A stretch of DNA of 64,000 nucleotides, from positions 47,818 to 111,817 of the forward strand of contig JBHPFI010000001.1 in assembly GCA_042572045.1 (NCBI GenBank). The letters are read 5' to 3'. The notes under the pieces were generated by a model, which saw only the letters and a program-made list of their open reading frames with translations, made no database searches and was not told the DNA's origin. Shown here piece by piece: positions 1 through 64,000 of the stretch. Origin of the DNA: Candidatus Omnitrophota bacterium (GTDB taxonomy: Bacteria; Omnitrophota; Gorgyraeia; Gorgyraeales; Gorgyraeaceae). The translations under genes and the position numbers were made by a program. Positions within the stretch are counted from its first letter, which is position 1, and every line of letters begins with the position of its first letter.

Positions 1-603
1 ACCTATGTATTGCCAGAAGATATTTCCTGTGAAGAGGCCACCATGATCGAGCCTCTGGCTTGCGCCGTAAGGGGGCAAAGGGTAATCGATGTCAATAAAG
101 ATCAGATTATCTTGGTCCTGGGAAGCGGTGTCTCCGGACTGTTAAATATCCGATTGGCTAAGCTAAAAGGCGCAAAGGTGATCGCGACTGATATAAATAA
201 ATATAGAATGAGCAAGGCAAAGGAATTTGGGGCAGACGAAGTGCTGAACGCGAGTCAGGGCATTGATATTAAGGTAGACAAAGTGATAATCTGTACAGGC
301 GCTTTACAGGCTGTTGAACAGGCATTCAAGTGCATAGATAAGAAGGGCGTAATATTGTTCTTCGCAATACCAGATAAAAATATTGAGATCCCAACCGTAG
401 ATTTCTGGAGAAATGAAACAACCGTTACATCATCTTATGGCGCAGGACCTGTGGATTTAGAGCAGGCCTTAACGTTGATTAAGAATAAAAAGATAAACAT
501 CAAAGACATAATAACGCACAAGTTGCCGCTGAAAGAGATCCAAAAAGGTTTTCGTATTGCCTTAGACGCAAAGGAATCTCTCAAGGTCGTGTTGGCACCT
601 TAG
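1..603 (+). CDS. Zn-dependent alcohol/threonine/sorbitol dehydrogenase (MDR family), C-terminal part; 5' end lies outside the window
   Basis: ORF is open from base 1 in frame 1. Contains the Rossmann motif LGSGVSGLLNIRLAKLKGAKVIATD typical of the MDR cofactor-binding domain. The track's TTG 'start' at 10 is internal. Confidence 0.7.
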   Translation, partial: TYVLPEDISCEEATMIEPLACAVRGQRVIDVNKDQIILVLGSGVSGLLNIRLAKLKGAKVIATDINKYRMSKAKEFGADEVLNASQGIDIKVDKVIICTGALQAVEQAFKCIDKKGVILFFAIPDKNIEIPTVDFWRNETTVTSSYGAGPVDLEQALTLIKNKKINIKDIITHKLPLKEIQKGFRIALDAKESLKVVLAP

Positions 604-626
604 CAAATTAAACAAAGGGGGTAGAT

Positions 627-863
627 ATGCCGTATGACAGCAGTCTGGATGAATCTTTGTTTTCAAAGTCGTGGGAGAGCGAGGCAGGGCGATTAACCGT
701 AAGCGTGTATTCTTATAACAAAGGAGCCAAGAAGCTGCAGATCACCAGAGAAAACAGAAACCCTGAGGGAGAGCTCAGGTTTACCAAGCTGGGTAGAATG
801 ACCAAAGAGGAGATACAGTCTCTTCTTCCATTGATTCAGGAAGCGTCGAATTGCATGGATTAG
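627..863 (+). CDS. hypothetical small protein (78 aa)
   Basis: ORF preceded by GGGGGTAG RBS-like sequence. No recognisable motif. Confidence 0.3.
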   Translation: MPYDSSLDESLFSKSWESEAGRLTVSVYSYNKGAKKLQITRENRNPEGELRFTKLGRMTKEEIQSLLPLIQEASNCMD

Positions 864-926
864 CCTTTATGTAAGACTGTAGTTCCGTTTATATAGACAC
901 TAAAGAGATCTATTGAGGGAGGGAGC

Positions 927-1877
927 ATGTTCAGGGAAAAGATCAAGGTGTTGGACTGCACTATTCGTGACGGCGGACTAATAAATAATCATAATTTTGA
1001 TCATAGATTCGTTCGCGAAGTATACAAGGCGATTTCAAAATCAGGCGTAGACTACATGGAGATGGGATACAAGAATTCCAGAAAACTGTTTTCTTCTAAA
1101 GAATACGGGTCATGGAAATTCTGCGATGATGATGATATACGGCGTATAATTGACGGGATAGAGTCAAAGACAAAAATCTCTGTCATGGTTGATGTGGGGC
1201 GCGTTGACCTGGATGATGTAAAACCAGTAAACGAGAGCCCTGTGGACATGATAAGAACCGCCTCATACGTAAAGGATATTGATAAGGCGATATTTATGAC
1301 AAATCACTTTGCTGAAAAAGGCTATGAGACAACCATTAATATCATGGCTATTTCCCGGGACCAGGGACCTGAGCTTGACGAAGCCCTTTATCAGATTGAA
1401 AAAGAGAGCAAGGTCGATGAAGTCTATATCGTGGATAGCTTTGGCTCGCTATACCAGGAAAGCGTTGAGCATCTGATTAAACTGGCCAAGAAGATCCTTA
1501 AGACAAAAGAGGTGGGATTTCACGGCCACAATCATCAGCAGCTCGCATTCGGCAACACCATAGAGGCCATTATTCACGACACAAATTATGTCGACGGCAC
1601 AGTATATGGGATAGGTCGCGCTGCCGGGAATTGCCCCTTGGAGTTATTGATCGGATTTTTAAAGAATCCTAAATTTGACATCCGGCCGGTCCTGGATTTA
1701 ATATCCAAGGAATTTATACCTTTAAGAAACAAGATAGAGTGGGGTTATATTATTCCTTATGCCATAGCAGGTATGATGAACGAGCACCCCAAGGCAGCCA
1801 TGGCCTTGCGTAACAGCAACAAGAAAGAAAATTACAGGGAATTTTACGAGAGCCTTATAAATACAGGATTGGATTAA
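927..1877 (+). CDS. HMGL-like / DRE-TIM metallolyase family aldolase (pyruvate carboxyltransferase domain)
   Basis: N-terminal motif KVLDCTIRDGG resembles the (D)xTLRDG(E/M) motif of the HMG-CoA lyase / 4-hydroxy-2-oxovalerate aldolase / isopropylmalate synthase TIM-barrel family. Length 316 aa. Lies directly upstream of eda. Confidence 0.55.
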   Translation: MFREKIKVLDCTIRDGGLINNHNFDHRFVREVYKAISKSGVDYMEMGYKNSRKLFSSKEYGSWKFCDDDDIRRIIDGIESKTKISVMVDVGRVDLDDVKPVNESPVDMIRTASYVKDIDKAIFMTNHFAEKGYETTINIMAISRDQGPELDEALYQIEKESKVDEVYIVDSFGSLYQESVEHLIKLAKKILKTKEVGFHGHNHQQLAFGNTIEAIIHDTNYVDGTVYGIGRAAGNCPLELLIGFLKNPKFDIRPVLDLISKEFIPLRNKIEWGYIIPYAIAGMMNEHPKAAMALRNSNKKENYREFYESLINTGLD

Positions 1878-1885
1878 GAATCACA

Positions 1886-2509
1886 ATGGACGTAAATCAG
1901 CTCAAACAGCTTCCTCTTATGGGCATAGTGCGGGGGATAGAGCTAGATGTAGTTGAACCGCTTGTCGAAACTGTGATCTCTTCCGGCTTGAAGACCATAG
2001 AGGTCACCATGAACACCCCTAAGGCATCGGAGTTGATTCAACGGATGCTGAAGGTGGCGCAAGGCCGTCTCATAATAGGCGCTGGTACTGTGCTGACAGC
2101 CGATGATTTACAGTCGGCCCTAGATAGCGGCGCGACTTTCATTGTCCTGCCAACATTGGTGCGAGACGTTGTAGAGCGTTGCGTAAAGAATAATATCCCT
2201 GTGTTTCCGGGAGCATTAACCCCCCAGGAAATACACGATGCCTGGCGCGCAGGCGCCACCATGGTGAAGGTATTTCCGGCCAAGTTTTTTGGCCCTAGTT
2301 ATTTTAAGGAAATAAAAGCCCCTTTTCAAAAAATAGAACTCCTTGCCTGCGGTGGAGTTACACCTGGCAATATCCAATCATTTTTCTCTTGCGGCGCATC
2401 TGCGGTCGCCTTTGGCGCAAGCGTGTTTAAAAAAGAGTGGCTTGCAGCAAAAGACTTTTTGCGCATCAGGCAAAGCATAAAAGAGCTTATCGCAGCGATA
2501 GGCCAATGA
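1886..2509 (+). CDS. eda: 2-dehydro-3-deoxyphosphogluconate (KDPG) / 4-hydroxy-2-oxoglutarate aldolase
   Basis: 207 aa. GIVRG...GAGTVL...ACGGV motifs and length are characteristic of Eda-family class I aldolases. Confidence 0.8.
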   Translation: MDVNQLKQLPLMGIVRGIELDVVEPLVETVISSGLKTIEVTMNTPKASELIQRMLKVAQGRLIIGAGTVLTADDLQSALDSGATFIVLPTLVRDVVERCVKNNIPVFPGALTPQEIHDAWRAGATMVKVFPAKFFGPSYFKEIKAPFQKIELLACGGVTPGNIQSFFSCGASAVAFGASVFKKEWLAAKDFLRIRQSIKELIAAIGQ

Positions 2510-2562
2510 ATAATATAGAAATAAAGATAGCCGATTATAGCTTAATACGGAAGATATAAGAA

Positions 2563-2874
2563 ATGGACGAAGCAATATATAAAGAAAATCTCTATAGAAA
2601 ATGGCTGGGAGACGAACGCATATGCAAGAGATGCGGGGCCTGCTGCGGGATAAAGGACAACGATCCTTGTGAGCATTTAAAGAAAGACCCTGACGGGTTA
2701 TATCTGTGCGATATATACGAAAATCGTTTTGGCCTGACAAAAACACTTAGCGGAGAGCCGATATTGTGCGTGCCTATACGCAATATGCTCCACAAGACTT
2801 GGTGGGGACGCAGCCAGTGCGCTTATGTTAAGGCGATCAAGACGCAGGGCATCACCCCTCCCGCGCTAACTTGA
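2563..2874 (+). CDS. hypothetical Cys-rich small protein
   Basis: CKRCGACCGIKDNDPCEH cysteine cluster suggests possible metal binding. No family recognised. Confidence 0.3.
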   Translation: MDEAIYKENLYRKWLGDERICKRCGACCGIKDNDPCEHLKKDPDGLYLCDIYENRFGLTKTLSGEPILCVPIRNMLHKTWWGRSQCAYVKAIKTQGITPPALT

Positions 2875-2903
2875 TAAACCCTCAATGACAAAAGTTGTCC
2901 GTC

Positions 2904-2960
2904 GCAGGCAGATAATCCGCCTCTGGCGGATGGATCAATTTCATGTGTCAAGTTAGCGCG
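2904..2960. repeat. left copy of a ~56-bp inverted repeat (pairs with 3867-3922)
   Basis: gcaggcagataatccgcctctggcggatggatcaatttcatgtgtcaagttagcgcg is near-identical (3-4 mismatches) to the reverse complement of 3867-3922. A further half-site, cccgcgctaacttga at 2858-2872, pairs with the end of this copy. Confidence 0.8.
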
Positions 2961-2993
2961 GGTGTTCTGCTAGGGGAGAGGCAGAAACAACCC

Positions 2994-3410
2994 ATGAAAA
3001 AGATTATTTTCCCGATATTCTTGATCCTCGCCTTGTTTTTATTTCTTTTTTTTAAGAGCAAGGCCTTTTTAGTCTATAAGGTGATAGAGGCAAGAAAGGG
3101 CGTTAGGCATACGTCTATAAGGTACGTGTTGGATTGGGATGTTTTTTTAAATTATGTAAGAGATATTCCCAGAGATATCTTTAAAAAACCCATTTTTAAT
3201 AAAACCGATTCCCCTTATAATCTGGGGTTGAGCGGAAAAGAGATAGAGGGCGTAAAGAAGGTTTTAATGGACATGAAGGCCGCCACAGCAGCGTCCGATG
3301 AAACAGATATAGACGTAAATAAATTAAATCTTCAGGAGAAAATCAGGCATTTTCTGGAGAATTATAAGGGGCCATCTGGTCCTCTTAGTGAAAACTATAA
3401 GGAAGAGTAA
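2994..3410 (+). CDS. hypothetical secreted/membrane-anchored protein
   Basis: Probable true start is MKKIIFPIFLILALFLFLFF (hydrophobic signal/anchor) after a GGGGAGAGG RBS. The track ORF at 2943 starts inside the inverted repeat. Confidence 0.4.
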   Translation: MKKIIFPIFLILALFLFLFFKSKAFLVYKVIEARKGVRHTSIRYVLDWDVFLNYVRDIPRDIFKKPIFNKTDSPYNLGLSGKEIEGVKKVLMDMKAATAASDETDIDVNKLNLQEKIRHFLENYKGPSGPLSENYKEE

Positions 3411-3851
3411 ATGAAGCAGAGAAACGAGCTGATTTTATTATTGGCAATGAGCCTATTCTTTTATAGTCCTCTTTCGGCTGAGGCCGGCATAGGACAGAAG
3501 GTAACCGGCACAATGATTAAGGGTGTGGTCAAAATAGCTGTAGCGACAACAAATATTAAAAGGGCGAAGAAAAAGATTGTCAATAAATTGGACGGAATAA
3601 GCGAGGAAGATTTTAGAGAGAGATACTCTGGGTTTTATGAGTTAATAAAGGACTTGCCTCCGGACCTGAAGAGCGCTTATAAAATTACACCGCATATGAG
3701 CAAAGAACAGATGGTCAGGAATGTAGAATCAGTGGATAAGAAAAAGATATACAGAATAATAGGCCGGATTCCGGACAAGACCATTGCAATGCTTTTCAAA
3801 GAATACCTTAGAGGCGCAGGGTTTAAAGAGACAAAGTCTGAGAAGGATTGA
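3411..3851 (+). CDS. hypothetical secreted protein
   Basis: N-terminal signal peptide MKQRNELILLLAMSLFFYSPLSAEA. Start overlaps the stop of the upstream ORF (TAAATG). Confidence 0.4.
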   Translation: MKQRNELILLLAMSLFFYSPLSAEAGIGQKVTGTMIKGVVKIAVATTNIKRAKKKIVNKLDGISEEDFRERYSGFYELIKDLPPDLKSAYKITPHMSKEQMVRNVESVDKKKIYRIIGRIPDKTIAMLFKEYLRGAGFKETKSEKD

Positions 3852-3866
3852 TTTGGCCTTATACCT

Positions 3867-3922
3867 CGCGCTAACTTGACACATGAAATTGATCCATCCG
3901 CCACGGCGGATTATTCGCCTGC
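3867..3922. repeat. right copy of a ~56-bp inverted repeat (pairs with 2904-2960)
   Basis: cgcgctaacttgacacatgaaattgatccatccgccacggcggattattcgcctgc. An additional half-site, tgtcaagttag, at 3943-3953 mirrors the left-side arrangement. Confidence 0.8.
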
Positions 3923-3976
3923 TGCGCATAACTTTAGTCGTTGACTGATTTGTCAAGTTAGGGGATAATAGATGTA

Positions 3977-4486
3977 ATGAAAAGCGCAAAAATAATAATC
4001 ACATTATTAATAGTTGTTGTATTGGCTTCAATTGCCGCTGGTTATGCCGCAGGGTTTTTTGTTTACAGGCAATATAAAGAGAAGGCAGTATATTTTGATA
4101 AACAGGTACAGCTTACCATGGATAAGTTTGGAGGCATAGAAAGTAATCTAGACGAGCTTTATTCTGCCCTGGATAAAGGCAAGATGGAGAGAGAAAATGC
4201 CTTATCTAAGATAGAGAAGATAAAAGAAGATCTTCAGGGATGGAAAAAAGGGTACGGCGCCACTTTATCAGGGCTTAGAAACGCGATAGATGACTTAAAG
4301 GTCGATAGGCTCAGGATGGCAGTCGAGGGGCTAAAGGGAGACATCAATGATTTTAAAATGACTATGCAAGATTTTGATTTGAAACTCGACGAATACAGAG
4401 GAAAGACGGTGAACCTAAGGGCCGACGGAGAGAATGTTAAAAGTGTAGATCTCGGTAAGATTTCTGTGCGCAAAAGGGGAAAGTGA
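3977..4486 (+). CDS. membrane-anchored coiled-coil protein, hypothetical
   Basis: N-terminal TM helix IIITLLIVVVLASIAAGYAAGFFVY followed by a charged helical region. Confidence 0.4.
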   Translation: MKSAKIIITLLIVVVLASIAAGYAAGFFVYRQYKEKAVYFDKQVQLTMDKFGGIESNLDELYSALDKGKMERENALSKIEKIKEDLQGWKKGYGATLSGLRNAIDDLKVDRLRMAVEGLKGDINDFKMTMQDFDLKLDEYRGKTVNLRADGENVKSVDLGKISVRKRGK

Positions 4487-4600
4487 AAATAAACCCCTCC
4501 CCCTCCAGTTCGCGCGTAAACATATAGAGACGCGTTGGAGTATCTGGTGCCGAGTCGGATGAGAACATTAAACGAATTGAGATAGGCTTCTAAAAAACAA

Positions 4601-4636
4601 GACCTTCACCTTGTAGTTCTGGTGAGGGTTTTTATT
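4601..4636 (+). terminator. rho-independent terminator-like hairpin
   Basis: gaccttcacc...ggtgagg stem followed by tttttattt. A similar element occurs at ~58600-58640. Confidence 0.45.
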
Positions 4637-4705
4637 TGAATGTAATCAGGCCTAAGCTAATTAGGAAAAGATGGTGGATTAGCTAAAATAGTAGAGGAGG
4701 GGTGT

Positions 4706-5071
4706 ATGCTTGCGGTGGTTAAGTTTATAGGTATATTTATGACAAGCATGGGCATTGTCTACGCATTAAGTCCAGAGACAACGAAGCGGTTTATAGCATT
4801 TTGGAAGCAAGGGAAAAGGCTCTATATCGGAGCCATTTTAAACATTTTATTCGGCGTTATCTTTTTGTTAGCTGCTTCAAGGTGCAGGGTGGTAGGGGTC
4901 GTGCTTACCATGGGGGTTTTATCTCTTGCAAAAGGCGTTGTTATCTTAATGTTTGGATTAGAAAAGATGAAAACCAGGCTTAACTGGTGGGACAAGAGAT
5001 CCTCTTTGGTTCTGCGCCTCGTAGGCCTTCTGACTATAACTATCGGAACCTTGCTTATTTATTCTGCATAA
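4706..5071 (+). CDS. small integral membrane protein, hypothetical
   Basis: AGGAGGGG RBS 6 nt upstream. Three to four predicted TM helices. Confidence 0.4.
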   Translation: MLAVVKFIGIFMTSMGIVYALSPETTKRFIAFWKQGKRLYIGAILNILFGVIFLLAASRCRVVGVVLTMGVLSLAKGVVILMFGLEKMKTRLNWWDKRSSLVLRLVGLLTITIGTLLIYSA

Positions 5072-5123
5072 GTACAAAAAACAGCAACGGCGTATATCCT
5101 CACAGGCTCCCCCTGCGATACCT

Positions 5124-5897
5124 ATGAAGCATATAGACATTGCCATAAAGGCAGCAAAAGAAGCTGGGAAAATCCACAGAAAATATTTTGGTAAAAAAAG
5201 AGGCGCAGTGACAAAATCCTCATCCTACGACCTCGTGACTAATACAGATATCGAGGCAGAGAGAAAAATTGTATCCTTAATAAAAAGACATTTTCCTGAG
5301 CATAATTTTCTGGCTGAAGAACAAAAATACAGCAAAAAGGATTCTGAGTTTACATGGGTTATAGACCCCTTGGACGGCACAAATAACTTTTTCTGCGGCA
5401 TCCCTGTATTCTGCGTATCAATCGCCCTGATAAAAAGGCAAGAAATAATAGCAGGGGTTGTGTATGATGCGGTAAGGAGAGAGATCTTTCAGGCAGAAAA
5501 GGGAAAAGGCGCTTTTTTAAACAAAAAACCCATAAAGGTAAACTCTGTGGGAGGTTTTAAAAGAGCACTCCTTATAACCGGATTTTATTACGACCGGGGA
5601 GATGTAATGGTTGATGCGCTTGATAAGATAAAGAAATTTTTATTTAGACACATTTTGGGGATTCGAAGATTCGGAGCGGCAGCGCTTGATTTATGCTATA
5701 TTGCTTCTGGTCGCGCAGCAGGCTTCTGGGAATTCGAGCTAAGCCCGTGGGATTTTGCTGCGGGCAAGCTGATCATCGAAGAGGCTGGAGGGAAAGTAAC
5801 AGATAAAAACGGCAAAAAAGTTAACCCCTTCAATAAAGCCTACATTGTCGCCTCCAATGGAGCGATCCACAAAAAGATGCTGGATATATTGAAATGA
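5124..5897 (+). CDS. suhB: inositol monophosphatase family protein
   Basis: WVIDPLDGTNNF metal-binding signature of the IMPase/SuhB family. 257 aa. Confidence 0.8.
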   Translation: MKHIDIAIKAAKEAGKIHRKYFGKKRGAVTKSSSYDLVTNTDIEAERKIVSLIKRHFPEHNFLAEEQKYSKKDSEFTWVIDPLDGTNNFFCGIPVFCVSIALIKRQEIIAGVVYDAVRREIFQAEKGKGAFLNKKPIKVNSVGGFKRALLITGFYYDRGDVMVDALDKIKKFLFRHILGIRRFGAAALDLCYIASGRAAGFWEFELSPWDFAAGKLIIEEAGGKVTDKNGKKVNPFNKAYIVASNGAIHKKMLDILK

Positions 5898-6439
5898 AAA
5901 ACCTTGCTTCTAAACAACCAGCCTCTGGCAAGAGAACAGGAGATCTTAAGATGCTGATACCTACAATAATCATGGGGCTCATGGCAGGGATTATGCTTTT
6001 AATAGGTTACCACAAAGGACAGCATATAACCGGTATTAAAGAGGCTATAAGCATGACCGCGCAGATACTGCCTTTACTTATTTTTGCGCTTATAGTAGCC
6101 GGCATGGTACGCGTGCTTGTGTCGTACGAGATAATATCCAAATGGATAGGGGAAGAGTCCGGCATAAGAGGGATATTAATCGGCACAGTGGCAGGCGCTT
6201 TTACCCCAGGCGGGCCTTATGTAAGCATGCCTATTGCCGCAGGGCTATTAAGGTCTGGGGCAGGCATGGGAACAATGGTGGCGTATATAACAGGCTGGTC
6301 ATTGTGGGCAGTGTGCAGGTTGCCCATGGAAGTAGGCATGCTTGGTTGGAGATTCACTTTTATTCGGCTTATAAGCGTATTGGTTTTACCTCCTATAGCA
6401 GGGATTTTGGCGCAGTTTTTTAATAGACTGATGCGGTAG
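5894..6439 (+). CDS. integral membrane protein (permease-like), hypothetical
   Basis: Start overlaps the suhB stop (ATGA). Multiple hydrophobic helices. Confidence 0.4.
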   Translation: MKNLASKQPASGKRTGDLKMLIPTIIMGLMAGIMLLIGYHKGQHITGIKEAISMTAQILPLLIFALIVAGMVRVLVSYEIISKWIGEESGIRGILIGTVAGAFTPGGPYVSMPIAAGLLRSGAGMGTMVAYITGWSLWAVCRLPMEVGMLGWRFTFIRLISVLVLPPIAGILAQFFNRLMR

Positions 6440-6454
6440 AGGGCGCATAGTAGA

Positions 6455-8029
6455 ATGAAAATATCCAAAGACTATTTTGGTTATCTGGCGAAAAATTATC
6501 CTGTAATGTGCCTTAGCGATGAATTTTACTTTTTCCCCAGGGCTAAAGAGGCTGCCAGATTTTTGAATCATTTAGATAGCTTGGATGAAGAAAAGATAAA
6601 ACAAGATGTCGCATACGTAAAAAAACTTAAAAGTTCATTAGAAAAGCTTGATTCCGAGGATATGGGCCTTGAGGCCCAGATAGACCTGAGGCTTTTAAGT
6701 CAGAGTATGGATACTTTTTTAAGAGAGTTTGGCCAGATTAAAATCTGGCAAGTGGACCCCAGTCTTTATTTAAAAATAGCCCTATTGGGAATAGATCAGC
6801 TCCTAAAGAAGTCCTTTTCGCTTAGGGCTGATATTGATGATTGCCTTCGAGACAGGATTTCCCAAACCCCGCGCTTGCTAAATGAGGCAAAGAACAATCT
6901 AAAAAAGATTCCGCGCGCATATCTAGACGTTTCCATAGAGGTGGTCGAAGCATCTATCAATTATTTTAAGGCCACAGCGTTCTCCCCTAAAGTACATAGC
7001 TTAGTTAAAATGACACTGAAATCCCTGGAGGATTTTAAAAGATTCCTAAAAAAAAGGCCTTCAAGCGCGGTTTTTATGCGAGACAGAAGGATTATTGAAA
7101 GCATATTGAAGGATTCTTTTTCATACAATAGAACGCTTGAGGAAATATTTGAAATCGCCTCTCTGGAATATGCCAGGACCTTAAAGGAGCTCGAGAGAAT
7201 CGCCAAAAAGGTCGACTCGAAAAAGAGCTGGCAGGAGATCTTGTCCAGTTATAAAATGGACATAAAGAAACCAGACGAATTTTTAAGGCTTTATTCGTGC
7301 GAGATAAGAAGATTGAAGGATTTTTTTACTAAAAATGATGTGTTTAATATCAAAAAGACACAGGATATAAAGGTCAGGTTTACGCCTCAATTTATGGAAC
7401 CGATCCGCGCCTCTGCCTCTTACAATTCTCCAGTAACAAATGATATGAAAGAGCCGGCGTATTTTTACATATCAGGCGATGTCAGAGAAAATAGAGATTT
7501 GCATAATGAATATATCTTTGTAAGCGCCCATGAGACCTATCCTGGCCATCACTTGCTGGATTCAATAAGGAGAAAAATGACTAACCCCATAAGACAGCAG
7601 ATCGAATCGCCTTTATTTTATGAAGGTTGGGCTTCTTATGCAGAGAGCCTTATAAGCCATCTGGGATATATAAAGGATCCTTTACACAAGATGTTAGGCC
7701 TCAAGCGCCAGGCCTGGCGGACAGTCCGGGCAATGTTAGATGTTGGCATAAGGATCAATAGCTTGAAATTTGAAGACGCTGAAAATCTTCTTAAAGGTCT
7801 AGGCTATGCGCCGAAGATAGCAAGGTTCATGTTCAGGCACTACGCGCTTTCGCCCGGATATCAATTATGTTATACTATTGGTAAATTTGAGATTGACAAA
7901 TTGAAAGAGAAGTTTTCGTCGAGATTAGGACTGAGAGGATTTCACGACTTTCTTTTGCAGGGCGGCCAAATACCTTTTGACCTGATCGAGCAGAGAATGG
8001 AGAAAGAGTTATGCAAGGATCATTCTTAG
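6455..8029 (+). CDS. DUF885-like protein (possible metallopeptidase-like)
   Basis: 524 aa. The AHETYPGHHLLDS motif resembles the HExxPGHH motif I recall from DUF885 proteins. Assignment is from memory and not verified. Confidence 0.35.
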   Translation: MKISKDYFGYLAKNYPVMCLSDEFYFFPRAKEAARFLNHLDSLDEEKIKQDVAYVKKLKSSLEKLDSEDMGLEAQIDLRLLSQSMDTFLREFGQIKIWQVDPSLYLKIALLGIDQLLKKSFSLRADIDDCLRDRISQTPRLLNEAKNNLKKIPRAYLDVSIEVVEASINYFKATAFSPKVHSLVKMTLKSLEDFKRFLKKRPSSAVFMRDRRIIESILKDSFSYNRTLEEIFEIASLEYARTLKELERIAKKVDSKKSWQEILSSYKMDIKKPDEFLRLYSCEIRRLKDFFTKNDVFNIKKTQDIKVRFTPQFMEPIRASASYNSPVTNDMKEPAYFYISGDVRENRDLHNEYIFVSAHETYPGHHLLDSIRRKMTNPIRQQIESPLFYEGWASYAESLISHLGYIKDPLHKMLGLKRQAWRTVRAMLDVGIRINSLKFEDAENLLKGLGYAPKIARFMFRHYALSPGYQLCYTIGKFEIDKLKEKFSSRLGLRGFHDFLLQGGQIPFDLIEQRMEKELCKDHS

Positions 8030-9393
8030 GATATCACTCCGAGTGGAACATGGGTAGCCCCGGCGGATGGGATTATCAAAAAATGGCTCAGGAAATAGGA
8101 AGCTTAGCGTGGGATGCAATAAAAAAGGCTAGCAAGATAGACGTGGAGTTGGATTTTGACGAGCCTATCCTGAACCCCGTCCCTAATTTCGCCGACCTTC
8201 TTTTAAGAGCGCACGAGAGGAATTTTCCTGGAGAGGAGCCATTTATAGCGTTAATTGCCGAAGAAGATACCCTTGATAAAGTAGGCGAAAACATCAGGAT
8301 TGTCAAATACCTGAACAGTGTTTTAGATGTCAAGGCGGCCTTGATAGATCCCGCCAGACTTGAATTAAAAAATGGAAACATCTACGCGCAGGACAAAAAG
8401 GTCACGGCCATTTTTTTGGATTTCAACAATAATGTGATTTTAAAAACAAAGAAAACCCATAATCTCGACGCGCTTTTAAGCGCCATAAAACAAGGTCTCG
8501 TCACAAATCCCAGGGGCATGGAACCTATAGGCGCAAAAGGGGTCTTTGAAGCTGTGACTTCAGGGTACAAGGATAGATTGTCAGATACTACCGTAAAAAG
8601 AACCCCGTGGACCAGACAATTTTATCCGCGCGCTACTATAGGGCCTAACGGAGAGAACGTACCGGATTTAATAAAATGGGTCGAGAGAAACTGGAATAAT
8701 ATTATATTAAAACCGATCCATGGCTATTCCGGAAAGGGTATTATAATCGGCCATAAAGACCCTGACAGGGAAGGCGGTATAAAAAAGGCCCTGGATTCGG
8801 GTGACTATATTGTGCAGCCGCTTATACCGTTAGATATATGGACCGAAGAGTTTCCATGGATCAACAAGGAGAAGAAGAGTCTATTCATAAAAAAATGGCA
8901 GACTGATTTTCGTTGCTTTGTAACCGATGCGGGTCTTATTGGTTTTGTGACCAGGTTTGGCGGTATACCGACCAATGTAGGTTCGGGAGGAGGGGTCCAG
9001 AGCACCGCGATTTTACGTTCCGATATCTCGGTCAAGGACGCAATTAAAACAGTCAATAACGCGATCCTGAGCCTGGGCTTTGATTTTATTTGGGGGCTGC
9101 AACAAGACCTTGATAAAAAATCCATAGAGATGGGCAATGTCTATTTATTGGGCCCTCTCATGAACACTTTAAGGCCAAGGATTATTACTGAGGCGCATGT
9201 CGAGCAATTAAAAGAGTATGCTCAGAATCTGTGGCAGGATGCATTAGTGTTAGAGAGTTTGTGGTTAGAAGGACATCTTACCAAGTTTGTTCAGATAAGC
9301 TCGGAAGAAGAAGAGATCGCTCAGCTGGCGCCATGGCAGGGCAGGCCTGCTTTGATTGCCGCTGATGGCCTTTTTGGCTTTCAAGGTGCTTAA
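8011..9393 (+). CDS. hypothetical protein, C-terminal ATP-grasp-like region
   Basis: The ILKPIHGYSGKGIIIGHKD segment resembles ATP-grasp / glutathionylspermidine-synthase-type nucleotide-binding strands. Weak. Confidence 0.3.
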   Translation: MQGSFLGYHSEWNMGSPGGWDYQKMAQEIGSLAWDAIKKASKIDVELDFDEPILNPVPNFADLLLRAHERNFPGEEPFIALIAEEDTLDKVGENIRIVKYLNSVLDVKAALIDPARLELKNGNIYAQDKKVTAIFLDFNNNVILKTKKTHNLDALLSAIKQGLVTNPRGMEPIGAKGVFEAVTSGYKDRLSDTTVKRTPWTRQFYPRATIGPNGENVPDLIKWVERNWNNIILKPIHGYSGKGIIIGHKDPDREGGIKKALDSGDYIVQPLIPLDIWTEEFPWINKEKKSLFIKKWQTDFRCFVTDAGLIGFVTRFGGIPTNVGSGGGVQSTAILRSDISVKDAIKTVNNAILSLGFDFIWGLQQDLDKKSIEMGNVYLLGPLMNTLRPRIITEAHVEQLKEYAQNLWQDALVLESLWLEGHLTKFVQISSEEEEIAQLAPWQGRPALIAADGLFGFQGA

Positions 9394-9405
9394 GGGTAAA
9401 TAGAA

Positions 9406-10179
9406 ATGGGAACAAAAAAAGAGTGGTGGAAAGATTTTTTTAACGAGATTTATCTTATTACTGATGCCAGGAGTGTCTGTGACAAGCGCTTGACTCAGAG
9501 AGAGGTGGATCTTTTAGAAGACACTTTGGGTTTGAATAAGACTGACAGGATCCTTGACCTCTGTGGAGGGCACGGAAGGCATTCTTTAGAATTAGCAAGG
9601 AGGGGCTATCGCGACCTGACAGTCCTGGACCATTCAGATTATCTGATTAAATTAGGCAAAAGAATGGCAAGGAAATCAGGCCACAGAATAAAATTCAGAT
9701 GTTGCGATGCGCGGTTTAATGACCTCAGAAACGGCGATTACTCTGTTATATTTATAATGGCCAACTCCTTTGGTTACTTTTCTGAAGAAAGCCAGAATCT
9801 GCGCATTTTAAAAGAAACCCACAGATTGCTAAAAACAGGGGGCAGGCTGCTATTGGACCTTACAAATCCTAGCTATGTAAAGAACGATCTCAAGCCTTTT
9901 TCCTGGCACGAGGCCACTAAAGACGTGATCGTTTGCAGAAAAAGAGAGATATCCAGGGATATTATCAAGGCCAGAGAGATAGTTATATCAAAAAAGAAAG
10001 GTTTGGTAAGGGATGGCTATTATTGCGAACGGTTATACAGTAAAAGCAGGATATCGAACTTTTTGCGCGACGTAGGATTTAAGGCCCCTGCCGTAAAAAC
10101 AGATGTTGCGTTGCATGAAAAGAGAAAAGATTACGGTTTTCTGAGCTCGAGAATGATTGTAACGGCGGTAAAATCTTGA
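9406..10179 (+). CDS. class I SAM-dependent methyltransferase
   Basis: Motif I LDLCGGHGRHSLELA and an acidic residue at the end of strand 2 (TVLDHS). Confidence 0.65.
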   Translation: MGTKKEWWKDFFNEIYLITDARSVCDKRLTQREVDLLEDTLGLNKTDRILDLCGGHGRHSLELARRGYRDLTVLDHSDYLIKLGKRMARKSGHRIKFRCCDARFNDLRNGDYSVIFIMANSFGYFSEESQNLRILKETHRLLKTGGRLLLDLTNPSYVKNDLKPFSWHEATKDVIVCRKREISRDIIKAREIVISKKKGLVRDGYYCERLYSKSRISNFLRDVGFKAPAVKTDVALHEKRKDYGFLSSRMIVTAVKS

Positions 10180-10194
10180 TTTCATTATAAGGTC

Positions 10195-11742
10195 ATGAAA
10201 GGTAAGCCAGCTGAAAATCTAGCTTTATTGTTGGAAAAAAGCGCGGAAAGATTTTCTGATAAAACCGCTCTATTTTTTTCAGATAAAAAAATCAGCTACC
10301 AGGGCCTTTACCGGATGTCTTTAAGGCTTGCTCAGGGGCTCAAGAACCTGGGGCTTAAAAAGAGAGGCAGGGTCGCGGTATTATTACAAAATTCCCCAGA
10401 ATTTATAATCAGTTATTTTGCAGTTATTAATATAGGGGCGATTTGCGTGCCTGTAAATAATATGCTAAAGGAGGAAGAGCTCGGATTTATTTTAAATGAT
10501 TCCGGCGCGGAGCTCATTATAACTTCGATCGCGTTTTTAGATATCATAAATCTGGCTAAGGGAAGACCCCTGGGATTGAAACACACAATCATAACCGACG
10601 GCTTGATGCCGGATAGTTTTAACTTTTACGAAATAATAGAGCGGAGCCTTTTAAAAAAAGAGGGCCTTTTGATAGAGCCGGATGATGTCACATCCATACT
10701 TTATACATCCGGCACGACCGGCAATCCTAAAGGGGCGATGCTCACACATAGAAATTTCCTCTCGAATGTCAGGAGCTGCGCCCCTGCCATAAAGGCCTCG
10801 GATAAAGATAATTTTATTTGCGTTTTACCCATGTTCCACTCTTTTGCGTTTACTGTGTGTATACTTTTACCGCTATCAGTAGGAGCCGCTATCACCATAA
10901 TCGAACACATAAGGCCTTTCAGGAGGGTCGTAAGGAATGTGATAAAGAAAAAGGTGACCGTGTTTGTCGGTATACCTTCGATATTTAATGTGCTTGCCCA
11001 CATGCATATACCGTCTATATTTACCTCAAGAGTCCTCAGGCTCATAGACCCTCTCAGGATATGCATATCAGGGGCAGCCGCATTATCTGTCGAGGTCTTA
11101 AAGGCCTCTGAAGATAAGTTTAGAGTCCCGCTTTTAGAGGGCTATGGATTAACAGAAACTTCCCCCGTAGTATCTTTAAACCCAATACGCGGGGAAAGGA
11201 AGCCGGGCTCAGTCGGCATGGCTATTAAAGGGGTGGATGTAAGGGTGGTGAATGACAAGGGAGAGGATTTGCCGCGCGATAAAACAGGGGAGCTTTTGGT
11301 AAAAGGAAACAATGTAATGAAAGGTTATTTTAATAATGACTCCGCGACAAAGGAGACCATAAAAAATGAATGGCTTCATACCGGCGATATAGCCAGGATC
11401 GACAGGGATGGGTATATCTATATTGTAGATAGAAAAAAGGACATGATCAATGTGCGCGGCCTTAATGTCTACCCTGCGGAGATAGAAAAACTCTTGTTGA
11501 GGCACCCGGGGATCAAAGAAGCCAGCGTGGTGGGCGTAGATGATAGGTTTAAAGGTGAAGTGCCAAAGGCATATATTATTTTAAAGGAAAACGAGGCTTT
11601 AAGCCAAAAAGAAGTGATCGAATATCTAAGAAAACACCTGGCTTTATATAAAATACCTAAATTTGTAGAATTCACGCAAAACTTCCCCAGGACTGCTACA
11701 GGTAAGGTGCTAAAAAGGGCCTTGCGGGAGGGGAGTCGATAA
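10195..11742 (+). CDS. AMP-dependent synthetase/ligase (long-chain fatty-acid--CoA ligase-like)
   Basis: AMP-binding signature YTSGTTGNPKGAMLTHRN and the conserved C-terminal K (TATGKVLK). Confidence 0.8.
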   Translation: MKGKPAENLALLLEKSAERFSDKTALFFSDKKISYQGLYRMSLRLAQGLKNLGLKKRGRVAVLLQNSPEFIISYFAVINIGAICVPVNNMLKEEELGFILNDSGAELIITSIAFLDIINLAKGRPLGLKHTIITDGLMPDSFNFYEIIERSLLKKEGLLIEPDDVTSILYTSGTTGNPKGAMLTHRNFLSNVRSCAPAIKASDKDNFICVLPMFHSFAFTVCILLPLSVGAAITIIEHIRPFRRVVRNVIKKKVTVFVGIPSIFNVLAHMHIPSIFTSRVLRLIDPLRICISGAAALSVEVLKASEDKFRVPLLEGYGLTETSPVVSLNPIRGERKPGSVGMAIKGVDVRVVNDKGEDLPRDKTGELLVKGNNVMKGYFNNDSATKETIKNEWLHTGDIARIDRDGYIYIVDRKKDMINVRGLNVYPAEIEKLLLRHPGIKEASVVGVDDRFKGEVPKAYIILKENEALSQKEVIEYLRKHLALYKIPKFVEFTQNFPRTATGKVLKRALREGSR

Positions 11743-11748
11743 GGAGAG

Positions 11749-12075
11749 ATGATGGATAAAATCATAGGTCAGGCCCTTGGATTGATTGATTTAGTGGATT
11801 ATCAGGATGGTTCAGTAGTGAGTAAGCAGGTAATAAAGAAAGATACAGGAACAGTGACGTTGTTTTCTTTTGATCAAGGGCAGGGGCTAAGTGAGCACAC
11901 CGCTCCCTTCGACGCTTTAGTTTATATTTTTGACGGCGAGGCAGAGATTGTTATAGGCGGTAAACCCAATTTGGTGAAGGCAGGCAACATGATTATTATG
12001 CCGGCCAATAAACCGCATTCTTTAAAAGCAACAAAGCGTTTCAAGATGTTTCTTGTAATGATAAAAGAGGGTTAA
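11749..12075 (+). CDS. cupin domain protein
   Basis: 108 aa small beta-barrel with a GNMIIMPANKPHSLKA cupin-2-like motif. A 3' fragment is duplicated at 56318-56432. Confidence 0.55.
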   Translation: MMDKIIGQALGLIDLVDYQDGSVVSKQVIKKDTGTVTLFSFDQGQGLSEHTAPFDALVYIFDGEAEIVIGGKPNLVKAGNMIIMPANKPHSLKATKRFKMFLVMIKEG

Positions 12076-12103
12076 TAATTAGTTTAGAGCAGAGGGAGGT
12101 TGT

Positions 12104-12283
12104 ATGGGTCCGGTAGAAGCATTGAAATTAGCGCTATCCCAGGAAAAACAAGCAATAGAGATGTACCGAGATTTTTCTGTAAAATACCCGGCAGCAAAAG
12201 ATACATTTACCTTTCTTGTTGTGGAGGAAGAGAAGCACAAAAACCTGCTTGAAAAGAAAATTTCCGAATTAACTCGATATTAG
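12104..12283 (+). CDS. small ferritin-like/rubrerythrin-like helical protein (59 aa), hypothetical
   Basis: Not in the ORF track because it is under 60 aa. Translated by hand as MGPVEALKLALSQEKQAIEMYRDFSVKYPAAKDTFTFLVVEEEKHKNLLEKKISELTRY. The E..A..Y and EEEKH pattern resembles a ferritin-like half-domain. AGGGAGG RBS upstream. Confidence 0.3.
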   Translation: MGPVEALKLALSQEKQAIEMYRDFSVKYPAAKDTFTFLVVEEEKHKNLLEKKISELTRY

Positions 12284-12385
12284 ATTGCCGACCAGTTCCG
12301 GCATATCAGAGGAATCACGGAAACCAGGATTTAAAGATATTTGTGTGTTGAGAGGTGTTAAAATTATTACACACAAGGAGGCATT

Positions 12386-12772
12386 ATGAAAGATGAAAGG
12401 GCGAAGATCGAAGAGGAGTTAGACGATTTAAAGCAAGAGTTCGAAAATTTTAAGGAGGAAAAGGAAAGGATCAGGGCTATAGTCGGCAGGATAGGAGGGG
12501 TGCCAAAATTTAACCCCAAGTTTTTTAATATTCTTTTTATTGTCGCGATTGTGTTCTGTCTGGCCACGTCTCTTGTAAGTAGCGGCACTTTGAGGCTGGC
12601 TATGCTGGAAGTGGCTATCGCTGCCCTGTCCGCAAAGATCATTTATCTTATAGTCAACCAGAATAAAATAACCCATTTTCAATTGTGGATTTTGACGTCT
12701 TTAGAATGGCGGCTTAACGAAATATTGAAGAAGATAAAGACGTTACAGGTAAAATCGAATCCTAATGAATAG
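12386..12772 (+). CDS. hypothetical membrane protein with N-terminal coiled coil
   Basis: AAGGAGG RBS. Charged helix followed by two TM segments. Confidence 0.35.
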   Translation: MKDERAKIEEELDDLKQEFENFKEEKERIRAIVGRIGGVPKFNPKFFNILFIVAIVFCLATSLVSSGTLRLAMLEVAIAALSAKIIYLIVNQNKITHFQLWILTSLEWRLNEILKKIKTLQVKSNPNE

Positions 12773-14021
12773 GGCAAAGAGCAACTTTTTAATTTTATCT
12801 TGGGCTTTATATGACCTGGCTAATCAATTTTTTGCTCTAAATGTAGTATCTTTATATTTTCCCCGCTGGCTTACCATCAAGAAAGGATCTCCCGAAATTT
12901 TCTATAGTTTGTCTTTTGGAGTCTCTATGCTTTTTGTCGCTGTTTGCGCGCCTGTTCTCGGGACGGTTTCTGACATGCGGGGTAGGCGTAAAGAGTTTCT
13001 GATTTATTTTACCCTTCTTTCCATCATATGCACTATGGCATTAGGGTTATGTCGCGGCGTCTTTTCGGCTTTGATGTTTTTTGCAATAGCGAATTTTGGC
13101 TGTCAGGGGGCAGTAGTCTTTTACAATGCCCTTATGGTAGATATAGCCCCTCGGGATAGGATTGGTTTTGTTTCAGGATTGGGAAGGATGTTTGGTTATT
13201 GCGGCGCGCTTCTAGCATTGTATCTTACTAAGCCAGTAGTATTGCAGTTCGGCTATCAGTCGACTTTTTTTCTTACAGGAGTTTTATTTTTAATTTTTTC
13301 CCTGCCCTGTATGATTTTCATAAAAGAAAAGCCGTCTAAAGAAACGCCAGCGATGAGCACTTTCTTGAAGAGGCAAGGGTTGAGGGAGGCCTTTAGGAGA
13401 TTAAAAGAGACTATTTTTGACAGTTATAAATTCGGGAAAGTCAGAAATTTCCTAAAGGCAGCTTTTTTTGGGCTATGCGTAGTCAACACGATCATACTTT
13501 TTATGTCTATTTATGCCAGCAAGGTCTTTGGATTAACAGAGGCCCAGATCATAGATCTTATAGCCTTTTCCACTCTTTTTGCTATACTGGGTAGTATCTT
13601 TTCGGGTTTTATAGGTGATATAATAGGTTATAGACGCTCTCTGATAGGGATATTTTTTCTTTGGGCGATCTGCCTTTTGGGAGGGAGCCTTCTTAAGCCT
13701 CCTTTTCATTGGTTGATCGGCGCGGTGGTAGGAGTAAGTTTAGGCTCTACCTGGGTGATTTGCCGAGCGTTACTGGTAAAGCTTGTTCCCCGAGAAAATA
13801 TAGGCGAGTTTTTCGGATTGTTTAACCTGGCGGGTTACGCTGCCGGAATAATCGGACCTGTGTTTTGGGGGTTAGTTCTTTTAGGCCTTTCTCCTTTAGG
13901 AGCAGTTAGATACCGAATAGCTTTTTTGAGTTTGATTTTATTTATAGTAGTTGGCTTTATTTTTCTTTTAAATATGGACAAGGATGCGAAAAGGCAGAAA
14001 TCCTACGCGGGATCTTCATAG
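12765..14021 (+). CDS. MFS transporter, UMF1/Atg22-like family
   Basis: WALYDLANQFF N-terminal motif typical of the UMF1 (Atg22-like) MFS family. About 12 TM helices. Confidence 0.65.
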   Translation: MNRAKSNFLILSWALYDLANQFFALNVVSLYFPRWLTIKKGSPEIFYSLSFGVSMLFVAVCAPVLGTVSDMRGRRKEFLIYFTLLSIICTMALGLCRGVFSALMFFAIANFGCQGAVVFYNALMVDIAPRDRIGFVSGLGRMFGYCGALLALYLTKPVVLQFGYQSTFFLTGVLFLIFSLPCMIFIKEKPSKETPAMSTFLKRQGLREAFRRLKETIFDSYKFGKVRNFLKAAFFGLCVVNTIILFMSIYASKVFGLTEAQIIDLIAFSTLFAILGSIFSGFIGDIIGYRRSLIGIFFLWAICLLGGSLLKPPFHWLIGAVVGVSLGSTWVICRALLVKLVPRENIGEFFGLFNLAGYAAGIIGPVFWGLVLLGLSPLGAVRYRIAFLSLILFIVVGFIFLLNMDKDAKRQKSYAGSS

Positions 14022-14041
14022 GGAGCCCAGAAGGAGTTTTT

Positions 14042-14830
14042 ATGGAAGAGAAAAAGACCATTCTTATAATAGATGACGAAGAAGATATTGTAAAAATGCT
14101 TAAATTGCGGTTTGAGCAAACTTACAATGTATTGACGGCTTATGATGGGGAATCCGGCTTACAAATCGCCAATGAATCAAAACCGCACCTTATCGTATTG
14201 GATATCAATATGCCTAAAATGGACGGCATAGAGTTTTATGGTAGAATATGCGGCCAGGACAAGAAACCGCGCTTTCCAGTTTTGGTTCTAACCGCCCGCG
14301 GAGAATTGAAAGATCTTTTTAAGCAGATGGACGCAGATGGCTTTATGGAGAAGCCGTTCGAAACTGATGAACTCAGCAAAGAGATCGAAATCATAATAGC
14401 CAAAAGGTATGAAGGCGCTGTAAGGCGGAAATCAAAACTCGCAGGCGCTCCCAAGAAGGTTTTGATAGCCGAAGACAACAAAGACACCTTCAATAAACTC
14501 GCCGTTGCGTTTCTGAACGCGGGATACGTAGTAAATTCTTCAAATAGCGGGATGAATGCCGTTGAAAAAGTATTAGCTGACGTGCCGGACTTGCTGGTCA
14601 TTAAACTGGGGTTGTCGGATTTAAGCGGTGACTTAGTGGCTGTTAAACTGAAACAGATGCCAAAGACCATGGATATGGCCGTTGTATTGTATACTCAAGA
14701 AAGCGACAACCTCGATCATTTTGTATCAGAAAAAATATCTAAGCATATAGGCGTAAAAGTAATCCAATCTGATGACCCATATGTGCTTTTAGATGAAGCC
14801 AGGGCTGTTTTGAAAGATAAGCAGGAATAA
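14042..14830 (+). CDS. response regulator with two receiver-like domains
   Basis: N-terminal REC domain (IIDDEED...LDINMPKMDG...K). The second half, KVLIAEDNKD..., is REC-like. No output domain. Confidence 0.6.
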   Translation: MEEKKTILIIDDEEDIVKMLKLRFEQTYNVLTAYDGESGLQIANESKPHLIVLDINMPKMDGIEFYGRICGQDKKPRFPVLVLTARGELKDLFKQMDADGFMEKPFETDELSKEIEIIIAKRYEGAVRRKSKLAGAPKKVLIAEDNKDTFNKLAVAFLNAGYVVNSSNSGMNAVEKVLADVPDLLVIKLGLSDLSGDLVAVKLKQMPKTMDMAVVLYTQESDNLDHFVSEKISKHIGVKVIQSDDPYVLLDEARAVLKDKQE

Positions 14831-14872
14831 GAAAGATAAACCCGCCTCAAAACAAAGAATCGGTTTGGATAG

Positions 14873-15067
14873 ATGTCCGAATATATCTGCCCCAATTGCA
14901 ACAAACCCATTTATGATGATGAGGCCTTACTGTGTCTATACTGCGGAGAAAGCCTAAGGCGTACTATAGGCTTTATGGGCAAGTTAAAGTACTCCACGCC
15001 AAGAATAATATCATCCATTGTTATTATATTGATATTGTTATGCTTTGTTTTATTAATGGTTAAGTAG
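14873..15067 (+). CDS. small zinc-ribbon protein with C-terminal TM anchor
   Basis: CPNCN...CLYCGE double CxxC followed by a hydrophobic tail. Confidence 0.35.
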   Translation: MSEYICPNCNKPIYDDEALLCLYCGESLRRTIGFMGKLKYSTPRIISSIVIILILLCFVLLMVK

Positions 15068-15083
15068 GGTTGCGGGGATTGAT

Positions 15084-15494
15084 ATGAGATTTAACGTAAG
15101 GATAGACAAAGAGGAGGCCTTAAACCTAAAGATGGCCTCATTGGGAATAAAAGAAACAGACTTGGAAGAGAAATTCATACGCTCGAGCAAGAAGGGCGGA
15201 CAGAAGGTCAACAAGTCTTCCACGTGTGTTTACCTCAAATATAAACCTGCAGGCATAGAGGTCAAGTGCCAGAGAGAACGCTCTCAGGCATTGAACCGGT
15301 TTCTTGCCAGAAGAATCCTTGTCAGTAAAATCGAAGCCCTTATTCTGGGTAAAAGAGCGGCAAAAGAGAAAGAAATAGAAAAGATAAGGCGTCAGAAGCG
15401 AAAGCGCTCTCGTAGGGCTAAAGAAAAGGTCCTCAGGTATAAAAAAATGCGCTCCGAAAAGAAAAAATTGCGTCAATCTCCCTCCCCAGAATGA
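15084..15494 (+). CDS. arfB: peptidyl-tRNA hydrolase ArfB-like (GGQ-motif ribosome rescue factor)
   Basis: SSKKGGQKVNKSSTCV GGQ motif of the RF-1 domain. Length (136 aa) and the basic C-terminal tail (RRQKRKRSRRAKEK...) are typical of ArfB/YaeJ. Confidence 0.65.
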   Translation: MRFNVRIDKEEALNLKMASLGIKETDLEEKFIRSSKKGGQKVNKSSTCVYLKYKPAGIEVKCQRERSQALNRFLARRILVSKIEALILGKRAAKEKEIEKIRRQKRKRSRRAKEKVLRYKKMRSEKKKLRQSPSPE

Positions 15495-15506
15495 TCAGGG
15501 ATTATC

Positions 15507-16730
15507 ATGGATAAAAAGATCATAAAACCCGAACTTGTATCTCCTGCAGGTGACTGGCCTTCTCTCGTCGCCGCGGTAGAAAATGGCGCGGATAGCGTTT
15601 ATTTTGGAGTAAAAATACTCAACATGAGGAACCTGGCCCCTAACTTTGACATAATGGAATTGCCCAAAATAATGAGATTCTTGCGCGACAACAATAAAAA
15701 AGGTTATTTGGCGCTTAACGTAATAGTCCTGGATAAGGAACTTGCCAAGGTCGAGAGTATCCTTCGTGTCGCGAAAAAAGCCGGCGTAGACGCGGTGATT
15801 TTATGGGATATGGCTGTTTTTTCTATTGCGAGTAAACTCGGCTTGAAGATCCATCTTTCGACACAAGCCAGTGTCTCCAACAAAGAAGCTGTTTTATTTT
15901 TTTCTGAGCTGGGCGCCAAAAGAATCGTGCTTGCCAGGGAATGTTCTTTGGAAGATATAAAAAGAATCACAGATTATATTGCAAAAAGGCGTCTTCGGTG
16001 TGAAATAGAAACATTTATTCACGGGGCGATGTGCGTAAGCATTTCCGGCAGGTGTTTTTTATCCGAATATTCGTTCGGCAAATCGGCAAACAGAGGCCAG
16101 TGTCTGCAGCCATGCCGGAGAGAATATTATATTTCTGATGTAGAAGAAAAGGTTTCTTACCGGTTAGGGAAAGACTATATATTAAGTCCGAAGGATTTAT
16201 GCGCCATTGACTTTCTTGACGATCTCGTTGCTTCAGGCGCGCATGCTTTTAAGATCGAGGGGAGAAAAAAGTCAGCGGAGTATGTAAGGGTAGTGACGTC
16301 TGTTTACCGGAGGGCAATAGACGCTGTTTCAGAGGGCAGCTTGTCTGCATCCTTAAAAAGGGATCTCAAAAAAGAGCTAAAAACGGTTTATAACCGGGGG
16401 TTTTCCGAAGGATTGCTGTTCGGGGATTCTCCAGGTAAAATAAGCAGGGGCATAGAGCATACTCACGAGAAAGTTTTTGTAGGGGAAGTGACAAAGTTTT
16501 TTAAGAAGATAAGCGTTGCCCAAATAAAGATTTTTGACCATCCTTTAAAAGTAGGCGATACTATAATGTTTATAGGCAAAACCACACCCGCCCGACAAAC
16601 CCCCGTTACCCAGATCCAGTATCAGCATAAACCTCGAAAAAGAGCTCTTAGAGGCGAACAGGTCGGCGTAAAGCTGCCTTTTCTTGTAAGGTTAAATGAT
16701 AAAGTATTTTTATGGCGGAAGAAAGAATAA
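15507..16730 (+). CDS. peptidase U32 family protein (RlhA/TrhP-like RNA hydroxylation family)
   Basis: N-terminal ELVSPAGDWPSLVAAVENGADSVYFG matches the U32 signature (ELLAPAG...GADAVY.G). 407 aa. Confidence 0.7.
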   Translation: MDKKIIKPELVSPAGDWPSLVAAVENGADSVYFGVKILNMRNLAPNFDIMELPKIMRFLRDNNKKGYLALNVIVLDKELAKVESILRVAKKAGVDAVILWDMAVFSIASKLGLKIHLSTQASVSNKEAVLFFSELGAKRIVLARECSLEDIKRITDYIAKRRLRCEIETFIHGAMCVSISGRCFLSEYSFGKSANRGQCLQPCRREYYISDVEEKVSYRLGKDYILSPKDLCAIDFLDDLVASGAHAFKIEGRKKSAEYVRVVTSVYRRAIDAVSEGSLSASLKRDLKKELKTVYNRGFSEGLLFGDSPGKISRGIEHTHEKVFVGEVTKFFKKISVAQIKIFDHPLKVGDTIMFIGKTTPARQTPVTQIQYQHKPRKRALRGEQVGVKLPFLVRLNDKVFLWRKKE

Positions 16731-17677
16731 CCCTTCTCCTCAAGCATAAGACACTCCTTTCTCCTATGGCAGGGGTCAGTTCTTTTCCTTTCAGGATGCT
16801 CAACCGCGGGTTCGGATGCAGGTTTTGTTTTCTTGAGATGATAAACTGCCGCACCTTGAGCTATTCAAACAGAAAAACCCAGGAAATGATGAGGACGTCC
16901 GAAAAAGACAGGCCTTTAGGGGTCCAAATCCTAGGGAGGAAAGAGCAATTTATTTTAAGAGCTGTCGAAAAGCTTCAGGATTACAGGATGGACATACTTG
17001 ATTTCAACGCGGCGTGTCCTCAGAAAAAAATTACCGGCAGAGGGGAAGGCGCGGCATTGCTTAAAACGCCTAAAACGTTAAACAGTTTATTGAAACTGAT
17101 AGTTAAAAATTCAAATTGCCCTGTTACTGTAAAGATCCGTCTTGGGTGGAATGATTTTTCCCACGCCAGGGATATTGCCCTATACGCCCAGGATGCGGGG
17201 ATAGGCGCTTTATTTATCCATGGCAGGACAAGGGAGCAAGGCTACAGCGGTAAGGTCAACTATGAAGCAATAACAGCGGTAAAGAAATCCCTTGATATTC
17301 CTGTCATAGCGAGCGGGGACATTTTAAATGCTGAATCAGCCAGGAAAATGATAGATGAGACAGGTTGCGATGCTGTAACAGTAGCCCGCGGCGCGCTAGG
17401 CAATCCGTGGATATTTAAAGAAATAGAAGAATTTTTAAGAACCGGCAGGATATTAAAAAGGCCTGCCATAAAAGAAATAGCAAAAACTATGAAGCTTCAT
17501 TTTGAGCTGTGCTTGGATTTTTACGGGGAGAAGAGAGGAGTTGTGAATTTTAGAAAATTCTTTATATGGTACACGCGTCACTTTAGAGGGGTAAAGCCTT
17601 TAAGGACTAAAGTGGCGCGCATAAACACCAAGGAAGAGACATCAAGGCTTATAAACGATTTTTATATTAACTCCTGA
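16712..17677 (+). CDS. dus: tRNA-dihydrouridine synthase
   Basis: LSPMAGVS...LDFNAACPQKKITGRGEGAALL with the catalytic Cys in the LDxNxGCP-type motif. FMN-binding TIM barrel. Confidence 0.8.
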   Translation: MAEERITLLLKHKTLLSPMAGVSSFPFRMLNRGFGCRFCFLEMINCRTLSYSNRKTQEMMRTSEKDRPLGVQILGRKEQFILRAVEKLQDYRMDILDFNAACPQKKITGRGEGAALLKTPKTLNSLLKLIVKNSNCPVTVKIRLGWNDFSHARDIALYAQDAGIGALFIHGRTREQGYSGKVNYEAITAVKKSLDIPVIASGDILNAESARKMIDETGCDAVTVARGALGNPWIFKEIEEFLRTGRILKRPAIKEIAKTMKLHFELCLDFYGEKRGVVNFRKFFIWYTRHFRGVKPLRTKVARINTKEETSRLINDFYINS

Positions 17678-17789
17678 GCGCAATAATAAGTTTTCTAACA
17701 TGATCTCTGTGTCCCGCGGCAGAAGATATAGCAGGTTAGAAACGCGGGTTTTTGGCGTAAAAGGCGCCAAAATAGCGCCAGAGGTTTAT

Positions 17790-17818
17790 TTGAAAGATAG
17801 CGTTTTCCATGGTATACT
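17790..17818 (+). promoter_or_regulatory. sigma70-like promoter of giant gene 1 (TTGAAA-17-TATACT)
   Basis: Conserved with the promoters at 38416-38444 and 59344-59372, at the same spacing. Confidence 0.5.
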
Positions 17819-17825
17819 ATATATA

Positions 17826-18050
17826 AGATATATAGCAGCAAGATTCAAGGCATAGCGTATGTACTTTATATGATTAACCAGGCCAGTAATAAGGGCTATT
17901 TTTTTGCCTATATTAAGTTAAACTTTAAAAAACTCTTATATATAGCAGAAAGATAGAAGACATAGCGTATATGCTGTATTGGACTAACTAAGTTGCCGAG
18001 AAAGGCTATTTTTTTGCCTACATTATGATAAACTTTAAAAAACTCTTCAG
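17826..18050 (+). repeat. tandem direct duplication (~112 bp x2) of the giant-gene leader and start region
   Basis: aagggctatttttttgcctatattaagttaaactttaaaaaactctta (17890-17937) repeats ggctatttttttgcctacattatgataaactttaaaaaactcttcag (18003-18050). The ATG is mutated to ATTAAG in the upstream copy. Confidence 0.6.
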
Positions 18051-21000
18051 TATTAAAATTATATCATTAGTTGTAGCTGTAACATTCTTTGTTACATCTA
18101 CATCTTATGGCATAGACATATCTGATAGGATCCACCTACGAACCCCTCTTTTATCTAATTCAAACGAAGGTACAAATAGGTTAAAACAGGCATTATCCTA
18201 TCAGTTAAGGCAGATGCTAGGTCAGGTGGTTAAGTCAGACACTACAGAAGATCTATCATTCTACGGCGAGACAAGGAGGGCTCTTTTATTAGAAGGCGGG
18301 AAGATTCTTTTAAATGAGGAGCTGTATAATAAATATAACTCTGAAAGCATCCTAGAAAGAACAGAGGCCCTTCAGACAATTATACATGAAACAATAGAGG
18401 CTTTGCTCCAGGTAATAAAAGCGGGCCATTCTTCTAGATATCGCTCCATGAAAGAATTAGCCTTAAATCATCTCGTAGAGCTCTATTTTGCCCTTCCCCA
18501 ATCTGATAAAAGTTATAGAGATGAAATTCTTGCCAATGACATCTGGGCTATTGCGTTTGAATACAGGCTAATGGGTGTAATTCTAGAGGATATCCAGGAC
18601 ACTAATCTTAGAGCATTCTTGAAAGAGGCATACGAGATTATTGACGCGCGCGGAAGCCTGTTTGGAGAGGAATTCAGCAATATTTATAGAGTCAAAGAAA
18701 CTGTGATAAATTCCATCAGAAGAGGGATGACTTTTGTCCCTGCGGCAGCTGGAGTAGATGATGTTGACAGGTCGCTTCTGGATGAAGAAATTCATGCAAT
18801 AGTAATAAGAAGAAAATTGAACGCTCGAATTATACAAAGAATGATAAATCGGAAAAAGAGGCATTTATCACCTTACATTGATGAGGTTGACAGGGCAACA
18901 GGTGTCCAGGTTCTTTCCTTAGCCCTTGCAGGAAAAAACCTTGTGGCAAGGCGAACAGCAGAAGATATTGCCCAGAGAGTTGGAGAAAATTTGGGGCATG
19001 CTATTGCTGGTGTAATTTTAGGAGACAGAAAACTGGCAGGAGCAATGAAGGGTATGGAGAGCGCCGCCGAACAAGATATATGGAAAGATGTTCAGCATGT
19101 TGTCTTAGGCGGCGGCGTACTCTCAGGCGAATTTGGGCATGAGGCAACAGCTGTTTCAGAACAGATTCTAAACAAGCACAACCTTGATGTAGAAGTTGAA
19201 CTTTCTGAATGGGGTAGATGGCTTAATCTAGTTGGCCTGGCTCGTTCTGTTGACATATCGAAACTTCGAGAATTATTTCCAGAAGGCGGTAGGGTAAGTT
19301 TTTTGGTTGCAGATTTCGGTAAAACTATGTGGAAACCAGCCGTGGTAGAAGTAGATGTAGATACAGGTAAGGTAGTTATGATAAATGTTCTTGAGAGCGT
19401 TCCTGTTCCTGAGAATGCAGTGCATCCAGTTGCAAGGCGTTGGTGGGTAACTACAAGGCTATTAGATATAATTGTAGCCCGTTTGCCTGTGCGAGCTCGA
19501 GAGTTTTTCTATGATCGTCGTATACAGAGAACTCGGGAATTTACTGAAGACAGGTTGCGGGAATTATATGCGAACCCGCGACTAAACGAATATAATAATT
19601 TTTCTTCTAATATACTTATGCTCACCGTAGGCATTGATGGATTGGACGATGGTCTTTTGCAAGAGGTATTGGGTAAGAAGGATACCACAGAGACAATAAC
19701 AGGAATATTGTGGGATACAAAGGCAAGCGCCCTGGCTCTTACAGGAAGGTACAAGGAGCCCACGGCCGTTATGGTTGTTGGTACGGGTGCTATCTTAACA
19801 TATGTTCCTGAGACAAAAGGAGAAGTCCTTTCTTTGGCAGATAGATTTATTGTTACAGAAGGACGAGGTGGAATAACCGAGATGGCCGCCCTACAAAAGG
19901 AAATCAAGTCTCCAGATGTTGATGCGCAAGGCAGGGATGAAAACGGAAAATTTACAGAAATCCCTGGGAAAAGTCCAGAATATATGAGGGATTTTGTAGC
20001 GACCCATTATGGAAACACCCCTTTTACCATTGCACAATATATTAAAGATTGGGAAATAGCTAACCCCGGAAGAAGATTGCCGCAAAGCACAGCCTATAGT
20101 GACTTAACTAAAGCAAGGGCAAACGGATGGATTGAAAAACGTGAAAAAGCTCATTATAGACTTACCGATAGCGGTTCTTCTTCGGCTTTAGGCTGTTTTG
20201 GAGTTCAGGTTTCACAGGACATATATGTAGTATCTGATGTCATGATAGATACATTTGGTGGGTCTAATTTTCGTGCAATTCATGTTGATAAAAACACCCA
20301 GCCATTATCACTGGCTGACTATGAGCGTTTTCTAGAAAAGTTAGGAACTGTTAGTCCGTCTTTACACAACCAACTTATGGAAGAGCCAGATCAGGGATTT
20401 CAACAGGTTAATTTAGTCTATTTTACCCCCGGACATATTCTTTTAAGAGCTAGTCGGACAAAAAATCCTGAGAGTATTCGTGACGACCTTCGTCATGAAT
20501 ATTTTGAACAAATGTTACGTATGGCCCCCCTAGAGGAGAGAGAAGCTTTCTCATTATTATATGAAAGGCTCTATACGGCCTATCCTGATTTTACGGCAGG
20601 CATCGATGTTCTTTTTGGAGAATTAGAACCTTATGCAGATCAGATTGGCCAAGAAATTTTTTGGGCAGACTTCTGGACTTATGTGGCTTGGCCAGATTTT
20701 TTGGGGCAAGAGTTTTCCGAGGATATTTTAAGGCGGCTTAGTGCGCAAGCACAAACAGATCCTATAATTGCTAGATCTCTTCCCGTAGTTTTAGAATCTC
20801 TTCAAGGACTCAGAGAACAATCGGAGCGGGCCGCTGATTTGACTGTTTCACAGCTTATCGAAACATTTATTGTTGAGGAGCAACGCCAATATGATTTACT
20901 CATTCCAGAAGCGCAGGATTCAAATATAAAGCTGGCGATGTTTGATGTAGGTGGGGTTTTATTTAAAGTAGATTTTCGTAGAAGCGTTGAAAAATTAAAA

Positions 21001-24000
21001 GAATTTTGCCCCAATCTAGTGGTAGAAGCTTCAGAGCAAGGAGAGATAGACGACTACATCTATAGTTTGTTTAGCGATAGACAAAGCGGTTATCTTGGAT
21101 ATCTATTGGAATCAGGTCGGATGGGACCAGAAGAATTTTTTCAAAGGGTGATAGATGTCTTGAAAAGAGAAGGCGTAGAAATAAGTCTGAGATATAGTGA
21201 GTTTATTGAAGTATGGAACGAGGCGTACGAAGGCCCTATAGAAGAAAACATTGCTTTATTTAAGACTTTTATTCTCAAGGGTTACACCGTATATGTACTT
21301 TCTAATAATAATCCTCTCCACAAGGAACTTGTGCTGTCTCTACTTGAGAGGGAAGGGATCTCTTTTAGCCGCAGACATTTTATATCTTCCCATGAGCTTA
21401 GAATGCTTAAAGGCGAAGACACAGAAACGTTTGAGCAGGTTTTGAAGGATAAACGTATTGGGGTTGAGGTTATTAGTGGTAGTAACTTTAGAGCAAGGGT
21501 TTCTCCGGAAGAGATCATATTTTTTGACGATTCACTAGTTAATGTCAGGATGGCAACTAGCGCTAACATAAATGCTCTACATTATACAGGAGAAAAAGGA
21601 TTCGCTCAGAAAGTTAGTGATGTATTGATGCAGCCTGTTGAAAAACCACGGGCTCTTCGAGGTCTTGTTGATAAATACGTGCAAGCAAGAAAAGCCTTAA
21701 AAGCTCAAAGAGAAAGATTTGAGGACATGGTAGTTGATTTACCAGTTCGAGAACGGGTTGATCTTGAAAGGTTAAGAACATTGGGTAGCGAGTTAGGACT
21801 TGATGAGTTAGAGCAAGAAGCAGAAGCCCTAAAAGAAGAACTAAGTAAATATAGAGCTCCTGATGGGCATATATCCTGGTGGCATTATGGAAGTCAAGAA
21901 GCTAATGACTGGCCCACAAGTTATTCTAGAGATAGAGAGCTACCAGCAGATGAGGTTTGGGATATGGAAAGAGAGCCGTCAACAGATGAAGTGTGGATAG
22001 GTTTGGAACAAGTAGCTCTTGGCGCCAAGGTTATTGCTGTTGATTTTGGAAGAACGCTCGTACCTACCAATGCTCGTATTATAGCAGTTGATGAGTTTCT
22101 GTTAAACTGCTTATCAGTCATGGAACTACTTTTAGTTGCTGATAGTGAATTGCGCATTTATATAATTTCTGGAGCAGCTGTTAGAGAAAGAATAGAAGAG
22201 GTGATAATGTTTTTTCCTAGTCGCTTTCATATGTTAAGTACAAGTACAAGGTTTAGGGTTAGCGAAACAGTATATGATAAAGGCCAGGAGGTGCAAGAAA
22301 TATTACATGAGTCTAATCTACCGGAAAGTTCAGTAATCGCTATAGGCGACAGCGAAGAAAATGATCGCCCAATGGCCCTTAGTGAAGGTTATTTTGTTCA
22401 AGTGTATCCTCATACGCGATCTGTTAGCCCAAATGCATTAGATGTACTAGGACGCATCCTAGATATAAAGGGCCAGATTTTTGTACAGCGTGAAGACATA
22501 GAAGATCAAGATTTAGGTGCAATGGGTAAGTTTTTTATCAAAGATGCTTCTTATGATCATGGGAGGAGTACACTTTCTGTTAGGTTAATTGATATGGAAA
22601 AGCCTCAAAGAAACTTAGAGAGCGTAAAGATAAATGCTCAACGTGCTCCTCCAGGATTGATAAATGAAACATTGCAGCAACTGATGGTGATGAGTACGAA
22701 CCCAATGGTAGGGAGGATTATACGTTGGTACACAGATGAATTTGTAAGAAGTGGAGACGCCCTTATCCTCGAAGATAATAAAAGAGATCTATTAGGTCTA
22801 GGCAAGAGAAATATTATTGCAGTATCACGCCATCTAATAAATAACCCCGTAGCTTTATTCCATGAAATAGCCCATGCATATTTTGACGCACACCCTAACG
22901 AAATAGCCCGCATAGAAAGACAGCTTGCCAAGGGAAGGTTAAGATGGGTAAATTCAAAAGATCAGTCACTTAGGACTCATTATGTACTAAGGGCATTCCA
23001 GAGGCAGATATTCAAAGAAAAAGATAGATATCTTACCCAGCTTATAAATAACGTTAAGGAGACCAGAGAATCAGTATCCAGAAGAGAGTTGTTTTATTTG
23101 GGAGACAATTTAATAGAGCTAAAGCAGCTAATACCATTGGCCGAAGCTCTTGAAAGTGCATTAGGGCAGATTGATGATGAAAGGGCAAGAGCAATGCTTT
23201 CAGGAGGCTTTTCAGTAGATGCTGGTGGATATAGCATTGATAATCCAGGCGAACATTTATTGGACATTGTTATAAGAGATGAAACTGGTTCTAAGGTGGC
23301 TGCAATAAAGGTTTGGCCCCTTAAACAAGCAGATGGCGTATCGTATGATAAAAAGGGAGTGTTTTTAGAATGGTTTGGCATAGAGCCATCATGGATGAAA
23401 GGAAGAGGGGTGTCTGGACCAACACTATACCAGGCATTAGCAAGATTTTTGCATGAATTAGGTTATGAGGAGATATATGCCAATATAAAATGGGGTTCTG
23501 ATGATTTCTGGGAAAATATGGGTTTTGAACCTGCAGAAGAAAGTATATATATACCTGGTAGCATACCTGGTTTTTATATAGAAAAACCAGGGGTTATAAG
23601 AGGTGGTAATTGTCCTACGATTGCGCAACTGCATAAAGGAATAATTACAGATCATGTTGCTGAAGGCAAAGCTTCAATGTTAAACATCAGAGGCTTAACA
23701 CCTGAACAGCACGATATGCTTAATCAAGCCTTAGGGACCTTCTTTGTAGGTTTAAACCAGGTACGCAGTGATATAGATGTCCTTGGGGAAGAAGAACTTG
23801 GTAGAATAGACCCGGAAGGTGTTTTAGGAGAAGTAGAAGACCTCAGGGCTTATAGATTCACTAGGGAACAGTTACAACAAGCACTTGAAGATATAGATGC
23901 CCTTCCAGAGGATATAGAATATATCATAGCTAACCTTATTGCCCATCCAGGTAGATTCAGGGATACAAAGGGTATCCCAAGGGCAACAAATCTTTTTATC

Positions 24001-27000
24001 CTGGATGAACACTATAATATCCTTACTCAATTAGAATCTAGTCTACAGGCTCAATGGGCAAGACATGAGCGTGCACATTTAGATGATATCACGCGTTCAG
24101 AGCAAGATATACAAATTGATCATCCAATTGATAGTGTAGTAGGATCTTTAAGAATCAGGATTGCAGAAGCCCGGTTGCTTTCCGAAACCGATAAACTTGA
24201 TGAATATTTTCTAAAAGAAGTTTGGCCTGATGATTTGACCCAGAAGATCGAGCGAATAATCAATGGGAGGCCTATTACCACTATATTCGGGAAGAACTTT
24301 TTGTTTGTAGGTCGATTTCTTTTTATTACACAAACAGAACGGGGCAAACACAAAGATGAGCTTCAGGATTTTAAGGATTCTGTTATTATATGTAACCTTT
24401 CTTATAGTGAGCACAGCCCTTTTCTTAACTTTGAATGGGGGATTAATACACTTTTAGCAGTTCAGATGCTCCAGGCATATGAAGATGAGGTCAGAGGTAA
24501 AACACTTCTTGATGCTGGTAGCGGTTCGGATGCAGTACTGGGGATGGTGGCTCATAGATTAGGTACAAAACAGGTTTTCTGCGTTGAAGGAAATGGAGAA
24601 AAGGCTAGGGGATCAAGGACATTTTTGGAGATAAACGGAATCGACCAGGGGGTTGTAAGAGTAGTGCATGCTGAGTTCTCTGAACTATTAAGCTCTCCGC
24701 AATTAATAGATAAGCCGGATATTGTAATCGCCAATCTTTCTTATAATGGCTTTTATGCAGAAGACAGAAGCGTACCTCGCATTTCTGATTTAGAAGGGCT
24801 TAAGAACTGGCACAGCCAATTAGCGAGAAGATTTTCTCCTGAACTTTATTTTCTCTGTGGAGCTGTGGAGGAATTCCCTAGTAGAAAACCAGCGGGATGG
24901 ATAGAAGTAGCCAAAGGAGCGATGGATGAAGCCGGCTATAAGATTGCTTTAGAAGAGAGTTTGTACCGCGTAAGGGAAGACGAATCAACTACTTTTGTAT
25001 TAGAGCCTGCGATTGGCCAGACTCAGAAGACGCCCGATGAAATTCTGAGAAACATCATGAGGAGTAGAGATGAAAATAGAATTATCGCCCTTATCGATGA
25101 ACTTAGAAAGGCAACATATGATTCTATAGAGGATACAGATATCTATCTAAACAGAGCCCAAGTACATCTATCTAAGTTAAGAATAGAAAGGCGTAGACGT
25201 AAAAGAACGCTACTTGATACACGAGCTGAATTAGATGCGCTGATACGTGAAGCATCAAAGAGGCCCTTTGGTTTTTCTGTGCAAGAGGTAGAGGGGGGAG
25301 ATCTATTTATAGTAGTCAATGGACAGGTTCCTTTGGAAGATGAAGATTATAAAATAATACTATATAATTTGGTATCATTAAAGAAAATTGTTTCTGAATG
25401 GGGCTCTGATAGAGGCGAAGAATTGATAGATTATGTTAGAAGAAGGACGCTTTCTGGATTTCTTGAGATCGACGACATCAGTCATGAGCAGGGATTTTTA
25501 AGCTTAAAAATTGGCGGTTGTGTTTCAGTGACTATAGATATAGCAACCTTAGAGATAGTTTCACAGTCTGGATTGACATTTTTGCCAAAAGCGGATTTTT
25601 ACGACAGTGGCGTGGTGCGCGAATTCGGGGATTACGTTGCAGGACTTATGGAGTCGGAGCTTGGATTCGATGGAGAAGCAAATATGGGGCTAGATACTAT
25701 TTTGTCTTGGGAGTATGGCGCAAGGGCAGCGAGCAAAAAAGTTGACAGTATACAAGGAGCGAAGTCTTTTGAATTAGACGCTGCTTCTGCAGATGAAGAA
25801 TTGCCTAGTGAGGGGGCCGCCGAAGGCGAAGACGGAAAAACCCAAGCCGAGATAGCTAAAGACAAATTGCTCGGGGAAGAATTTGCTCCTTTGGATCATC
25901 CGCACAATATCGCTAATAAGTTAAACGATTGGTATTATCAAGCGTTTGGAGGGGCGGCTTTCAGAAAAACGGAAAGAGTCGGTACCCTTGAAGAAGCAAG
26001 CGCAAAAAAAAGCGCAGAGGAATTTTATGACACATTGAAGATTTTGGATAGCCAAGGTAGCTTGCTAGAAGAGATTGTAGTTCAAGAATGGGGCGCGGGA
26101 GATGGTTATTCTGCCGCTGTTTTTCTAAGTAGACTAAAAGAGCTTGATGAAGAAAATGGCACTAGCTATTATCAAAGATTACGATACGTTCTGATCGATA
26201 AATCCTCAACAGCCGCTGAGGATATAAAAACCAATCCTTATTTATTAGAGCATGCAAGAGTAATAGATACGCGTGTGATGGATGTTTTAGAGGGCGGAGA
26301 GAAGCTTCGCGAGATATTATTAATAAGGGCCAACTCCCTCTTGAATTCACTTCCTAAAAAGATGTTTAAGATTACGAATGGCGACATTTATGAATTATAT
26401 ACAAGGCCATATCTTGATATGGATGAGGTAGAGGTATTGGTAGATAGTAGCGGCAGGAAATACGGGATCGAAGATATGCGGCGCATACTTAGTGAAGAGG
26501 ATGTAGAAGCTATGCGCCGACTCGGCAGAGAGTTCTTCAGGCGCATAAAGTGGGAGGAAAGATACGAGCCGATTACAAGTACAGAGGAATTGCCCTATGG
26601 AGAATATCTGGAAAGCTTGGTTAGGGATGGTTTTGAGGGAAGCATTGCCCTGGATCTAGGTGCACTAACATGCCTAAATAATATGTTGATACAGCTATCC
26701 TCTCACGGCAGCTTACGGATATGTGATGCAGGCGCCGTAGAGTATCCCGAGATAGGAGAAGTAGCTGGCAAATTATTCAGATTCTATGGAGCCATCTATT
26801 CTCCTGTAAATTTTCATTTTTTAAATGAAACGGCCCCTGTTTCAGTAGGAGCAGTAAGTCAGGTCGCTTATGGCGGCGAGTATGTGCAAAAGAGAATTGG
26901 GTTGGTGAAAGTTCTCAATCTTATCCTAAAAGATTTTGAAACGTTTAAAAGATATTTCAATGCAGAAACTTTTTTTACGCCACCATCTCTAACAGTCCCT

Positions 27001-28536
27001 GAAGGTCAAAGAACAGGGTTATTGGAAACATCGGATACCCTCATGCAAGAATACGGGTTTAGCGAAGAAGGTCTGGAAGTATTTAAACAAAGATTGGCGG
27101 ATAGTAGACAGAATATGCATCGTCGACGGATAGATGAGATAGCTCTTTCGTTTGAGGAAACAGGAAATTTTGTAGGTAATTACGTAGATGCATATATATA
27201 TTGGGTATATAGACGGATGGGAGCAGAAAGAAATAATTTACTGGAAAGCCAGAGGTGGCTAATTCCCGGCTCTTGGCAGGACTTAGCCGCTTACGATCAA
27301 TATAAAGAATTTACTAAATTTTGTACTATTTATAATTTTTACGGTGCCGTAGATGCTATTTTTGATGACATGGAAAGCTTTTTCCCTGGATTAAAGGTGT
27401 TTACTGTTAGGCCGGATAAGACTAGTGGCCCATCTTTATTAGAAACTTCCACGAACGAACTTGATATTGATACGCAAGGCAGGGATGGACAGGGAAGATT
27501 TGCAGAACTCCCTGGGAAAAGTCCGGAATATATGAGGGATTTTGTAGCGACCCATTATGGAGACAGCCCTTTTACTATTGCTCAATATATTAAAGACTGG
27601 GAGGCAGCTAATCCTGGGAGAAGATTGCCGCGTAGTACAGCATATAGCGATTTAAGGAGAGCAAGGGCAAATGGATGGATAGAGGGATCCAAAGAAGGAG
27701 CTCATTTAGATTTAGACGAGTTAATGAGATATTCTTCGATAGGCGGGAGTGCACTCAACCATGAGCTGGTTTTTCATATCAAAGGCAGTGATAGTAAGGA
27801 TCCGGAAGTGGCTAGAGATGAGAATTTAAGAAATATGCAAGTAATTGCAGTAGAATCAACTCTAGACCCAGAGTTTTTTGGCGAGGATCATACTACGCAC
27901 ACATTGTTATTTATAGATACTGAAAAAGACGAGGTGGTTGGTTACGCTGGAGTTGCAATACAAGGGGAGCGCATTATTGGCGGTTCAGGCAAGGTTTTTG
28001 ACTCATTTAGAAATCATGGTTACATGGGGAGAGCCGTAAAGCTTTTACTTTTAAGCCGTCAAACAAAAGAATGGTTCTCGTCTTACTCATTAGAAAAGCC
28101 GGCAGAAAGAATGTATCAAAGAATTGGAGAAGACTCGCGATTTATCATAACATCTGTCAGGCCTTCAGGATACCTCTTAAGGCTTAAGGCCGAGCAAGTC
28201 GCTATGAGTGAGTTACAGCAAACAGTTGTACTATTCTCAGGAGATGAAGCGCAAGATAACCTTGATGGCTTTAGGCAGGCATTAGATGAGCTAGATGAGA
28301 CCAATACAGCTGTAGTAATAGTAGATTCAGAAGAACAGCAGAGATTTTTCATAGAGCACAGAGGAGAACTAGGAAGATTTTATATTAGAACACCGGGACA
28401 ATTAGGTTTAGCTAGCTTTGATTTAGAACAGGTCATGACTACGATAATGGGTATAGATAATCTTAGATGCGTTCCTCTCACAGATTCCCTCTGCGACACC
28501 TTTGAATCCCTTAAGCAGGCCAGGGGCCAGGTGTAG
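18025..28536 (+). CDS. giant secreted multidomain protein, paralog 1 (3503 aa)
   Basis: Uninterrupted 10.5-kb ORF. N-terminal signal-like MINFKKLFSIKIISLVVAVTFFVTSTSYG. Internal motifs: HAD (MFDVGGVLF...YVLSNNN...FFDDSLVNV ~20930-21600), HExxH (FHEIAHAYF ~22861), GNAT-like (~23290-23530 and ~27895-28130), PrmA-like methyltransferase (LLDAGSGSDA...DIVIANLSY ~24440-24800), second SAM methyltransferase (QEWGAGDG ~26000-26350). The repeated ~70-aa module occurs twice, and the C-terminal domain is conserved. Confidence 0.85.
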   Translation: MINFKKLFSIKIISLVVAVTFFVTSTSYGIDISDRIHLRTPLLSNSNEGTNRLKQALSYQLRQMLGQVVKSDTTEDLSFYGETRRALLLEGGKILLNEELYNKYNSESILERTEALQTIIHETIEALLQVIKAGHSSRYRSMKELALNHLVELYFALPQSDKSYRDEILANDIWAIAFEYRLMGVILEDIQDTNLRAFLKEAYEIIDARGSLFGEEFSNIYRVKETVINSIRRGMTFVPAAAGVDDVDRSLLDEEIHAIVIRRKLNARIIQRMINRKKRHLSPYIDEVDRATGVQVLSLALAGKNLVARRTAEDIAQRVGENLGHAIAGVILGDRKLAGAMKGMESAAEQDIWKDVQHVVLGGGVLSGEFGHEATAVSEQILNKHNLDVEVELSEWGRWLNLVGLARSVDISKLRELFPEGGRVSFLVADFGKTMWKPAVVEVDVDTGKVVMINVLESVPVPENAVHPVARRWWVTTRLLDIIVARLPVRAREFFYDRRIQRTREFTEDRLRELYANPRLNEYNNFSSNILMLTVGIDGLDDGLLQEVLGKKDTTETITGILWDTKASALALTGRYKEPTAVMVVGTGAILTYVPETKGEVLSLADRFIVTEGRGGITEMAALQKEIKSPDVDAQGRDENGKFTEIPGKSPEYMRDFVATHYGNTPFTIAQYIKDWEIANPGRRLPQSTAYSDLTKARANGWIEKREKAHYRLTDSGSSSALGCFGVQVSQDIYVVSDVMIDTFGGSNFRAIHVDKNTQPLSLADYERFLEKLGTVSPSLHNQLMEEPDQGFQQVNLVYFTPGHILLRASRTKNPESIRDDLRHEYFEQMLRMAPLEEREAFSLLYERLYTAYPDFTAGIDVLFGELEPYADQIGQEIFWADFWTYVAWPDFLGQEFSEDILRRLSAQAQTDPIIARSLPVVLESLQGLREQSERAADLTVSQLIETFIVEEQRQYDLLIPEAQDSNIKLAMFDVGGVLFKVDFRRSVEKLKEFCPNLVVEASEQGEIDDYIYSLFSDRQSGYLGYLLESGRMGPEEFFQRVIDVLKREGVEISLRYSEFIEVWNEAYEGPIEENIALFKTFILKGYTVYVLSNNNPLHKELVLSLLEREGISFSRRHFISSHELRMLKGEDTETFEQVLKDKRIGVEVISGSNFRARVSPEEIIFFDDSLVNVRMATSANINALHYTGEKGFAQKVSDVLMQPVEKPRALRGLVDKYVQARKALKAQRERFEDMVVDLPVRERVDLERLRTLGSELGLDELEQEAEALKEELSKYRAPDGHISWWHYGSQEANDWPTSYSRDRELPADEVWDMEREPSTDEVWIGLEQVALGAKVIAVDFGRTLVPTNARIIAVDEFLLNCLSVMELLLVADSELRIYIISGAAVRERIEEVIMFFPSRFHMLSTSTRFRVSETVYDKGQEVQEILHESNLPESSVIAIGDSEENDRPMALSEGYFVQVYPHTRSVSPNALDVLGRILDIKGQIFVQREDIEDQDLGAMGKFFIKDASYDHGRSTLSVRLIDMEKPQRNLESVKINAQRAPPGLINETLQQLMVMSTNPMVGRIIRWYTDEFVRSGDALILEDNKRDLLGLGKRNIIAVSRHLINNPVALFHEIAHAYFDAHPNEIARIERQLAKGRLRWVNSKDQSLRTHYVLRAFQRQIFKEKDRYLTQLINNVKETRESVSRRELFYLGDNLIELKQLIPLAEALESALGQIDDERARAMLSGGFSVDAGGYSIDNPGEHLLDIVIRDETGSKVAAIKVWPLKQADGVSYDKKGVFLEWFGIEPSWMKGRGVSGPTLYQALARFLHELGYEEIYANIKWGSDDFWENMGFEPAEESIYIPGSIPGFYIEKPGVIRGGNCPTIAQLHKGIITDHVAEGKASMLNIRGLTPEQHDMLNQALGTFFVGLNQVRSDIDVLGEEELGRIDPEGVLGEVEDLRAYRFTREQLQQALEDIDALPEDIEYIIANLIAHPGRFRDTKGIPRATNLFILDEHYNILTQLESSLQAQWARHERAHLDDITRSEQDIQIDHPIDSVVGSLRIRIAEARLLSETDKLDEYFLKEVWPDDLTQKIERIINGRPITTIFGKNFLFVGRFLFITQTERGKHKDELQDFKDSVIICNLSYSEHSPFLNFEWGINTLLAVQMLQAYEDEVRGKTLLDAGSGSDAVLGMVAHRLGTKQVFCVEGNGEKARGSRTFLEINGIDQGVVRVVHAEFSELLSSPQLIDKPDIVIANLSYNGFYAEDRSVPRISDLEGLKNWHSQLARRFSPELYFLCGAVEEFPSRKPAGWIEVAKGAMDEAGYKIALEESLYRVREDESTTFVLEPAIGQTQKTPDEILRNIMRSRDENRIIALIDELRKATYDSIEDTDIYLNRAQVHLSKLRIERRRRKRTLLDTRAELDALIREASKRPFGFSVQEVEGGDLFIVVNGQVPLEDEDYKIILYNLVSLKKIVSEWGSDRGEELIDYVRRRTLSGFLEIDDISHEQGFLSLKIGGCVSVTIDIATLEIVSQSGLTFLPKADFYDSGVVREFGDYVAGLMESELGFDGEANMGLDTILSWEYGARAASKKVDSIQGAKSFELDAASADEELPSEGAAEGEDGKTQAEIAKDKLLGEEFAPLDHPHNIANKLNDWYYQAFGGAAFRKTERVGTLEEASAKKSAEEFYDTLKILDSQGSLLEEIVVQEWGAGDGYSAAVFLSRLKELDEENGTSYYQRLRYVLIDKSSTAAEDIKTNPYLLEHARVIDTRVMDVLEGGEKLREILLIRANSLLNSLPKKMFKITNGDIYELYTRPYLDMDEVEVLVDSSGRKYGIEDMRRILSEEDVEAMRRLGREFFRRIKWEERYEPITSTEELPYGEYLESLVRDGFEGSIALDLGALTCLNNMLIQLSSHGSLRICDAGAVEYPEIGEVAGKLFRFYGAIYSPVNFHFLNETAPVSVGAVSQVAYGGEYVQKRIGLVKVLNLILKDFETFKRYFNAETFFTPPSLTVPEGQRTGLLETSDTLMQEYGFSEEGLEVFKQRLADSRQNMHRRRIDEIALSFEETGNFVGNYVDAYIYWVYRRMGAERNNLLESQRWLIPGSWQDLAAYDQYKEFTKFCTIYNFYGAVDAIFDDMESFFPGLKVFTVRPDKTSGPSLLETSTNELDIDTQGRDGQGRFAELPGKSPEYMRDFVATHYGDSPFTIAQYIKDWEAANPGRRLPRSTAYSDLRRARANGWIEGSKEGAHLDLDELMRYSSIGGSALNHELVFHIKGSDSKDPEVARDENLRNMQVIAVESTLDPEFFGEDHTTHTLLFIDTEKDEVVGYAGVAIQGERIIGGSGKVFDSFRNHGYMGRAVKLLLLSRQTKEWFSSYSLEKPAERMYQRIGEDSRFIITSVRPSGYLLRLKAEQVAMSELQQTVVLFSGDEAQDNLDGFRQALDELDETNTAVVIVDSEEQQRFFIEHRGELGRFYIRTPGQLGLASFDLEQVMTTIMGIDNLRCVPLTDSLCDTFESLKQARGQV
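19915..20136 (+). repeat. conserved ~70-aa module, copy 1 (DVDAQGRDENGKFTEIPGKSPEYMRDFVATHYG..PFTIAQYIKDWE.ANPGRRLP.STAYSDL..ARANGWIE)
   Basis: Near-identical to 27463-27684 and 44704-44926 (~90% nt identity). Confidence 0.8.
27463..27684 (+). repeat. conserved ~70-aa module, copy 2 (within giant gene 1)
   Basis: DIDTQGRDGQGRFAELPGKSPEYMRDFVATHYGDSPFTIAQYIKDWEAANPGRRLPRSTAYSDLRRARANGWIE. Confidence 0.8.
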
Positions 28537-28567
28537 GAAATAGGGCTCCGCCCCCCTAATAATTTGC

Positions 28568-28596
28568 TTGACAAACAAGAGGGGTTAGTATATACT
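28568..28596 (+). promoter_or_regulatory. sigma70-like promoter (TTGACA-17-TATACT) ahead of the long csp leader
   Basis: Consensus -35 element and good -10 element. This leaves a ~125-nt 5' UTR before cspA, typical of cold-shock genes. Confidence 0.4.
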
Positions 28597-28723
28597 ATAT
28601 TTAGTTTAGTAGTAAATAAGTGAGTAGAAGTCTTTGGCCGTAAGGCAAAAAGAAGTCGCCTTTCGGTTTTTTTTATTTTCTGCCGTTGTTTACTATAATC
28701 TTAATGAAAGGAGGTAGTAGATA

Positions 28724-28924
28724 ATGGCAAAAGGAACAGTAAAATGGTTCAATGACCAGAAAGGTTTTGGGTTTATTACACCTGAAGACGGACCTGATGT
28801 ATTCGTACATCACACCGCGATTCAGAGTGACGGCTTTAAGACTTTAGCAGAAGGCCAGGCAGTCGAGTTAGAAATCGTCGACGGCCCTAAAGGTAAGCAA
28901 GCTCAGAACGTAGTAAAGGCATAA
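28724..28924 (+). CDS. cspA: cold-shock protein, CspA family
   Basis: [33 protein letters not shown]: RNP1/RNP2 motifs. 66 aa. GGAGG RBS. Confidence 0.9.
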
Positions 28925-28939
28925 CCTGAAAAAAACAGA

Positions 28940-28975
28940 TAAGGCCCGCTATTTAAATGCGGGCCTTATTTTGTC
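28940..28975 (+). terminator. rho-independent terminator
   Basis: aaggcccgc-atttaaat-gcgggcctt hairpin followed by attttgt. Confidence 0.6.
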
Positions 28976-28989
28976 GATTTACATAAGGA

Positions 28990-29625
28990 GTGGCACAAAA
29001 GATGCAGGATAGACTGAAGTCGATATGCGAGCAGGCCATGGGAGAAGGCCTTAAGATAGATCTGGAAGGTTGCCATTACGGTGAGACCACCGGGTCGTGC
29101 AAGGTCATAAGAAGGCCGACCAGCTATTATTATTTCCTTGCGGGGCTTATCCGTTCCCAAAGAATGACCCATGTGCTGGAAATAGGGACAAATTCCGGCG
29201 GCTCTATCATGTCCATGTATAGAGGATTAGATAAAGAGGATATACTTAATAGTAAACTCGTGACCGTGGATATAGAGCGTAAGAATCAGGAGGGCTTTAA
29301 GGAATACCCCAATATAGAGCGCATTACAGGAGATTCTTTAGACGAGAGAGTCATAAAAGAGGTGCAAAATCGCTTTGATAGGCCAATAGACCTTATCTAC
29401 ATAGATTCACTTCATGAATATAGCCACACCAAAAAGAATATAGATGTTTACGTCAGGTTGCTCGATCCGCGATACATCGTGCTCGATGATATAAGGCAGT
29501 GCGATTCAATGGTGGAATTATGGAAAGACATAACGCAAGAATTTAAGAATAACGCGTTCGATGCCTCTGATGTCAGCTTCAGAAAAGGAGCCGGGATTGG
29601 AGTTATTGAATGGAGGAAGGTTTAG
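28990..29625 (+). CDS. SAM-dependent methyltransferase-like protein (CmcI/O-MTase-like fold)
   Basis: THVLEIGTNSGGSIMSM (motif I-like) and LIYIDSLHEY... resemble the CmcI/class I methyltransferase family. Confidence 0.4.
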   Translation: MAQKMQDRLKSICEQAMGEGLKIDLEGCHYGETTGSCKVIRRPTSYYYFLAGLIRSQRMTHVLEIGTNSGGSIMSMYRGLDKEDILNSKLVTVDIERKNQEGFKEYPNIERITGDSLDERVIKEVQNRFDRPIDLIYIDSLHEYSHTKKNIDVYVRLLDPRYIVLDDIRQCDSMVELWKDITQEFKNNAFDASDVSFRKGAGIGVIEWRKV

Positions 29626-29698
29626 CCCCAATAGAGCTTGACCGTTTTTTTTGTTGTGCTATACTTAACGATATATATTAAAAGAGGAGAACAGGCAT

Positions 29699-30280
29699 AT
29701 GGGAAACAATGTTCATGATAACAAGACCCCTCAGGAACCCTCAATGACTTATGATGAAATAATGAAAGAAGGAAAAAAGTGGGGGGTCGATATTACCTGG
29801 GAAAAGCTCAATCATTACAAATCACTCGGACTGCTTCCAAAATCCAAAAAAATGCCTGGGGAAAAAGAAGGTTCCTACCCAGCCTCTATCATTGTTAATT
29901 TAAAGTTATATCATTTCTTGCAGAGCTCTTTAAGCTTTACTTTAGAGGAAATCAGGGATTTATTAGATAAAATTAGTATCCCTGATTCTTCAGCAATGGA
30001 TAAGGTTGAGATTCTTCAGGATTGGCTAGGCCTCTCTTACAGTCATTTTTTCGATTATGTAGTCAACGATTTTAAAAACTGGAAAGGGGAACACGATAGT
30101 TTATCATTACCCAATGTTATATTATTGATAAATTGGTGTTATAAAAGGTATTTTCAGACCTCGGGCCTTTCCTATTTAAATAAAAGCTTAAAAGAAATCT
30201 CGCCTGAGAAAATAGCTAAGGAATGGGCAAAGGAAGCTGTTAAGGAAATAAGGTCTACATTAGACATAGAGACGAGGTAA
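29699..30280 (+). CDS. hypothetical protein
   Basis: AAGAGGAG RBS. No motif recognised. Confidence 0.35.
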   Translation: MGNNVHDNKTPQEPSMTYDEIMKEGKKWGVDITWEKLNHYKSLGLLPKSKKMPGEKEGSYPASIIVNLKLYHFLQSSLSFTLEEIRDLLDKISIPDSSAMDKVEILQDWLGLSYSHFFDYVVNDFKNWKGEHDSLSLPNVILLINWCYKRYFQTSGLSYLNKSLKEISPEKIAKEWAKEAVKEIRSTLDIETR

Positions 30281-30420
30281 TTTTTTAGATTTCGTTGTTT
30301 TAACCTACCAGAAACTACAATATTACTATAATAGTTTTTACCGGGCAGGCATTATTCTTTCGCCTTGTTTTTGTTGCCCCAGGGTAGTATCATGTTCCTA
30401 AAGAGCAAAGGAGAGTAGTC

Positions 30421-31017
30421 GTGGAGGTGTTGAGTAATCTTGGTGTCCTTTTGGGGAGTTCATGGGCGTCAGGCGTAAACCTTTATCTAACCATCGCAGG
30501 GTTGGGGATTGCGAATAAAGTTGGCTTGATAAATCTGCCAGGAGATATGGGTGTCATTTCTAATCCGCTTATCATTGCTGTCGCTATATTGATGTATCTG
30601 GTTGAATTTGTTGCCGATAAGATCCCGCTGGTAGATTCTGCGTGGGATTCAGTGCATACGTTCATCAGGCCTATAGGCGGTGCAGCTTTGTCATATATGG
30701 CAATGGCTAATGTAGGCCCAGTAGCGCAAATACCGGCTGCGCTTATCAGCGGCGCAGTATCTATGGATTCTCATCTTACAAAAGCCACTACCCGGGTCGC
30801 CATAAATACATCTCCGGAGCCAGTCACAAATTCAATTGCGAGCGTGTCAGAGGACGCATTAGTGGTAGGCGCGCTGTGGATGGTGGTAAATCATCCTGTT
30901 GTAACCGGGATAGCTGTAATTCTCTTTATTTTATTTTCTATATGGTTTTTAAAGATGATGTTCAAATTTGTAAAGAAAATATTTAGTTTTTTTAAACCTA
31001 AAACTAACACTAATTAA
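30421..31017 (+). CDS. DUF4126-like integral membrane protein
   Basis: The N-terminal LGSSWASGVNLYLTIAGLGIA pattern resembles DUF4126. Four to five TM helices. Confidence 0.4.
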   Translation: MEVLSNLGVLLGSSWASGVNLYLTIAGLGIANKVGLINLPGDMGVISNPLIIAVAILMYLVEFVADKIPLVDSAWDSVHTFIRPIGGAALSYMAMANVGPVAQIPAALISGAVSMDSHLTKATTRVAINTSPEPVTNSIASVSEDALVVGALWMVVNHPVVTGIAVILFILFSIWFLKMMFKFVKKIFSFFKPKTNTN

Positions 31018-31035
31018 CACGGAGGGAGGTAACAA

Positions 31036-31578
31036 ATGACAGTAAGGACAATGTTAAAGATGGAGAATGTGACTTGGGTTTTTATAGCCCTATTGACAGT
31101 CATTATAATTATTTCTTTTTTTCTTCCTTGGGTGACCGTAGAATCGCAACAGGTAGGGGCATTTTCAAAACTTTTGACCGGTAAAAGCCAAGCAGCCATT
31201 GCCACTATTAGCGGATTTAAAATTCCAATATTGGCTAACGGCAAGGACGCTAGGTTAATGATCAGTATTATTAAAATATTTAATCCTAACATAAAAGATG
31301 CGGACAAAAAGAGTTTTGCTGTCTGGGGCATACCTATCTTGGCATTTATTGTCTGCGCAGTTAGTTATTTCTTTGGTAAAAGCAAATGGGTCAATATTGC
31401 ATTTGGCTTGCTTGGTGTGGGGATATTTTTTATTGCTTTTTTTAAAATTAAAACAACAGATTTAAATAAATTAGTGCTAAATGTGAAGATTAGTTCAGGG
31501 ATGTGGCTCATTCTTTACGCGTATTTAGGCATAGGCATTGCGCAGTTTGTTAATTTATTTAGGGTTAGTAAAAAATAA
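31036..31578 (+). CDS. hypothetical integral membrane protein
   Basis: GGAGGGAGG RBS. Several TM helices. Confidence 0.4.
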   Translation: MTVRTMLKMENVTWVFIALLTVIIIISFFLPWVTVESQQVGAFSKLLTGKSQAAIATISGFKIPILANGKDARLMISIIKIFNPNIKDADKKSFAVWGIPILAFIVCAVSYFFGKSKWVNIAFGLLGVGIFFIAFFKIKTTDLNKLVLNVKISSGMWLILYAYLGIGIAQFVNLFRVSKK

Positions 31579-31626
31579 ACTAAAAATTGAGCGTCATTCT
31601 TTGATTTTTTAAGAAAGGAGATCAGG

Positions 31627-32040
31627 GTGATTAAAAGCTTGGTAAGGGCAAGGCAGATTAATGTAATAACTAAAAATGAAATCGGGGCGTTAGCGCGAAT
31701 GATGTCGTTTTTGGTCAATCACGGCATAAACGTAGAGACAATAGCAGGATACTCAAATTACACAGGTGACCAGGGAAATCTTGCTTTTATAACCGATAAA
31801 AATACTGACGCAATTAGTGAATTAATAAGTAACGGATATGAAAATATTAGTGAGAGCGACGTAATTATTATGGAAATTGAAAATAGACCTGGAACATTAA
31901 AAAATATTTCAGAAATCCTTGCCCGTATTAGAATAAATATTAACTATCTTTACTGCACAAGCTGCTCAGGCAGTTGCCCAACCAAGATAGTGTTTTCAAC
32001 CTCAGATAATGATCGAGCAATTAAGGCTTTCACTTCGTGA
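31627..32040 (+). CDS. ACT domain-containing protein (tandem ACT)
   Basis: GTG start after AAGGAG. Two betaalphabetabetaalphabeta-like segments (NEIGALARMMSFLVNHGINVETI and MEIENRPGTLKNISEILARIRINI). Confidence 0.5.
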   Translation: MIKSLVRARQINVITKNEIGALARMMSFLVNHGINVETIAGYSNYTGDQGNLAFITDKNTDAISELISNGYENISESDVIIMEIENRPGTLKNISEILARIRININYLYCTSCSGSCPTKIVFSTSDNDRAIKAFTS

Positions 32041-32164
32041 TGAGTAAAATAGCAGAGAAGATCCTAGAGCTAGACATTGACATTGCTGTTATCAATGAAA
32101 GTCCGGATCCGATAGGGGGCAGCCTTAAAACAAAACAAATATTTAAAGAAAGAAACAGATTATA

Positions 32165-32533
32165 ATGACCCACTCAGGAGACTTTGATTTCGAAGTATCT
32201 TTTTATGAAAACCTTTTAAAGGAAAAGCCCGATTATATCGACGCTTTGGTTGCCTTAGGTGATGCTTATACCAAAGCAGGCCGCTATGAAGACGGCCTTA
32301 GCATCGATAAGAGACTGGCCAAGTTAAAACCAGATGATACAACTGTCCATTATAATCTTGCCTGTAGCTATTCGTTACTTAAGAAGCCTGACTTATGCAT
32401 AGAAGTGCTTAAGAAGGCCCTTGAGTTTGGCTATTGCGACTTTGTATTTATGGAAGAAGATCCTGATCTTGAGTATATAAGAAAAGACGAGAGATATAAA
32501 GACTTAGTATCTAAATATTCTAAGTTAAAATAA
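32165..32533 (+). CDS. TPR-repeat protein
   Basis: Three TPR-like units (ALVALGDAYTKAGRYEDGL, HYNLACSYSLLKKPD, EVLKKALEFGY). Confidence 0.5.
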   Translation: MTHSGDFDFEVSFYENLLKEKPDYIDALVALGDAYTKAGRYEDGLSIDKRLAKLKPDDTTVHYNLACSYSLLKKPDLCIEVLKKALEFGYCDFVFMEEDPDLEYIRKDERYKDLVSKYSKLK

Positions 32534-32542
32534 GAGATAGAT

Positions 32543-32613
32543 TAGATGTATCCCGCTTACAGATTCCCTCTGCGATACTTCCGAATCCCTTAAGCAGGCC
32601 AGGGGCCAGGTAA
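32543..32613 (+). pseudogene. orphan 3'-terminal fragment of the giant-gene family (last ~22 codons plus stop)
   Basis: agatgtatcccgcttacagattccctct matches the gene 2 3' end. gcgatacttccgaatcccttaagcaggccaggggccaggt matches the gene 1 3' end. There is no upstream ORF. The fragment is followed by the same downstream sequence and promoter module as gene 2. Confidence 0.65.
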
Positions 32614-32693
32614 AAATCTTACAGTACAAAATATCCAAAATTATCCCCATAAAACCTGAAATATTATGTTAGTTGGTAATCCCTCCGAGCTTA

Positions 32694-32722
32694 TTGACTA
32701 TTTTAAAGGCTAGTAGTAAAAT
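32694..32722 (+). promoter_or_regulatory. conserved promoter module (TTGACT-17-TAAAAT), copy 1 of 3
   Basis: cttattgactatttt[a/g]aagg... is shared with 48753-48781 and 58850-58878. Confidence 0.45.
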
Positions 32723-32812
32723 AAGGACAATAAGTGAGAACCACGGGGCGGGGTTCGAGATTTAGAAGATAGCTTATGTAAGATGGCTATCTAGATAAAG
32801 GAGGTATCAAAA

Positions 32813-33370
32813 ATGACCAAGAAGCAGGAAAAAAGAGAATATACTTTAGATGGATTAACAGATACCCTAAAGCTTAAATTTGAGGAAGTCAACATTCTCA
32901 ACAATATATTGGAGCTCATAGTATATCAAGATACTAAGCATAGAGTTTTATGGGCGAACAAAGCTGCAGGGGACTCTGTCCAGTCAGAATCTAATCAATT
33001 GATAGGGCGCTATTGTTATGAAGTATGGCACAAGCGTAATGAACCGTGTCTAAATTGCCCTATAAGCAAAGTCATCAAGACAGGCGAGCCGCAGAAATGG
33101 GAAACAGAAGCTGCGGATGGAGGGCATTGGTTTATAAGAGGGTATCCTGTTCGAGATAAAGATGGGAATCTGGTAGGCGTAATTGAAGCTGCATTTGATA
33201 TTGCTGAGCTCAAAGATGCAGAGGAGAATTTACTGAAAAAAGCAGAAGAAGCCACAATGTTAAACAAGTTGTCTGTCGAGAGAGAATGGAAGATGCTGGA
33301 ATTAAAGGGAGAACTGGAATCCCTCAGAGAAAGAATAGCGCGGCTTGAGAAAAAGAAAAAAAATAAATAA
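32813..33370 (+). CDS. PAS domain protein with C-terminal coiled coil
   Basis: AAGGAGG RBS. PAS-like core (ILELIVYQDTKHRVLWANKAA...GHWFIRGYPVRDKDGNLVGVIEAAFDI). The Cys pair CYEVWHKRNEPCLNCP could bind a cofactor. Confidence 0.5.
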   Translation: MTKKQEKREYTLDGLTDTLKLKFEEVNILNNILELIVYQDTKHRVLWANKAAGDSVQSESNQLIGRYCYEVWHKRNEPCLNCPISKVIKTGEPQKWETEAADGGHWFIRGYPVRDKDGNLVGVIEAAFDIAELKDAEENLLKKAEEATMLNKLSVEREWKMLELKGELESLRERIARLEKKKKNK

Positions 33371-33435
33371 CCTTATATAAGAAAAATCTTAGCATAAAAT
33401 CGGGATTGTTTTTTTGTGTTTATAAAGGAGGAATG

Positions 33436-33795
33436 ATGAAGAAGATACTGATCGTGGACGATAACGCCGAAGATATAGCTATTATAAAAAGGTTTCTCGA
33501 TGAAGCGGGTTTTAAGGAGGTCTTAGTTGCAGAAAACGGTGAAGAGGGTGTAAAAAAAGCAAAATCCGAGAAGCCAAATCTGGCGATTATAGACACCATG
33601 CTTCCGGGTATCGATGGCTTTGAGACCTGCAGAAGGATCAAGGAGATCGAGGAAGGCAGGATCAGGGTTGTTATCATAACCGGCGTTTTTGATGCAGTAA
33701 ATATAGCAAAGGCTAAAAAAGTGGGCGCGGATGATTTTACTGCGAAGACCTCTGATTGTGAATCATTGGTTAGGGTGATCAAGCAGTTCATTTAA
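33436..33795 (+). CDS. single-domain response regulator (CheY-like receiver)
   Basis: ILIVDDNAED...LAIIDTMLPGIDGFE...K. Start is placed at the ATG 5 nt after AAAGGAGG; the track ORF starts further upstream at 33406. Confidence 0.7.
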   Translation: MKKILIVDDNAEDIAIIKRFLDEAGFKEVLVAENGEEGVKKAKSEKPNLAIIDTMLPGIDGFETCRRIKEIEEGRIRVVIITGVFDAVNIAKAKKVGADDFTAKTSDCESLVRVIKQFI

Positions 33796-33810
33796 AAGGA
33801 GGAAGGCAAT

Positions 33811-34776
33811 ATGAGCATCAAAGAAATAACGCTCGAGAAGTTTAATGTCACGGATTTTATCGAGGAAAAGTCAAAAGAGGTCGCAGGGCTTGTAGGTGAT
33901 GGAGTGGCTATTAACGCCCTTTCAGGAGGCGTAGATTCTTCGGCTGTTACTATGCTGGGGCACAAGGCCCTGGGAAAGAGGCTTAAGACATATTTTATAG
34001 ATAACGGGATAATGAGAGAAGGCGAGCCTCAGAAGGTCGCGGCATTATTTAAGAAACTAGGGGTTCAGATAGAGATAGTTGACGCGCAGGATGAATTTTT
34101 TAATGCGTTAAAAGGCGTAACCGACCCTGAAGAGAAGAGAGAGGCAATCACCCAGTCTTTTTATAAAGATGTATTTGGTAGGCTTGTAAGAGAGAGCGGA
34201 GCAAAGCATCTTTTGCAAGGTACGATTCTGACAGACGTGGATGAGACAGTTGCCGGCATAAAGAGGCAGCACAATGTCTTTGAGCAGCTGGGCATCGATC
34301 CTCAAAAGGCGTTTGGGTATAGGATTATCGAGCCCCTGATCCAATTGCGCAAGGACGGCGTAAGAAAACTCGCTGCTGGTTTAGGCTTGCCAGAATCCGC
34401 CTATAAGCGCATACCTTTTCCAGGACCAGCGCTCGCAGCCAGGGTCATAGGCGAAGTGACTAAGGAAAAGATCGGCATAATAAGGAAGGCGACCACTGTC
34501 GTTGAAGAGGAGCTTGCTTATACAGGCACGTTCCAGTATATGGCGATTTTGCATCAGGATAGGGTTACCGGCATGAGGGACGGGAAGAGGGATTTTGGCC
34601 TGCAGATCGAGGTGCGATGTTGGGATAGCATAGATGCGAGAAAGGCGACTCCTACGAAATTGCCTTATGACGTACTCTGTAAACTGGCAGACAGAATAGT
34701 CGATGAGGTCCCAGGCGTTGTAAGCGTTACTTATAATATTACCAAAAAGCCCCCCTCGACGATAGAGGCGATATAG
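33811..34776 (+). CDS. guaA: GMP synthase ATP-pyrophosphatase subunit (GuaA subunit B type, PP-loop)
   Basis: PP-loop LSGGVDSS plus the GMP-synthase C-terminal dimerisation signature RIPFPGPALAARVIGEVT. No GATase domain in this ORF or adjacent. Confidence 0.75.
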   Translation: MSIKEITLEKFNVTDFIEEKSKEVAGLVGDGVAINALSGGVDSSAVTMLGHKALGKRLKTYFIDNGIMREGEPQKVAALFKKLGVQIEIVDAQDEFFNALKGVTDPEEKREAITQSFYKDVFGRLVRESGAKHLLQGTILTDVDETVAGIKRQHNVFEQLGIDPQKAFGYRIIEPLIQLRKDGVRKLAAGLGLPESAYKRIPFPGPALAARVIGEVTKEKIGIIRKATTVVEEELAYTGTFQYMAILHQDRVTGMRDGKRDFGLQIEVRCWDSIDARKATPTKLPYDVLCKLADRIVDEVPGVVSVTYNITKKPPSTIEAI

Positions 34777-34793
34777 TACAGGGCAAAATAGCA

Positions 34794-34858
34794 AAATAGG
34801 GACAGCGACATTTATTGGTTATCGATAGTGCCTAATAAATGGTTTGTCCCTATTTTTA
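34794..34858 (+). terminator. nested-hairpin rho-independent terminator
   Basis: atagggaca...(inner hairpin catttatt/aataaatg)...tgtccctat followed by ttttat. Confidence 0.5.
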
Positions 34859-34985
34859 TGCCTATTTGACTCCTTGATAGTCATACAACCCACGCATAAG
34901 TCAAACACAAAATTTGAAACCTTGCCTCCACCCCTGTGACAATGTTTGACTTCTTTTCTTGGTACACTTGACGCTTTGTTAATGG

Positions 34986-35864
34986 ATGGTATACTTCTCG
35001 TTACACGTTAAATTGGCGAGAGGGGTATACGTGAAAAAGTTAATAATAGTAACAACATTTTTTATATTTACGGTAGCAACCCAGGGCTTTACAGAACTTT
35101 CAGAAGCACTTGCTGGGGATTTAGGAATTGAAATAGGATTGGAAACATCCCATATTACTTATGAGGAACCTGGTGTAATGGAAGAAAAGGGCATGATGTA
35201 TGGAGTAAATTGTTCTTTAACATACCGCGGTTGGTTACCTCCATCACCTGCTGAAGTCGATAAGTACATGTTAAGAATAGAAGGAAGATATAGCTATGGA
35301 GAAGTAGATTATGACGGTTCGCTTTCAGATGGAACGCCATATACTATAGATAACATAGATGATTATATGTTAGAGTTTAGAGGCTTAGTGGGTTATGATT
35401 TTTTTATGTCAGAAACATTTATTCTTACACCTTATATTGGATATGGCTATAGATATTTGCATGACGATGTGTCTTTTGACCAGTATGGTTACGGAAGAGA
35501 CTCAAATTATTTCTATAGTCCAATAGGCATAGAGACCATTACTGGGTTAGGGAATGGGTGGTTTGTTGGAGTAAAATTAGAATATGACTATTTTTGGAAT
35601 GGAATGCAGAGAAGTTACCTTAGCGATATTGCCGGCTATAGTGATGCGAAAAACAGACAAAACAGAGGTTATGGTTGCAGGGGCTCTATAAAGCTTAGGA
35701 AGAAAGGTGAGAAAATAGATTTTACAGTAGAACCTTTCATGAGATATTGGAATATTCGAAGGTCAGAAACTTCATACACTACCTGGTATGGAATCTCGTT
35801 CTCTGGGGTGGAACCAAAAAACAATTCTGAAGAATTTGGTATCAACTTCACAGTAGCATATTAA
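34986..35864 (+). CDS. putative outer-membrane beta-barrel protein
   Basis: Signal peptide (probable start VKKLIIVTTFFIFTVATQG near 35031). Tyr/Gly-rich alternating segments. C-terminus ends INFTVAY, an aromatic last residue as in OMP signatures. Confidence 0.4.
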   Translation: MVYFSLHVKLARGVYVKKLIIVTTFFIFTVATQGFTELSEALAGDLGIEIGLETSHITYEEPGVMEEKGMMYGVNCSLTYRGWLPPSPAEVDKYMLRIEGRYSYGEVDYDGSLSDGTPYTIDNIDDYMLEFRGLVGYDFFMSETFILTPYIGYGYRYLHDDVSFDQYGYGRDSNYFYSPIGIETITGLGNGWFVGVKLEYDYFWNGMQRSYLSDIAGYSDAKNRQNRGYGCRGSIKLRKKGEKIDFTVEPFMRYWNIRRSETSYTTWYGISFSGVEPKNNSEEFGINFTVAY

Positions 35865-36147
35865 CATACAAATATATATCCTCGCCTGCCCCACAGCCTA
35901 TCACCTTATTACCCTAATATGCCTGAATACCACACTAAACTGATAGAACGACAACCACATGATAGGCTTAAATTAGGAGATCCGTACAAGAAGACTTGAT
36001 TGTTAGAGTAAAAGTAGTATTATTTTCTACCTTGCCTGTATCCTCTCATCGTAGTATCATAATATGTAACTTAATTACATATAAACCACAAAGGCGCGGG
36101 GTGCGAGGAGTTTAATTATTAATATAAGTCAACCTGGGGTTGCTTTT

Positions 36148-36345
36148 TTGTTTTCAAAGAAAGAAGAAATGAATAAAAAACAATTAATAGCAGTAATAGC
36201 CTTAATCTCAATCATTTCTGTCTGTATCTCTGGTTGTAGAAGCGTCTATGTAGGTGGCAGCGGAAAAATAGGAGGAGTAACAGGCTCAGGTGGAGTAAGC
36301 ATTCCTATTCCAAAGCAAGATTTAGAAACAGATGAGAAGGAATGA
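36148..36345 (+). CDS. small lipoprotein, hypothetical
   Basis: Lipobox-like ISGC after a hydrophobic stretch. Gly-rich. Confidence 0.35.
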   Translation: MFSKKEEMNKKQLIAVIALISIISVCISGCRSVYVGGSGKIGGVTGSGGVSIPIPKQDLETDEKE

Positions 36346-36399
36346 GATGTTGAAGAAAAAATAGAGCCAATCTGGAGTTAATCTGGGTTGGCTTTTTTA

Positions 36400-36540
36400 T
36401 TTGGAGCATATAGGGGTTAAGAACAAGGCGTTCTTAACCTTTCATGATCGGGATCGCAGATTTAAGTTCAAATCCTTGCCCGGGGAGCCATTGTTTTTAG
36501 CCTCTTGCAACAAAATAAGTTGCAAGAGGCTTTTGTTTGG
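36400..36540 (+). ncRNA. candidate small structured RNA with a strong 9-bp hairpin and a terminator
   Basis: Perfect hairpin gttaagaac-aaggc-gttcttaac (36415-36437). A GTTCAAATCC T-loop-like motif followed by ...GGGGAGCCA sits at 36465-36490. Then a 12-bp-stem terminator gcctcttgcaac/gttgcaagaggc plus ttttgttt (36499-36538). It does not fold as a canonical tRNA. Confidence 0.2.
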
Positions 36541-36570
36541 ATTATAATGCGTTGAAAGAGGAGGTGTTAA

Positions 36571-36813
36571 ATGACAATGGAAATGATGCGTGTAGTGCTA
36601 GGATGGTGTTCGATAATCAATATGGGATTACTTCTCTGGTGGTTTTTTGCTATTACGGTATTACATGATTGGGTCTATCGGTTTCATAGCAAATGGTTCA
36701 AGCTGTCGGTAGAAAGGTTTGATGAGATTCACTATACAGGCATAGCGTTTTTTAAGATAGCCATATTCTTTTTCAATATTGTTCCATATTTTGCGTTGCG
36801 TATTGTCGGATGA
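36571..36813 (+). CDS. small membrane protein, hypothetical
   Basis: AGAGGAGG RBS. Two TM helices. Confidence 0.3.
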   Translation: MTMEMMRVVLGWCSIINMGLLLWWFFAITVLHDWVYRFHSKWFKLSVERFDEIHYTGIAFFKIAIFFFNIVPYFALRIVG

Positions 36814-36852
36814 AAGATTTTAAAAGAGACATCCTGAAGAATAAAAAGAGAT

Positions 36853-37422
36853 ATGAAGTTTTTAGCCCTGTCGATTTTAATATTATCCATCATGTTTTGT
36901 TCACTTGCTATAGCAGAAGAGCTGGAACGAGAGGGTCCCGACGGGTTAAAATATGTGGAAGGAGTCTTGGAATATAAGGGTATAAGACGGCATAGGATAA
37001 AAAAGACTAATGATGCAGAGCAATTATTTATTACAGCCGTAGAATTGCTCATAAAAGGGCATTATGATGATAGCATGGAATATTTAAAAGAGGCTATAAG
37101 GAAAGATCCCATATATCTTGATGCTCATTTTATATTGGCTAGTTTATATGAGAGAGAAGGCGATTTGGATAACATGGAGAAAGAATATAGATTCTTTCTA
37201 AAGAAGTCGCATGTAATGCGTAAATGGAAAGAAGAAAGTTTTGGGTTAAAAGACAAGGAATTTGAATTTATCAAAAGGAAATTTGATTATTATAACATCC
37301 CGTTGAAAGAGTCGACCTCCCACTATCTAAATACTAAATATTGGGTTATCGGAACGTTATTCACCCTGGTTGTTGTATCGATAATATTTGTATTAGTGAG
37401 AAAATTATCGGATTTATCTTAA
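36853..37422 (+). CDS. secreted TPR-like protein with C-terminal TM anchor, hypothetical
   Basis: Signal peptide MKFLALSILILSIMFCSLAIA. TPR-like helix pairs. C-terminal hydrophobic helix. Confidence 0.35.
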   Translation: MKFLALSILILSIMFCSLAIAEELEREGPDGLKYVEGVLEYKGIRRHRIKKTNDAEQLFITAVELLIKGHYDDSMEYLKEAIRKDPIYLDAHFILASLYEREGDLDNMEKEYRFFLKKSHVMRKWKEESFGLKDKEFEFIKRKFDYYNIPLKESTSHYLNTKYWVIGTLFTLVVVSIIFVLVRKLSDLS

Positions 37423-37448
37423 TAGTTACAGGAAAGAAAAGGTGAAAA

Positions 37449-38252
37449 ATGAGCAAGAGAATAAAGGCGATCTTTCTTATTATGTTTTTTCTGGCATTCT
37501 GCTCGATATTTTTCTCTCTGAAGGTTGAAAAAATAAGAAGAGAGACAGAATTAGCTAAAAAGATAGAAGATGGAGGCATCAAGGATGCGCAGGATGACGA
37601 AATCTACGCAGAGACTTACATAGCGCCTTCTGTTGCCCAGAGTCAGGGTCTTTATATAGAGGGCGATTTTGAGGGAATAGGCATTAACGATTACGGTACA
37701 GAGGGAATTGCCAAGGTTACCGAATTAGACAAGTCCTCTATGGATTTTTCCAGATACTTTCCTTTGACGGAAGGAAGCCGTTGGGTATATCAGGACTGGT
37801 GGGAGATCCAGGATCCAGAGGGTGAATTTGAAGTAGAGAGTAAGCATATTGGAGAGAAGGTTAGAGTTAAGAGGATAAACAGTTCCCGCACCTTAAAGGT
37901 CGTGTCCGTAGAGGATGAGGGGCCTATCAAGAGGGTCAAGATGGAAGAAGAGGATTATCAAGGTACCCGGACACGTGAAGTCGAATATCTATTTCCGCTG
38001 GAAGTCGGCTCAAAATGGGAAGACACTGATTTACCTGGTACCCTGGACAGAGAAGACAATATGTACGCTTATTATGTAGAAAAAATAGAAGACGTGACTG
38101 TCCCTGCAGGCACGTTTAAGGATTGCTATAAGATAGTTTTTAGAACAAACCCTGATGTTGCAATAGAGTGGTTTTCTCCTGAGAGAGGCATAATAAAGGC
38201 CGAATACCACCACCATGGTACCATTACAAATTATATTAGTGAGTTAAGGTAA
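37449..38252 (+). CDS. hypothetical secreted protein
   Basis: N-terminal anchor/signal IKAIFLIMFFLAFCSIFFSL. No family recognised. Confidence 0.4.
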   Translation: MSKRIKAIFLIMFFLAFCSIFFSLKVEKIRRETELAKKIEDGGIKDAQDDEIYAETYIAPSVAQSQGLYIEGDFEGIGINDYGTEGIAKVTELDKSSMDFSRYFPLTEGSRWVYQDWWEIQDPEGEFEVESKHIGEKVRVKRINSSRTLKVVSVEDEGPIKRVKMEEEDYQGTRTREVEYLFPLEVGSKWEDTDLPGTLDREDNMYAYYVEKIEDVTVPAGTFKDCYKIVFRTNPDVAIEWFSPERGIIKAEYHHHGTITNYISELR

Positions 38253-38415
38253 CCGTTCTCCCGCTTTCTAAAAGCAGTATCATGTTTTTCCCTTCAAGCA
38301 TTTCTTAAAAAATCTATTGACAGGAAAGAGTTTTCATAGTATATTTATAATTTTTTATAAAATATGTAAATAATGTATTGGGGCTCATGCCGAAGGACGG
38401 GTACCAGGAATTTGC

Positions 38416-38444
38416 TTGAAGGATAACGTTTTCTGTGATATACT
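38416..38444 (+). promoter_or_regulatory. sigma70-like promoter of giant gene 2 (TTGAAG-17-TATACT)
   Basis: Paralogous to 17790-17818 and 59344-59372. Confidence 0.5.
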
Positions 38445-38546
38445 TTATATTAATCAGATATACATAGCAGGGATATTTAGGCCATAGAATATATAGATAT
38501 ATGTATTAACCAAGCCGTTAAGAAAGGCTATTTTTTTGCCTACATT

Positions 38547-41500
38547 ATGATAAACTTTAAAAAACTCTTCAGTATGAGGATTGTATCATTAGTCGTAGCT
38601 GTAACATTCTTTGTTACATCTACGTCTTATGGCATAGATATACCTGATAGATCCCACTTAAGGACCCCTCTTTTAACAAATTCAGACCAAGGGACCAGTA
38701 GGTTAAAGCAAGCCCTATTCTACCAGTTAAGACAGATGCTAGGCCAGGTAGTCAATGCAGACACTTCCAAAGACCTTGCCTTTTACGAAGGAGAAAAACA
38801 AGCCCTTTTGCTAGAAGATGGAAAGATCCTGGTAAATGAAGAGCTATATGATAAGTATAACTCTGAGATCCCGGGAGAAAGAACCGAAGCCCTTCAGGTA
38901 CTCATACATGAGACAGTAGAGGCACTTCTCCAGGTTGTAAAAAGAAACCATTCCTCCAGATATCAGACTATGAAGGAGCTGGCCTTAAGTAACCTCCCAG
39001 CACTCTATTTTCGCATTCCCCACCAAGCTGATAAGACCTACCGCGATGAAATCCTTGCAAATGACATCTGGGCAGTTGCATTTGAATACAGAATGATGGG
39101 CATAACCCCAGAACAGGTCCAAGACCCTGATCTCCAAAACTTCCTAAAAAAATCCTATGAGATTATTGATGCACGCAGAAGCCTATTTGGTGAGGAGTTC
39201 AACAGCCCTTACAGGGCTAAAGAGACTGTAGTAGAGGCCTTAAGAAGAGGGTTTGAGTTTAAGAGGGTAGCGAGAGCAGACGCGCAGGAAGAGATGAAGG
39301 GCGGGAAAGAGGTAGTTTTTTTGCAGGCCAGCGTGGCCGACGATTTAATCTATCCAGAAGGCAAGTCGGGATTAATGAACTCTGTGGAAGAGCTGAAAGG
39401 CAAGCCGATTAGGTTTGATATTATCAACGGAGAGATTTTGTTGCAAGATGAGCAGCCGCTATTTAGATTATTAGGGCTTGAGACTTCTCATTCTCAGCAG
39501 GATTTCTTGGAGTATGGGCTCTGCGCGCTTATCCGGGAGCGGCTCTTAGAGACAGATGTTTCTACATTAGGCGATTTGCGCAATCTTAGTTTTGTTTTTG
39601 GTGACGAAGATAGTGCTTCTGTCTCTGGATTTGATTTCCGTAGCCCATATGCTAAAAGTGGAAGAAACGGAATATTTTTTATAAACGTTAAGGCATTAGC
39701 TGCGCTAGAAAAGCCTCAGGACAGACAGACTGCTTTTATTTTAGGCGTCTCACATATGATATCGCATGAGGCCTTAAAAGGCGCGGATACAGTTGAACCA
39801 ATTTTGCTGGCCCAGGATATAAGATTAGCGACTACTCCCGGCAGAATCAGCATGGACCCTAGCGCTTTTATTGAAAACTTTAGAGCTACTGTAAGGCTTG
39901 ACTCCGGACCTTATGAGGGCATATTAAGATTTCTTGATACCGGCTATTTACGGCGAGAGAATATAGAAATATTAGCATCTAGCGGCATAATGAGAGATTT
40001 ATTTCAAGCCCTACCTGAATTGGATGCATTATACGCGGCGCGTTACAAAGGAAAAAGCTTTCTTTCAAAAGAGGAAAGAACAGCTGTGTTCCAATATGCC
40101 ACTATATTGGTCCATCAGGGAAGGATAAAGGAGGCCAGAGAAGTTATTGAACAACCGCTTGGTCGAACTGCTATACTCGGCAGTAGTTACGACAAAGAAT
40201 TATACAAAGCAGAACTCCAGTATTATTTGAATATGGGAGATATTGTTTCAGCGGTTACGCTTACAGAAAAGTTTTTTGCAGAATTTCCAGATGACTGGAG
40301 GGTAACGAACGGAAGTTTTGTAAAAGAGTTTGTTAGTAGAGGATATTTTCAGCAAGCTCGCGAACTTCTGAAAAAATACTATCAAGGCGATGAAATCCGT
40401 CCCGGCGGAGAGCTGCAACATATCGCGTTTTTGTATAAAGAGCTAGGGGAGTTTAATGATTTAATTAATATATGTAAACTTATACCCCTTCAGTTCAAGC
40501 CAGAAGATAGGCCTCGCGAACAATATGCTATGATAACATCTTGTATTCTTGCAGATATGGCGATACATCTTGTAGAAGAAGGCAGGATGAGCGAAGCAAT
40601 CGCCATTGCTTATGAGCCAGGACTTGAGCCGTATAGATTAGTAGTGTTAGCCAAGCTAGTTACTTTTCTTCTAACTAGTGATCGCGCTGATTATCAGGCT
40701 GAAGCGATGAATATCGTCGATAAACTTAAAGACGACCAAATTGTCAGCGCTTTAGTTAATAAACGAATAAGCATGTGGCCTGACCAGCCGGCATATGATT
40801 ATTACTATTATGCTTATATGGAAGGTGTTTACGCAGAAGCAATGTTTGCTATAGGTGAGTATGAATCATTAGCTCGTAAGGTTATCGTGACTACCAGTAT
40901 GGATTTTAATCTGGATTATATATTAGAACGTATTGGTTATGGCGAAGATTTATCGAGATTTATTCAGACCTGCGTAGTGGTTGCTGCAGAGGTCGAGCCC
41001 CCTCAAAACAATATCTATTATCATAATCGCGGTCAATTGCATTTTAACTGTAGAATCGCTAGGATTATGTTTGACTGGGTGTATGAACATGGCTATAGAA
41101 AAACCGCAGAATTCATAGATTCCTATTTAGATGATATTGAGCCAGATAGAACTCATCCAGAAAGACCTTCTTGGGTAATAGCAAAATTAACAGCCCAAGC
41201 TTGTTTACGTAGGGAAATGGACGATTCCCTTGTTGAAGAATGCCGCGGCTACGAAAACGGAGAAAAAATTCTAACTAGCCTTGCCGAACAACGTAAAAAA
41301 AGAAACGAAGCTTTTCCAGCAGACAAAGAAAAAAAAGGCATAAGGAGGTATTGGGAAGATGAATACACTCGAAAGTTTAAACAAACTACAGGAAGTCTTG
41401 ACATAAGAGCTGCTGGGTATCCATCATTGCAAACTTTATTGGAACGCCCTGTTGACCCTTTCAGTGCTAAGAGTAATAGATTTCCAAATATGACTAAAGA

Positions 41501-44500
41501 GTGCCATGGATATGTTACGCGTAGTTCATGGATACTATCGCGATCAGTTATAGGAGCAGTGCTAGAGCGCAGAGAAGGGTATGACAGATTGGCGGAAGAA
41601 ATCGGACCTTACAGGGTTCAGGCACTTTTAGATAGTGTTATACAAAGAAGAGGCGCTGATGCTTATTTTGTTTTCGAGGGGTTTATTGCACTTTTTCATG
41701 CCGGGATTACTAACGTTGACATGTTAGACAGGATAGACCTTGTTCTTACTCCTCTGGCCAGAAAGGCAGGTGTCGGGATAGCTAAGGCCTACGAGGATTT
41801 TGTAGATTTACTATCAGCAGGCATTCCTATTGAAGAAGGCTTGAAGCTTATAGGGACGGTAGTCGAAAGAGAATCTAGTGAGATTTCGGTCGCATATGAT
41901 AGCTTATATGTACTTATTAGAGAAGATATAGTAAATGTTTTAGTTCAGGCCGGCATTTCGCAGCAAGAAGTAGTAAGCTTTTTACAAAACATTGCTACTG
42001 GAGATAGATGGGATACTTCTTTTATTTTTTGGAGCTTAGTAGCGTTGGCCAGGTCAAATCTTATAAACGGAGATAGCTATCCTACCATTGGCCATCTATA
42101 TAAGGAGCTCTCATCATTCCAGAGGGGTGTTAGGAGATTTAAAAGTCTATTTAATAGAGCTAACGGGGCGGTCACAGAAGAGCATTTTAAACAGTTTGAA
42201 GAACGGGCCAAGGATATATATAATGCGCTTGAAATGCAGAATATAATTAGAAAAGGGCAAGTAGTAAAAGAAGAGATAGAAGAGTTTCTTGGTCTAGACG
42301 TAGACCAGGCTGATAGAAAGTATTTGGCGGGATTAAGCTTAAGGAATACTCAAGAGCTCTCGACAGTGCAGAATATTTTGAGAGAAATTTACGGCCGTGC
42401 CTTTGCCGAACAGCACAGGATAGATGAAGTGCGTTTCTGGCCAATGCACCTTAGAAACATAGCCTTTTTCCAGGTAGCTTGCGGAAGAATAGGTCTGGAT
42501 GTTGCGAATTTTGTCGTCAGTTCCTTAGGACCGAGAAGATTGGACAATTTTCTGACGCAAACAATGGAAATATATACTGACGAATCTTATGTGCGTGGAT
42601 TAATTTCGCTATTAAACGGTTCCCAGGACAGGCATCCCGGGCTTGCTTTGCATATAGTGGAATACGCCGCGGCCTATAGCCAGTTAGAGTTGGGAACAGA
42701 GTTTGGCAAGGTAGTCGCAGGAGTGGTGTCGGATAAATTTGGACTTAGACAGGCAAAAATAGACTTAGGAACCGAATTATTCAGGCTATTTTCCCAACAG
42801 CTTGGCTTGCAAGTGGATAACATATCGGAAGATATGATTAATGCCTGGGAGTTGAGCTATCTTTCTAAATTGTTTGTGGGACGCAAAATGATTCATGCCA
42901 AGGGAACGGCCTACAGGCCCCTTCAGGATTTATTCGATAGCATTATTACATCAACGCTCGAGGGCAGGTTTGAGCAATTTATTATGGACACTAATCCTGA
43001 GACAAACGCTTATCCGATGGGCGTTAGAGTGGCCGAGCACAATGAGCAATTAAGAGCGGCGTTGTCCGAAAAGGGGATAGACGTGGCTTTTTGGCTTAGG
43101 TACAGTGAGACGAGCTCCTTTGGTTTTAGTGCCGAAGAAGACGAAGGCGAGGTCATTGATATAATCGGTGAATTGGGTGCATTGGCCGATGCCCTTTCTT
43201 TTATATTGAATAAACTTCCGGGCGATGAAGCGAGGTATGGAGAAGCCATTCTAGGCAGCCTTAGAAAGATGGAGATTTTTCTTGATACGACGGATCCGGA
43301 GCGCCCCTTTTTCTGTAGGATCATGAAGGACGGCGAGCTGTCTACTGATCCGGAAGATGTCTTGTCCGTCTTGTTTGACGGACAGAGATTGCCGGGCTTG
43401 AGAAAAAATCTTGCGTATGTGCAGGGACGCACCGTAGAGCAGGAAGTCGCGACTGCGATATTTCATTTTGTAGAGGATATAGATAGGGTCGACGGAATTG
43501 TCGCAAAGACGGATTTAAAAGATCTTACAAGTGGCGCGGAGAGGTTTACGGTCAAGGTGTGGGGTCGAAACCCCGCAAGGGATATATTCCAGGGTAATTT
43601 TACCAGTTGTTGCGTTGCGATTGATAACAATCTTCATCCGGAGGCGATCCTGGAATACTTAATTGATCAAGGTATTCAGGTGGTAGAGGTGATTAATGAA
43701 GCCACAGGCGAAACGATCGCCCAGACATGGTGTTTTATCGCGATGGATGGTGATGGCGAGGCTGTCTTGGTTATGGACAACATAGAGGTGGTAGGTAAAT
43801 ACGCAGCAGCAGGAACTGATGAGAATAATATAATCAGGGATAATATACTAAGCTATCTGCAAAGATATACGAGGGCAATAGGCGCTAAAGGTCTTTATTT
43901 GGGAAACACCCCATATCAAGACGTGGATGTATCGACGTTTGAGAGAGTTCCGGTAAGCCTGACAAAGTTAGGAGGCAATCTATGGGCTTATGAAGGAGAG
44001 GGTCAGGGGTATCGTTATTATCTGGAGGCGCTTTACAGCGAAGACCGCAGCAGGAGAAAGACTGAGGCCCACAGGATGTCGTTACCCGAGGTGTCCGTTG
44101 ATGAGACTGCAACCGATGCAGGCTTTAGCATAGAAGTCATTACTCCTGATACAATCGATTGGAAATTGATAGGCGAGTTGGCAGCAGTAGAAGTCGATGC
44201 CTATGCTGGGCCTATGGTACTGGGCGTAGAATCCATTAGAAGCGTAGTGGAAAACCCTAAAGCCGTATGCCTTGTTATAAGAGATGACTCCAGCGGGAGA
44301 ATCGCGGGATATCGATTTGCCATACCTTCGCAGGAATATCCGCAGAGTCCGATTGTAGGGGCTGACATACTTTATGGATACGATATCGCAATCCATCCCA
44401 AATATCAAAGGAGAGGGCTTTTTAGCAGGCTGCACGCGGAATTTATCGAGGAGGCACGCGCAAGAGGTTATACAGCGATGTCTGCGCATGTCAGAATAGC

Positions 44501-47500
44501 GGGCAATGTCCCTGAGCCCCTGCGTTGGCCAAGGATATGGATAGAAAGGCTAGAGGGACGACCCGTTAAAGGCGGACAGATTGTCTTTCCTGATAACGGA
44601 AAGCGTTATTCCGACTCGATCCTTTTGGATTGCGCGATCCCGTGGCTCGATGGTGAATCGGCAATCCCATGCGTCCTGGATCTGGCTGAAACAGAGTCTC
44701 CAGACGTTGATTTGCAAGGTAGAGATGAGAGCGGAAAATTTGCAGAGCTCCCCATGAAAAGCCCGGGATATATGAGGGATTTTGTAGCGACCCATTATGG
44801 AGACAGCCCTTTTACCATAGCTCAATATATTAAAGATTGGGAGACGGCTAACCCCGGAAGAAGATTGCCGAGCAGCACAGCCTATAGTGACTTAACTAAA
44901 GCAAGGGCAAACGGATGGATTGAGAAATTAGAGGGACCTCATTATAGACTTGCCGAGATAGGACAGGTTCAGAATGTCGGCCATGTCGAAGCATGGGAAG
45001 AAGATGTAAGTGTCGCTAAAGAGCAAGTTGTAAAAGTCCTTGTTCTCGATGATGACTATCATATGCTCAATGCAACCAAGGAAAGACTTGCCGCCTCAGA
45101 GATTGTAAGTATAGAAACAGCAGCAGAAATGGATGAAGGACTCAAAATATTAGAGGCCAATCCAGATATTAACTTTTTAGTGCTTGATTTTAGACTCTTT
45201 GAGTATCCCACTGAAAATGGAGTTCAGTTTTGCAAGAAGGCGTTTAAGGCCCCTTATAATTTTGAAGGAAGAGTTGTGATTTATTCAGCCGATGATACCG
45301 CTATTATAAGTGAGCTTAAGCGCTATCCCGACCTGTGGGACAGGTATATACAAGGACAGATTTCTATTCAATTAAAACATGACACAAGGGCATTCGAAGA
45401 CATAAGGGCCAGGATTATATCATTCGCAAGGGGTGAAGAGGCGCTGCCTCAGGAAAGCGCTACGGATATCGTAGCATTAGAAGAAGAGCTTCCGCTTGCA
45501 GCATTAACGATAACACCAGATGATATCGGCATTACTCCTGCCATTGTAGATCGATTTAGGGATTGCCATGTAATCATAGCAGATGATAAGCCTTTTATAA
45601 GAAATGCTATCGAGGCAACGGTTAGCAGATTTTTTGATAACGTACATAAATTAGGTACGGTCGAAGATGCTGTAGAATTGGTGAAGGCATTGCGCAGACA
45701 AGGCGTGCCTGAGGAAAGGATAATAATCCTTTCTGATTATGAGTTCGGGACCGAACAGACAGGTATAAGACGGCTGGATGGTCGCGATTTTGTGAACATG
45801 TTGAGGTTAGCCCCGAACGCTGACTATCCCGAGGAGACCCTTGGCTTTATGGGATTCTTCTTCTTTGTTTCAGGAAGTATTATTTCTAAAGACCAGATAT
45901 CCGGCTTTAACAAGTCCGCAAAGGATATTGACTTTGAAGTCAAGGTAAAATATGGGATTGATTATATTGAGAAAAATGCCGATGAAGAGTTTCCGATTGC
46001 ACTGCTAAAAATGGTCTATGTCAGACTTCAAAAGCCGTATAATTTAAGCGCAGATATTACTGATGCCCTTCCACGTAAGCCTATGTCTAAGCCGGCTGAT
46101 ATCAGTTTCTTGAACGGAGGCGTTAATGATTTTGAAACAAGGCTTAAAATGGGCCTTAGGGTTTTAAAAGATTCACTAACAGAACTTGCGCCCAGAGTGG
46201 AAGACAGAGAGGCCTTAAGAAGGATAGAAGAGGTTCTTTCTAAAATGAGTGCATTTTTTGAGCTTGGAAATGTTGACAGGAGCCTTGCCTTTAATGTGCG
46301 TACCCATAATTACAAAGGGCATATTTTTTACGCAGCAGGTTATTTAACTCCCCAGATACGCGAAGAAGTAGAGTCCTTGAGTGCTTCTGATAGAGAAAAA
46401 TACGGACCATTCCTTGAGCAATTGGATAATCTAAGCTTAACGATGAATGTCGCCGCAAACTATATGCTTAGATTATTAAGATTATCCGCAGCAGTCGGGA
46501 ATATTAATATGCCTATTACTTTTGAGGAATTTATACATAATACCGTAGAGATTTTTCTTACCGATTATGGAAAGCGAGTAAGTATTGAAACGGATTTTGA
46601 TAGAGACAGCCTTGAAGGCCTGGAATTTCCCTATGGCCTCGCCTTTATTGTAGCATTCATATTGGATAATGCCCTTGAACAGTATCAGGTAAAGTTTGGC
46701 AAGGATTTTAAAGGCAAGATATTTTTTAAGGTCAATAAGGAAGAAAAGACACTTGAAATAGAAATAATTGACGAGGCGGGTGGCATACCAGAGAAGGTAT
46801 TGCCTAATATATTTCTGAGAAAGTTTACTACAAAGGTACATGGCGCCGGGTTTGGATTATTTTGGGCTAAGCAGCTGATGGGCATGTATGATGGTGAGAT
46901 TGCAGTGCGCAACGAAGGCGATGGCGCCTGTTTTACCTTGACTCTTCCGCTTGATTGGAAACGCATTGCAGAAGAAAAAGAATACGCCCCCGAAGAACTT
47001 ATGCAGCGAGTCCTTGATGTGCTCGCCGAACGCGGCAATCCTGATGCGGAGGAACTTGCAGAGAAGATCGCGAGAGAGATTTATACATACAGCACCAAAA
47101 TTGCTGAGGTTACTAAGACAAGAGAGACAATCTCACACGAATCTTATTTATATCAAGGTCACAAGCACATTAGATACAAAATAGAAGAGATGCTCAACAC
47201 TTATTTCCTGGCTATATGTACTGGCGACTACCAGGTTTTTAGAGATATTATTTTTGAAAAAGGCACGACGCAAAAGGACATAGAAGACCTTTTATTATCG
47301 CTACTTGCGCTTAAACAGGTTGAGGAGAAAGAGGACATAACATTCGCACATTTACCAGTAAGACAGGCGGTTGTGCTCTTATATGATTCTGAAGGCAGAG
47401 CACGGATCTTGCTTCGTTCAAAAGAGAATCTTGCGAGAGAAGAGGAGGGCATTACGCCAGAAAAAAGGAATAGGTATCAAAGAGTATTACGGCAGACTGG

Positions 47501-48674
47501 TTACGCTATACATAAACTAGGCGGAGATGTCGGACATATGTCCTCAGCATTCTACTTTATTCACACGGACGGCAAGATTAGTGAGGGGAAAAAAGACTAT
47601 CTTGAGAGATTATTCAGGCAAGATCTCCCGGACGAGGTCTATGGCATGATACATACATATACAAGCTCAGGAGAACAATTATCAGGGTTTGAGGATGATA
47701 TTCTATGGATAGAAAGAGTGGATGGTTGGCTAGGAGCAATCTCTGATCAGGCAAGGGCATTTATGAATGCGAAAGAGCGGTTAGATCAGGCATTAGAGGG
47801 CGTTGAATTAGAAGAGGGGAGCACGGCTGAAAGAGAAGTAAATAGAGTACGCAGAATTGCTGAGACGAGCCAGACTCTGTTAAAACTTTTACATGGTCAG
47901 CAATTTGAAGATAAAGAGGTTATGGATATTTCTGTGTATCCAGACGAGGATTCCAGAGTGCACGGAAAGGAACAGTTTCACTTTAACGTTTCACCTGGTA
48001 CTAGGTTGAGGTTAAGTTACTTTTTCTTAGATAATATTATGTTAAATCTTTTTCGCTGTAAACCTAAAGATGAAGATTTTTATGTTGATGTAAAGGAAGA
48101 AGGTGGCTACACCGTATTTAACGTTAGATATAAAGGACAAGTTGATCCAGAGACAATGTTTGAGCCTAAAGAATCGCGGTCCACCCCCTGGCAGCGTTAC
48201 GGCCCTCTCATACATGACCTAATTGATGCAGTAAATGGTGAAGTCACTGCTCAGAATGTAGGCGAAGATGTTGAGATAGCCATAAGGTTTCCTCTTCCAG
48301 ATATTGATAGCCAGGGTACGCTTCTAGATGCCCGCGCAGATCTGAATAAATTAAAACAAACCGTAGTATTATTCTCAGGAGACGAAGCGCAAGATAATCT
48401 TGGTGAGTTCAAGCTGGCATTAGGTGAGCTAGATGAGACCAATACAGCTGTAGTAATAGTAGGTTCAGAAGAACAGCAGAGATTTTTCGTAGAGCACAGA
48501 GGAGAACTAGGAAGATTTTATATTAGAACGCCGGAACAAATAGGTTTGGCCGGCGTTGATTTGAATCAAGTCATGACTACGATAATGGGCATAGATAATC
48601 TTAGATGTATCCCGCTTACAGATTCCCTCTTAAACGCCAACCCATCCTTGAAACAGGCCAGGGACCAGGTGTAA
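38547..48674 (+). CDS. giant secreted multidomain protein, paralog 2 (3375 aa)
   Basis: The N-terminal ~230 aa are ~75-85% identical to paralog 1. Internal domains: GNAT (IAIHPKYQRRGLFSRLHAEFIEEARARGY ~44100-44500), the conserved ~70-aa module (44704-44926), two receiver-like domains (KVLVLDDDYHMLN ~45030-45380; HVIIADDKPF ~45570-45900), a GHKL/HATPase_c domain (LDNALE...IDEAGGIP...GAGFGL ~46660-46960) and a second HATPase-like region (~47990-48300). The C-terminal ~110 aa are near-identical to paralog 1. Confidence 0.85.
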   Translation: MINFKKLFSMRIVSLVVAVTFFVTSTSYGIDIPDRSHLRTPLLTNSDQGTSRLKQALFYQLRQMLGQVVNADTSKDLAFYEGEKQALLLEDGKILVNEELYDKYNSEIPGERTEALQVLIHETVEALLQVVKRNHSSRYQTMKELALSNLPALYFRIPHQADKTYRDEILANDIWAVAFEYRMMGITPEQVQDPDLQNFLKKSYEIIDARRSLFGEEFNSPYRAKETVVEALRRGFEFKRVARADAQEEMKGGKEVVFLQASVADDLIYPEGKSGLMNSVEELKGKPIRFDIINGEILLQDEQPLFRLLGLETSHSQQDFLEYGLCALIRERLLETDVSTLGDLRNLSFVFGDEDSASVSGFDFRSPYAKSGRNGIFFINVKALAALEKPQDRQTAFILGVSHMISHEALKGADTVEPILLAQDIRLATTPGRISMDPSAFIENFRATVRLDSGPYEGILRFLDTGYLRRENIEILASSGIMRDLFQALPELDALYAARYKGKSFLSKEERTAVFQYATILVHQGRIKEAREVIEQPLGRTAILGSSYDKELYKAELQYYLNMGDIVSAVTLTEKFFAEFPDDWRVTNGSFVKEFVSRGYFQQARELLKKYYQGDEIRPGGELQHIAFLYKELGEFNDLINICKLIPLQFKPEDRPREQYAMITSCILADMAIHLVEEGRMSEAIAIAYEPGLEPYRLVVLAKLVTFLLTSDRADYQAEAMNIVDKLKDDQIVSALVNKRISMWPDQPAYDYYYYAYMEGVYAEAMFAIGEYESLARKVIVTTSMDFNLDYILERIGYGEDLSRFIQTCVVVAAEVEPPQNNIYYHNRGQLHFNCRIARIMFDWVYEHGYRKTAEFIDSYLDDIEPDRTHPERPSWVIAKLTAQACLRREMDDSLVEECRGYENGEKILTSLAEQRKKRNEAFPADKEKKGIRRYWEDEYTRKFKQTTGSLDIRAAGYPSLQTLLERPVDPFSAKSNRFPNMTKECHGYVTRSSWILSRSVIGAVLERREGYDRLAEEIGPYRVQALLDSVIQRRGADAYFVFEGFIALFHAGITNVDMLDRIDLVLTPLARKAGVGIAKAYEDFVDLLSAGIPIEEGLKLIGTVVERESSEISVAYDSLYVLIREDIVNVLVQAGISQQEVVSFLQNIATGDRWDTSFIFWSLVALARSNLINGDSYPTIGHLYKELSSFQRGVRRFKSLFNRANGAVTEEHFKQFEERAKDIYNALEMQNIIRKGQVVKEEIEEFLGLDVDQADRKYLAGLSLRNTQELSTVQNILREIYGRAFAEQHRIDEVRFWPMHLRNIAFFQVACGRIGLDVANFVVSSLGPRRLDNFLTQTMEIYTDESYVRGLISLLNGSQDRHPGLALHIVEYAAAYSQLELGTEFGKVVAGVVSDKFGLRQAKIDLGTELFRLFSQQLGLQVDNISEDMINAWELSYLSKLFVGRKMIHAKGTAYRPLQDLFDSIITSTLEGRFEQFIMDTNPETNAYPMGVRVAEHNEQLRAALSEKGIDVAFWLRYSETSSFGFSAEEDEGEVIDIIGELGALADALSFILNKLPGDEARYGEAILGSLRKMEIFLDTTDPERPFFCRIMKDGELSTDPEDVLSVLFDGQRLPGLRKNLAYVQGRTVEQEVATAIFHFVEDIDRVDGIVAKTDLKDLTSGAERFTVKVWGRNPARDIFQGNFTSCCVAIDNNLHPEAILEYLIDQGIQVVEVINEATGETIAQTWCFIAMDGDGEAVLVMDNIEVVGKYAAAGTDENNIIRDNILSYLQRYTRAIGAKGLYLGNTPYQDVDVSTFERVPVSLTKLGGNLWAYEGEGQGYRYYLEALYSEDRSRRKTEAHRMSLPEVSVDETATDAGFSIEVITPDTIDWKLIGELAAVEVDAYAGPMVLGVESIRSVVENPKAVCLVIRDDSSGRIAGYRFAIPSQEYPQSPIVGADILYGYDIAIHPKYQRRGLFSRLHAEFIEEARARGYTAMSAHVRIAGNVPEPLRWPRIWIERLEGRPVKGGQIVFPDNGKRYSDSILLDCAIPWLDGESAIPCVLDLAETESPDVDLQGRDESGKFAELPMKSPGYMRDFVATHYGDSPFTIAQYIKDWETANPGRRLPSSTAYSDLTKARANGWIEKLEGPHYRLAEIGQVQNVGHVEAWEEDVSVAKEQVVKVLVLDDDYHMLNATKERLAASEIVSIETAAEMDEGLKILEANPDINFLVLDFRLFEYPTENGVQFCKKAFKAPYNFEGRVVIYSADDTAIISELKRYPDLWDRYIQGQISIQLKHDTRAFEDIRARIISFARGEEALPQESATDIVALEEELPLAALTITPDDIGITPAIVDRFRDCHVIIADDKPFIRNAIEATVSRFFDNVHKLGTVEDAVELVKALRRQGVPEERIIILSDYEFGTEQTGIRRLDGRDFVNMLRLAPNADYPEETLGFMGFFFFVSGSIISKDQISGFNKSAKDIDFEVKVKYGIDYIEKNADEEFPIALLKMVYVRLQKPYNLSADITDALPRKPMSKPADISFLNGGVNDFETRLKMGLRVLKDSLTELAPRVEDREALRRIEEVLSKMSAFFELGNVDRSLAFNVRTHNYKGHIFYAAGYLTPQIREEVESLSASDREKYGPFLEQLDNLSLTMNVAANYMLRLLRLSAAVGNINMPITFEEFIHNTVEIFLTDYGKRVSIETDFDRDSLEGLEFPYGLAFIVAFILDNALEQYQVKFGKDFKGKIFFKVNKEEKTLEIEIIDEAGGIPEKVLPNIFLRKFTTKVHGAGFGLFWAKQLMGMYDGEIAVRNEGDGACFTLTLPLDWKRIAEEKEYAPEELMQRVLDVLAERGNPDAEELAEKIAREIYTYSTKIAEVTKTRETISHESYLYQGHKHIRYKIEEMLNTYFLAICTGDYQVFRDIIFEKGTTQKDIEDLLLSLLALKQVEEKEDITFAHLPVRQAVVLLYDSEGRARILLRSKENLAREEEGITPEKRNRYQRVLRQTGYAIHKLGGDVGHMSSAFYFIHTDGKISEGKKDYLERLFRQDLPDEVYGMIHTYTSSGEQLSGFEDDILWIERVDGWLGAISDQARAFMNAKERLDQALEGVELEEGSTAEREVNRVRRIAETSQTLLKLLHGQQFEDKEVMDISVYPDEDSRVHGKEQFHFNVSPGTRLRLSYFFLDNIMLNLFRCKPKDEDFYVDVKEEGGYTVFNVRYKGQVDPETMFEPKESRSTPWQRYGPLIHDLIDAVNGEVTAQNVGEDVEIAIRFPLPDIDSQGTLLDARADLNKLKQTVVLFSGDEAQDNLGEFKLALGELDETNTAVVIVGSEEQQRFFVEHRGELGRFYIRTPEQIGLAGVDLNQVMTTIMGIDNLRCIPLTDSLLNANPSLKQARDQV
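44704..44926 (+). repeat. conserved ~70-aa module, copy in giant gene 2
   Basis: DVDLQGRDESGKFAELPMKSPGYMRDFVATHYGDSPFTIAQYIKDWETANPGRRLPSSTAYSDLTKARANGWIE. About 90% nt identity to 19915-20136. Confidence 0.8.
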
Positions 48675-48752
48675 AACTTACACTAGAAAACATCTAAAAA
48701 CACATCTCCATAAAAACTGAAATATCCACTAGCCAGCAACTCTTAGGGCTTA

Positions 48753-48781
48753 TTGACTATTTTGAAGGTGAGAGGTAGAAT
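48753..48781 (+). promoter_or_regulatory. conserved promoter module (TTGACT-17-TAGAAT), copy 2 of 3
   Basis: Immediately upstream of the M28 peptidase gene. Same module as 32694-32722 and 58850-58878. Confidence 0.45.
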
Positions 48782-48786
48782 AAATA

Positions 48787-49758
48787 ATGAAAACCATTTT
48801 TCATTTGAGCATATTTGGTCTTATAGTAGTCATTATTTTGACCTCTAGCTTTGGCTGGAGGTTTTGGAGCAAATCATTTATGAGCACTGAAAAAGAAGAT
48901 ATCCTATTGGTTGAAAAATTAAAAGGCCATGTGTATAAACTATCTCATGATATTGGCGATCGCAGCGTTTTTGAATATGAGAAGTTGAAGCAGGCAGAGC
49001 AGTATATTGCAAGGCAATTCACTTCCTTTGGTTACAAAATAGAATTTCAGGATTATGCTGTTTATAATAAAACAGTTAGAAATATAATCGCTATTAAAGA
49101 GGGCACGGCTAGACCGGAAGAGATAATAATTTTAGGAGCTCATTATGATACTTGTTTTAATCCTGGCGCAGATGATAACGCCAGCGGAGTAGCCGTACTT
49201 TTAGAATTGGCAAGGAACTTATCCGGAATTTCTCTTAATAGAACTCTAAAATTTATCGCCTTTACCAATGAAGAGCCCCCGTTTTTTAAGACTGAGGATA
49301 TGGGCAGCATGGTTTACGTAAGAGAAGCCAGAAAGAGAAAAGAAGACATCAAGGCTTCTCTTGTTTTTGAGTCGGTTGGTTACTACACAGATAATCCAAA
49401 CTCTCAACAGTACCCACTGCTATTTGGCTTATTTTATCCAAATAAGGGTAACTTTATCGCTATAGCGGGAAATTTTTCTTCTCGCTGGCTTGTTAAAAGA
49501 GTTGTCACCAGCTTTAAGAGCAAGACCCAGTTTCCCATAGAATCAGTTGTTACCTTTAGTTTTGTCCCTGGCGTTGATTTTTCTGATAATTGGTCGTTTT
49601 GGGAGGGGGATTACCCGTCTATAATGATCACAGATACAGCCTTTTATAGAAATCCCGGTTATCATGGTGTGCTAGATACTTATGAAAAATTAGATTATAA
49701 AGGCATGGGAGAATTGGTAAAAGGATTTAGCGCGGTTTCTATTGGACTTGCAAAATAG
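48787..49758 (+). CDS. M28 family zinc peptidase (aminopeptidase)
   Basis: IIILGAHYDTCFNPGADDNASGVAVLLELAR: M28 metal-ligand motifs (H, D, E, D). N-terminal TM/signal. Confidence 0.75.
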   Translation: MKTIFHLSIFGLIVVIILTSSFGWRFWSKSFMSTEKEDILLVEKLKGHVYKLSHDIGDRSVFEYEKLKQAEQYIARQFTSFGYKIEFQDYAVYNKTVRNIIAIKEGTARPEEIIILGAHYDTCFNPGADDNASGVAVLLELARNLSGISLNRTLKFIAFTNEEPPFFKTEDMGSMVYVREARKRKEDIKASLVFESVGYYTDNPNSQQYPLLFGLFYPNKGNFIAIAGNFSSRWLVKRVVTSFKSKTQFPIESVVTFSFVPGVDFSDNWSFWEGDYPSIMITDTAFYRNPGYHGVLDTYEKLDYKGMGELVKGFSAVSIGLAK

Positions 49759-49779
49759 TTCATTATCTAAGGAGTAGAA

Positions 49780-50631
49780 ATGAATAGAAATAAGCTTCTT
49801 TTACTGATTTTAATATTGGCGATTACTTGCATAGCCTACGGAGAAGATTACAAGACAACATCTTTCATGAGAGACCTTGAAAACAGAAAAGGTTCCTATG
49901 TTTACAAGAAAACCTCACAGCCACGTTCGAATTTTTCTTCTTTTGTAAAACGATTCTCTCGCGACGAAAAGGTATTCTATAAATATACCGAGCACGGGCA
50001 AGGCGACTATGATAGATATTTAAATGTAACGTGGGAGATCGATGCAGAAATGGAAGAAAAAGAAGACCTTCTTTTTCTCATTTATTCCAATAGGATCATT
50101 AGGGATAAAGTTGGGGAAATCATTGTTAAATATGAAAAGCATTTTGATTATGATGAGCGAAAGATAGATTGCATTTCATCCGATGACAAAGGGGAGATCA
50201 TTAAAAAGAAGACCTTTCCTATCAAGGGCTACACTACCGACAACATTACGTTGTCGTATTGTCTTAAAACATTCGTAGCCCACCATGACGATAAAACATA
50301 TAGAAGTTTTTATCTCATTTCGAGCGAACCAAGGCTCTATAGGATAACTACCAAAGTGATCGCTCATGAGGTCTTAGAACTGCCTGCAGGTAAAATAAAC
50401 GCTATCAAATTGAGACTTATCCCTAATTTCGGGGTATTGACAGGCTTAACAGGCGCCTTAATTCCTCCGACGTATGTTTGGTATACTGAAAAGCCTCCTT
50501 ATACCTGGTTGCAGTATGAAGGCCTGGAGGCAGGTTTAGGAACATCCCATATTGTAGTTTATATCTCTGATTTTGTAGAGCATATAACAAGAAACATATT
50601 GTCCCCGCCTTCTAAAAAGAGTATCATATAA
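49780..50631 (+). CDS. hypothetical secreted protein
   Basis: Signal peptide LLLLILILAITCIAYG. Confidence 0.4.
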   Translation: MNRNKLLLLILILAITCIAYGEDYKTTSFMRDLENRKGSYVYKKTSQPRSNFSSFVKRFSRDEKVFYKYTEHGQGDYDRYLNVTWEIDAEMEEKEDLLFLIYSNRIIRDKVGEIIVKYEKHFDYDERKIDCISSDDKGEIIKKKTFPIKGYTTDNITLSYCLKTFVAHHDDKTYRSFYLISSEPRLYRITTKVIAHEVLELPAGKINAIKLRLIPNFGVLTGLTGALIPPTYVWYTEKPPYTWLQYEGLEAGLGTSHIVVYISDFVEHITRNILSPPSKKSII

Positions 50632-50633
50632 AC

Positions 50634-52298
50634 ATGTCACGGTACTACAATCCCAAAAGAAAGAAAAATCTCTATACCCCAGATATGATTAGAATATTGC
50701 TATTAATAGCAATATTTATCTTTAATTCCTTTGTATCCGGGCCTATCTATGGAGTGACCCTTGATGAGCGGTACGGTCCTATATTAGAAAAAGATACATT
50801 TCTTTATAAGGGCGAGGCAGGGTATTTTGAACTGGATGAACAGGGGTATCATGGCCACGGCTCTTTTAATGATTTTAACTCTAACCCAAAGTATCATACC
50901 TTTCAAAGTTCTCTAGAATTCTCCCCTCTAAAAACTCTGGAAGTCGAAGCAGGCCTTTCCCGCACGTTCCCCGAAGGTTATGAGAGGCTCGTATATAATA
51001 CAGCAGGTGCTTTAAGCGCGCTCTATGAATACAATCTGGATTATTTTCAAGAGTACGACCTTGGCCTCAGAAAGAGATGTAAAGATTTTGAGGTCTATTT
51101 TAACTTTTCAGGAAAATACCAGAAGGCAGATTGGAACTATGCGCCTTACCCGAGCGCCGCAAACTTTTTTACGTGCATCCGCACGCACTATGAGGATTTT
51201 AAATTAGGCCTTAAGCATGTTTCAGCTTCTAAGGACAAAGAGCTCTCTTCCATGGAAAAGATCAGAGGACCTTTTCTCGCCAAGGGTCAGGCGAACGTAG
51301 AGATAGAAATAGGTTATAAGCAGGGCGAGGTAATAAGGGATTCTAACAGCCATCATTATTATCATACGCTTAACGCCCATGCTATACCCAAACTTACTGT
51401 GAGGTACGGCTTGGATGAGGACCTCGAGATAGAAGGAGGGGTCTTTTATACAACGCCTTTTGTGTATGAATATGAATACAATCTTTATTCAACAGGGGAG
51501 ATATGTATCGGAGAATATGAGCTTGAGAATAATTTTTATTTTCCTATTAAGTTGAAGTATTGCCATGATGACAAGCTTCTCGCCACTCTTTCAACAGACA
51601 TCAATGTGATAGACCAAAACCTTGACTATGTACAGGGTATAGGAGCTGCTACTGAGTACCCGTCCAGGAGCCTTACTTATTATAATATTTCGCCGACTAT
51701 TACACTTAGCTATCTCTGCGATAAGGGAAAAGATATAAAAAGCGATAAATTCTCCAGTCTTACCAAGGAGCTCCTGCTTAAAAAGCAGTTTTTGATCGAC
51801 TTTAAATATAAGAAGGATATCACCCATCTCAGCAAGGGCTCTACAAATGCTGCCCAGAATATAATAGACCCTTACAATGTATTTATGTATCCATTGGATT
51901 ATTTTATAGTGGGGACTGAATACGCTGCATTTTTAGCAGGCAACGTCTCTTCTGCTGCCACCAACATCAATCCCCAGAATTATTATGTAATAGAGACGGC
52001 TTTTACTTATGGCATAGCTGATTTTATCAATGCAAATTTCATGGCAGGATATCGTTCGGAGAGTTCCCTGCATCACTTTACATTAAATGATCTAAAGAGG
52101 CGCTTCTATGATTTCCAGCCTTATTATTATTTTGGGGCAGGGTGTGATTGGCGGATCGGGAAAAATAGCTTAGTAAGCCTGAGTTCAAAGTTTGTTCCTA
52201 CCTATAAGACATTCCTTGTGCGCGAGGGAGATCCTGAGCAATATGAAGTCGAAAATGAGTATTTCCAGGCAGCTCTTGGCGTAAAAATTATTTTCTAG
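50634..52298 (+). CDS. putative outer-membrane beta-barrel protein
   Basis: Real start probably MIRILLLIAIFIFNSFVSG (~50685). Tyr-rich amphipathic strands. Ends GVKIIF (C-terminal Phe). The first 17 codons duplicate the start of the 55515 gene. Confidence 0.45.
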   Translation: MSRYYNPKRKKNLYTPDMIRILLLIAIFIFNSFVSGPIYGVTLDERYGPILEKDTFLYKGEAGYFELDEQGYHGHGSFNDFNSNPKYHTFQSSLEFSPLKTLEVEAGLSRTFPEGYERLVYNTAGALSALYEYNLDYFQEYDLGLRKRCKDFEVYFNFSGKYQKADWNYAPYPSAANFFTCIRTHYEDFKLGLKHVSASKDKELSSMEKIRGPFLAKGQANVEIEIGYKQGEVIRDSNSHHYYHTLNAHAIPKLTVRYGLDEDLEIEGGVFYTTPFVYEYEYNLYSTGEICIGEYELENNFYFPIKLKYCHDDKLLATLSTDINVIDQNLDYVQGIGAATEYPSRSLTYYNISPTITLSYLCDKGKDIKSDKFSSLTKELLLKKQFLIDFKYKKDITHLSKGSTNAAQNIIDPYNVFMYPLDYFIVGTEYAAFLAGNVSSAATNINPQNYYVIETAFTYGIADFINANFMAGYRSESSLHHFTLNDLKRRFYDFQPYYYFGAGCDWRIGKNSLVSLSSKFVPTYKTFLVREGDPEQYEVENEYFQAALGVKIIF

Positions 52299-53175
52299 GA
52301 GAAATAAGTCTAAAGGGCATTTCGCTTGGGTCAGGGGGAGGCTCTGGTTCAGGCTCTGGTTCTGGTTCTGGCTCTGGCTCCGGTTCAGGTTCTGGAGGTG
52401 GCGGAGGTGGTGGTTCTGGTTCAGGCTCTGGGTCTGGTATAGGCTCGGGCTCAGGTTCTGGTTCTGGAGGTGGAAGCGGTGGTGGTTCTGGCTCTGGTTC
52501 TGGCTCCGGTTCAGGTTCTGGAGGTGGCGGAGGTGGTGGCTCTGGTTCTGGTTCGGGCTCAGGTGGCGGTTCTGGCGGAGGTTCGGGCTCAGATGTCCTG
52601 ATCACTCGACCTCGATTAGCATAGAGCTCCATGCGGTCAGAGTCCTTATCATGGCCAAAAGGCGCCAGCATTTCGTTTGGCGACATATTGCCCTGACCTC
52701 TATTATCAATCGGATTATAAGCCCATCTTGACTTGTTTAATTTATCAAGAGATGCTTTTAGCTCCTCAATCATCATTCTTTTCTCATTTGCCTCGACCTG
52801 ACGCATATTTCTTTTAACAGGTCTTTTTGCTTTTTCAAGCTTGGCCGATACCTTAAACGCCTTTTTATTCTGGTCTTTTTTCTTGCGCCCGGTTTCAATA
52901 ATATGTTTTCTATTTATCGAGTTTCTATTCCCTTTGATATTTACGGAAGAGGGCGATGGACCTTTCTTTATTTTATTATTATTTGGGCTTTTGTTTGAAG
53001 GCGGCGTAGGCGTTGGTGCAGGGTTTTTATTTTGACCGGGAGCATTTACTGAAGGATTATTTTTCTGGGCGTTTTTTCCCGCGCCTTTATTTTTATTATT
53101 ACCGGCATATGCTATATCGCTTTCTATAAGCAGAAAACACATAGTTATGCATAATAATAATCTTAAGATCTTCAT
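52288..53175 (-). CDS. secreted Lys-rich / (Glu-Pro)n repeat protein
   Basis: Signal peptide MKILRLLLCITMCFLLIESDIAYA. A basic N-terminal half is followed by ~90 residues of almost pure EP/PPP repeats (EPEPEPEPPPPPPPEPEP...). The periodicity resembles the TonB proline-rich spacer. Confidence 0.5.
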   Translation of the reverse strand: MKILRLLLCITMCFLLIESDIAYAGNNKNKGAGKNAQKNNPSVNAPGQNKNPAPTPTPPSNKSPNNNKIKKGPSPSSVNIKGNRNSINRKHIIETGRKKKDQNKKAFKVSAKLEKAKRPVKRNMRQVEANEKRMMIEELKASLDKLNKSRWAYNPIDNRGQGNMSPNEMLAPFGHDKDSDRMELYANRGRVIRTSEPEPPPEPPPEPEPEPEPPPPPPPEPEPEPEPEPEPPPLPPPEPEPEPEPIPDPEPEPEPPPPPPPEPEPEPEPEPEPEPEPEPPPDPSEMPFRLISPRK

Positions 53176-53505
53176 TTTTTCACCCCAAAAAAAATACGCC
53201 CATTCCTTTTCGCAAGAAATGGGCGTACTGAAACGCTTTTTTTATATGTAATTATTCGGCAACCCGGCCATCCTAAGTAATAATTAGGACCCTCGGCTTT
53301 GCGTCCCCTTCTTGCGAAAGGTTTGCCTTTTCGTAATATTCTCTCTACTACAAGTATATCATAAAATCGGCCCTTTTTAGGGCATCTGCGAAATAAGTTT
53401 TTAATATGTTTTACCGTCGATAAAACGCTTACTTTTTGAAGCGGTTTTTCACGGGTTTTTGGCTTTTTACTTGACTTATTTTTTAAATGAGATACTATTC
53501 ATTTA

Positions 53506-54093
53506 ATGAAGAAGAGCCTTCTTATCCTCTTGATTTTAGGCTGGTTATGTCCTTTTTTGTATGCGGAGATCACTCCTGAAGAAAGAAGGGTAGAGGAAGA
53601 AAAAAGAACGACCCTTCGCCAGACAGAAGATCATGCGTATAAAAAAAAGACCCCTGCCCCAGAGAAATCTCCCCGGATGCCTGACATGGATTATTTTAGA
53701 GGCCTTCTCGAAAGAAGGGTCACCTTTCTTAAGGATATCTGTAGAGTGTTAGTGATATTGATGGGTGAAGAGGCCCGTCTCAAAGATTTTGATTCACAGC
53801 TTGCATTCCTAAAAGAGAAAAAAATCATCCCTAAAGAGATCGGATCACGCCTTAAGCCTGAGGAACCGCTTCGTAAAGGCGTGGCTAGTATTATGTTTTG
53901 CCGGGCGCTTGGATTAAAAGGCGGGATATCTTTGAGAATATTCAAAAGTAGCAGCAGGTACGCGCTGAAAGAGCTGATGTTTGAGGGTATGATGATTTCC
54001 GGGAGGACTGATGACCTTCTTAACGGCAAGGAGCTGGTCTTTACCCTTACAAAGGCTGCTGATTATCTGGCTGAGAAAAGGATGCGGCGTTGA
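53506..54093 (+). CDS. hypothetical secreted protein
   Basis: Signal peptide LLILLILGWLCPFLYA. The AEITPEERRVEEEKRTTLRQTE motif is shared with the next gene. Confidence 0.4.
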   Translation: MKKSLLILLILGWLCPFLYAEITPEERRVEEEKRTTLRQTEDHAYKKKTPAPEKSPRMPDMDYFRGLLERRVTFLKDICRVLVILMGEEARLKDFDSQLAFLKEKKIIPKEIGSRLKPEEPLRKGVASIMFCRALGLKGGISLRIFKSSSRYALKELMFEGMMISGRTDDLLNGKELVFTLTKAADYLAEKRMRR

Positions 54094-55466
54094 AGCTTAA
54101 GGTGCTGGTAATATTTTTAATCATTCTTCTATCTGGAGAGGCCTTTGGAGCTGAGAGAGATAGAAGGATAGAGGAAGAAAAAAGACTTACCCTGCAAGAA
54201 ACCGAACAAAGGGTTTTAGAGAAGGAAGATAGATTTGCCTTTGACTGGGGAGGATGGATCAACCATAGATTTGATAATTATCATAATGACGACAATGATA
54301 GATTGACCGAGGACGTAATAGATCATACAAATTCTATTGATACCCGGTTATGGCTTAAGGCTGTTTTAAGGAACCCGCTGGATTCCTCTGGAGAATTCGA
54401 ACATTCTTTATACATCAGATTAAAAGATTATTATATCCACAGGCGTCCTGACGACAATGACCGCGATGGCCCGCATCTGGATTATGCTTATTTGACATTG
54501 GATTTTCAGCCTTTATGGTTCAGGCTCGGGAGGGGGTATTTTGACGTTGGCCGCGGCATTGCTTGCAGCAACGTGAATGACGGCGCGGAGTTATTTTTGA
54601 TCATCCCGAAATGGAAGTTTAACCTCTTTTTGTCTCAGACACTTCCGCACGAGGACAATATAGACATCAGTGTGCCTGGTTATGACAAAGAGAGCGACAG
54701 GGTTTTTTACGGTTTTGAGTCAACGTACTTTCTAAATGAAACAAATAATGTATACGGTTTTTTCCTGATGCAGAGAGACTCTAGCGATGAGGACCCCGAG
54801 AATACGTCACAGGATTATACATATGACTCTGAGTATACAGGCGTTGGCGTAGATGGAGAGGCCTGGGGCAAGATAAAGTATTGGGGGGAATTTATCATGC
54901 AGACCGGCCAGAGCTATACTACCGGCACAAATGAACAAAGAGACATTTCTGCGTGGGCAGGCAATGTGGGTATAAAATACGAAACCGAAGTCTATAGCCA
55001 TCCTGCTGTTTCCTTTGAATATGCGCTTGGTTCAGGGGATCCGGATCGCTCAAGCGTTACTAATACGCAGAACGGCAATACCTCAGGAGATGACAATAAT
55101 TTCCTGTACTTCGGCTACATAGAGACTGGATACGCTCTTTCGCCGCTACTATCAAACCTTGAGTTTTATAAACTGCAGGCATCATTTAAACCCCTGGAAC
55201 AGTGCCAGATATTTAAAAGGCTTACAATGGATATAAGTTATTATCTGTACCGCAAGGATGAGGAAACAGGCGCTATCTATGACCTGGACGCAACAGAAAA
55301 TGATGCTGACATTGGCAAGGAGATCGATGTAAGGATCTTTTGGCAGGCCTTTTCAGACCTGAGTTTTGAGGTGCAGTATGGACATTTCTACCCGGGAGAT
55401 GCCTACCCTGCATCTACCAACGATAGCGAAGAGTATCTTGCCTTTAGCACAAGCCTTGCGTTTTAG
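54090..55466 (+). CDS. putative outer-membrane beta-barrel protein (alginate-export/porin-like)
   Basis: TTG start overlapping the upstream stop. Signal peptide. N-terminal AERDRRIEEEKRLTLQETE helix. Ends LAFSTSLAF (C-terminal Phe). Abundant Y/G/D beta-strand pattern. Confidence 0.4.
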   Translation: MKLKVLVIFLIILLSGEAFGAERDRRIEEEKRLTLQETEQRVLEKEDRFAFDWGGWINHRFDNYHNDDNDRLTEDVIDHTNSIDTRLWLKAVLRNPLDSSGEFEHSLYIRLKDYYIHRRPDDNDRDGPHLDYAYLTLDFQPLWFRLGRGYFDVGRGIACSNVNDGAELFLIIPKWKFNLFLSQTLPHEDNIDISVPGYDKESDRVFYGFESTYFLNETNNVYGFFLMQRDSSDEDPENTSQDYTYDSEYTGVGVDGEAWGKIKYWGEFIMQTGQSYTTGTNEQRDISAWAGNVGIKYETEVYSHPAVSFEYALGSGDPDRSSVTNTQNGNTSGDDNNFLYFGYIETGYALSPLLSNLEFYKLQASFKPLEQCQIFKRLTMDISYYLYRKDEETGAIYDLDATENDADIGKEIDVRIFWQAFSDLSFEVQYGHFYPGDAYPASTNDSEEYLAFSTSLAF

Positions 55467-55514
55467 TCTAAACAAGTCCTTGCCTCTGGTGTCTAAAAAT
55501 AGTATCATGTAAAT

Positions 55515-56282
55515 ATGTCGCAATACTACAATCCCAAAAGAAAGAAAAATCTCTATACCCCTCGCTCAGAAAAGCCATATGAGGTAAGTCGTTCAAAGAT
55601 AGACCTATTCTTAAACTGCCCCAGGTGTTTCTATCGTGATAGGCGCCTCGGCATTGCCCAGCCACCCGGATACCCATTTACCCTCAATACAGCCATAGAC
55701 AAGCTTCTTAAAAAAGAATTTGACTCGTATCGTAAAAAAGGCACTACTCATCCTATCATGAAAGAAAACGGCCTGGATGCCATACCGCTAGAGCATGAGA
55801 GTATGGATAAATGGCGGGATGCAAGGAAACGAGGCATCAAGTATCTGCACACAGAAACAAATCTTATACTTAAAGGTGGCATTGATGATGTATGGGTAAA
55901 TCCCCAGGGGGAGTTTATCATAGTTGACTATAAGTCTACTTCAAAGGAAGGAGAGGTCTCTATTGATGCTGATTGGCAGATGAGTTATAAACGCCAGATG
56001 GAGGTATACCAGTGGCTATTTCGTAAAAATGGCTTCAAGGTGTCTCCTATAGGCTATTTTTTGTATTGTAATGGCAATACTGATGTAGAGGCCTTTAATG
56101 GTAAGCTAGAGTTTGAAATAAAACTGATCCCCTATGAAGGAAGCGATTCATGGATAGAGAAGACTGTTTTTGATATTCATAAATGTTTAAACAGTGACTT
56201 AGTGCCCGGGACAGGCAAGGATTGTGATTATTGTAGGTATGTAGGGGCGCTAGGAGTAATTAGACAGAATGAACTTTTTTAG
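55515..56282 (+). CDS. PD-(D/E)xK nuclease with Cys cluster (Cas4/RecB-nuclease-like)
   Basis: Motif II GGIDDVWV, motif III IIVDYKS (D-x-K), QxxxY (QMEVYQW). Cysteines CPRC (N-terminal) and C...CDYC (C-terminal) are arranged as in Cas4/AddB-type [4Fe-4S] nucleases. Confidence 0.55.
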   Translation: MSQYYNPKRKKNLYTPRSEKPYEVSRSKIDLFLNCPRCFYRDRRLGIAQPPGYPFTLNTAIDKLLKKEFDSYRKKGTTHPIMKENGLDAIPLEHESMDKWRDARKRGIKYLHTETNLILKGGIDDVWVNPQGEFIIVDYKSTSKEGEVSIDADWQMSYKRQMEVYQWLFRKNGFKVSPIGYFLYCNGNTDVEAFNGKLEFEIKLIPYEGSDSWIEKTVFDIHKCLNSDLVPGTGKDCDYCRYVGALGVIRQNELF

Positions 56283-56317
56283 GTAGAGTTTTGGGTTTTT
56301 AGGCCTTGCCAAGGGCA

Positions 56318-56432
56318 AGCCCAACCTGGTAACTTCAGGTAATATGATTATTATGCCAGCCAAAAAGCCGCATTCTTTAAAAGCAATAAATCGCTTTAAG
56401 ATGCTCCTTGTAATGATAAAGGAAAAGAGTTA
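56318..56432 (+). pseudogene. remnant copy of the 3' end of the cupin gene (11749-12075)
   Basis: aggtaatatgattattatgccagccaaaaagccgcattctttaaaagcaataaatcgctttaagatgctccttgtaatgataaaggaaaag matches 11985-12072 at roughly 85%. No start or N-terminal part. Confidence 0.6.
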
Positions 56433-56584
56433 GAAGATCTATTAGCGTTTTATATCAGAATGATTCCAAGGCCTCGGTAACAGTAAAATACTCCCAACCG
56501 ATATTACACTAAAAAAACATTGCAAGCGTTACTTTAATACTTTATAATCTACGCAACTGTTCAAAAAAATATTTTTTCGCGAAT

Positions 56585-58522
56585 ATGCCGATAGACTATA
56601 AAAAAAAATTAAACCCTGCCCAACTGGAAGCCGTACGCATGATGGAAGGGTCATACCTTGTTATTGCCGGAGCTGGAAGCGGAAAGACTCGCATACTTGT
56701 TTACCGCGTAGCGCATCTGGTGGAAAAGGGCGTGGATCCTGAAGAAATACTTCTTTTGACCTTTACACGTAAATCCGCCCAGGAGATGCTTTTAAAGGCT
56801 ACGCTCATGCTGGATGAGCGCTGTAAAAAGGTTTCTGGAGGTACATTCCACAGCTTCGCGAACATGGTTTTAAGAAAATACGCCAGGCGCATCGGCATGC
56901 CTAACAATTTCACGATAATGGACCAGTCAGATGCCGAGAACGCGGTTAATCTGGTGCGTAAAAATCTGGGATTTGGCAGCACGGACACCAAGTTTCCCAG
57001 GAAAAAGGCTCTCCTTAGCATAATATCCAAAAGCGTGAATACCCCGTACGATATATCTCTGGTCATAGAAAGCGAATACCCGCATTTCGCGGAATACATG
57101 GAATCAATAAAAAAGATAAAACGCTCTTACGCTAAATACAAGAGGGGAAAGGGGCTTCTTGATTATGATGACCTGCTGGTCTATTTAAAAGAGCTCTTGT
57201 CTTCCAATAAGGATATACGGTCCAGGCTTTCTAAAAAATATAAGTACATTATGGTAGATGAATATCAGGATACAAACAAGCTTCAAGCCGACATACTGTA
57301 TCTTCTGCTTTCAGAGCATAAGAATATCATGGCCGTTGGCGATGATTCTCAGAGTATATACGCTTTTAGGGGGGCGAATTTTAAAAACATAATAGATTTT
57401 CCAAAGATATTCAAGGGGTCAAGGATAATAACTCTTGAAGAAAATTACCGTTCCATACAGCCGATACTTGACCTGACTAACAGGGTAATAGACTTTGCCG
57501 CGGAAAAATTCAGGAAAAATCTATTTACGAGAAAAAAAGGCGCCAACATGCCGCATTTTATAGAGACAGAAAATGAAAACCGTCAGTCAGAACGCATTGT
57601 AGAGAAAGTGATGGAGTTGCGCTCTCGCGGGATAAAGCTCGGAGATATAGCGGTGCTTTTCCGCTCAGGCTGGCACTCTAATGACCTTGAAGTGGAACTA
57701 TCCAGAAACAATATGCCGTTTATCAAATACGGTGGCAGGAAATTCGTTGAATCTTCTCATGTTAAGGACATTATTTCTCATTTAAGGGTCTTTTATAACA
57801 TAAAAGATGAGATAAGTTGGAGCAGAGTTTTTACTCTGATGAAGGGTGTAGGCCCTAAAACAGCCGAGAAAATGTTTAAAAGGATAAGCCAGGACAAAAA
57901 CGCCCTGTCTTCGGATGATAAGCTGTTTAAAAAGACAAAGGACGCTGAGAGGTTGGCGGAGGTATTTAAGGAAGCCTGCGGAGAAGACAAAACGCCTTTT
58001 GATATAATAAAGATGTTCAATGTATATTATGAGCCTATTTTTAGAGAAAGATATGATGATTTTCATAAGCGTGTCAATGACCTTGGTTCTCTTGAAAGAA
58101 TCGCCTTAAGGTATGGAAGAATAGAGGATTTTTTGACTGATATGGCCCTGGAGCCTCCTGAAGAGGGTGTTGTTAAAAAGAATAGCGACAACACAGATAA
58201 ATCAAAACTGGTGCTTTCCACGATTCATTCCGCCAAAGGGCTCGAGTGGCATACGGTATTTATTATACATGTTTCAGAGGGTTGCGTACCGTCTTACCAG
58301 TCAATAGGGAATGATGATTCCATAGAGGAGGAGAGAAGGCTCCTGTATGTTGCTATGACAAGGGCAAAGGAGAATCTCTATATGCTGAAGCCCATGATAG
58401 ATCTTTCCCCGAGGAATTATCTGATCAATAAAAACGGTCCGTCATTTATGGAGATAAGCAGGTTTTTGAGAGAAGGGAATATTCTCAAAAAGTATGTAAA
58501 TTACGAGACGGAAGTTTATTGA
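56585..58522 (+). CDS. UvrD/Rep/PcrA-family ATP-dependent DNA helicase
   Basis: Walker A AGAGSGKTRIL, motif III VDEYQDTN, motif VI HSAKGLEWHTVFI. 645 aa. Confidence 0.85.
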   Translation: MPIDYKKKLNPAQLEAVRMMEGSYLVIAGAGSGKTRILVYRVAHLVEKGVDPEEILLLTFTRKSAQEMLLKATLMLDERCKKVSGGTFHSFANMVLRKYARRIGMPNNFTIMDQSDAENAVNLVRKNLGFGSTDTKFPRKKALLSIISKSVNTPYDISLVIESEYPHFAEYMESIKKIKRSYAKYKRGKGLLDYDDLLVYLKELLSSNKDIRSRLSKKYKYIMVDEYQDTNKLQADILYLLLSEHKNIMAVGDDSQSIYAFRGANFKNIIDFPKIFKGSRIITLEENYRSIQPILDLTNRVIDFAAEKFRKNLFTRKKGANMPHFIETENENRQSERIVEKVMELRSRGIKLGDIAVLFRSGWHSNDLEVELSRNNMPFIKYGGRKFVESSHVKDIISHLRVFYNIKDEISWSRVFTLMKGVGPKTAEKMFKRISQDKNALSSDDKLFKKTKDAERLAEVFKEACGEDKTPFDIIKMFNVYYEPIFRERYDDFHKRVNDLGSLERIALRYGRIEDFLTDMALEPPEEGVVKKNSDNTDKSKLVLSTIHSAKGLEWHTVFIIHVSEGCVPSYQSIGNDDSIEEERRLLYVAMTRAKENLYMLKPMIDLSPRNYLINKNGPSFMEISRFLREGNILKKYVNYETEVY

Positions 58523-58849
58523 CAACCACGCTTTTGCAGTGTAAACTATAAATACAGCTAAATAAAGTCCCGTGTTTGAAGGGGGAACCTGGACAATAAA
58601 AAAGTAAAACCTTCGCGAGAGAAATCTTGTGAGGGTTTTTATATTTTAGGCCCTTAAAGTCGTACGTTCGAAGGGGCTCACTGCGACTCAAAACAATTAA
58701 AACCTTCTTTGTTAAACCAACAAAGGAGGCTTTAATGTTTATAGTTAGGGTTTTGAGGGTGGTTTTGGTAGTAATTATTTTCTTAATGGCCTATCTTCCT
58801 ATCTCTATAAATCCTGGAATATTCGCAAATTGGTGATTCTTGGCACTTA

Positions 58850-58878
58850 TTGACTATTTCGAAGGGGAAGGGTAGAAT
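58850..58878 (+). promoter_or_regulatory. conserved promoter module (TTGACT-17-TAGAAT), copy 3 of 3
   Basis: cacttattgactatttcgaaggggaagggtagaat, 28 nt upstream of the 58906 gene. Confidence 0.45.
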
Positions 58879-58905
58879 GAATGCGATAGGAGGAAAGGAC
58901 GCAAG

Positions 58906-59322
58906 ATGAAGAAAATATTAGTAATTTTGCTGTTATTGATTCTTACTCCTTGTATAGTTTATTTTGCTACATCTGACATAACTCATAGCACTGTTTTGGC
59001 AGAAGAGTTAGAAGAGTTAGAGTTGTTACGTTTAAAAGAATATAAGAAAGATAGTTTTGAAATCGCAGAAGGTCGAGTTAAGAATGTAACGGATACTCTT
59101 CTTAAAGATATTATAGCAGTCGTACAATGGTATAACGAAAAAGGCAAGCCCATTGCTAGCGACAAGGCCGCTGTAGAGTTTAATCCTATTTTGCCTGGGC
59201 AAGTTTCTCCTTTTAAAGTTATGACACCTTATAATCCTGATATGCAGGACTATTCGATTTCATTTGAGACTTTAAAGGAGGAAGCGGTTAGGCATAGAGA
59301 TATGAAGGAGGTTGCTGAATGA
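58906..59322 (+). CDS. hypothetical secreted/lipoprotein
   Basis: GGAGG RBS. Signal LVILLLLILTPCIVYF with a possible lipobox Cys. Confidence 0.35.
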   Translation: MKKILVILLLLILTPCIVYFATSDITHSTVLAEELEELELLRLKEYKKDSFEIAEGRVKNVTDTLLKDIIAVVQWYNEKGKPIASDKAAVEFNPILPGQVSPFKVMTPYNPDMQDYSISFETLKEEAVRHRDMKEVAE

Positions 59323-59343
59323 AAAAGCGCGCCAGAACATTAT

Positions 59344-59372
59344 TTGAAAGATAGCGTTTTCTATGGTATAAT
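59344..59372 (+). promoter_or_regulatory. sigma70-like promoter of giant gene 3 (TTGAAA-17-TATAAT)
   Basis: Perfect -10 element. The conserved leader follows up to the ATG at 59464. Confidence 0.55.
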
Positions 59373-59463
59373 ATAACATAGATAGCAGGAATATCTAGGG
59401 CACATTGTATATTACATAGCGATTAACTAAGCCGTTAAGAAGGGCTATTTTTTTACCTACATT

Positions 59464-62400
59464 ATGATAAACTTTAAAAAACTTTTCACTTTAAAGATTA
59501 TATCAGTAATAGTAAGCATAGCATTCTTATGTAATGCCAGTCTATATGCCCATCCTGAATCAAAAAATACTTTAAGAATATCTGTTGGAGAGCAGCGTAC
59601 ATTTGATCGCATTGACGACACAATGCATCAAATGGTGATAGATGAGCCTCTTGCTGAGGCTGCTAAGGAAGCAGGCACCCCCCGTCTAAATCCTTTATAT
59701 TTATCTAATCTTAGTCCAGAGATAAGCGAAATATTGACTTTACTTAGACAAACTGGTTTAGGTAATTTCGCTGAAGCACTTAAGAGGCTTTGTGATGAAG
59801 AAAGAGTCCAACGTTTTAGTCCTGGAAGAGGCGAATGGATTGGGATATATGGTCATGCATCTGATGAGCGGATAACTGTTAAAGCTGGGCTTGAAGCAGC
59901 TAGAGAAGGGGCAGTCTTAGGTCATGAATTATTGGATTGGTTTAATGTGCAGGTTGATAGCGTGGAAGAACTATCAACTTGGATTGAAGTAAATGAAAAT
60001 ACCCCAAGGCATCTTGGTCCAGCATTTGAAGTAGCTTTAAATAGAACTCTTTCCGGAGACACTGATGTATTAACAAGATTTGTTGAAGACTTCAGAAGAT
60101 ATTTAGAACCCATCAATGTAGCTACAAGACTTTCTGAGCAACCTAACTTATTAAAAGAGACAGCAGAAACAGAAGAAAGGCATTATACTTCAGTACCGTA
60201 TTCATCGCTGAGTATGGAGCAACGCTTTAAAGAAGCCATGGGCAGCAGATACGAAAATATTAGAAATTTTCGTATAGACATGAGAACGGGTAGATATGTA
60301 TTTGAAAAAGCATTAAACAAAAAACCTGATGTCTGGATAACTTATTATTACGAGAACGCGGTCCCTGTGGATCTGGACGGAAGTATTGATGACCTTCTGG
60401 CATTATATGAAGAAAGCGTTCAGGAGGACGAAAGCAATGTTGATATAAGATATTTGATATTCAAACGAATCGCGAAATTCAGGGATAGGGCGTCTCATCT
60501 GGAAGGGGTATTAAAAAATATAATGGATACAGAAACATCAGATAGGGTTCTGGATGAAATACGGGTCGCAATAAATATTGTATCAGGTAGGGCTATTGAC
60601 GGGGGTAAGCGTTTAAGAGTAGCGTATGCCAGCTACGAGATTTCCCCGTTTGTCGGAAAAGGTGGCATAAAAGACGTAATACAACAACTTCCTCGCACTT
60701 TACATAATAAGCGCGGGCATGAAGCTAGCGTTTTTATCCCTTACTGGGAGGAGATCTTAGATAAGTCAGTAGAGGGAAATGATGCAGAAATCAGGATAGA
60801 AGAGGTTGGGGTTTTTGAGTTGCACGGCGAAAGAGTAGAGATATACACCCTTCTTATGCGCAATGAACTTACGGGCGACTTTGAGCCAATAGACGGAGTG
60901 CCTATATATTTATTAAAATGTGCCAGATATTTTTCAACTGAAGATGGAGATATATACAGGCAGGCGTTGGATAGAAAAATAGCTTCGCATCGTATAAGCC
61001 CTAAAAACGCAGAGACTGCCATATTTTTCTCAAAGGCCGTACTGGAGGCAATGAAGCAAATGGGATTAAGGCCTGATATTATCAATACAGCTGACTGGCA
61101 AACAGCCCATATAGCTACATTATTAAGAAAATCAAAAAATCCCGAGTTATACAGTTTTTTCAAAAGTACAAAGACCTTGCATACTATCCATAATATAGGC
61201 CCAAAAGGTCTTATTGCGGCGTCTCCTTATGCGCCTGAAGGCAGTGATGAGAGGGATATGTGGGATTTTATGGGGATCAGCGATGATGCGTACCAGCCGC
61301 CTGATCAGAATGGAGTTGAGTTTTACGGTAGCGCATCTTTGCAAAAAGGAGGGATTGTTTTTGCGGATATGGTAAGTACAGTAGGGATAAGCTATGCGTC
61401 TGAGCTCAAGACAACAGAATTCGGCTCAGGATTTGAGGGTATCAATAGGGTTGCAGGGGTAATAGGGGTACCTAATGGCATAGCATTAAGGGAATGGAAT
61501 CCAGCTAGCAGCTTCTCTATAGAACGTAATTTCAAGAATGATCCTTCGGAACAAGACAGGCAATTGAGTGTTTTGGATGCAAAGGAAGGCAAAAGAGAGA
61601 ACAAAAAAGCAATGACAGCGATGGTAAACGACAACAGAGAAAGGAATAGGGCTACAACCCTAAGAGAATTTACATGCGATGAAGATACTCAGGTTTTTTG
61701 TTTTTTAGGTAGATTTGACGCTCAAAAGGGGTTAGACGTATTATTATCTGTATTAGAAAATGAGCATGAAATAAAAGGTCTCCTTGAGAGCGGGAAGATA
61801 AAGATGATTTTCGCAGGCACAGGGAATCCTGAATATATGCAAAGGGTCAAGAAACTCGAGGAGCTATATCCTGAAAGCGTTGCGTATCTGGGCTGGGTCA
61901 ATGAGGGCACTGCTAAGCAGTTATTTGCTGGAGCTGATGTCAATATCATGCCTTCCATATTCGAACCAAAGGGCATAGTCCAGATGCAGGCTGCTCGGTT
62001 CGGAGCCATAAATCTTGTAAATAAGGTAGGCGGTTTAAGGGACGACATAATAGATTTTTCGGAAGAAGAGGGCGGGAATGGCTATGTCGTAGATTTTGCC
62101 AATTGTAGCAAAGAAGAAGCAGCTAGGTTGCTGCGCAATCAAATGCTTCGGGTAATGTGGGATTTTGGCAATAAGGCAATCTGGGATGCCCAGGTCAGAG
62201 AGGTTTTGGCTGATTCTGCAAAATTCGGATGGGACCTTTCCTGCTTGAAATATGAACTACTCTTTAACGCATCAACAGGAAACTATTATGATCTATTTAC
62301 AAGGCATTTGGTTGATCATATTGACGAGATAACTGGCGCATCTTTTGAAAGGATAATGACAGAAATAGGCAAAGCTTATCTGGCTAGAACAAGGGTATTT

Positions 62401-63312
62401 GATCCTTTAACAGGGACAGTGATGTTGACAGGAGCTGACGCAAAAGAATTTTTGCTTAGGTCAAAACAGTTCTATCACGAAACAACTGTATGTAATCTTG
62501 ATCCGAATCCTATGACAGTAGAGATTGACGAAACCTCGGTAACCCTTGATGATATAGGTGTCGTAGCGATAAAGCCTGGGTCCAGTTTATTGTTTAGAGA
62601 AATAAAAGGCGAGGTAGTGGTAATAATAACACAAAATCCAGAAGCAGTCAGTAGCTGGTATGCTCCTTACGACGAATCTCACGATTTATTTAAAGATAAA
62701 GGCTATAATGAGTCAGGGGTAATTTCCCCGCCTGAATGGTGGCAAAAAGGAGTCACTGTGATAGAGCATGAGTCCAGGGTTAACCAATGGACCTCCGAGC
62801 AGGAGCAGGAATGGCTTATTGATTCCATGACCTTTGGGTCCAATCTCCCAGGGATTTCTATGGTGAGATATTCTACAGATACGGGTGAGGCATGGGTCGA
62901 TTTTAGGGAAATAAGGCCAAGTGAGGACTATCATAGTCATCCAAATAAACCAGAAGGACAAGCAAACTTTATAGAAGTTTATTATATAGTTGAAGGTATG
63001 GCAACATTGCTATATGAAGAAGAAGGGGTGGTAAAAGTAACTGAGTTAGGCCCAGGAGGTATGTGGATAGCAAAAGACGAGGTCCCGCATACAATATTGG
63101 CATTTAAAGGCCCATATAAACATCTGGCGATACAAGTACCAAGTGTATTCCAATATGGGTTTAGATTCAAGGAGATTGTGGAACCGCCCCAGCCAGGTAT
63201 GGAGGAAATGTTAATGCAAACCCAGGAAGCAGACACAGGTATTTTAGAACTGCCCCCGCCAAGCATAGAGGAAATATTTATGCAAAACCAGGAAGTAAGC
63301 AGAGGGGTATAG
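59464..63312 (+). CDS. giant-family paralog 3 (1282 aa) with embedded GT5 glycogen-synthase-like and cupin domains
   Basis: N-terminus MINFKKLFTLKIISVIVSIAFLC shared with the family. ~60617-62055 looks like GlgA (RVAYASYEISPFVGKGGIKDV...GHEASVFIPYW; ...FLGRFDAQKGLD...MPSIFEPKGIVQMQAARFGAINLVNKVGGLRDDI). C-terminal cupin (HSHPNKPEGQANFIEVYYIVEG...PH ~62930-63140). Confidence 0.8.
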   Translation: MINFKKLFTLKIISVIVSIAFLCNASLYAHPESKNTLRISVGEQRTFDRIDDTMHQMVIDEPLAEAAKEAGTPRLNPLYLSNLSPEISEILTLLRQTGLGNFAEALKRLCDEERVQRFSPGRGEWIGIYGHASDERITVKAGLEAAREGAVLGHELLDWFNVQVDSVEELSTWIEVNENTPRHLGPAFEVALNRTLSGDTDVLTRFVEDFRRYLEPINVATRLSEQPNLLKETAETEERHYTSVPYSSLSMEQRFKEAMGSRYENIRNFRIDMRTGRYVFEKALNKKPDVWITYYYENAVPVDLDGSIDDLLALYEESVQEDESNVDIRYLIFKRIAKFRDRASHLEGVLKNIMDTETSDRVLDEIRVAINIVSGRAIDGGKRLRVAYASYEISPFVGKGGIKDVIQQLPRTLHNKRGHEASVFIPYWEEILDKSVEGNDAEIRIEEVGVFELHGERVEIYTLLMRNELTGDFEPIDGVPIYLLKCARYFSTEDGDIYRQALDRKIASHRISPKNAETAIFFSKAVLEAMKQMGLRPDIINTADWQTAHIATLLRKSKNPELYSFFKSTKTLHTIHNIGPKGLIAASPYAPEGSDERDMWDFMGISDDAYQPPDQNGVEFYGSASLQKGGIVFADMVSTVGISYASELKTTEFGSGFEGINRVAGVIGVPNGIALREWNPASSFSIERNFKNDPSEQDRQLSVLDAKEGKRENKKAMTAMVNDNRERNRATTLREFTCDEDTQVFCFLGRFDAQKGLDVLLSVLENEHEIKGLLESGKIKMIFAGTGNPEYMQRVKKLEELYPESVAYLGWVNEGTAKQLFAGADVNIMPSIFEPKGIVQMQAARFGAINLVNKVGGLRDDIIDFSEEEGGNGYVVDFANCSKEEAARLLRNQMLRVMWDFGNKAIWDAQVREVLADSAKFGWDLSCLKYELLFNASTGNYYDLFTRHLVDHIDEITGASFERIMTEIGKAYLARTRVFDPLTGTVMLTGADAKEFLLRSKQFYHETTVCNLDPNPMTVEIDETSVTLDDIGVVAIKPGSSLLFREIKGEVVVIITQNPEAVSSWYAPYDESHDLFKDKGYNESGVISPPEWWQKGVTVIEHESRVNQWTSEQEQEWLIDSMTFGSNLPGISMVRYSTDTGEAWVDFREIRPSEDYHSHPNKPEGQANFIEVYYIVEGMATLLYEEEGVVKVTELGPGGMWIAKDEVPHTILAFKGPYKHLAIQVPSVFQYGFRFKEIVEPPQPGMEEMLMQTQEADTGILELPPPSIEEIFMQNQEVSRGV

Positions 63313-63368
63313 AGATTCTCATAATATAGCCTTGTGAATAAGCGAGATGTTATTTTTTTGTCAAGATT

Positions 63369-64000
63369 ATGATAAAGTTTAGAAAAGACTATAATTTGAA
63401 GATAATATCGCTAATCGTAAGCATTGTATTTTTCTGCAGTTCCACCCTATATTCCTATCCAAATTCTAAAGATACATTAAGACCACCGCTTTCAACTGCA
63501 GATAGCTCTGTATCTCGTGGAGCAGATGGAGGGTTTATAACAAGAGCACAGCATGTATTAATGCGGCTTTGGCTTGAACACAACGATGCACGGAGAGAGG
63601 AAAATAGAGAAAGAGATTTAGAGAGTCAATGCGCTAAAGAGGGAAGGTTATTGCCGAGAGATATCTTTGGCGTAGATGCTACAGAAGAACCTGTAAAACG
63701 ACAATATATCAAAGATGAACTCGTGCTTAATGGCTTTAAGCCTGAGATATATATTGTTCAAGGCTTAGCAGAAGGAACAGGTGTTAGGGGGCACTGGGCA
63801 TTAAGGGATGGCGTAATATATGTGGATAAAGGTTGGTTTGATTCTGAGGGTGAAAGTTCAATATGGCATGAATTAGATGAACTCATAAGTATAAGAATAG
63901 CTGCTATTAATGAAGGAATGAGCTTTGAAGAAATGGTTAGATGGTTAGACGAAGAAGGTGATTCTACAGAAGTTAAAAGATTATTAGAAGGAGCCCATAA
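63369..64000 (+). CDS. giant-family paralog 4, 5' part (continues beyond the window)
   Basis: ATG at 63369, open to the window end. N-terminus MIKFRKDYNLKIISLIVSIVFFCSSTLYSYPNSKDTLRPP parallels paralog 3 (MINFKKLFTLKIISVIVSIAFLCNASLYAHPESKNTLRIS). It is only 56 nt downstream of gene 3 and has no promoter of its own. Confidence 0.6.
   Translation, partial: MIKFRKDYNLKIISLIVSIVFFCSSTLYSYPNSKDTLRPPLSTADSSVSRGADGGFITRAQHVLMRLWLEHNDARREENRERDLESQCAKEGRLLPRDIFGVDATEEPVKRQYIKDELVLNGFKPEIYIVQGLAEGTGVRGHWALRDGVIYVDKGWFDSEGESSIWHELDELISIRIAAINEGMSFEEMVRWLDEEGDSTEVKRLLEGAH

Follow-up and report, generated by a model that had tools for sequence, protein, structure and literature searches.

Two opposite copies of a palindromic element of about 100 nt around a pair of small genes in a Candidatus Omnitrophota bacterium

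Two copies of one imperfect palindrome of about 100 nt lie in opposite orientation around a pair of small genes in the 64,000-nt stretch of Candidatus Omnitrophota DNA analyzed here (hereafter, the window). Element A occupies positions 2860 to 2962 of the forward strand (~103 nt), and element B (3865 to 3964; ~100 nt) is the same element on the reverse strand. The inverted repeat formed by them is far beyond chance, and two opposite copies of a palindrome describe it better than an inverted repeat plus half-sites, as the first-pass annotation had put it. We suggest, with a probability of about one half, that A and B are two copies of a lineage-specific repeat of the ERIC, Correia or MITE kind, located in consecutive intercistronic spacers. 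The Omnitrophota are a phylum known almost entirely from metagenomes, and to our knowledge the literature searched contains no description of an element of this kind from the phylum. If this reading is right, A and B are one more routine entry among the small palindromic intergenic repeats already catalogued, while the retention of a stem by compensatory changes at one junction suggests that the element or elements have been recruited as intercistronic RNA structures.

The two elements share 85.4% identity over 96 nt (2866-2960 vs. 3961-3867; E = 2e-22). The inverted repeats of ~56 nt with three or four mismatches that had been reported at 2904-2960 and 3867-3922 are correct as far as they go, and their extent was understated. 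The inner half of A (left arm, 2924-2960) and the inner half of B (right arm, 3867-3903) are complementary at 37 of 37 positions, and the segment between these perfect arms measures 906 nt rather than 960 bp. Outward of them, the homology is 80% (2882-2921/3905-3944), and none of the 14 differences between A and B is located in the inner 37-nt half; a mismatch-free run of this kind has a probability of ~0.001 at the terminus and of 0.008 anywhere in the alignment.

Each copy folds back on itself. The basal stem of A joins 2860-2876 to 2946-2962 through 15 Watson-Crick pairs, one G.T and one A-T pair, and that of B joins 3871-3881 to 3951-3961 (11/11 paired), so that the basal stems range from 11 to 17 bp. 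An inner hairpin is conserved between the two copies with a variable loop, being ATCCGCC-TCT-GGCGGAT at 2915-2931 in A and ATCCGCC-AC-GGCGGAT at 3896-3911 in B. The outer half-sites noticed earlier do exist, at coordinates different from those first given: CCCGCGCTAACTTGA is located at 2860-2874 (not 2858-2872) and pairs 15/15 with 2948-2962, while TGTCAAGTTAG is located at 3951-3961 (not 3943-3953) and pairs 11/11 with 3871-3881. The element ends are CGCGCTAACTTGAYA, and the 14-mer GCGCTAACTTGACA, with up to two mismatches, is confined to the four ends of A and B (4 matches vs. 0.31 expected, a count reached by no shuffle). No reading frame within A or B is conserved or matches any protein.

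This anatomy resembles several known families of small repeats. MITEs are defined as short (<500 bp) non-coding elements (PMC10969869); their medians are 104 bp in size and 7-8 copies per genome (PMC11602168). A and B are non-coding, have about the same size (~103 and ~100 nt) and carry terminal inverted repeats of 15/15 and 11/11 positions, within the range of ~4-30 bp for MITEs; the flanking direct repeats of MITEs are absent. ERIC elements are imperfect palindromes of ~127 bp, so that together with A and B they span ~100-127 nt, and the long hairpin formed by an imperfect palindrome of ~100-130 nt is found here too. ERIC elements are found between genes or behind them, in spacers that are transcribed, as those of A and B probably are. 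Like A and B, they occur in both orientations and in shorter versions, and they are believed to influence mRNA stability or cleavage through an RNA hairpin (PMC3184786). However, A and B have no sequence similarity to ERIC (blastn, 5,426 complete E. coli genomes, no match), belong to another phylum, lack the TA flanks and target duplication, and number two in 64 kb against 30 to 700 ERIC copies per genome (PMC10969869). They are ERIC-like in working at best, and not members of the family.

The Correia elements (CREE) of Neisseria have 100-150 nt, terminal inverted repeats and hairpins as well, and are co-transcribed with their neighbors. ERIC and Correia elements alike are imperfect palindromes transcribed together with genes, with effects on the stability of the mRNA and on its cleavage by RNases (PMC3184786, PMC2649163); CREE are RNase III substrates and can create promoters at their ends (PMC2649163), and B likewise has a promoter-like -35 in its outer end. 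The 26-bp terminal inverted repeats, TA duplication, IHF site and hundreds of copies of CREE are not seen in A and B. The REP, BIME and REPIN sequences are also intercistronic palindromes of higher GC content that can stabilize upstream mRNA, and REPINs are inverted doublets forming a hairpin of ~100 nt. REP units are short palindromes tagged at one end with GTAG or CGTC (PMC3733652), whereas the arms of A and B (11-15 nt, reading CGCGCTAACTTGA) are neither tagged nor individually palindromic, and no RAYT-like (Y1 transposase) match was found among the scanned ORFs of the window.

Multiplicity weighs against the repeat-family reading, since dispersed copies define such families and here the two copies in 64 kb are adjacent. 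They are the only copies in the window by blastn and nhmmer, and its only long inverted repeat. That two copies should lie exactly around one gene pair is also an odd coincidence for random insertion. Rfam has no family at A or B, either at gathering thresholds over the whole window or at E <= 10 over 2700-4100. A search of the GTDB representative genomes for the TIR-gap-TIR pattern returned no relative; its sole match, a palindromic repeat of Ammoniphilus sp. YIM 78166, has in common with A and B the 13-14-nt end CCCCTAACTTGACA alone, belongs to an unrelated repeat of ~234 bp and was judged coincidental. The JGI metagenomes were queried with a 20-mer out of the perfect half (with a degenerate stem pattern, variants like that of L018, described below, might have come up) and gave no relative, the five matches being all one unrelated sequence hit by chance. 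No copy was found in IMG/VR, plasmids or phages, and the six-frame translations of A and B, compared with 5.8 billion proteins in order to catch copies concealed in called ORFs, gave nothing at E <= 10.

Target-site duplications are absent at A and B, apart from trivial palindromic tetramers: CGCG/GCGC at A and TTAA in L018 are part of the stem, and B has none. Such duplications of MITEs fade in old copies (PMC10969869); therefore, their absence is weak evidence. No transposase or recombinase domain was found among the ~40 ORFs scanned with Pfam or NCBIfam across the 64 kb, a scan that left out two giant ORFs and one of 1282 aa, and within this scope the earlier statement that the window holds no such gene is borne out.

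The genes of the locus are all co-directional on the forward strand, in the order cysteine-cluster gene, A, ORF1, ORF2, B, coiled-coil gene and terminator. The first (2563 to 2874) encodes a YcgN-like CxxCxxCC protein of 103 aa with 36 homologues, identical to ACFL0P_00275 of a Candidatus Omnitrophota MAG. Its stop codon falls in the 5' arm of A, whose first 15 nt are the last codons and the stop of the gene (PPALT*), and in the C-terminal alignment its tail exceeds those of the homologues by 6-10 aa. ORF1 (2994 to 3410; 138 aa) has an N-terminal hydrophobic anchor and belongs to no known family, its own family being small (18 representative clusters at E <= 1e-3). ORF2 (3411 to 3851; 146 aa) encodes a secreted, all-helical, Lys-rich protein, also of no known family, with a signal peptide ending in AEA; it is conserved in Omnitrophota (10 homologues with signal peptide, 55-66% identity), and its AlphaFold model is helical and weak (mean pLDDT 62.8). 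Both ORFs have homologues in other Omnitrophota, and the two small genes recognized inside the repeats in the first-pass annotation are real. Downstream of B, a membrane-anchored coiled-coil protein of 169 aa is encoded at 3977 to 4486, followed by a DUF2065-like small membrane-protein gene (4706 to 5071, forward strand), whose linkage to ORF2 recurs in two further contigs of Omnitrophota.

Then, could ORF1 and ORF2 have been carried in by the repeats? In TIME-COMPs, two inverse small elements with terminal inverted repeats bracket genes, and A and B similarly bound ~0.9 kb with two complete genes (PMC13367494). A composite MITE-bounded mobile cassette of this type, or a passenger element that brought ORF1-ORF2 in, is nevertheless hardly credible here. 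TIME-COMPs have foreign cargo, 5-bp direct repeats and Tn3-type inverted repeats, whereas A and B enclose native genes, and no direct repeats were found outside their outermost ends. The GC content of ORF1-ORF2 (0.386) is near that of the window (0.413). In the closest relative, L018 (830 bp; ENA ERZ27227317), which provides the sole orthologous comparison, the order is cysteine-cluster gene, a spacer of 46-52 nt and an ORF1 homologue (63% identity over 60 aa). On the other side, the DUF2065-like gene is linked to the ORF2 homologue in L016 (1915-2277, 44% identity) and lies directly upstream of it in L017 (1292-1651, 41% identity). Because both this linkage and the left junction in L018 are conserved, ORF1 and ORF2 were evidently not brought in by the repeats, and the mobile-cassette reading is refuted. 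By these comparisons the bracketed genes are judged to be native residents of the locus, not cargo. Of the MITE-like passenger proposed in the first-pass annotation, the MITE-like anatomy fits (~100 nt, non-coding, terminal inverted repeats, two orientations, a size variant in L018), while the passenger or excisable cassette is contradicted.

The element itself is absent from the more distantly related loci L004-L006, L012-L017, L019 and L020, which carry a cysteine-cluster or ORF2 homologue alone. At the B site, the spacer after ORF2 has 16 nt in L016, and L017, L019 and L020 are without the element too, the ORF2 identity in these loci being 58-66%. A 183-aa gene of L016 in the same position as the coiled-coil gene has no detectable sequence similarity to it. 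The A site in L018 is not empty and contains a shorter homologous hairpin of 45 nt.

The hairpin of L018 has a 15-bp stem (-24.5 kcal/mol on the sense strand vs. -17.0 on the antisense strand) and agrees with A at 10 of 13 positions in each arm. The three arm differences are all two-sided compensatory changes, despite heavy silent-site divergence (third-codon identity between the window and L018 of 0.56 in the cysteine-cluster gene and 0.47 in ORF1); consequently, sequence comparison indicates that the stem at the A site is maintained between two species. The G.U wobble on the sense strand and the overlap with the stop codon are common to both, while the rest of the L018 spacer is not alignable with that of the window, and its hairpin is without the entire inner 37-nt half. 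The arms of A, B and L018 were aligned and counted separately, as L018 is internally shorter and defeated MAFFT alignment. Over the three, pairing extends to 86% of cells, with two-sided changes at 5 of 19 pairs, a result reached by just 4 of 500 shuffles, and slid registers are 26-41% paired. It should be noted that the compensatory changes may instead reflect a palindromic mobile family, different members of which were inserted independently at almost one position, the stem beginning 30 nt later in the cysteine-cluster gene of the window than in that of L018, and that the comparison is one orthologous pair in which L018 has just 830 bp.

As RNA, A folds at -48.7 kcal/mol (z = -6.9) and B at -32.7 kcal/mol (z = -2.75), and the two elements probably act as mRNA hairpins. 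In the repeat-family explanation, the maintained feature would be the hairpin stem within a polycistronic mRNA, where, placed between cistrons, it may act on stability, processing or the coupling of translation. A possible geometry for coupling places the stop codon of the preceding gene in the 5' arm, which is the case at the A site, and part of the Shine-Dalgarno sequence of the following gene in the 3' arm, which is the case in L018 and B. As a general scheme, it holds in L018 and partly in B, where the Shine-Dalgarno-like AGGGGA of the coiled-coil gene (3959-3964) overlaps the outer 3' arm and the 7-nt window UAGGGGA (3959-3965) has a mean pairing probability of 0.71. It does not hold in A: the pairing probability at the Shine-Dalgarno of ORF1 is 0.2, that is, unsequestered by A, and translational coupling is therefore not a uniform theme. 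The second copy would have arisen by transposition-like or other DNA-level copying, which would explain the opposite orientation, and the inverted repeat bracketing two genes would be the appearance of two opposite copies of a self-complementary element. The identical inner halves may stem from gene conversion between nearby inverted copies or from constraint on that half.

Alternatively, A and B could pair with each other over ~95 bp in the mRNA and loop out ORF1-ORF2, giving an RNase III substrate like the stems flanking 16S and 23S rRNA, by which both cistrons would be uncoupled or silenced. The energies are in line with such a duplex: A and B cofold at -153.1 kcal/mol vs. -81.4 kcal/mol for the two local hairpins, and when the entire 1151-nt region is folded, the MFE structure places 92/103 nt of A and 88/97 nt of B in it. 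Correia elements are in fact bound and cleaved by RNase III (PMC2649163). However, since any inverted repeat within one transcript has such a property, the cofold is not evidence of selection. Hairpin A would form first during transcription, and the ribosomes translating ORF1 and ORF2 would separate the two arms. Without the inner 37-nt half, L018 conserves the local stem and not the long partner; moreover, perfect Watson-Crick identity with no G.U pair looks like homogenization at the DNA level. We regard a long-range processing stem as quite improbable.

The same 37-bp identity could have served inversion. In an invertible two-gene switch, the perfect repeats would be crossover sites between which 2961-3866 flips, driven by a recombinase whose gene lies elsewhere or by RecA using the 37 bp of identity, and the two envelope-protein genes would be turned antisense to the operon, resulting in phase variation. 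Recurrent recombination or conversion would maintain a perfect 37-nt repeat despite diverged outer halves (P ~0.001), secreted or envelope proteins are typical targets of phase variation, and segments between inverse MITE copies occur in both orientations in TIME-COMPs, for which inversion of the enclosed segment is documented (PMC13367494). Invertons such as fimS and hin, too, have inverted repeats around a segment of ~1 kb by envelope-protein genes, as is the case here. But in invertons the repeats are compact core sites for a recombinase, and there is usually an invertase gene close by and a promoter inside, whereas each arm here is itself a 100-nt self-complementary palindrome, no promoter logic is evident, and neither a tyrosine or serine recombinase nor an adjacent cognate invertase was found among the ~40 ORFs scanned in the 64 kb. 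The GC and AT skews of the enclosed segment are those of its flanks, and the 830 bp of L018 contain a single hairpin of the same family, at the left site. Because the segment has the same orientation in L018, L016 and L017, the present orientation would be the long-term one. Such a switch is distinctly unlikely. Considered jointly, the view that the pair is a dedicated device, whether the 37-bp inversion switch or the ~95-nt A-B pairing that processes the ORF1-ORF2 message, with the hairpin between the cysteine-cluster gene and ORF1 conserved across species as part of it, is in our judgment doubtful.

Two further readings treat A and B as protein-binding or recombination sites. Paired operators for a regulator of ORF1-ORF2 had been proposed, and the inner halves are indeed identical and face the gene pair symmetrically, with an 11-nt motif, CTAACTTGACA, present four times. 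However, this is very improbable, because 69 nt separate the half-sites within each element and neither A nor B was found to adjoin a regulator gene; in addition, L018 keeps the pairing of the stem and not its sequence, and structure is therefore favored over a sequence-specific site. A CALIN-like pair of integron attC sites is suggested by the ends, which read ...CTAAC and GTTAG... and so contain the triplets AAC and GTT of the R''/R' boxes, by the size of ~100 nt within the attC range, and by the upstream stop codon inside the element, as in many cassettes. Against it, the attC boxes (RYYYAAC/GTTRRRY) are matched at 5 of 7 positions each, and the basal stem is a continuous duplex of 15-17 bp with no unpaired central spacer, bulges or extrahelical bases. 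In CALINs at least two sites point the same way, each after a cassette ORF, whereas A and B face opposite ways. The genes that they flank are syntenic and conserved, no integrase was found in the scanned ORFs of the window, and the version in L018 has only 45 nt. Rejected on structure and orientation, the attC reading has next to no probability.

The elements matter for gene annotation as well: in the upstream gene, the stop and the five codons before it come from A, which also contains a misleading start ahead of the true one of ORF1. The promoter-like sequence TTGACT-17-GATAAT at 3941 to 3969 (forward strand; 10/12 consensus matches) has its -35 within the outer half of B and its -10 at the edge of B, 7 nt before the ATG at 3977. 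It is a lead only, since the region has 3 such sites vs. a shuffle mean of 4.8, not above shuffles. No terminator-like site was found within 2400-4700 by the consensus scan. A canonical intrinsic-terminator-like hairpin with a T-run, which the scan missed because its loop is longer than 8 nt, can be read from the sequence at 4600 to 4637 (forward strand), after the coiled-coil gene, and likely marks the end of the transcription unit containing A and B. A similar copy of this hairpin is located at 58599-58642.

The gene pair ORF1-ORF2 (2994-3410 and 3411-3851, + strand), encoding a membrane-anchored product and a secreted, helical product conserved in Omnitrophota, is bracketed by element A (2860-2962) and element B (about 3865-3964), both imperfect palindromes, B being the reverse complement of A. 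The inverted repeat reported around the pair by the first-pass annotation does exist: the copies share 85.4% identity over 96 nt (2866-2960 versus 3961-3867, blastn E = 2e-22), with an inner core of 37 identical nt (2924-2960 versus 3867-3903), the sole long inverted repeat in the 64 kb window, and outer parts about 80% identical. The stem of A pairs CCCGCGCTAACTTGA (2860-2874) with TCAAGTTAGCGCGGG (2948-2962) at 15 of 15 positions and is prolonged by one G.T pair and then one A-T pair, and that of B pairs CTAACTTGACA (3871-3881) with TGTCAAGTTAG (3951-3961) at 11 of 11. The motif GCGCTAACTTGACA, with up to two mismatches, matches the window four times against 0.31 expected, and all four matches are the stem arms. 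A small hairpin, ATCCGCC-loop-GGCGGAT, is common to both copies, with constant stem and variable loop. The outer half-sites claimed earlier are present as the far arms of each copy, although their coordinates were wrong by 2 and 8 nt. The structure is better described as one self-complementary element of about 100 nt, in two copies of opposite orientation. All 14 differences between the copies are confined to the outer 59 columns (P of about 0.001 for a clean terminal run, 0.008 for any such run), which is compatible with gene conversion between two inverted copies this close together, or with a constrained inner half.

The genes around A and B are all on the + strand: a YcgN-like CxxCxxCC (Cys-cluster) protein gene (2563-2874), ORF1, ORF2, a membrane-anchored coiled-coil protein gene (3977-4486), and, beyond a terminator-like hairpin with T-run (about 4600-4637, +), a DUF2065-like membrane protein gene (4706-5071). 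The closest available relative, the 830-bp contig L018, has the Cys-cluster gene (85% protein identity), about 50 nt of spacer and then an ORF1 homologue (63%). ORF2 homologues lie near a DUF2065-like gene in two further contigs, adjoining it in L017 and, in L016, in the same order as in the window with only 16 nt after ORF2. No direct repeats were found flanking the whole A-to-B structure, and in GC content and strand skew the ORF1-ORF2 segment matches its surroundings. The gene pair is thus native to the locus, judging from gene order and composition, and the proposal of an excisable passenger cassette is contradicted. A composite transposon bounded by MITEs, against which the same synteny speaks, is extremely improbable. 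An inverton, whose segment between the repeats would flip, is also unlikely, because the present orientation is the long-term one and because the about 40 window ORFs scanned showed no domain of a transposase, an integrase or an invertase; within that set, the earlier remark that the window lacks a recombinase or transposase holds.

In one more distant Omnitrophota relative (L004/L005, 6344-6894), a PhdYeFM/ParE toxin-antitoxin pair takes the place of ORF1-ORF2 after the Cys-cluster gene, so the region downstream of this gene is variable across the phylum. The C-terminal tail of the window's Cys-cluster protein (2845-2874) extends 6-10 aa beyond any of 15 homologues, and its PPALT* (last five codons and stop) is encoded by the 5' arm of A. 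Read from an in-frame ATG within A, ORF1 gains a spurious 17 aa at its N terminus (2943-2993; 155 versus 138 aa); the database protein begins MKK.

Within the L018 spacer, the A site is occupied by a hairpin of 45 nt, whose stem (CCTTAACGTGATACT / AGTGTCACGTTAAGG) has 15 bp and encloses 15 nt. In both sequences the 5' arm encodes the final A-L-T-stop of the Cys-cluster gene, and the stems share a sense-strand G.U wobble. The stems agree at 10 of 13 positions in each arm, and each of the three differences is matched on the opposite arm (C-G to U-A, G-C to C-G, U-A to G-C). The two stems are, by this likeness, homologous; the L018 loop (CAGTCAAGG...GCAGG) is also similar to the element's outer half, and the hairpin looks like an internally shorter version without the 37-nt inner half. 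When the arms of all three hairpins (A, B, L018) are counted, 86% of cells are paired, with two-sided changes in 5 of 19 pairs, a result reached by only 4 of 500 shuffles (slid registers are 26-41% paired) and, with three sequences only, indicative at most. Third-codon positions of window and L018 agree at only 56% for the Cys-cluster gene and 47% for ORF1; beyond the stem, the spacer is not alignable. Since the stem was kept while silent positions and the rest of the spacer diverged, it is maintained rather than decaying. It should be noted that the two hairpins could be independent insertions of related palindromic elements, which would likewise look compensatory; the stem also starts 30 nt (10 codons) later within the Cys-cluster gene in the window than in L018.

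What are these elements? Of the readings weighed, the strongest, at about an even bet (roughly 0.5), makes them an orphan small palindromic intergenic repeat, of the ERIC, Correia, RUP and MITE class, lying in two orientations within consecutive intercistronic spacers. Their length suits the class, whose median across 183,232 surveyed genomes is 104 bp (PMC11602168). Its members also have terminal repeats and yield stable transcripts (PMC10969869), and their effects on mRNA are on record (PMC3184786, PMC2649163). The earlier MITE-like suggestion is partly supported: size and terminal repeats agree with it, while no target-site duplication is seen at the elements and sensitive blastn and nhmmer found no third copy in the window. 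Membership in the named families fails on sequence, duplication is lacking, and multiplicity amounts to two copies in the 64 kb; what is proposed, then, is that A and B work like small palindromic repeats, not that they belong to a known family.

Rfam, searched with gathering thresholds and again with E <= 10, has no family at the elements. The upstream Cys-cluster protein is identical to ACFL0P_00275 of a Candidatus Omnitrophota MAG. Across 185,579 representative genomes the terminal-repeat pattern had no match but a palindromic repeat of Ammoniphilus, which is unrelated, and in JGI metagenomes the perfect-half 20-mer met a single locus, by chance. No match to the element turned up in IMG/VR, PLSDB plasmids, INPHARED phages or E. 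coli genomes, and among 5.8 billion predicted proteins none was matched by six-frame translations of A and B at E <= 10. There is no positive evidence of a dispersed family in the window or these collections. The repeat of Ammoniphilus sp. YIM 78166 (L001 1693-1777, L002 2485-2569, L003 711-794) is a perfect-stem palindrome, CCCCTAACTTGACATC...GATGTCAAGTTAGGG, inside a dispersed repeat of about 234 bp of a Firmicute, and has a 13-14-nt end in common with the outer end of B; the likeness is probably coincidental, since the specificity of a query is effectively halved when it is palindromic.

For such a palindromic repeat, the maintained stem would probably act as an RNA hairpin on the stability, processing or coupling of adjacent cistrons. 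The L018 hairpin is predicted at -24.5 kcal/mol as sense RNA versus -17.0 antisense, and A and B are marginally more stable as sense, which lends modest support to an RNA-level structure. In window and L018 alike, the A-site 5' arm includes the upstream stop codon. The next gene's Shine-Dalgarno falls partly in the 3' arm, with pairing probabilities of 0.67 in L018 and 0.71 in B, whereas that of ORF1 is not sequestered by A (0.2); translational coupling is thus possible but not a uniform theme. If A and B share a transcript, they would pair with each other: the cofold reaches -153 kcal/mol versus -81 for the local hairpins taken separately, and the 1151-nt region folded whole adopts this long-range duplex. 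Such pairing comes with any inverted repeat and is alone no evidence of function; we regard a long-range RNA processing stem as a doubtful reading. Paired operator sites, also suggested earlier, are very unlikely, and attC sites, with wrong structure and orientation, are the least credible reading of all. Terminators were rejected, since both elements lack a T-run while canonical terminators are used elsewhere in the genome.

Lying across B's outer end, 7 nt ahead of the next ATG, is a promoter-like TTGACT-17-GATAAT; such sites are no more frequent in the region than in shuffles. A 36-nt promoter-like block (TTGACT, 17 nt, TAGAAT/TAAAAT) is repeated ahead of three genes (32689-32724, 48748-48783, 58845-58880), suggesting that the organism uses sigma-70-type promoters; its TTGACT hexamer also occurs in the outer half of B. 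Similar terminator-like hairpins at 4592-4635 and 58599-58642 are 73% identical, each followed by TTTTTAT, and are missed by a consensus terminator scan, their loops exceeding 8 nt.

Elsewhere in the window, a c-di-GMP-I-GGC riboswitch aptamer (RF03167, 53254-53336, - strand), at 60.3 bits just above its gathering score (59), is located upstream of a minus-strand ORF, 52288-53175, which has a tandem 6-18-nt repeat (52327-52602) and no Pfam match. Three paralogous very large ORFs (18025-28536, 38547-48674 and 59464-63312; 3503, 3375 and 1282 aa) are spaced by about 20.5 kb, with conserved repeats upstream of each (17769-17830, 38395-38456, 59323-59384) and a second upstream set (17983-18089, 38505-38611, 59422-59528); the two giant ORFs are 83-85% identical at their 5' and 3' ends. 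In addition, a 70-nt direct repeat (50611-50680 and 55492-55561, 91% identical) spans the upstream region and first codons of a 554-aa ORF (50634) and of a PD-(D/E)XK nuclease-family ORF (55515).

Follow-up and report, generated by a model that had tools for sequence, protein, structure and literature searches.

A common start-region cassette in four genes, two of them giant, of a Candidatus Omnitrophota bacterium

The Omnitrophota, uncultured bacteria of very small size that probably live as predators or parasites, are known for giant proteins that are membrane-associated or secreted. Among very large secreted proteins, some carry extended or specialised signal motifs at the N-terminus, such as ESPR of autotransporters and YSIRK-G/S. 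In the rnd leader of Escherichia coli, studied by Zhang and Deutscher in 1989 and 1992, a stem-loop and a run of eight U are reportedly required for translation. Placed just upstream of a ribosome-binding site, eight U (U8) raised reporter expression about threefold, in a study that cites the 1992 rnd U-tract work of Zhang and Deutscher (PMC3575828), and A/U-rich enhancers act independently of the Shine-Dalgarno (SD) sequence (PMC3592434). At the level of DNA, a conserved sequence lies upstream of the open reading frame (ORF) in the vsp genes of Mycoplasma bovis, p35 of M. penetrans has a conserved 5' end that encodes the signal peptide, and the ssl and spl clusters of Staphylococcus aureus recombine in the region from upstream to the 5' end of the gene (PMC2568036). 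In the papers on giant genes of Omnitrophota that we consulted, we found nothing on how these genes are expressed.

We analyzed a window of 64,000 nucleotides (the whole stretch of DNA under study) from a Candidatus Omnitrophota bacterium. Four of its genes, all on the + strand and two of them giant, begin with a common cassette made of a predicted promoter, a leader, a hairpin, seven U (U7), a spacer, an AUG and a signal peptide; the copy at gene 4 is short. Gene 1 (18025..28536) encodes 3503 aa, identical to MFC1666310.1 (Candidatus Omnitrophota bacterium), with a signal peptide and the tag RIHLRTP, a conserved N-terminal domain of 238 aa, and HAD hydrolase and Methyltransf_28 domains. Gene 2 (38547..48674; 3375 aa) has the tag and N-domain of gene 1 and, mid-protein, GNAT, receiver and HATPase_c domains. 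In gene 3 (59464..63312; 1282 aa), a tag variant, YAHPESKNTLR, is followed by glycogen-synthase-like GT5 and GT1 domains. Gene 4 (63369..64000) continues past the end of the window; its tag is MIKFRKDYNLKIISLIVSIVFFCSSTLYSYPNSKDTLRPP and its N-terminus matches that of P0008 (MFC1666338.1; 1522 aa). The original prediction, made from the window alone, had called genes 1-3 paralogs, which overstates their kinship: genes 1 and 2 are alike only in the N-terminal 238 aa, the C-terminal 143 aa and one module of about 100 aa, and gene 3 has only its first 29 aa in common with gene 1. The AlphaFold model of the common 238-aa N-domain has a mean pLDDT of 53, and protein searches with this domain found only six relatives.

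The leader of gene 1 had also been said to precede genes 2 and 3, and we found the unit before both ATG 38547 and ATG 59464. The unit of gene 2 (38460..38569) contains a hairpin with the arms AGCC/GGCT (38513-38529), U7 (38531-38537) and the spacer GCCTACATT, and that of gene 3 (59376..59486) contains the same arms (59430-59446), U7 (59448-59454) and the spacer ACCTACATT. A fifth copy of the core, overlooked at first, lies before ATG 63369 of gene 4 (63337..63368), with U7 at 63353-63359 and the spacer GTCAAGATT; its only candidate hairpin, AATAA/TTATT, pairs A with U throughout. The similarity does not start with the leader, as had been supposed. Among genes 1-3 it sets in some 50 nt before the predicted transcription start and takes in a putative sigma-70 promoter, which reads TTGAAA and a TG-extended TATACT at gene 1 (17790..17818, predicted start near 17825), TTGAAG and a TG-extended TATACT at gene 2 (38416..38444), and TTGAAA and a TG-extended TATAAT at gene 3 (59344..59372), each with a 17-nt spacer. 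The same promoter architecture is predicted at the foreign loci L001, L009 and L010. No promoter was found in the 56 nt after the stop codon of gene 3, and gene 4 keeps U7, spacer and AUG without a promoter or a clear hairpin. A candidate antisense promoter over the start (CATAAT, the reverse complement of ATTATG) was predicted only for gene 3, and its -35 element is poor; we take it as chance.

At gene 1 the leader is present twice, head to tail. The two adjacent 110-nt copies (17828-17937 and 17938-18047) lie 110 nt apart from start to start and are identical at 87 of 110 positions (79%), a match whose chance probability is about 1e-27 to 1e-31. The tandem duplication that had been proposed is therefore real, but its unit is not the suggested 112 bp with some nine codons: it measures 110 nt, starting at about +3 of the predicted transcript and ending in codon 8, so that 23 nt of it are coding. 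The four units of this type (upstream and proximal at gene 1, and those of genes 2 and 3) are roughly equidistant, at 75-79% identity. The proximal, functional unit (17938..18047) carries the hairpin GCC/GGC (17995-18006), U7 (18009-18015), the spacer GCCTACATT, ATG 18025 and codons 1-8. In the upstream unit (17828..17937), the hairpin GGCC/GGCT (17881-17897), U7 (17899-17905) and the spacer GCCTATATT lead to a former start at 17915-17917, which is now AAG, and to 20 nt of the former codons 2-8. The upstream start has decayed, as had been noticed: ATTATGATA has become ATTAAGTTA (ATTATG to ATTAAG) by two substitutions in a stretch of 3 nt, while the remaining core is kept. The 44-nt core of this copy has only three changes (two in the region of the start codon), whereas about 13 are expected from the divergence of the 5' part (binomial p=1.6e-4), and from -21 to +26 this non-coding copy retains 41 of 47 positions. 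An intact upstream start would open an upstream ORF of 13 codons (MINFKKLLYIAER, then a stop). The duplication may be a by-product of the rearrangement of cassettes by recombination, with the upstream start codon subsequently removed and the 13-codon ORF avoided in this way.

The core was compared over 12 leader copies, five from the window and seven distinct ones from eight foreign loci (L013 duplicates L001). In all 12, a hairpin (at gene 4, the A-U-only candidate) ends 0-3 nt before a run of T5-7, which is followed by a spacer of 9 nt (12 nt in L011) and by the start codon. Nine copies have U7 at -16 to -10; of the others, two have U6 and one has U5. Hairpin loops range from 3 to 26 nt. The spacer ends in AUU and is free of indels in 11 of the 12 copies, though five of its nine positions vary. 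By our own reading of the sequences, 8 to 10 of the 12 copies have the motif TTAAC at a distance of 15-35 nt before the U-run. Among genes 1-3, 44-47 of the 47 positions from -21 to +26 are identical, gene 2 agreeing with gene 1 at all 47, and in the coding sequence that follows, the identity of genes 1 and 2 is 77% in total and 64% at third codon positions. Within the unit, the 5' 66 nt show 62-70% identity among the window copies and are unalignable to other lineages, across which the leader is about 53 to 106 nt long. Judged from sequence comparison, the untranslated core is under constraint. An extension of the ORF through the leader was considered and excluded, because L002 and L010 have in-frame TAG stops inside the spacer (again by our own reading).

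The family behind the tag is large. An exhaustive HMM search with the tag profile found at least 360 protein clusters at 50% identity, and the named ones are mostly Omnitrophota. The tag takes up about 40 residues, a signal peptide and then K-x-x-L-R-x-P past the hydrophobic core. A word-indexed search with the 44-aa tag profile gave one match and a pattern scan of the genome collection only two true loci; the six matches of a pattern scan of JGI metagenomes were all due to chance, without tag or start context. Among the best 150 tag matches, 18 have a miscalled start that extends the protein through the leader, and these read-through N-termini belong to independent clusters with no more than 50% protein identity. 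The motif [FL][FI]xxI-M, which back-translates to a T-run, 6 nt, ATH and ATG, is seen in 14 of the 18, and variants of it (FFxxIM type) in two more; eight of the 18 show GYFF, that is, GGNTAYTTTTTT. In sixteen N-termini the leader is thus read as FFxxIM or something near it, so that the conservation cannot be put down to recent duplication alone. The tag resembles ESPR and YSIRK in that exported proteins of unusual length carry a conserved, basic motif in the N-region of their signal peptides. It differs in running on past the hydrophobic core with K-x-x-L-R-x-P and in matching no Pfam or NCBIfam model: searches against the ESPR, YSIRK, Tat and KxYKxGKxW models returned nothing at E-values up to 10 (Pfam) and up to 1 (NCBIfam). 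The tag consensus has no conserved lipobox.

The cassette genes have no SD-like sequence at -20 to -4. Their duplexes with the anti-SD, at +1.4 to +2.0 kcal/mol, are among the weakest in the window, where about half of the other genes have GGAGG-like sites. The best reading of these data, and one to which we give about an even chance, is an SD-independent translation-initiation cassette that is shuffled between genes by recombination. According to this reading, this Omnitrophota lineage would place a modular 5' cassette before the genes of a large exported-protein family with many very long members. The order would be an extended -10 sigma-70 promoter, a leader of about 55-100 nt with a variable 5' part, a short hairpin, 5-7 U (about -16 to -10) and a 9-nt spacer ending in AUU, and the cassette would close with an AUG without SD and A-rich first codons that encode the tag of about 40 residues (signal peptide and K-x-x-L-R-x-P). 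By analogy with U-rich enhancers of the protein-S1 type and with E. coli rnd, the single-stranded U-tract would recruit the 30S subunit, while the fixed spacing and the AUU-AUG context would position the start codon. The hairpin would bound or present the U-tract and may also stabilise the mRNA.

The rnd leader is among the closest known systems. In both, a hairpin stands directly before a U-run near the start codon and looks like a terminator, yet lies inside the 5' leader; for rnd, the U-run is reported to be necessary for the ribosome to bind, and U8 beside a ribosome-binding site boosts expression. Such enhancers have a single-stranded run of about 7-8 U close upstream of the initiation site, and U7 lies there in nine of the 12 copies. 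In genes 1-3, the U-run of the functional copy is predicted to be 76-88% unpaired; predicted accessibility is low in the upstream copy of gene 1 (g1_up), in L011, in L014 and at gene 4. However, rnd and the tested reporters have an SD and the cassette genes do not, and the element described here, whose function is putative, is common to hundreds of genes, in which it is linked with a specific signal peptide. The U-rich enhancers cited above work together with an SD, and initiation from a U-tract alone is an assumption on our part.

A hairpin of 4-8 bp is the sole structure that recurs in the leaders. It is weak in the window copies (-3.3 to -5.2 kcal/mol), where stems of 3-4 bp with loops of 6-9 nt are singly not distinguishable from shuffled sequences (p=0.08-0.42). 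Over eight lineages, the hairpin beats dinucleotide shuffles (Fisher p=5.6e-6). Its arms change on both sides, as in AGCC/GGCT, ATGGCG/CGCCAT, CCCTT/AAGGG and AATTAACC/GGTTAATT, in two or three independent lineages whose anchors were picked by eye. In an unsupervised alignment, 83% of cells pair; shuffles give 69% (0/500), and sliding the partners gives 23-50%. The strongest stems are those of L001 (12 bp, -14 kcal/mol) and of L009 and L012 (-9 to -11 kcal/mol). Intrinsic terminators and hairpin-dependent pauses have the same signature, a hairpin directly before a U-run.

This signature leads to the first alternative, which we consider unlikely though the strongest of the rivals: a terminator, attenuator or pause site in the leader, where the hairpin and U-run would stop or pause RNA polymerase 10 nt before the start codon. 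Expression of the tagged genes would then require read-through, for instance by way of a factor acting on the polymerase or on the hairpin, or the pause might couple the first ribosome to the polymerase ahead of a gene of 4-10 kb, and the tandem copy at gene 1 would provide two such sites. In all lineages, the stem ends 0-3 nt before U5-7 and stands between promoter and ORF, as in leader attenuators (riboswitch expression platforms), and the covariation of its arms points to selection on the helix. A real riboswitch terminator in the same window is laid out alike, with U8 just before the ribosome-binding site. The U-tract of an intrinsic terminator is present in all copies; a terminator stem (at least 5 bp, G+C-rich, with a loop of 3-8 nt) is present in L001 and roughly in L009 and L012, and these three stems are strong enough to terminate. 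In contrast, the window stems, with 3-4 bp, loops of 6-9 nt and -3.3 to -5.2 kcal/mol, fall short of the usual criteria and fail a terminator scan, in which the strongest terminator-like hairpins of the window have stems of 13-16 bp. Moreover, gene 4 has the U-run and the spacing without a convincing hairpin. Unlike in attenuators, we found no conserved alternative (antiterminator) pairing and no Rfam aptamer, and the window encodes no NusG paralogue. A terminator also leaves the invariant 9-nt spacing to the AUG, the invariant AUU and the missing SD unexplained.

The core could instead be an operator for a trans-acting regulator, an RNA-binding protein or small RNA that recognises the core of hairpin, U-tract and AUUAUG and co-regulates or localises the mRNAs of the tagged secretome. 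This would be compatible with the SD-independent initiation cassette, and we rate it as somewhat less probable again than a terminator. The same core stands before hundreds of otherwise unrelated genes, its conservation at the nucleotide level reaches into the first codons even in the non-coding upstream copy, and the recurrence of TTAAC would also suit a recognition site. However, we found no candidate regulator and nothing in the window that is linked to the cassette, and the conserved features (U-run, spacing and start context) are generic for an initiation region.

That recombination takes part in the history of the cassettes had been suggested, and it gains support from their mosaic structure. 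From the -35 element to the start, gene 3 shows 81% identity with gene 1 against 58% with gene 2; in the signal-peptide DNA, its identity is 75% with gene 4 and 58% with gene 1. Near-identical cores within the genome would serve as substrates for recombination or gene conversion, by which the cassette would move between unrelated gene bodies. As in vsp, p35, ssl and spl, an upstream region and signal-peptide DNA are common to genes with different bodies, and recombination falls in that segment. Here, in contrast, there is no lipobox, invertible promoter or tandem gene array; the bodies are multi-domain, enzyme-like giants, and the start region is conserved and lacks an SD. We scanned the region flanking the cassettes and found no inverted-repeat recombination sites.

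Gene conversion, rather than selection, could lie behind part of the identity within the genome. That the leader has no function at all, its similarity coming only from recent duplication and gene conversion of the 5' segment, is very improbable. Such an origin would fit the strong similarity, within the genome, of the promoter spacer and of the 90 nt that open the coding sequence, the mosaic pattern, which means that recombination does occur, and the free drift of the 5' 66 nt (62-70% identity). Yet the core is kept in eight foreign loci and in 16 of the 18 independent clusters while 6 nt inside the spacer vary, and the upstream copy at gene 1 lost its start codon and kept the rest. The original prediction had itself set recent duplication, without compensatory changes, as the null to its regulatory reading; at the level of the family this null is contradicted, and different complementary pairs have replaced one another in the hairpin arms.

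The same prediction saw in the leader a conserved, structured cis-regulatory RNA of about 90 nt. Constraint on untranslated sequence holds, with the core found in eight foreign loci under differing hairpin arms, but the large structure does not: whole leaders fold no better than shuffled sequence (z-scores 0.17, 0.28, 1.59 and 0.02), Rfam gave no match to the leaders at the gathering score, and conservation of the 5' two-thirds does not extend beyond this genome. A riboswitch or other large structured element across the leader is hardly credible, because its position between promoter and ORF and its resemblance, in hairpin and U-run, to an expression platform are outweighed by z-scores of 0.0-1.6, by Rfam searches that gave only noise at E-values up to 10, by a length that varies from about 53 to 106 nt without a 5' part alignable across lineages, and by a candidate pseudoknot no better than shuffles. 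That candidate, an H-type pseudoknot of TTAAC/GTTAA interleaved with AGCC/GGCT, was seen by eye in genes 2 and 3, L002, L009 and L010 (p=0.12 to 1.0) and was rejected. We also rejected a long-range pairing of the 5' end of the leader (ATAGCAGRAAGAT) with the U-run core, which reaches nominal significance in gene 1 only (p=0.038 within the proximal unit; p=0.013 for the decayed core with the start of that unit) and not in genes 2 and 3 or within the upstream unit; we take it as a side effect of the duplication and not as a conserved switch.

A start cassette that lacks an SD and is tied to a conserved tag would point to an unusual mode of translation initiation, or of leader control, in these bacteria. 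In a broader version, which we put forward tentatively and regard as rather unlikely, the core (hairpin, U-tract, 6 variable nt, AUU-AUG and the first A-rich codons) and the tag of about 40 residues would form a secretome-wide module specific to Omnitrophota, with a non-canonical initiation signal read by a dedicated factor or in a specialised mode, which would couple the start of translation, and perhaps a polymerase pause as well, to an export route for very long proteins. If true, this would be a new class of cis-element that marks a regulon of hundreds of genes, beyond an efficient start site. By their sequence, the cassette and tag together would allow the exported proteins of these organisms to be listed, even those present as fragments on short contigs. 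The cassette would also correct start-codon calls, as 18 of the best 150 matches were extended through the leader. Finally, it would show unrelated gene bodies gaining the same expression and export signals via recombination.

Two 110-nt leader units, each ending in first codons, lie head-to-tail in front of gene 1 (17828-17937 and 17938-18047) with 87/110 identical positions. The chance probability of such a match is ~1e-27, which confirms the tandem duplication originally predicted at 17826-18050. The downstream unit ends with ATG 18025 and 20 nt of the 3503-codon ORF. In the upstream unit the start codon is gone (ATTATGATA to ATTAAGTTA), as the original prediction had noticed, through two substitutions inside a 3-nt stretch; if present, it would open a 13-codon upstream ORF. 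At the junction, ...AAAAAACTCTT is followed by ATATATAGCAG..., so that codon 8 meets the predicted transcript at about +3. Since the units start at this point, the duplication has one predicted promoter and two leaders. The two units differ from each other as much as they do from the cassettes of the other genes (promoter, leader, core and tag start), so the duplication may be old, or illegitimate recombination may have captured the leader of another cassette; both would fit. The decayed core carries 3 changes in 44 nt versus ~13 expected (p=1.6e-4). In the predicted fold it pairs (17897-17916) with the first 19 nt of the second unit (-15.9 kcal/mol, p=0.013), which would hide the decoy U-tract; as nothing similar was seen at the other cassettes, we regard this pairing as incidental. 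Directly past the gene 1 stop lies a cold-shock-protein-like small ORF (~28568-28923, +) with its own predicted TTGACA-17-TATACT promoter and a 5' UTR of ~130 nt.

The 110-nt unit also precedes the ORFs of gene 2 (38547, 3375 aa) and gene 3 (59464, 1282 aa), in agreement with the shared leader originally described. The four units are 75-79% identical pairwise, and the gene 1 pair resemble each other no more than they resemble the units of genes 2 and 3. Identity is uneven, at 62-70% over the first 66 nt and 89-100% over the last 44 nt (GGCTATTTTTTTGCCTACATTATGATAAACTTTAAAAAACTCTT), and positions -21 to +26 are identical at 44-47 of 47 among genes 1-3. A regex scan revealed a fifth core copy, absent from the original prediction: T7 at 63353-63359, then GTCAAGATT, then ATG 63369. 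This ATG, only 56 nt past the gene 3 stop, opens a fourth gene (63369-64000, +) which runs beyond the window end and for that reason was missing from the ORF list. Given the short gap, in which no promoter of its own was seen, gene 4 is probably co-transcribed with gene 3.

Similarity of the cassettes starts ~50 nt 5' of the unit and takes in a predicted sigma-70-type promoter with an extended -10 (TTGAAA or TTGAAG, 17-nt spacer, TGnTATACT or TATAAT), located on the + strand at 17790-17818 for gene 1, 38416-38444 for gene 2 and 59344-59372 for gene 3. The gene 3 promoter scores 81% against gene 1 and 58% against gene 2, and its signal-peptide DNA matches gene 4 at 48/64 and gene 1 at 37/64 positions. 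The cassettes are mosaics, gene 3 being nearest gene 1 in its promoter and nearest gene 4 in its signal-peptide DNA. Elsewhere in the window, a 24-nt element (CCCGCYTTCTAAAANNAGTATCAT) occurs twice versus 0 expected (38260-38283 and 50604-50627, +), the second copy with TATCAT 6 nt before ATG 50634, and a similar TAAAAATAGTATCATgtaaatATG lies upstream of 55515. From their sequence, these elements look like promoters of leaderless mRNAs.

The genes behind the cassettes had been considered paralogs, which our comparison does not support. Genes 1 and 2, the two giants, are alike over their first 238 aa (72% identity), have their last 143 aa and one ~100-aa module in common and diverge in the middle, with HAD and methyltransferase domains in gene 1 and GNAT, receiver and HATPase domains in gene 2. 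Gene 3, a glycogen-synthase-like GT5/GT1 fusion, has only its first 29 aa in common with gene 1; the similarity of genes 3 and 4 is confined to their first 38 aa. As the genes are alike at their 5' ends and differ in their bodies, the common object, judged by sequence, is a 5' cassette rather than paralogy along the whole gene. In the giant genes, modules appear to have been shuffled between ends that are conserved. The ~100-aa module (gene 1 aa 626-723 and 3136-3240, gene 2 aa 2041-2145; 68-77% identity) reads GRDxxGKFxExPxKSPxYMRDFVATHYGxxPFTIAQYIKDWExANPGRRLPxSTAYSDLxxARANGWIE. The alignment of the shared N-domain has an invariant H-E-x-x-E motif (H121, E122; gene 1 aa 121-125, IHETIE), and a similar one is found in gene 4 (aa ~166-170, WHELDE). 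The AlphaFold model of the shared N-domain was too poor to interpret (pLDDT 53).

The original prediction proposed a conserved structured 5' leader. Taken whole, the leaders are not structured: they fold no better than dinucleotide shuffles (z 0.17 for the 229-nt leader of gene 1; 0.28, 1.59 and 0.02 for genes 2-4) and have no Rfam match, neither at gathering score nor with E-values relaxed to 10. Neither an H-type pseudoknot candidate nor, as a conserved feature, long-range pairing of the 5' and 3' leader ends beat shuffles. We then turn to foreign loci carrying the core. Scanning one genome per species for the exact pattern returned two true homologues, L001 and L002, both from MAGs labelled 'uncultured Planctomycetia', and a metagenome pattern scan gave chance matches only. 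L009, L010, L011, L012, L013 and L014 were found by shared-N-domain protein searches and contig look-ups; L010 comes from a Candidatus Omnitrophica MAG and L013 has the same sequence as L001. All these loci have a promoter-like TGnTATACT box and then a leader of ~53-106 nt, whose 5' part is unalignable between lineages. The leaders end alike: a hairpin closes 0-3 nt before T5-7, followed by exactly 9 nt (12 nt in L011) ending ATT and the start codon. The hairpin arms are AGCC/GGCT or GGCC/GGCT in the window copies, L002 and L014, with the same outer pairs and an inserted 8-bp helix in L001; they are ATGGCG/CGCCAT in L009 and L012, CCCTT/AAGGG in L010 and AATTAACC/GGTTAATT in L011. Compared to dinucleotide shuffles, the best T-run-abutting hairpin of the window copies is weak (-3.3 to -5.2 kcal/mol, p=0.08-0.42) and that of L001, L009, L011 and L012 is clear; Fisher's combined p for the terminal hairpin over eight lineages is 5.6e-6. 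On the unsupervised MAFFT alignment, 83% of its cells are paired versus 69% in shuffles (0/500) and 23-50% with slid partners. Of the covariation sought in the leaders, compensatory arm changes occur in the terminal hairpin (two or three lineages among n=12 sequences, arm anchors picked by eye), the one helix that RNAalifold predicted on this alignment.

In the genes at 18025, 38547, 59464 and 63369, codons 1 to ~40 encode a tag, a signal peptide then K-x-(H/T)-L-R-x-P, which has two variants, YGIDLSxKxHLRxP and YSYPxSKDTLRVP. When a profile built from residues 1-45 of genes 1-4 was run against 1.84 billion cluster representatives, at least 360 proteins reached E<=1e-3 and 41 reached E<=1e-10, in separate 50%-identity clusters; they are 40-3963 aa long and nearly all matches are N-terminal. 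The consensus is M-[IL]-K-F-K-K-x-Y-N-x-K-I-I-S-L-x-V-A-x-x-F-L-x-N-S-T-x-Y-G-I-D-L-S-x-K-x-H-L-R-V-P, with K5, F20, Y27, L37 and R38 near-invariant, and no Pfam or NCBIfam model matched it. The tag may serve in sorting or processing. The gene 1 product is identical to MFC1666310.1 and the gene 4 N-terminus matches MFC1666338.1 (1522 aa, named NUDIX domain-containing protein), both from a Candidatus Omnitrophota MAG (176-kb contig). The remaining named members are mostly Omnitrophota; some lie in bins named Nanoarchaeota, Proteobacteria or Atribacteria, probably because of mis-binning.

In 18 of the best 150 tag matches (~1/8), the start is called too far upstream and the leader is translated. 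[FL][FI]xxI stands directly before the tag Met in 14 of these 18 N-termini, with variants in two more, and GYFF occurs in eight. They back-translate to GGNTAY-TTYTTY, 6 variable nt, ATH and ATG, which is the window core. Because these proteins come from separate clusters at 50% identity and differ in the two middle codons, their sequences argue that the T-run, spacing and AUU are kept by selection; recent duplication alone, the null explanation of the original prediction, does not account for the conservation. Miscalled starts in public annotations include the tag-family proteins P0025, P0033, P0048, P0059 and others (for example, an extra N-terminus ...GYFFAYI-M...). An upstream start through the leader was ruled out by in-frame TAG codons in the spacers of L002 and L010.

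About half of the other window ORFs have GGAGG-like sites, with anti-Shine-Dalgarno duplexes of -6 to -13 kcal/mol, versus +1.4 to +2.0 kcal/mol for the cassette genes, among the weakest in the window. With moderate confidence, we propose that the core is a Shine-Dalgarno-independent translation-initiation region, because its conserved features fit an initiation site rather than a regulator. These are the U-tract at -16 to -10, the fixed spacing, the invariant AUU-AUG, the A-rich early codons and the low local structure. Core features are kept in gene 4 without its own promoter or a convincing hairpin and, start codon apart, in the upstream gene 1 copy, which is non-coding. Pairing to the anticodon loop of the initiator tRNA can be lengthened by U at -1 and -2, and the invariant AUU would fit this. 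The nearest known parallel is the E. coli rnd leader, for which Zhang and Deutscher reportedly found that translation needs a stem-loop followed by eight U. By analogy, the core would most resemble a U-rich translational enhancer, but without a Shine-Dalgarno sequence. With a U8 beside the ribosome-binding site, reporter activity was 100 units instead of 31 (PMC3575828, which cites rnd U-tract work), and A/U-rich enhancers act without dependence on a Shine-Dalgarno sequence (PMC3592434).

The main rival, a leader terminator or hairpin-dependent pause, is unlikely in our view. The hairpin and U-run have the right architecture and the foreign-locus hairpins are strong enough; however, the window stems of only 3-4 bp fail the terminator scan, the strongest terminator-like hairpins in the window having stems of 13-16 bp, and the spacing, the AUU and the missing Shine-Dalgarno sequence are left unexplained. 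A dedicated trans-acting factor, compatible with initiation and with termination or pausing alike, seems somewhat less probable still. The core does not qualify as a riboswitch or Rfam family, nor do the stems of its window copies fit a canonical terminator. Elsewhere, the window carries a c-di-GMP-I-GGC riboswitch (RF03167, 53254-53336, -; 60.3 bits versus a gathering score of 59), with a 16-bp terminator with U8 (53193-53229, -) and then a GGGG Shine-Dalgarno sequence on its 3' side. The ORF that it leads (52288-53175, -; 295 aa) has Gly/Ser-type tandem repeats in its DNA at 52340-52592, and no Pfam domain was found in it.

Mycoplasma vsp and p35 and S. aureus ssl and spl (PMC2568036) likewise have an upstream region and signal-peptide DNA on different gene bodies, but the cassette described here is without lipobox, inversion system or tandem gene array. 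We found no mention of a conserved leader, promoter or N-terminal tag in the papers on Omnitrophota giant genes that we consulted. The finding would gain interest if the core marks a dedicated initiation or export route.

Follow-up and report, generated by a model that had tools for sequence, protein, structure and literature searches.

The product of gene 1 is a mid-sized relative of the giant multi-enzyme proteins already reported from Omnitrophota, and not a recognisable toxin. The gene lies in a 64-kb stretch of chromosomal DNA (64,000 nucleotides, hereafter the window) from a Candidatus Omnitrophota bacterium, and its product is a 100% match to the NCBI entry 'hypothetical protein ACFL0P_00370 [Candidatus Omnitrophota bacterium]'. 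The first-pass annotation of this DNA had proposed an ORF at 18025-28536 encoding a multi-effector toxin with serial enzyme modules behind a signal peptide. The ORF is real, with a reading frame open for 10.5 kb and no stop codon, and the domains found along it bear out a run of unrelated enzyme modules that follows an N-terminal signal for export; the toxin identity was not borne out. All seven motif strings quoted in that annotation were recovered from the protein, namely MFDVGGVLF (aa 972), YVLSNNN (1090), FFDDSLVNV (1166), FHEIAHAYF (1612), LLDAGSGSDAVLG (2161), DIVIANLSY (2232) and QEWGAGDG (2687). About half of the protein is without annotation.

Features of gene 1 and related elements in the window (all on the + strand)
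Feature	Residues (aa)	Position	Basis
Promoter-like site TTGAAA-17-TATACT		17790..17818	sequence
Degenerate extra copy of UTR end and first leader codons		17873..17979	sequence comparison
Gene 1, one unbroken ORF (3,503 aa)		18025..28536	NCBI ACFL0P_00370
Conserved leader	1-55	18025..18189	leader alignment, hydrophobicity
Head domain	56-237	18190..18735	gene 1/gene 2 comparison, head profile
Winged-helix-like module, copy 1	626-723	19900..20193	shared with gene 2
HAD phosphatase domain 1, YihX/HAD-IA-like	968-1186	20926..21582	Pfam, PDB relatives
Probable second HAD domain, Cof-type	1336-1452	22030..22380	sub-threshold Pfam
HEIAH module	1493-1685	22501..23079	module-level relatives
GNAT-like core 1	1751-1834	23275..23526	below-threshold Pfam (Acetyltransf_1, E 0.17)
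HERAH module	1878-2062	23656..24210	module-level relatives; model pLDDT 75-93
Class I SAM methyltransferase, PrmA/PRMT-like	2131-2240	24415..24744	Pfam, PDB
Second methyltransferase, Methyltransf_28 (NDUFAF7/MidA-like) N-terminal half	2667-2794	26023..26406	Pfam
Winged-helix-like module, copy 2	3136-3240	27430..27744	shared with gene 2
GNAT-like core 2	3281-3368	27865..28128	below-threshold Pfam (Acetyltransf_1, E 0.012)
Conserved C-terminal tail domain (112 aa)	3392-3503	28198..28533	relatives' C-termini
70-nt relic of giant-gene 3' end		32542..32611	sequence comparison
Gene 2, paralogous protein (3,375 aa)		38547..48674	profile and sequence comparison

Anatomy, chassis, family and mosaicism

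The proposed chassis consists of the 55-aa leader with its HLRxPL motif, a head with an invariant HExxE helix and the 112-aa C-terminal tail. The leader, the sole strongly hydrophobic segment of the protein, starts with a Lys-rich n-region and continues through a hydrophobic core to an A/V-Y-G|I-D sequence, after aa 29, that resembles a signal-peptidase-I site; the H-L-R-x-P-L motif comes next. It is present on at least 126 protein clusters, across which the consensus is MlKFKK.yNlKIISL..A..F..NST.YGIDL..K.HLR.PL, with A or V at position -3 in 74% and G, A or S at position -1 in 96%; the net charge is +3.4 ahead of the hydrophobic core and +0.5 beyond it. The segment resembles a Sec signal peptide carrying a site for signal peptidase I, in line with the signal peptide originally annotated. 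The head is helical with a small three-stranded sheet, and its H121, E122 and E125 (HExxE), together with Q129, N171 and E179, are invariant or nearly so; it has no PDB fold match, and no structural relatives of the tail were found. The tail is the most widely shared part of gene 1 and also closes gene 2, P0006 (from the same genome), P0037, P0084, P0150 and P0025.

Gene 2 offers the closest comparison. Its product is 72% identical to that of gene 1 in the head, 77% in the winged-helix-like module (weak PadR and HVO_A0261_N matches for copy 1, E 0.01-0.04) and 68% in the tail, whereas the payload between these common parts, which in gene 2 comprises TPR, GNAT, receiver and HATPase_c domains, is unrelated. 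The common parts have dN/dS of 0.13-0.35 and are under purifying selection. A logic of conserved ends and variable payload exists, and modules are shuffled among the relatives of gene 1. A head-profile search of 1.84 billion representatives returned 304 matches, about 25 of them with the full head and lengths up to 3,963 aa, most of the others being matches to the leader only; every named relative belongs to an Omnitrophota MAG. Internal modules of gene 1 are 52-72% identical to leader-proximal modules of P0145, P0154-6, P0024, P0149, P0084 and P0025, and P0154 consists of the leader, the HEIAH module and GNAT core 1. Because several of its units are also found on their own behind the leader in other proteins, gene 1 looks like a concatenation of leader-borne units that arose by recombination. 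No full-length orthologue was found.

Traces of rearrangement extend into the neighbouring DNA. The promoter-like site is followed by a conserved 5' UTR of ~200 nt, and this upstream region recurs ahead of both gene 2 and the gene at 59464. In the degenerate extra copy the start codon is dead (ATG to AAG), and the 70-nt relic, which is 87% identical to 28463-28532, is not within any long ORF. The genes flanking gene 1 are housekeeping genes, the next one downstream encoding a cold-shock protein (ORF 28724-28924), and no secretion-system genes were found in the 64-kb window.

Enzyme modules of the payload

Between head and tail, the chain would comprise a YihX-like HAD and probably another HAD, two modules with 'HExxH' but no matched fold, two GNAT-like cores, PrmA/PRMT-like and NDUFAF7-like methyltransferases and two winged-helix-like modules. 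The first HAD domain is a predicted YihX-like HAD-IA phosphatase: PF00702 matches aa 968-1180 above the curated cut-off (E 1.2e-7), and the PDB relatives 4dcc and YihX, at E 3e-4, align over motifs I, II and IV, with FD973VGGV, S1092, the K in MLKGE and DD1168-9 in order. A second HAD domain is probable at aa 1336-1452, which carry VDFGRT ... GDSEEND and for which Hydrolase_3 is the single best Pfam match, covering most of the profile (E 0.0011; 19.2 bits, cut-off 20.9).

Both annotated methyltransferases score above curated Pfam cut-offs. In the isolated segment, PF06325 matches the PrmA-like domain at E 2.4e-5 (24.4 bits, cut-off 22), and PRMT7 matches it at E 4.7e-5. Its SAM motif I is atypical, GSGSD-A with a one-residue insertion relative to PRMT7, only ~80-100 residues align, and neither the PrmA N-terminal domain nor the PRMT double-E and THW loops are seen; NLSY, formerly taken for a degenerate NPPY, is better read with the PrmA/PRMT-type 'D-I-V-I-A-N' strand. 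The second methyltransferase, recognised from QEWGAGDG, matches PF02636 at 24-28 bits (cut-off 23.3) over profile positions 6-123 of 249 and bears E-W-G-A-G-D-G. Compared with YihX-type HAD-IA, PrmA/PRMT and NDUFAF7/MidA enzymes, the catalytic or cofactor motifs are largely intact, but the modules are embedded in a putatively exported mosaic protein and match Rossmann cores only, the substrate-binding parts not being recognisable. The enzymatic activities of gene 1 are predictions from sequence. As for the two annotated GNAT cores, Acetyltransf_1 is the single best Pfam match of each and covers most of the profile, but both fall below threshold; they have no PDB sequence matches, and GNAT structures recur among the non-significant Foldseek matches of core 1 (low-confidence model). 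The core 2 unit is leader-proximal in P0025.

HExxH occurs twice in gene 1 (aa 1613 and 2014), against 0.107 occurrences expected from composition. The first motif runs on to HEIAHAYFDAH (HExxHxxxxxH), with metzincin-like spacing, and is invariant in five close relatives; its module stands directly behind the leader in P0145 and P0154-P0156 and has no Pfam, PDB or fold match. The HERAH module is leader-proximal in P0024, P0149, P0084, P0075 and P0157/8. Its second His is not kept, and the HERAD of P0157/8 argues against a zincin for this module. Searches against peptidase families and solved structures gave no match for either module, and AlphaFold modelled aa 1480-2075 poorly (mean pLDDT 52). 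Of the HExxH protease first proposed, the conserved motif is real, but the zincin metalloprotease assignment is by motif only.

Relation to reported Omnitrophota giant proteins

The enzymatic combination, which the first-pass annotation held to be undescribed, has already been reported: methyltransferase, GNAT, HAD and HATPase modules occur together in Omnitrophota giant proteins (West-Roberts et al., bioRxiv 10.1101/2023.11.21.568195; Nielsen & Lui, bioRxiv 10.64898/2026.06.07.730766). Gene 1 shares with the Archaeovorins (10.1101/2023.11.21.568195) the phylum, a signal region at the N-terminus and intervening sequence that is largely without annotation, and the Archaeovorin vocabulary of methyltransferases, GNAT, HAD, HATPase_c, HEAT, TPR, radical SAM and PPDK_N is that of the leader family. 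However, gene 1 is about ten times shorter (3.5 kAA versus >30 kAA), has a single hydrophobic segment and no SecA match where Archaeovorins have many transmembrane regions and contain a divergent SecA DEAD-like domain, and lacks their transmembrane arrays, C39/S8 peptidase and glycoside hydrolases; nor does the window contain neighbouring T2SS, pilus or PilZ genes. With Module 1 (10.64898/2026.06.07.730766) it shares methyltransferase, GNAT, HAD and HATPase_c content in one Omnitrophota polypeptide, and the signal-peptide-only topology class of Module 1 fits it, whereas that catalogue starts at 10 kAA. A term search of the catalogue turned up neither a leader nor fusion or shuffling, and where it refers to N- and C-termini it describes no head or tail chassis. 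Gene 1, gene 2 and the named relatives are encoded in Omnitrophota genomes, and gene 1, gene 2 and the family tile many distinct enzyme Pfams in one polypeptide, with gene 1 short of either length class (>=10 kAA or >30 kAA).

Cargo in 64 leader-bearing proteins comprises HEAT, TPR, methyltransferases, radical SAM/B12 and PPDK_N, which is also the vocabulary listed for Module 1; kinases occur among the cargo too, and relatives bear sigma-70, AAA and histidine-kinase/receiver domains. The cargo behind the leader is of cytoplasm type.

Toxin comparison and competing readings

MARTX toxins carry N- and C-terminal blocks of glycine-rich RTX repeats and an effector-releasing cysteine protease domain (CPD) activated by inositol hexakisphosphate, and are exported by a type I secretion system (T1SS) without an N-terminal signal peptide. 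Gene 1 too strings unrelated enzyme modules between conserved ends in a very large polypeptide, but none of these three hallmarks is present: RTX/HemolysinCabind gave no match at E<=0.1 (Pfam, NCBIfam), Peptidase_C80 or any other peptidase family none in gene 1, ABC, MFP and TolC genes are absent from the window, and the protein does bear a signal-peptide-like leader. In Rhs/CDI polymorphic toxins a conserved N-terminal shell or stick is joined to a C-terminal toxin tip that varies, and an immunity gene lies next door. The likeness here is cargo exchanged by recombination on a conserved trafficking scaffold, whereas in gene 1 both ends are conserved and the middle varies, RHS repeats gave no match (Pfam, NCBIfam), and no immunity-like ORF exists, as had been remarked at the outset, the downstream gene encoding the cold-shock protein. 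That gene 1 is a true multi-effector toxin of the MARTX or polymorphic-toxin kind, killing competitors or prey, is very unlikely: the shuffled payload between conserved ends, the metzincin-like spacing of HEIAHAYFDAH and the LMW phosphotyrosine phosphatase of the family member P0150, a class secreted by some pathogens, speak for it, while the C-terminus is conserved instead of varying, the payload domains look like housekeeping enzymes, and RTX or RHS/YD repeats, CPD, known toxin domains and T1SS/T6SS genes are missing. Least credible of all is an artefact, whether an assembly chimera over repeated modules or a fused pseudogene functionless as a whole. The repeated modules, the dead duplicated start and the tail relic indicate that the family rearranges, and a full-length orthologue is lacking; yet the frame is open throughout, purifying selection acts on the shared parts, the repeats are only 66-86% identical in DNA and so too divergent to mis-join, and junction-spanning relatives exist, P0154 covering the HEIAH module and GNAT core 1.

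We favour, at a probability of about one half, a compact 'Archaeovorin-type' or 'Module 1' member on a lineage-specific chassis, acting as an exported effector-like array at or in a host cell. Every recognisable domain of gene 1 is of cytoplasmic type, which counts against export, and the sigma-70, radical SAM/B12, AAA and histidine-kinase/receiver domains of relatives would fit equally with tethering at the cell's own cytoplasmic face. A hydrophobic segment that serves as an uncleaved anchor or plays no part in export, with the enzyme and regulator modules active in the cell's own cytoplasm as a membrane-associated regulatory or metabolic megacomplex, is conceivable though improbable; the cofactor dependence of the identified domains and the housekeeping neighbours agree with it, and Nielsen & Lui (bioRxiv 10.64898/2026.06.07.730766) deem such a reading compatible with Module 1 content. 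Against it, the charge split of the leader and its conserved A/V-Y-G|I-D site favour an N-in orientation with the remainder translocated, no second transmembrane segment would return the chain, and one relative sharing the same module, GNAT core 2 and the tail also bears LysM, an extracytoplasmic peptidoglycan-binding domain. The LysM domain would also suit a surface coat or cell-wall-processing protein that remains at the Omnitrophota surface after export, its enzyme-like modules binding or modifying envelope or prey-surface polymers, and West-Roberts et al. (10.1101/2023.11.21.568195) propose that GNAT and related giant-protein domains process cell-surface polymers; we consider this unlikely for gene 1, which lacks glycoside hydrolase, lectin, dockerin and adhesin domains as well as transmembrane arrays and any known anchoring motif, and whose SAM and acetyl-CoA would be unavailable outside cells.

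Giant ORFs of Omnitrophota have been tied in the literature to host attachment or predation, and RNA of a cultured member has been seen inside dead prey cells. In the exported effector-like array that we prefer, the leader would bring the chain, still unfolded, through the inner membrane; export and delivery are both inferred. Since the needs of the enzymes (SAM, acetyl-CoA and phospho-substrates) are met only inside cells, the array would operate at an attached host or prey cell or within it, where it may modify host proteins or metabolites in the manner of an effector rather than a killing toxin.

Genomic setting and the chassis shared by two giant genes

The 3,503-aa product of gene 1 is encoded by a single ORF and shares 100% identity with NCBI 'hypothetical protein ACFL0P_00370 [Candidatus Omnitrophota bacterium]', carried on a 176-kb contig; all seven peptide strings quoted in the first-pass annotation were located in it where that annotation had placed them. 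Gene 1 is a real gene; about half of its protein carries no annotation. Its flanks are ordinary chromosomal genes (Dus, peptidase U32, an RF-1-domain protein, an MFS transporter and an AMP-binding enzyme upstream; a SAM methyltransferase, a MerR-like protein and DUF4126 downstream), almost all genes of the window lie on the plus strand, and the DNA is bacterial chromosome, neither phage nor plasmid. A phage or defence origin of gene 1 was discarded after a PHROG search gave no match. The cold-shock protein gene next to gene 1 is overlooked when the ORF cut-off is set at 100 aa. Elsewhere in the window, a riboswitch sits upstream of the sole large minus-strand ORF, which contains a periodic repeat and found no match in a Pfam search.

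Positions of the features discussed (nt, window-based)
Feature	Position	Strand	Remarks
Gene 1	18025-28536	+	
Gene 2	38547-48674	+	
Leader copies	18025-18189, 38547-38711, 59464-59590, 63369-63491		
Leader + GT5/GT1 gene	59464-63312		
Shared promoter/5' UTR	17769-18024, 38395-38546, 59323-59463		
Cold-shock protein gene	28724-28924		CspA-like, 66 aa; directly 3' of gene 1; own TTGACA-17-TATACT promoter
N-terminus compared, gene 1 vs gene 2	18025-18735 vs 38547-39260		
Module compared	19900-20193 and 27430-27744 vs 44688-44981		
C-terminus compared	28198-28533 vs 48336-48671		
Degenerate duplicate	17873-17979		upstream of gene 1
3'-end relic	32542-32611		70 nt; 87% identical to 28463-28532
Direct repeat pair	50611-50680/55492-55561		91% identical
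Direct repeat pair	11959-12068/56314-56423		82% identical
c-di-GMP-I-GGC riboswitch	53254-53336	-	RF03167; 60.3 bits vs cut-off 59
Minus-strand ORF	52288-53175	-	
Periodic repeat in that ORF	52327-52602		12/18/24 nt

Gene 2, a paralogous giant of 3,375 aa with TPR, GNAT, receiver and HATPase_c domains, has only three parts in common with gene 1, namely the N-terminus (aa 1-238 of gene 1, 72% identical), a ~100-aa module with weak PadR and winged-helix matches in Pfam (77% identical; two copies in gene 1, aa 626-723 and 3136-3240) and the C-terminus (final ~112-140 aa, 68% identical). These parts are under purifying selection (dN/dS 0.13-0.35). Their synonymous divergence is uneven, at ~0.36-0.39 in the leader, one winged-helix (wHTH) module pair and the tail, 0.70 in the other module pair and 1.6 in the head, which points to a mosaic history and suggests that gene conversion or recent exchange affected some of the shared parts only.

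The resulting chassis comprises a leader (aa 1-55), a head bearing an HExxE motif (aa 56-237) and a C-terminal tail (aa 3392-3503). The same ~55-aa leader (MINFKK/MIKFRK ... YG|ID or YS|YP ... LRxP) opens four genes of the window, and the first ~40 codons of gene 1 also start a 1,282-aa protein, composed of leader, starch-synthase GT5 and GT1 glycosyltransferase domains, and an incomplete gene at the window edge. In public data the leader heads no fewer than 126 protein clusters, which differ widely in length. Its consensus is MlKFKK.yNlKIISL..A..F..NST.YGIDL..K.HLR.PL, in which L38 and R39 reach 97-98%. Among these clusters, 74% have A or V at position -3 and 96% have G, A or S at position -1; the net charge drops from +3.4 ahead of the hydrophobic core to +0.5 behind it. 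The leader thus resembles a Sec signal peptide that ends in a signal-peptidase-I site, and it is the sole strongly hydrophobic segment of the gene 1 protein. Signal peptides are normally far less conserved in sequence than this one.

An exhaustive profile search with the head against 1.84 billion representatives retrieved 304 proteins at E<=1e-3, about 25 of them with the full head and lengths up to 3,963 aa, and most of the others matching aa 1-60 only. Across an alignment of 30 sequences, E122, Q129, N171 and F213 are invariant and H121, E125, Y139 and E179 nearly so. In the AlphaFold model (pLDDT 83, pTM 0.72) the head is mainly helical, includes a small sheet of three strands and bears HExxE on a long helix; Foldseek found no relative of it in the PDB, and PDB searches with the head and tail profiles were empty or non-significant. 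The tail also terminates an 833-aa protein encoded in the same genome (P0006). By eye, three head-bearing Omnitrophota proteins (P0054, P0109, P0135) end in another, outwardly similar alpha/beta tail (...SLILYADDILENA ... PIRxLTDD...QYEEY..SL..LVAA), which may be distantly related to that of gene 1 (...CVPLTDSLC...SLKQARGQV).

Across 64 leader-bearing proteins, the cargo includes HEAT, TPR and pentapeptide repeats, methyltransferases, radical SAM/B12, PPDK_N and aldo-keto reductase domains; individual relatives, named as Omnitrophota MAG proteins, carry sigma-70, AAA ATPase or radical SAM domains, and one family relative carries an LMW phosphotyrosine phosphatase. Among the matches listed, a search with the whole gene 1 protein returned only that protein itself and gene 2, and shorter queries did retrieve relatives. 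Head- and tail-profile scans of GTDB genomes gave no match, nor did one metagenome scan; another yielded a single frameshifted head copy (L003), which is uninformative.

Enzyme modules and comparison with known systems

The domain list of the first-pass annotation is largely right, but its GNATs are marginal and its protease is unproven. Three Pfam assignments in gene 1 pass curated cut-offs (HAD, PrmA and Methyltransf_28), and alignments are shallow for most modules. The HAD domain (PF00702, aa 968-1180, E 1.2e-7) has glucose-1-phosphatase (YihX) and HAD-IA as its top NCBIfam models, matches the PDB entries 4dcc and YihX (E ~3e-4) and aligns with them at FDVGGV/IDLGGV (motif I), LSNNN/LSNTN (motif II), the Lys motif and FFDDS/FIDDS (motif IV). 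A PrmA-type methyltransferase is probable: PF06325 scores above its cut-off when aa 2100-2340 are scanned in isolation (E 2.4e-5, 24.4 bits vs 22), and the segment matches T. brucei PRMT7 (E 4.7e-5) and, more weakly, PrmA and PRMT6/8. Its motif I, GSGSD, is atypical and has one residue inserted compared with PRMT7, and DIVIANLSY, taken earlier for a degenerated NPPY, is the PrmA/PRMT strand-4 motif. Methyltransf_28 (PF02636, aa 2667-2794) reaches up to 27.8 bits vs a cut-off of 23.3. A putative second HAD (aa ~1336-1452; Hydrolase_3, E 0.0011), GNAT core 1 (aa 1751-1834; E 0.17) and GNAT core 2 (aa 3281-3368; E 0.012 in gene 1, 0.0028 in its relative P0025) are each the sole top Pfam match and cover most of the profile, all at sub-threshold, non-significant scores; PDB profile searches with both GNAT cores listed no GNAT among their matches.

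The HExxH motif occurs twice in gene 1 against 0.107 occurrences expected from composition. The first, HEIAHAYFDAH, has the spacing HExxHxxxxxH and is invariant in five relatives; in relatives of the second (HERAH), the second His is substituted, as in HERAD of P0157/8. Because of this loss, and because neither module matched a peptidase family, solved sequence or fold in Pfam, PDB or Foldseek searches, a protease in gene 1 remains a motif-level idea. The lone zincin hint was a weak SprT-like match (E 0.24); the PDB profile search with the HEIAH module was empty or non-significant, and a second AlphaFold model, of the HEIAH/GNAT core 1/HERAH region (aa 1480-2075), was poor. That the head and the two HExxH modules are diverged copies of one zincin-like domain was ruled out by hhalign (probability <1%).

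Gene 1 had been read as a multi-effector toxin of MARTX or Rhs type, which the comparison does not support. It is not a MARTX toxin, because it lacks RTX repeats, CPD and T1SS and has a predicted N-terminal signal peptide; nor is it an Rhs/polymorphic toxin, because RHS repeats are absent, the C-terminus is conserved and the adjacent gene encodes a cold-shock protein. That gene, the sole downstream candidate for an immunity gene, was rejected as such. The enzymatic combination, described earlier as new, has already been reported, because the domain vocabulary of gene 1 matches both the 'Archaeovorin' category (West-Roberts et al., bioRxiv 10.1101/2023.11.21.568195) and 'Module 1', in which methyltransferase, HATPase_c, GNAT and HAD co-occur (Nielsen & Lui, bioRxiv 10.64898/2026.06.07.730766). 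The leader-bearing GT5/GT1 protein likewise matches the 'Module 2' sugar-metabolism set reported for Omnitrophota giants. Compared with these giants, gene 1 is only 3.5 kAA long, has a predicted signal peptide without transmembrane arrays, and is without a SecA-like domain or secretion or pilus neighbours. A term search of the available text of bioRxiv 10.64898/2026.06.07.730766 met no mention of leader, fusion or shuffling; where that text refers to N- or C-termini, it describes no head/tail chassis. We file gene 1 as a compact variant among the known, functionally unsolved Omnitrophota giant proteins. The finding as first framed is largely explained by existing reports.

Probable concatenation of leader-bearing units

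The polymorphic, modular logic proposed earlier is real and can now be better defined. Internal modules of gene 1 recur right behind the leader in smaller database proteins. The HEIAH module (aa 1493-1685) corresponds to aa ~59-251 of P0145, P0155 and P0156 (70-72% identical), the HERAH module (aa 1878-2062) to aa ~51-236 of P0024, P0149, P0084, P0075 and P0157/8, GNAT core 2 to aa 84-237 of P0025, and aa 2333-2397 to aa 138-202 of P0060. The 601-aa P0154 consists of leader, HEIAH module, GNAT core 1 and a different winged helix, and is 52% identical to the aa 1480-2075 query over 81% of that query. Because the similarity begins just past the leader's RL..GL stretch, gene 1 reads, at the sequence level, as a concatenation of units each stripped of its own leader. 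An assembly chimera is unlikely, because the repeats are only 66-86% identical at the DNA level and P0154 crosses the junction between HEIAH module and GNAT core 1.

Traces of rearrangement lie nearby. The degenerate duplicate upstream of gene 1 repeats the UTR end and first leader codons with a dead start (ATG -> AAG) and looks like a recombination scar at the leader. The 3'-end relic of a giant gene lies outside long ORFs, just past a small TPR gene, and is followed by sequence resembling the region downstream of gene 2. The two pairs of short direct repeats cover the beginnings or ends of genes that otherwise differ, which suggests that gene-end exchange is common in the source genome. Gene 1, gene 2 and the GT5/GT1 gene have in common a promoter-like TTGAAA-17-TATACT/TATAAT and a 5' UTR of ~200 nt; this conserved 5' UTR matched no known RNA family in Rfam.

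Predicted export, proposed site of action and significance

Export of the gene 1 protein is inferred from the leader features and from a relative on an ENA contig (L002, 12-2732 and 2780-4264), whose ORF is broken only by a scaffold gap (run of N). Its N-terminal part has IDP...YAIP...ELKLFI repeats and a peptidoglycan-binding LysM domain (E 3.4e-6). Its C-terminal part, made up of the winged-helix-like module, GNAT core 2 and the tail, shares 82% identity with the final 355 aa of gene 1. A seemingly leaderless, free-standing C-terminal unit (P0003) was ruled out as such: a run of N lies inside the gene, the ORF extends upstream, and P0003 is a fragment of this L002 gene.

A simple periplasmic or extracellular function is at odds with the recognisable modules, which need SAM, acetyl-CoA, ATP or Fe-S clusters. 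The export signs and these cofactor needs can be brought together in two ways: the modules may act inside another cell after delivery, which we prefer, or the protein may stay on the cytoplasmic face of its own cell. Background bearing on the clade rather than on gene 1 itself includes literature support for a host-attached or predatory lifestyle of Omnitrophota, giant-ORF peptides enriched in attached cells, and RNA of a cultured member seen within dead prey cells. We give roughly one chance in four to the proposal that leader, HExxE head and tail form a previously undescribed, Omnitrophota-specific sorting and delivery chassis that would export strings of housekeeping-type enzymes and regulators into attached hosts. 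Under delivery, the cargo would comprise methyltransferases, GNATs, HADs, kinases, sigma factors and radical SAM enzymes; single leader-bearing units would have been concatenated by recombination into giant 'Archaeovorin' genes, with gene 1 as an intermediate step.

Omnitrophota giants are among the largest proteins known, and the 3.5-kAA gene 1 is small enough to dissect. A defined chassis, together with units that exist as free-standing genes, suggests a route of giant-gene growth, and the leader offers a sequence handle for cataloguing the exported cargo set and seeking its transport machinery. Gene 1 would gain weight if the leader marks a dedicated delivery route, and should the cargo arrive in host cells, this would be an unusual effector repertoire built from housekeeping-like enzymes.
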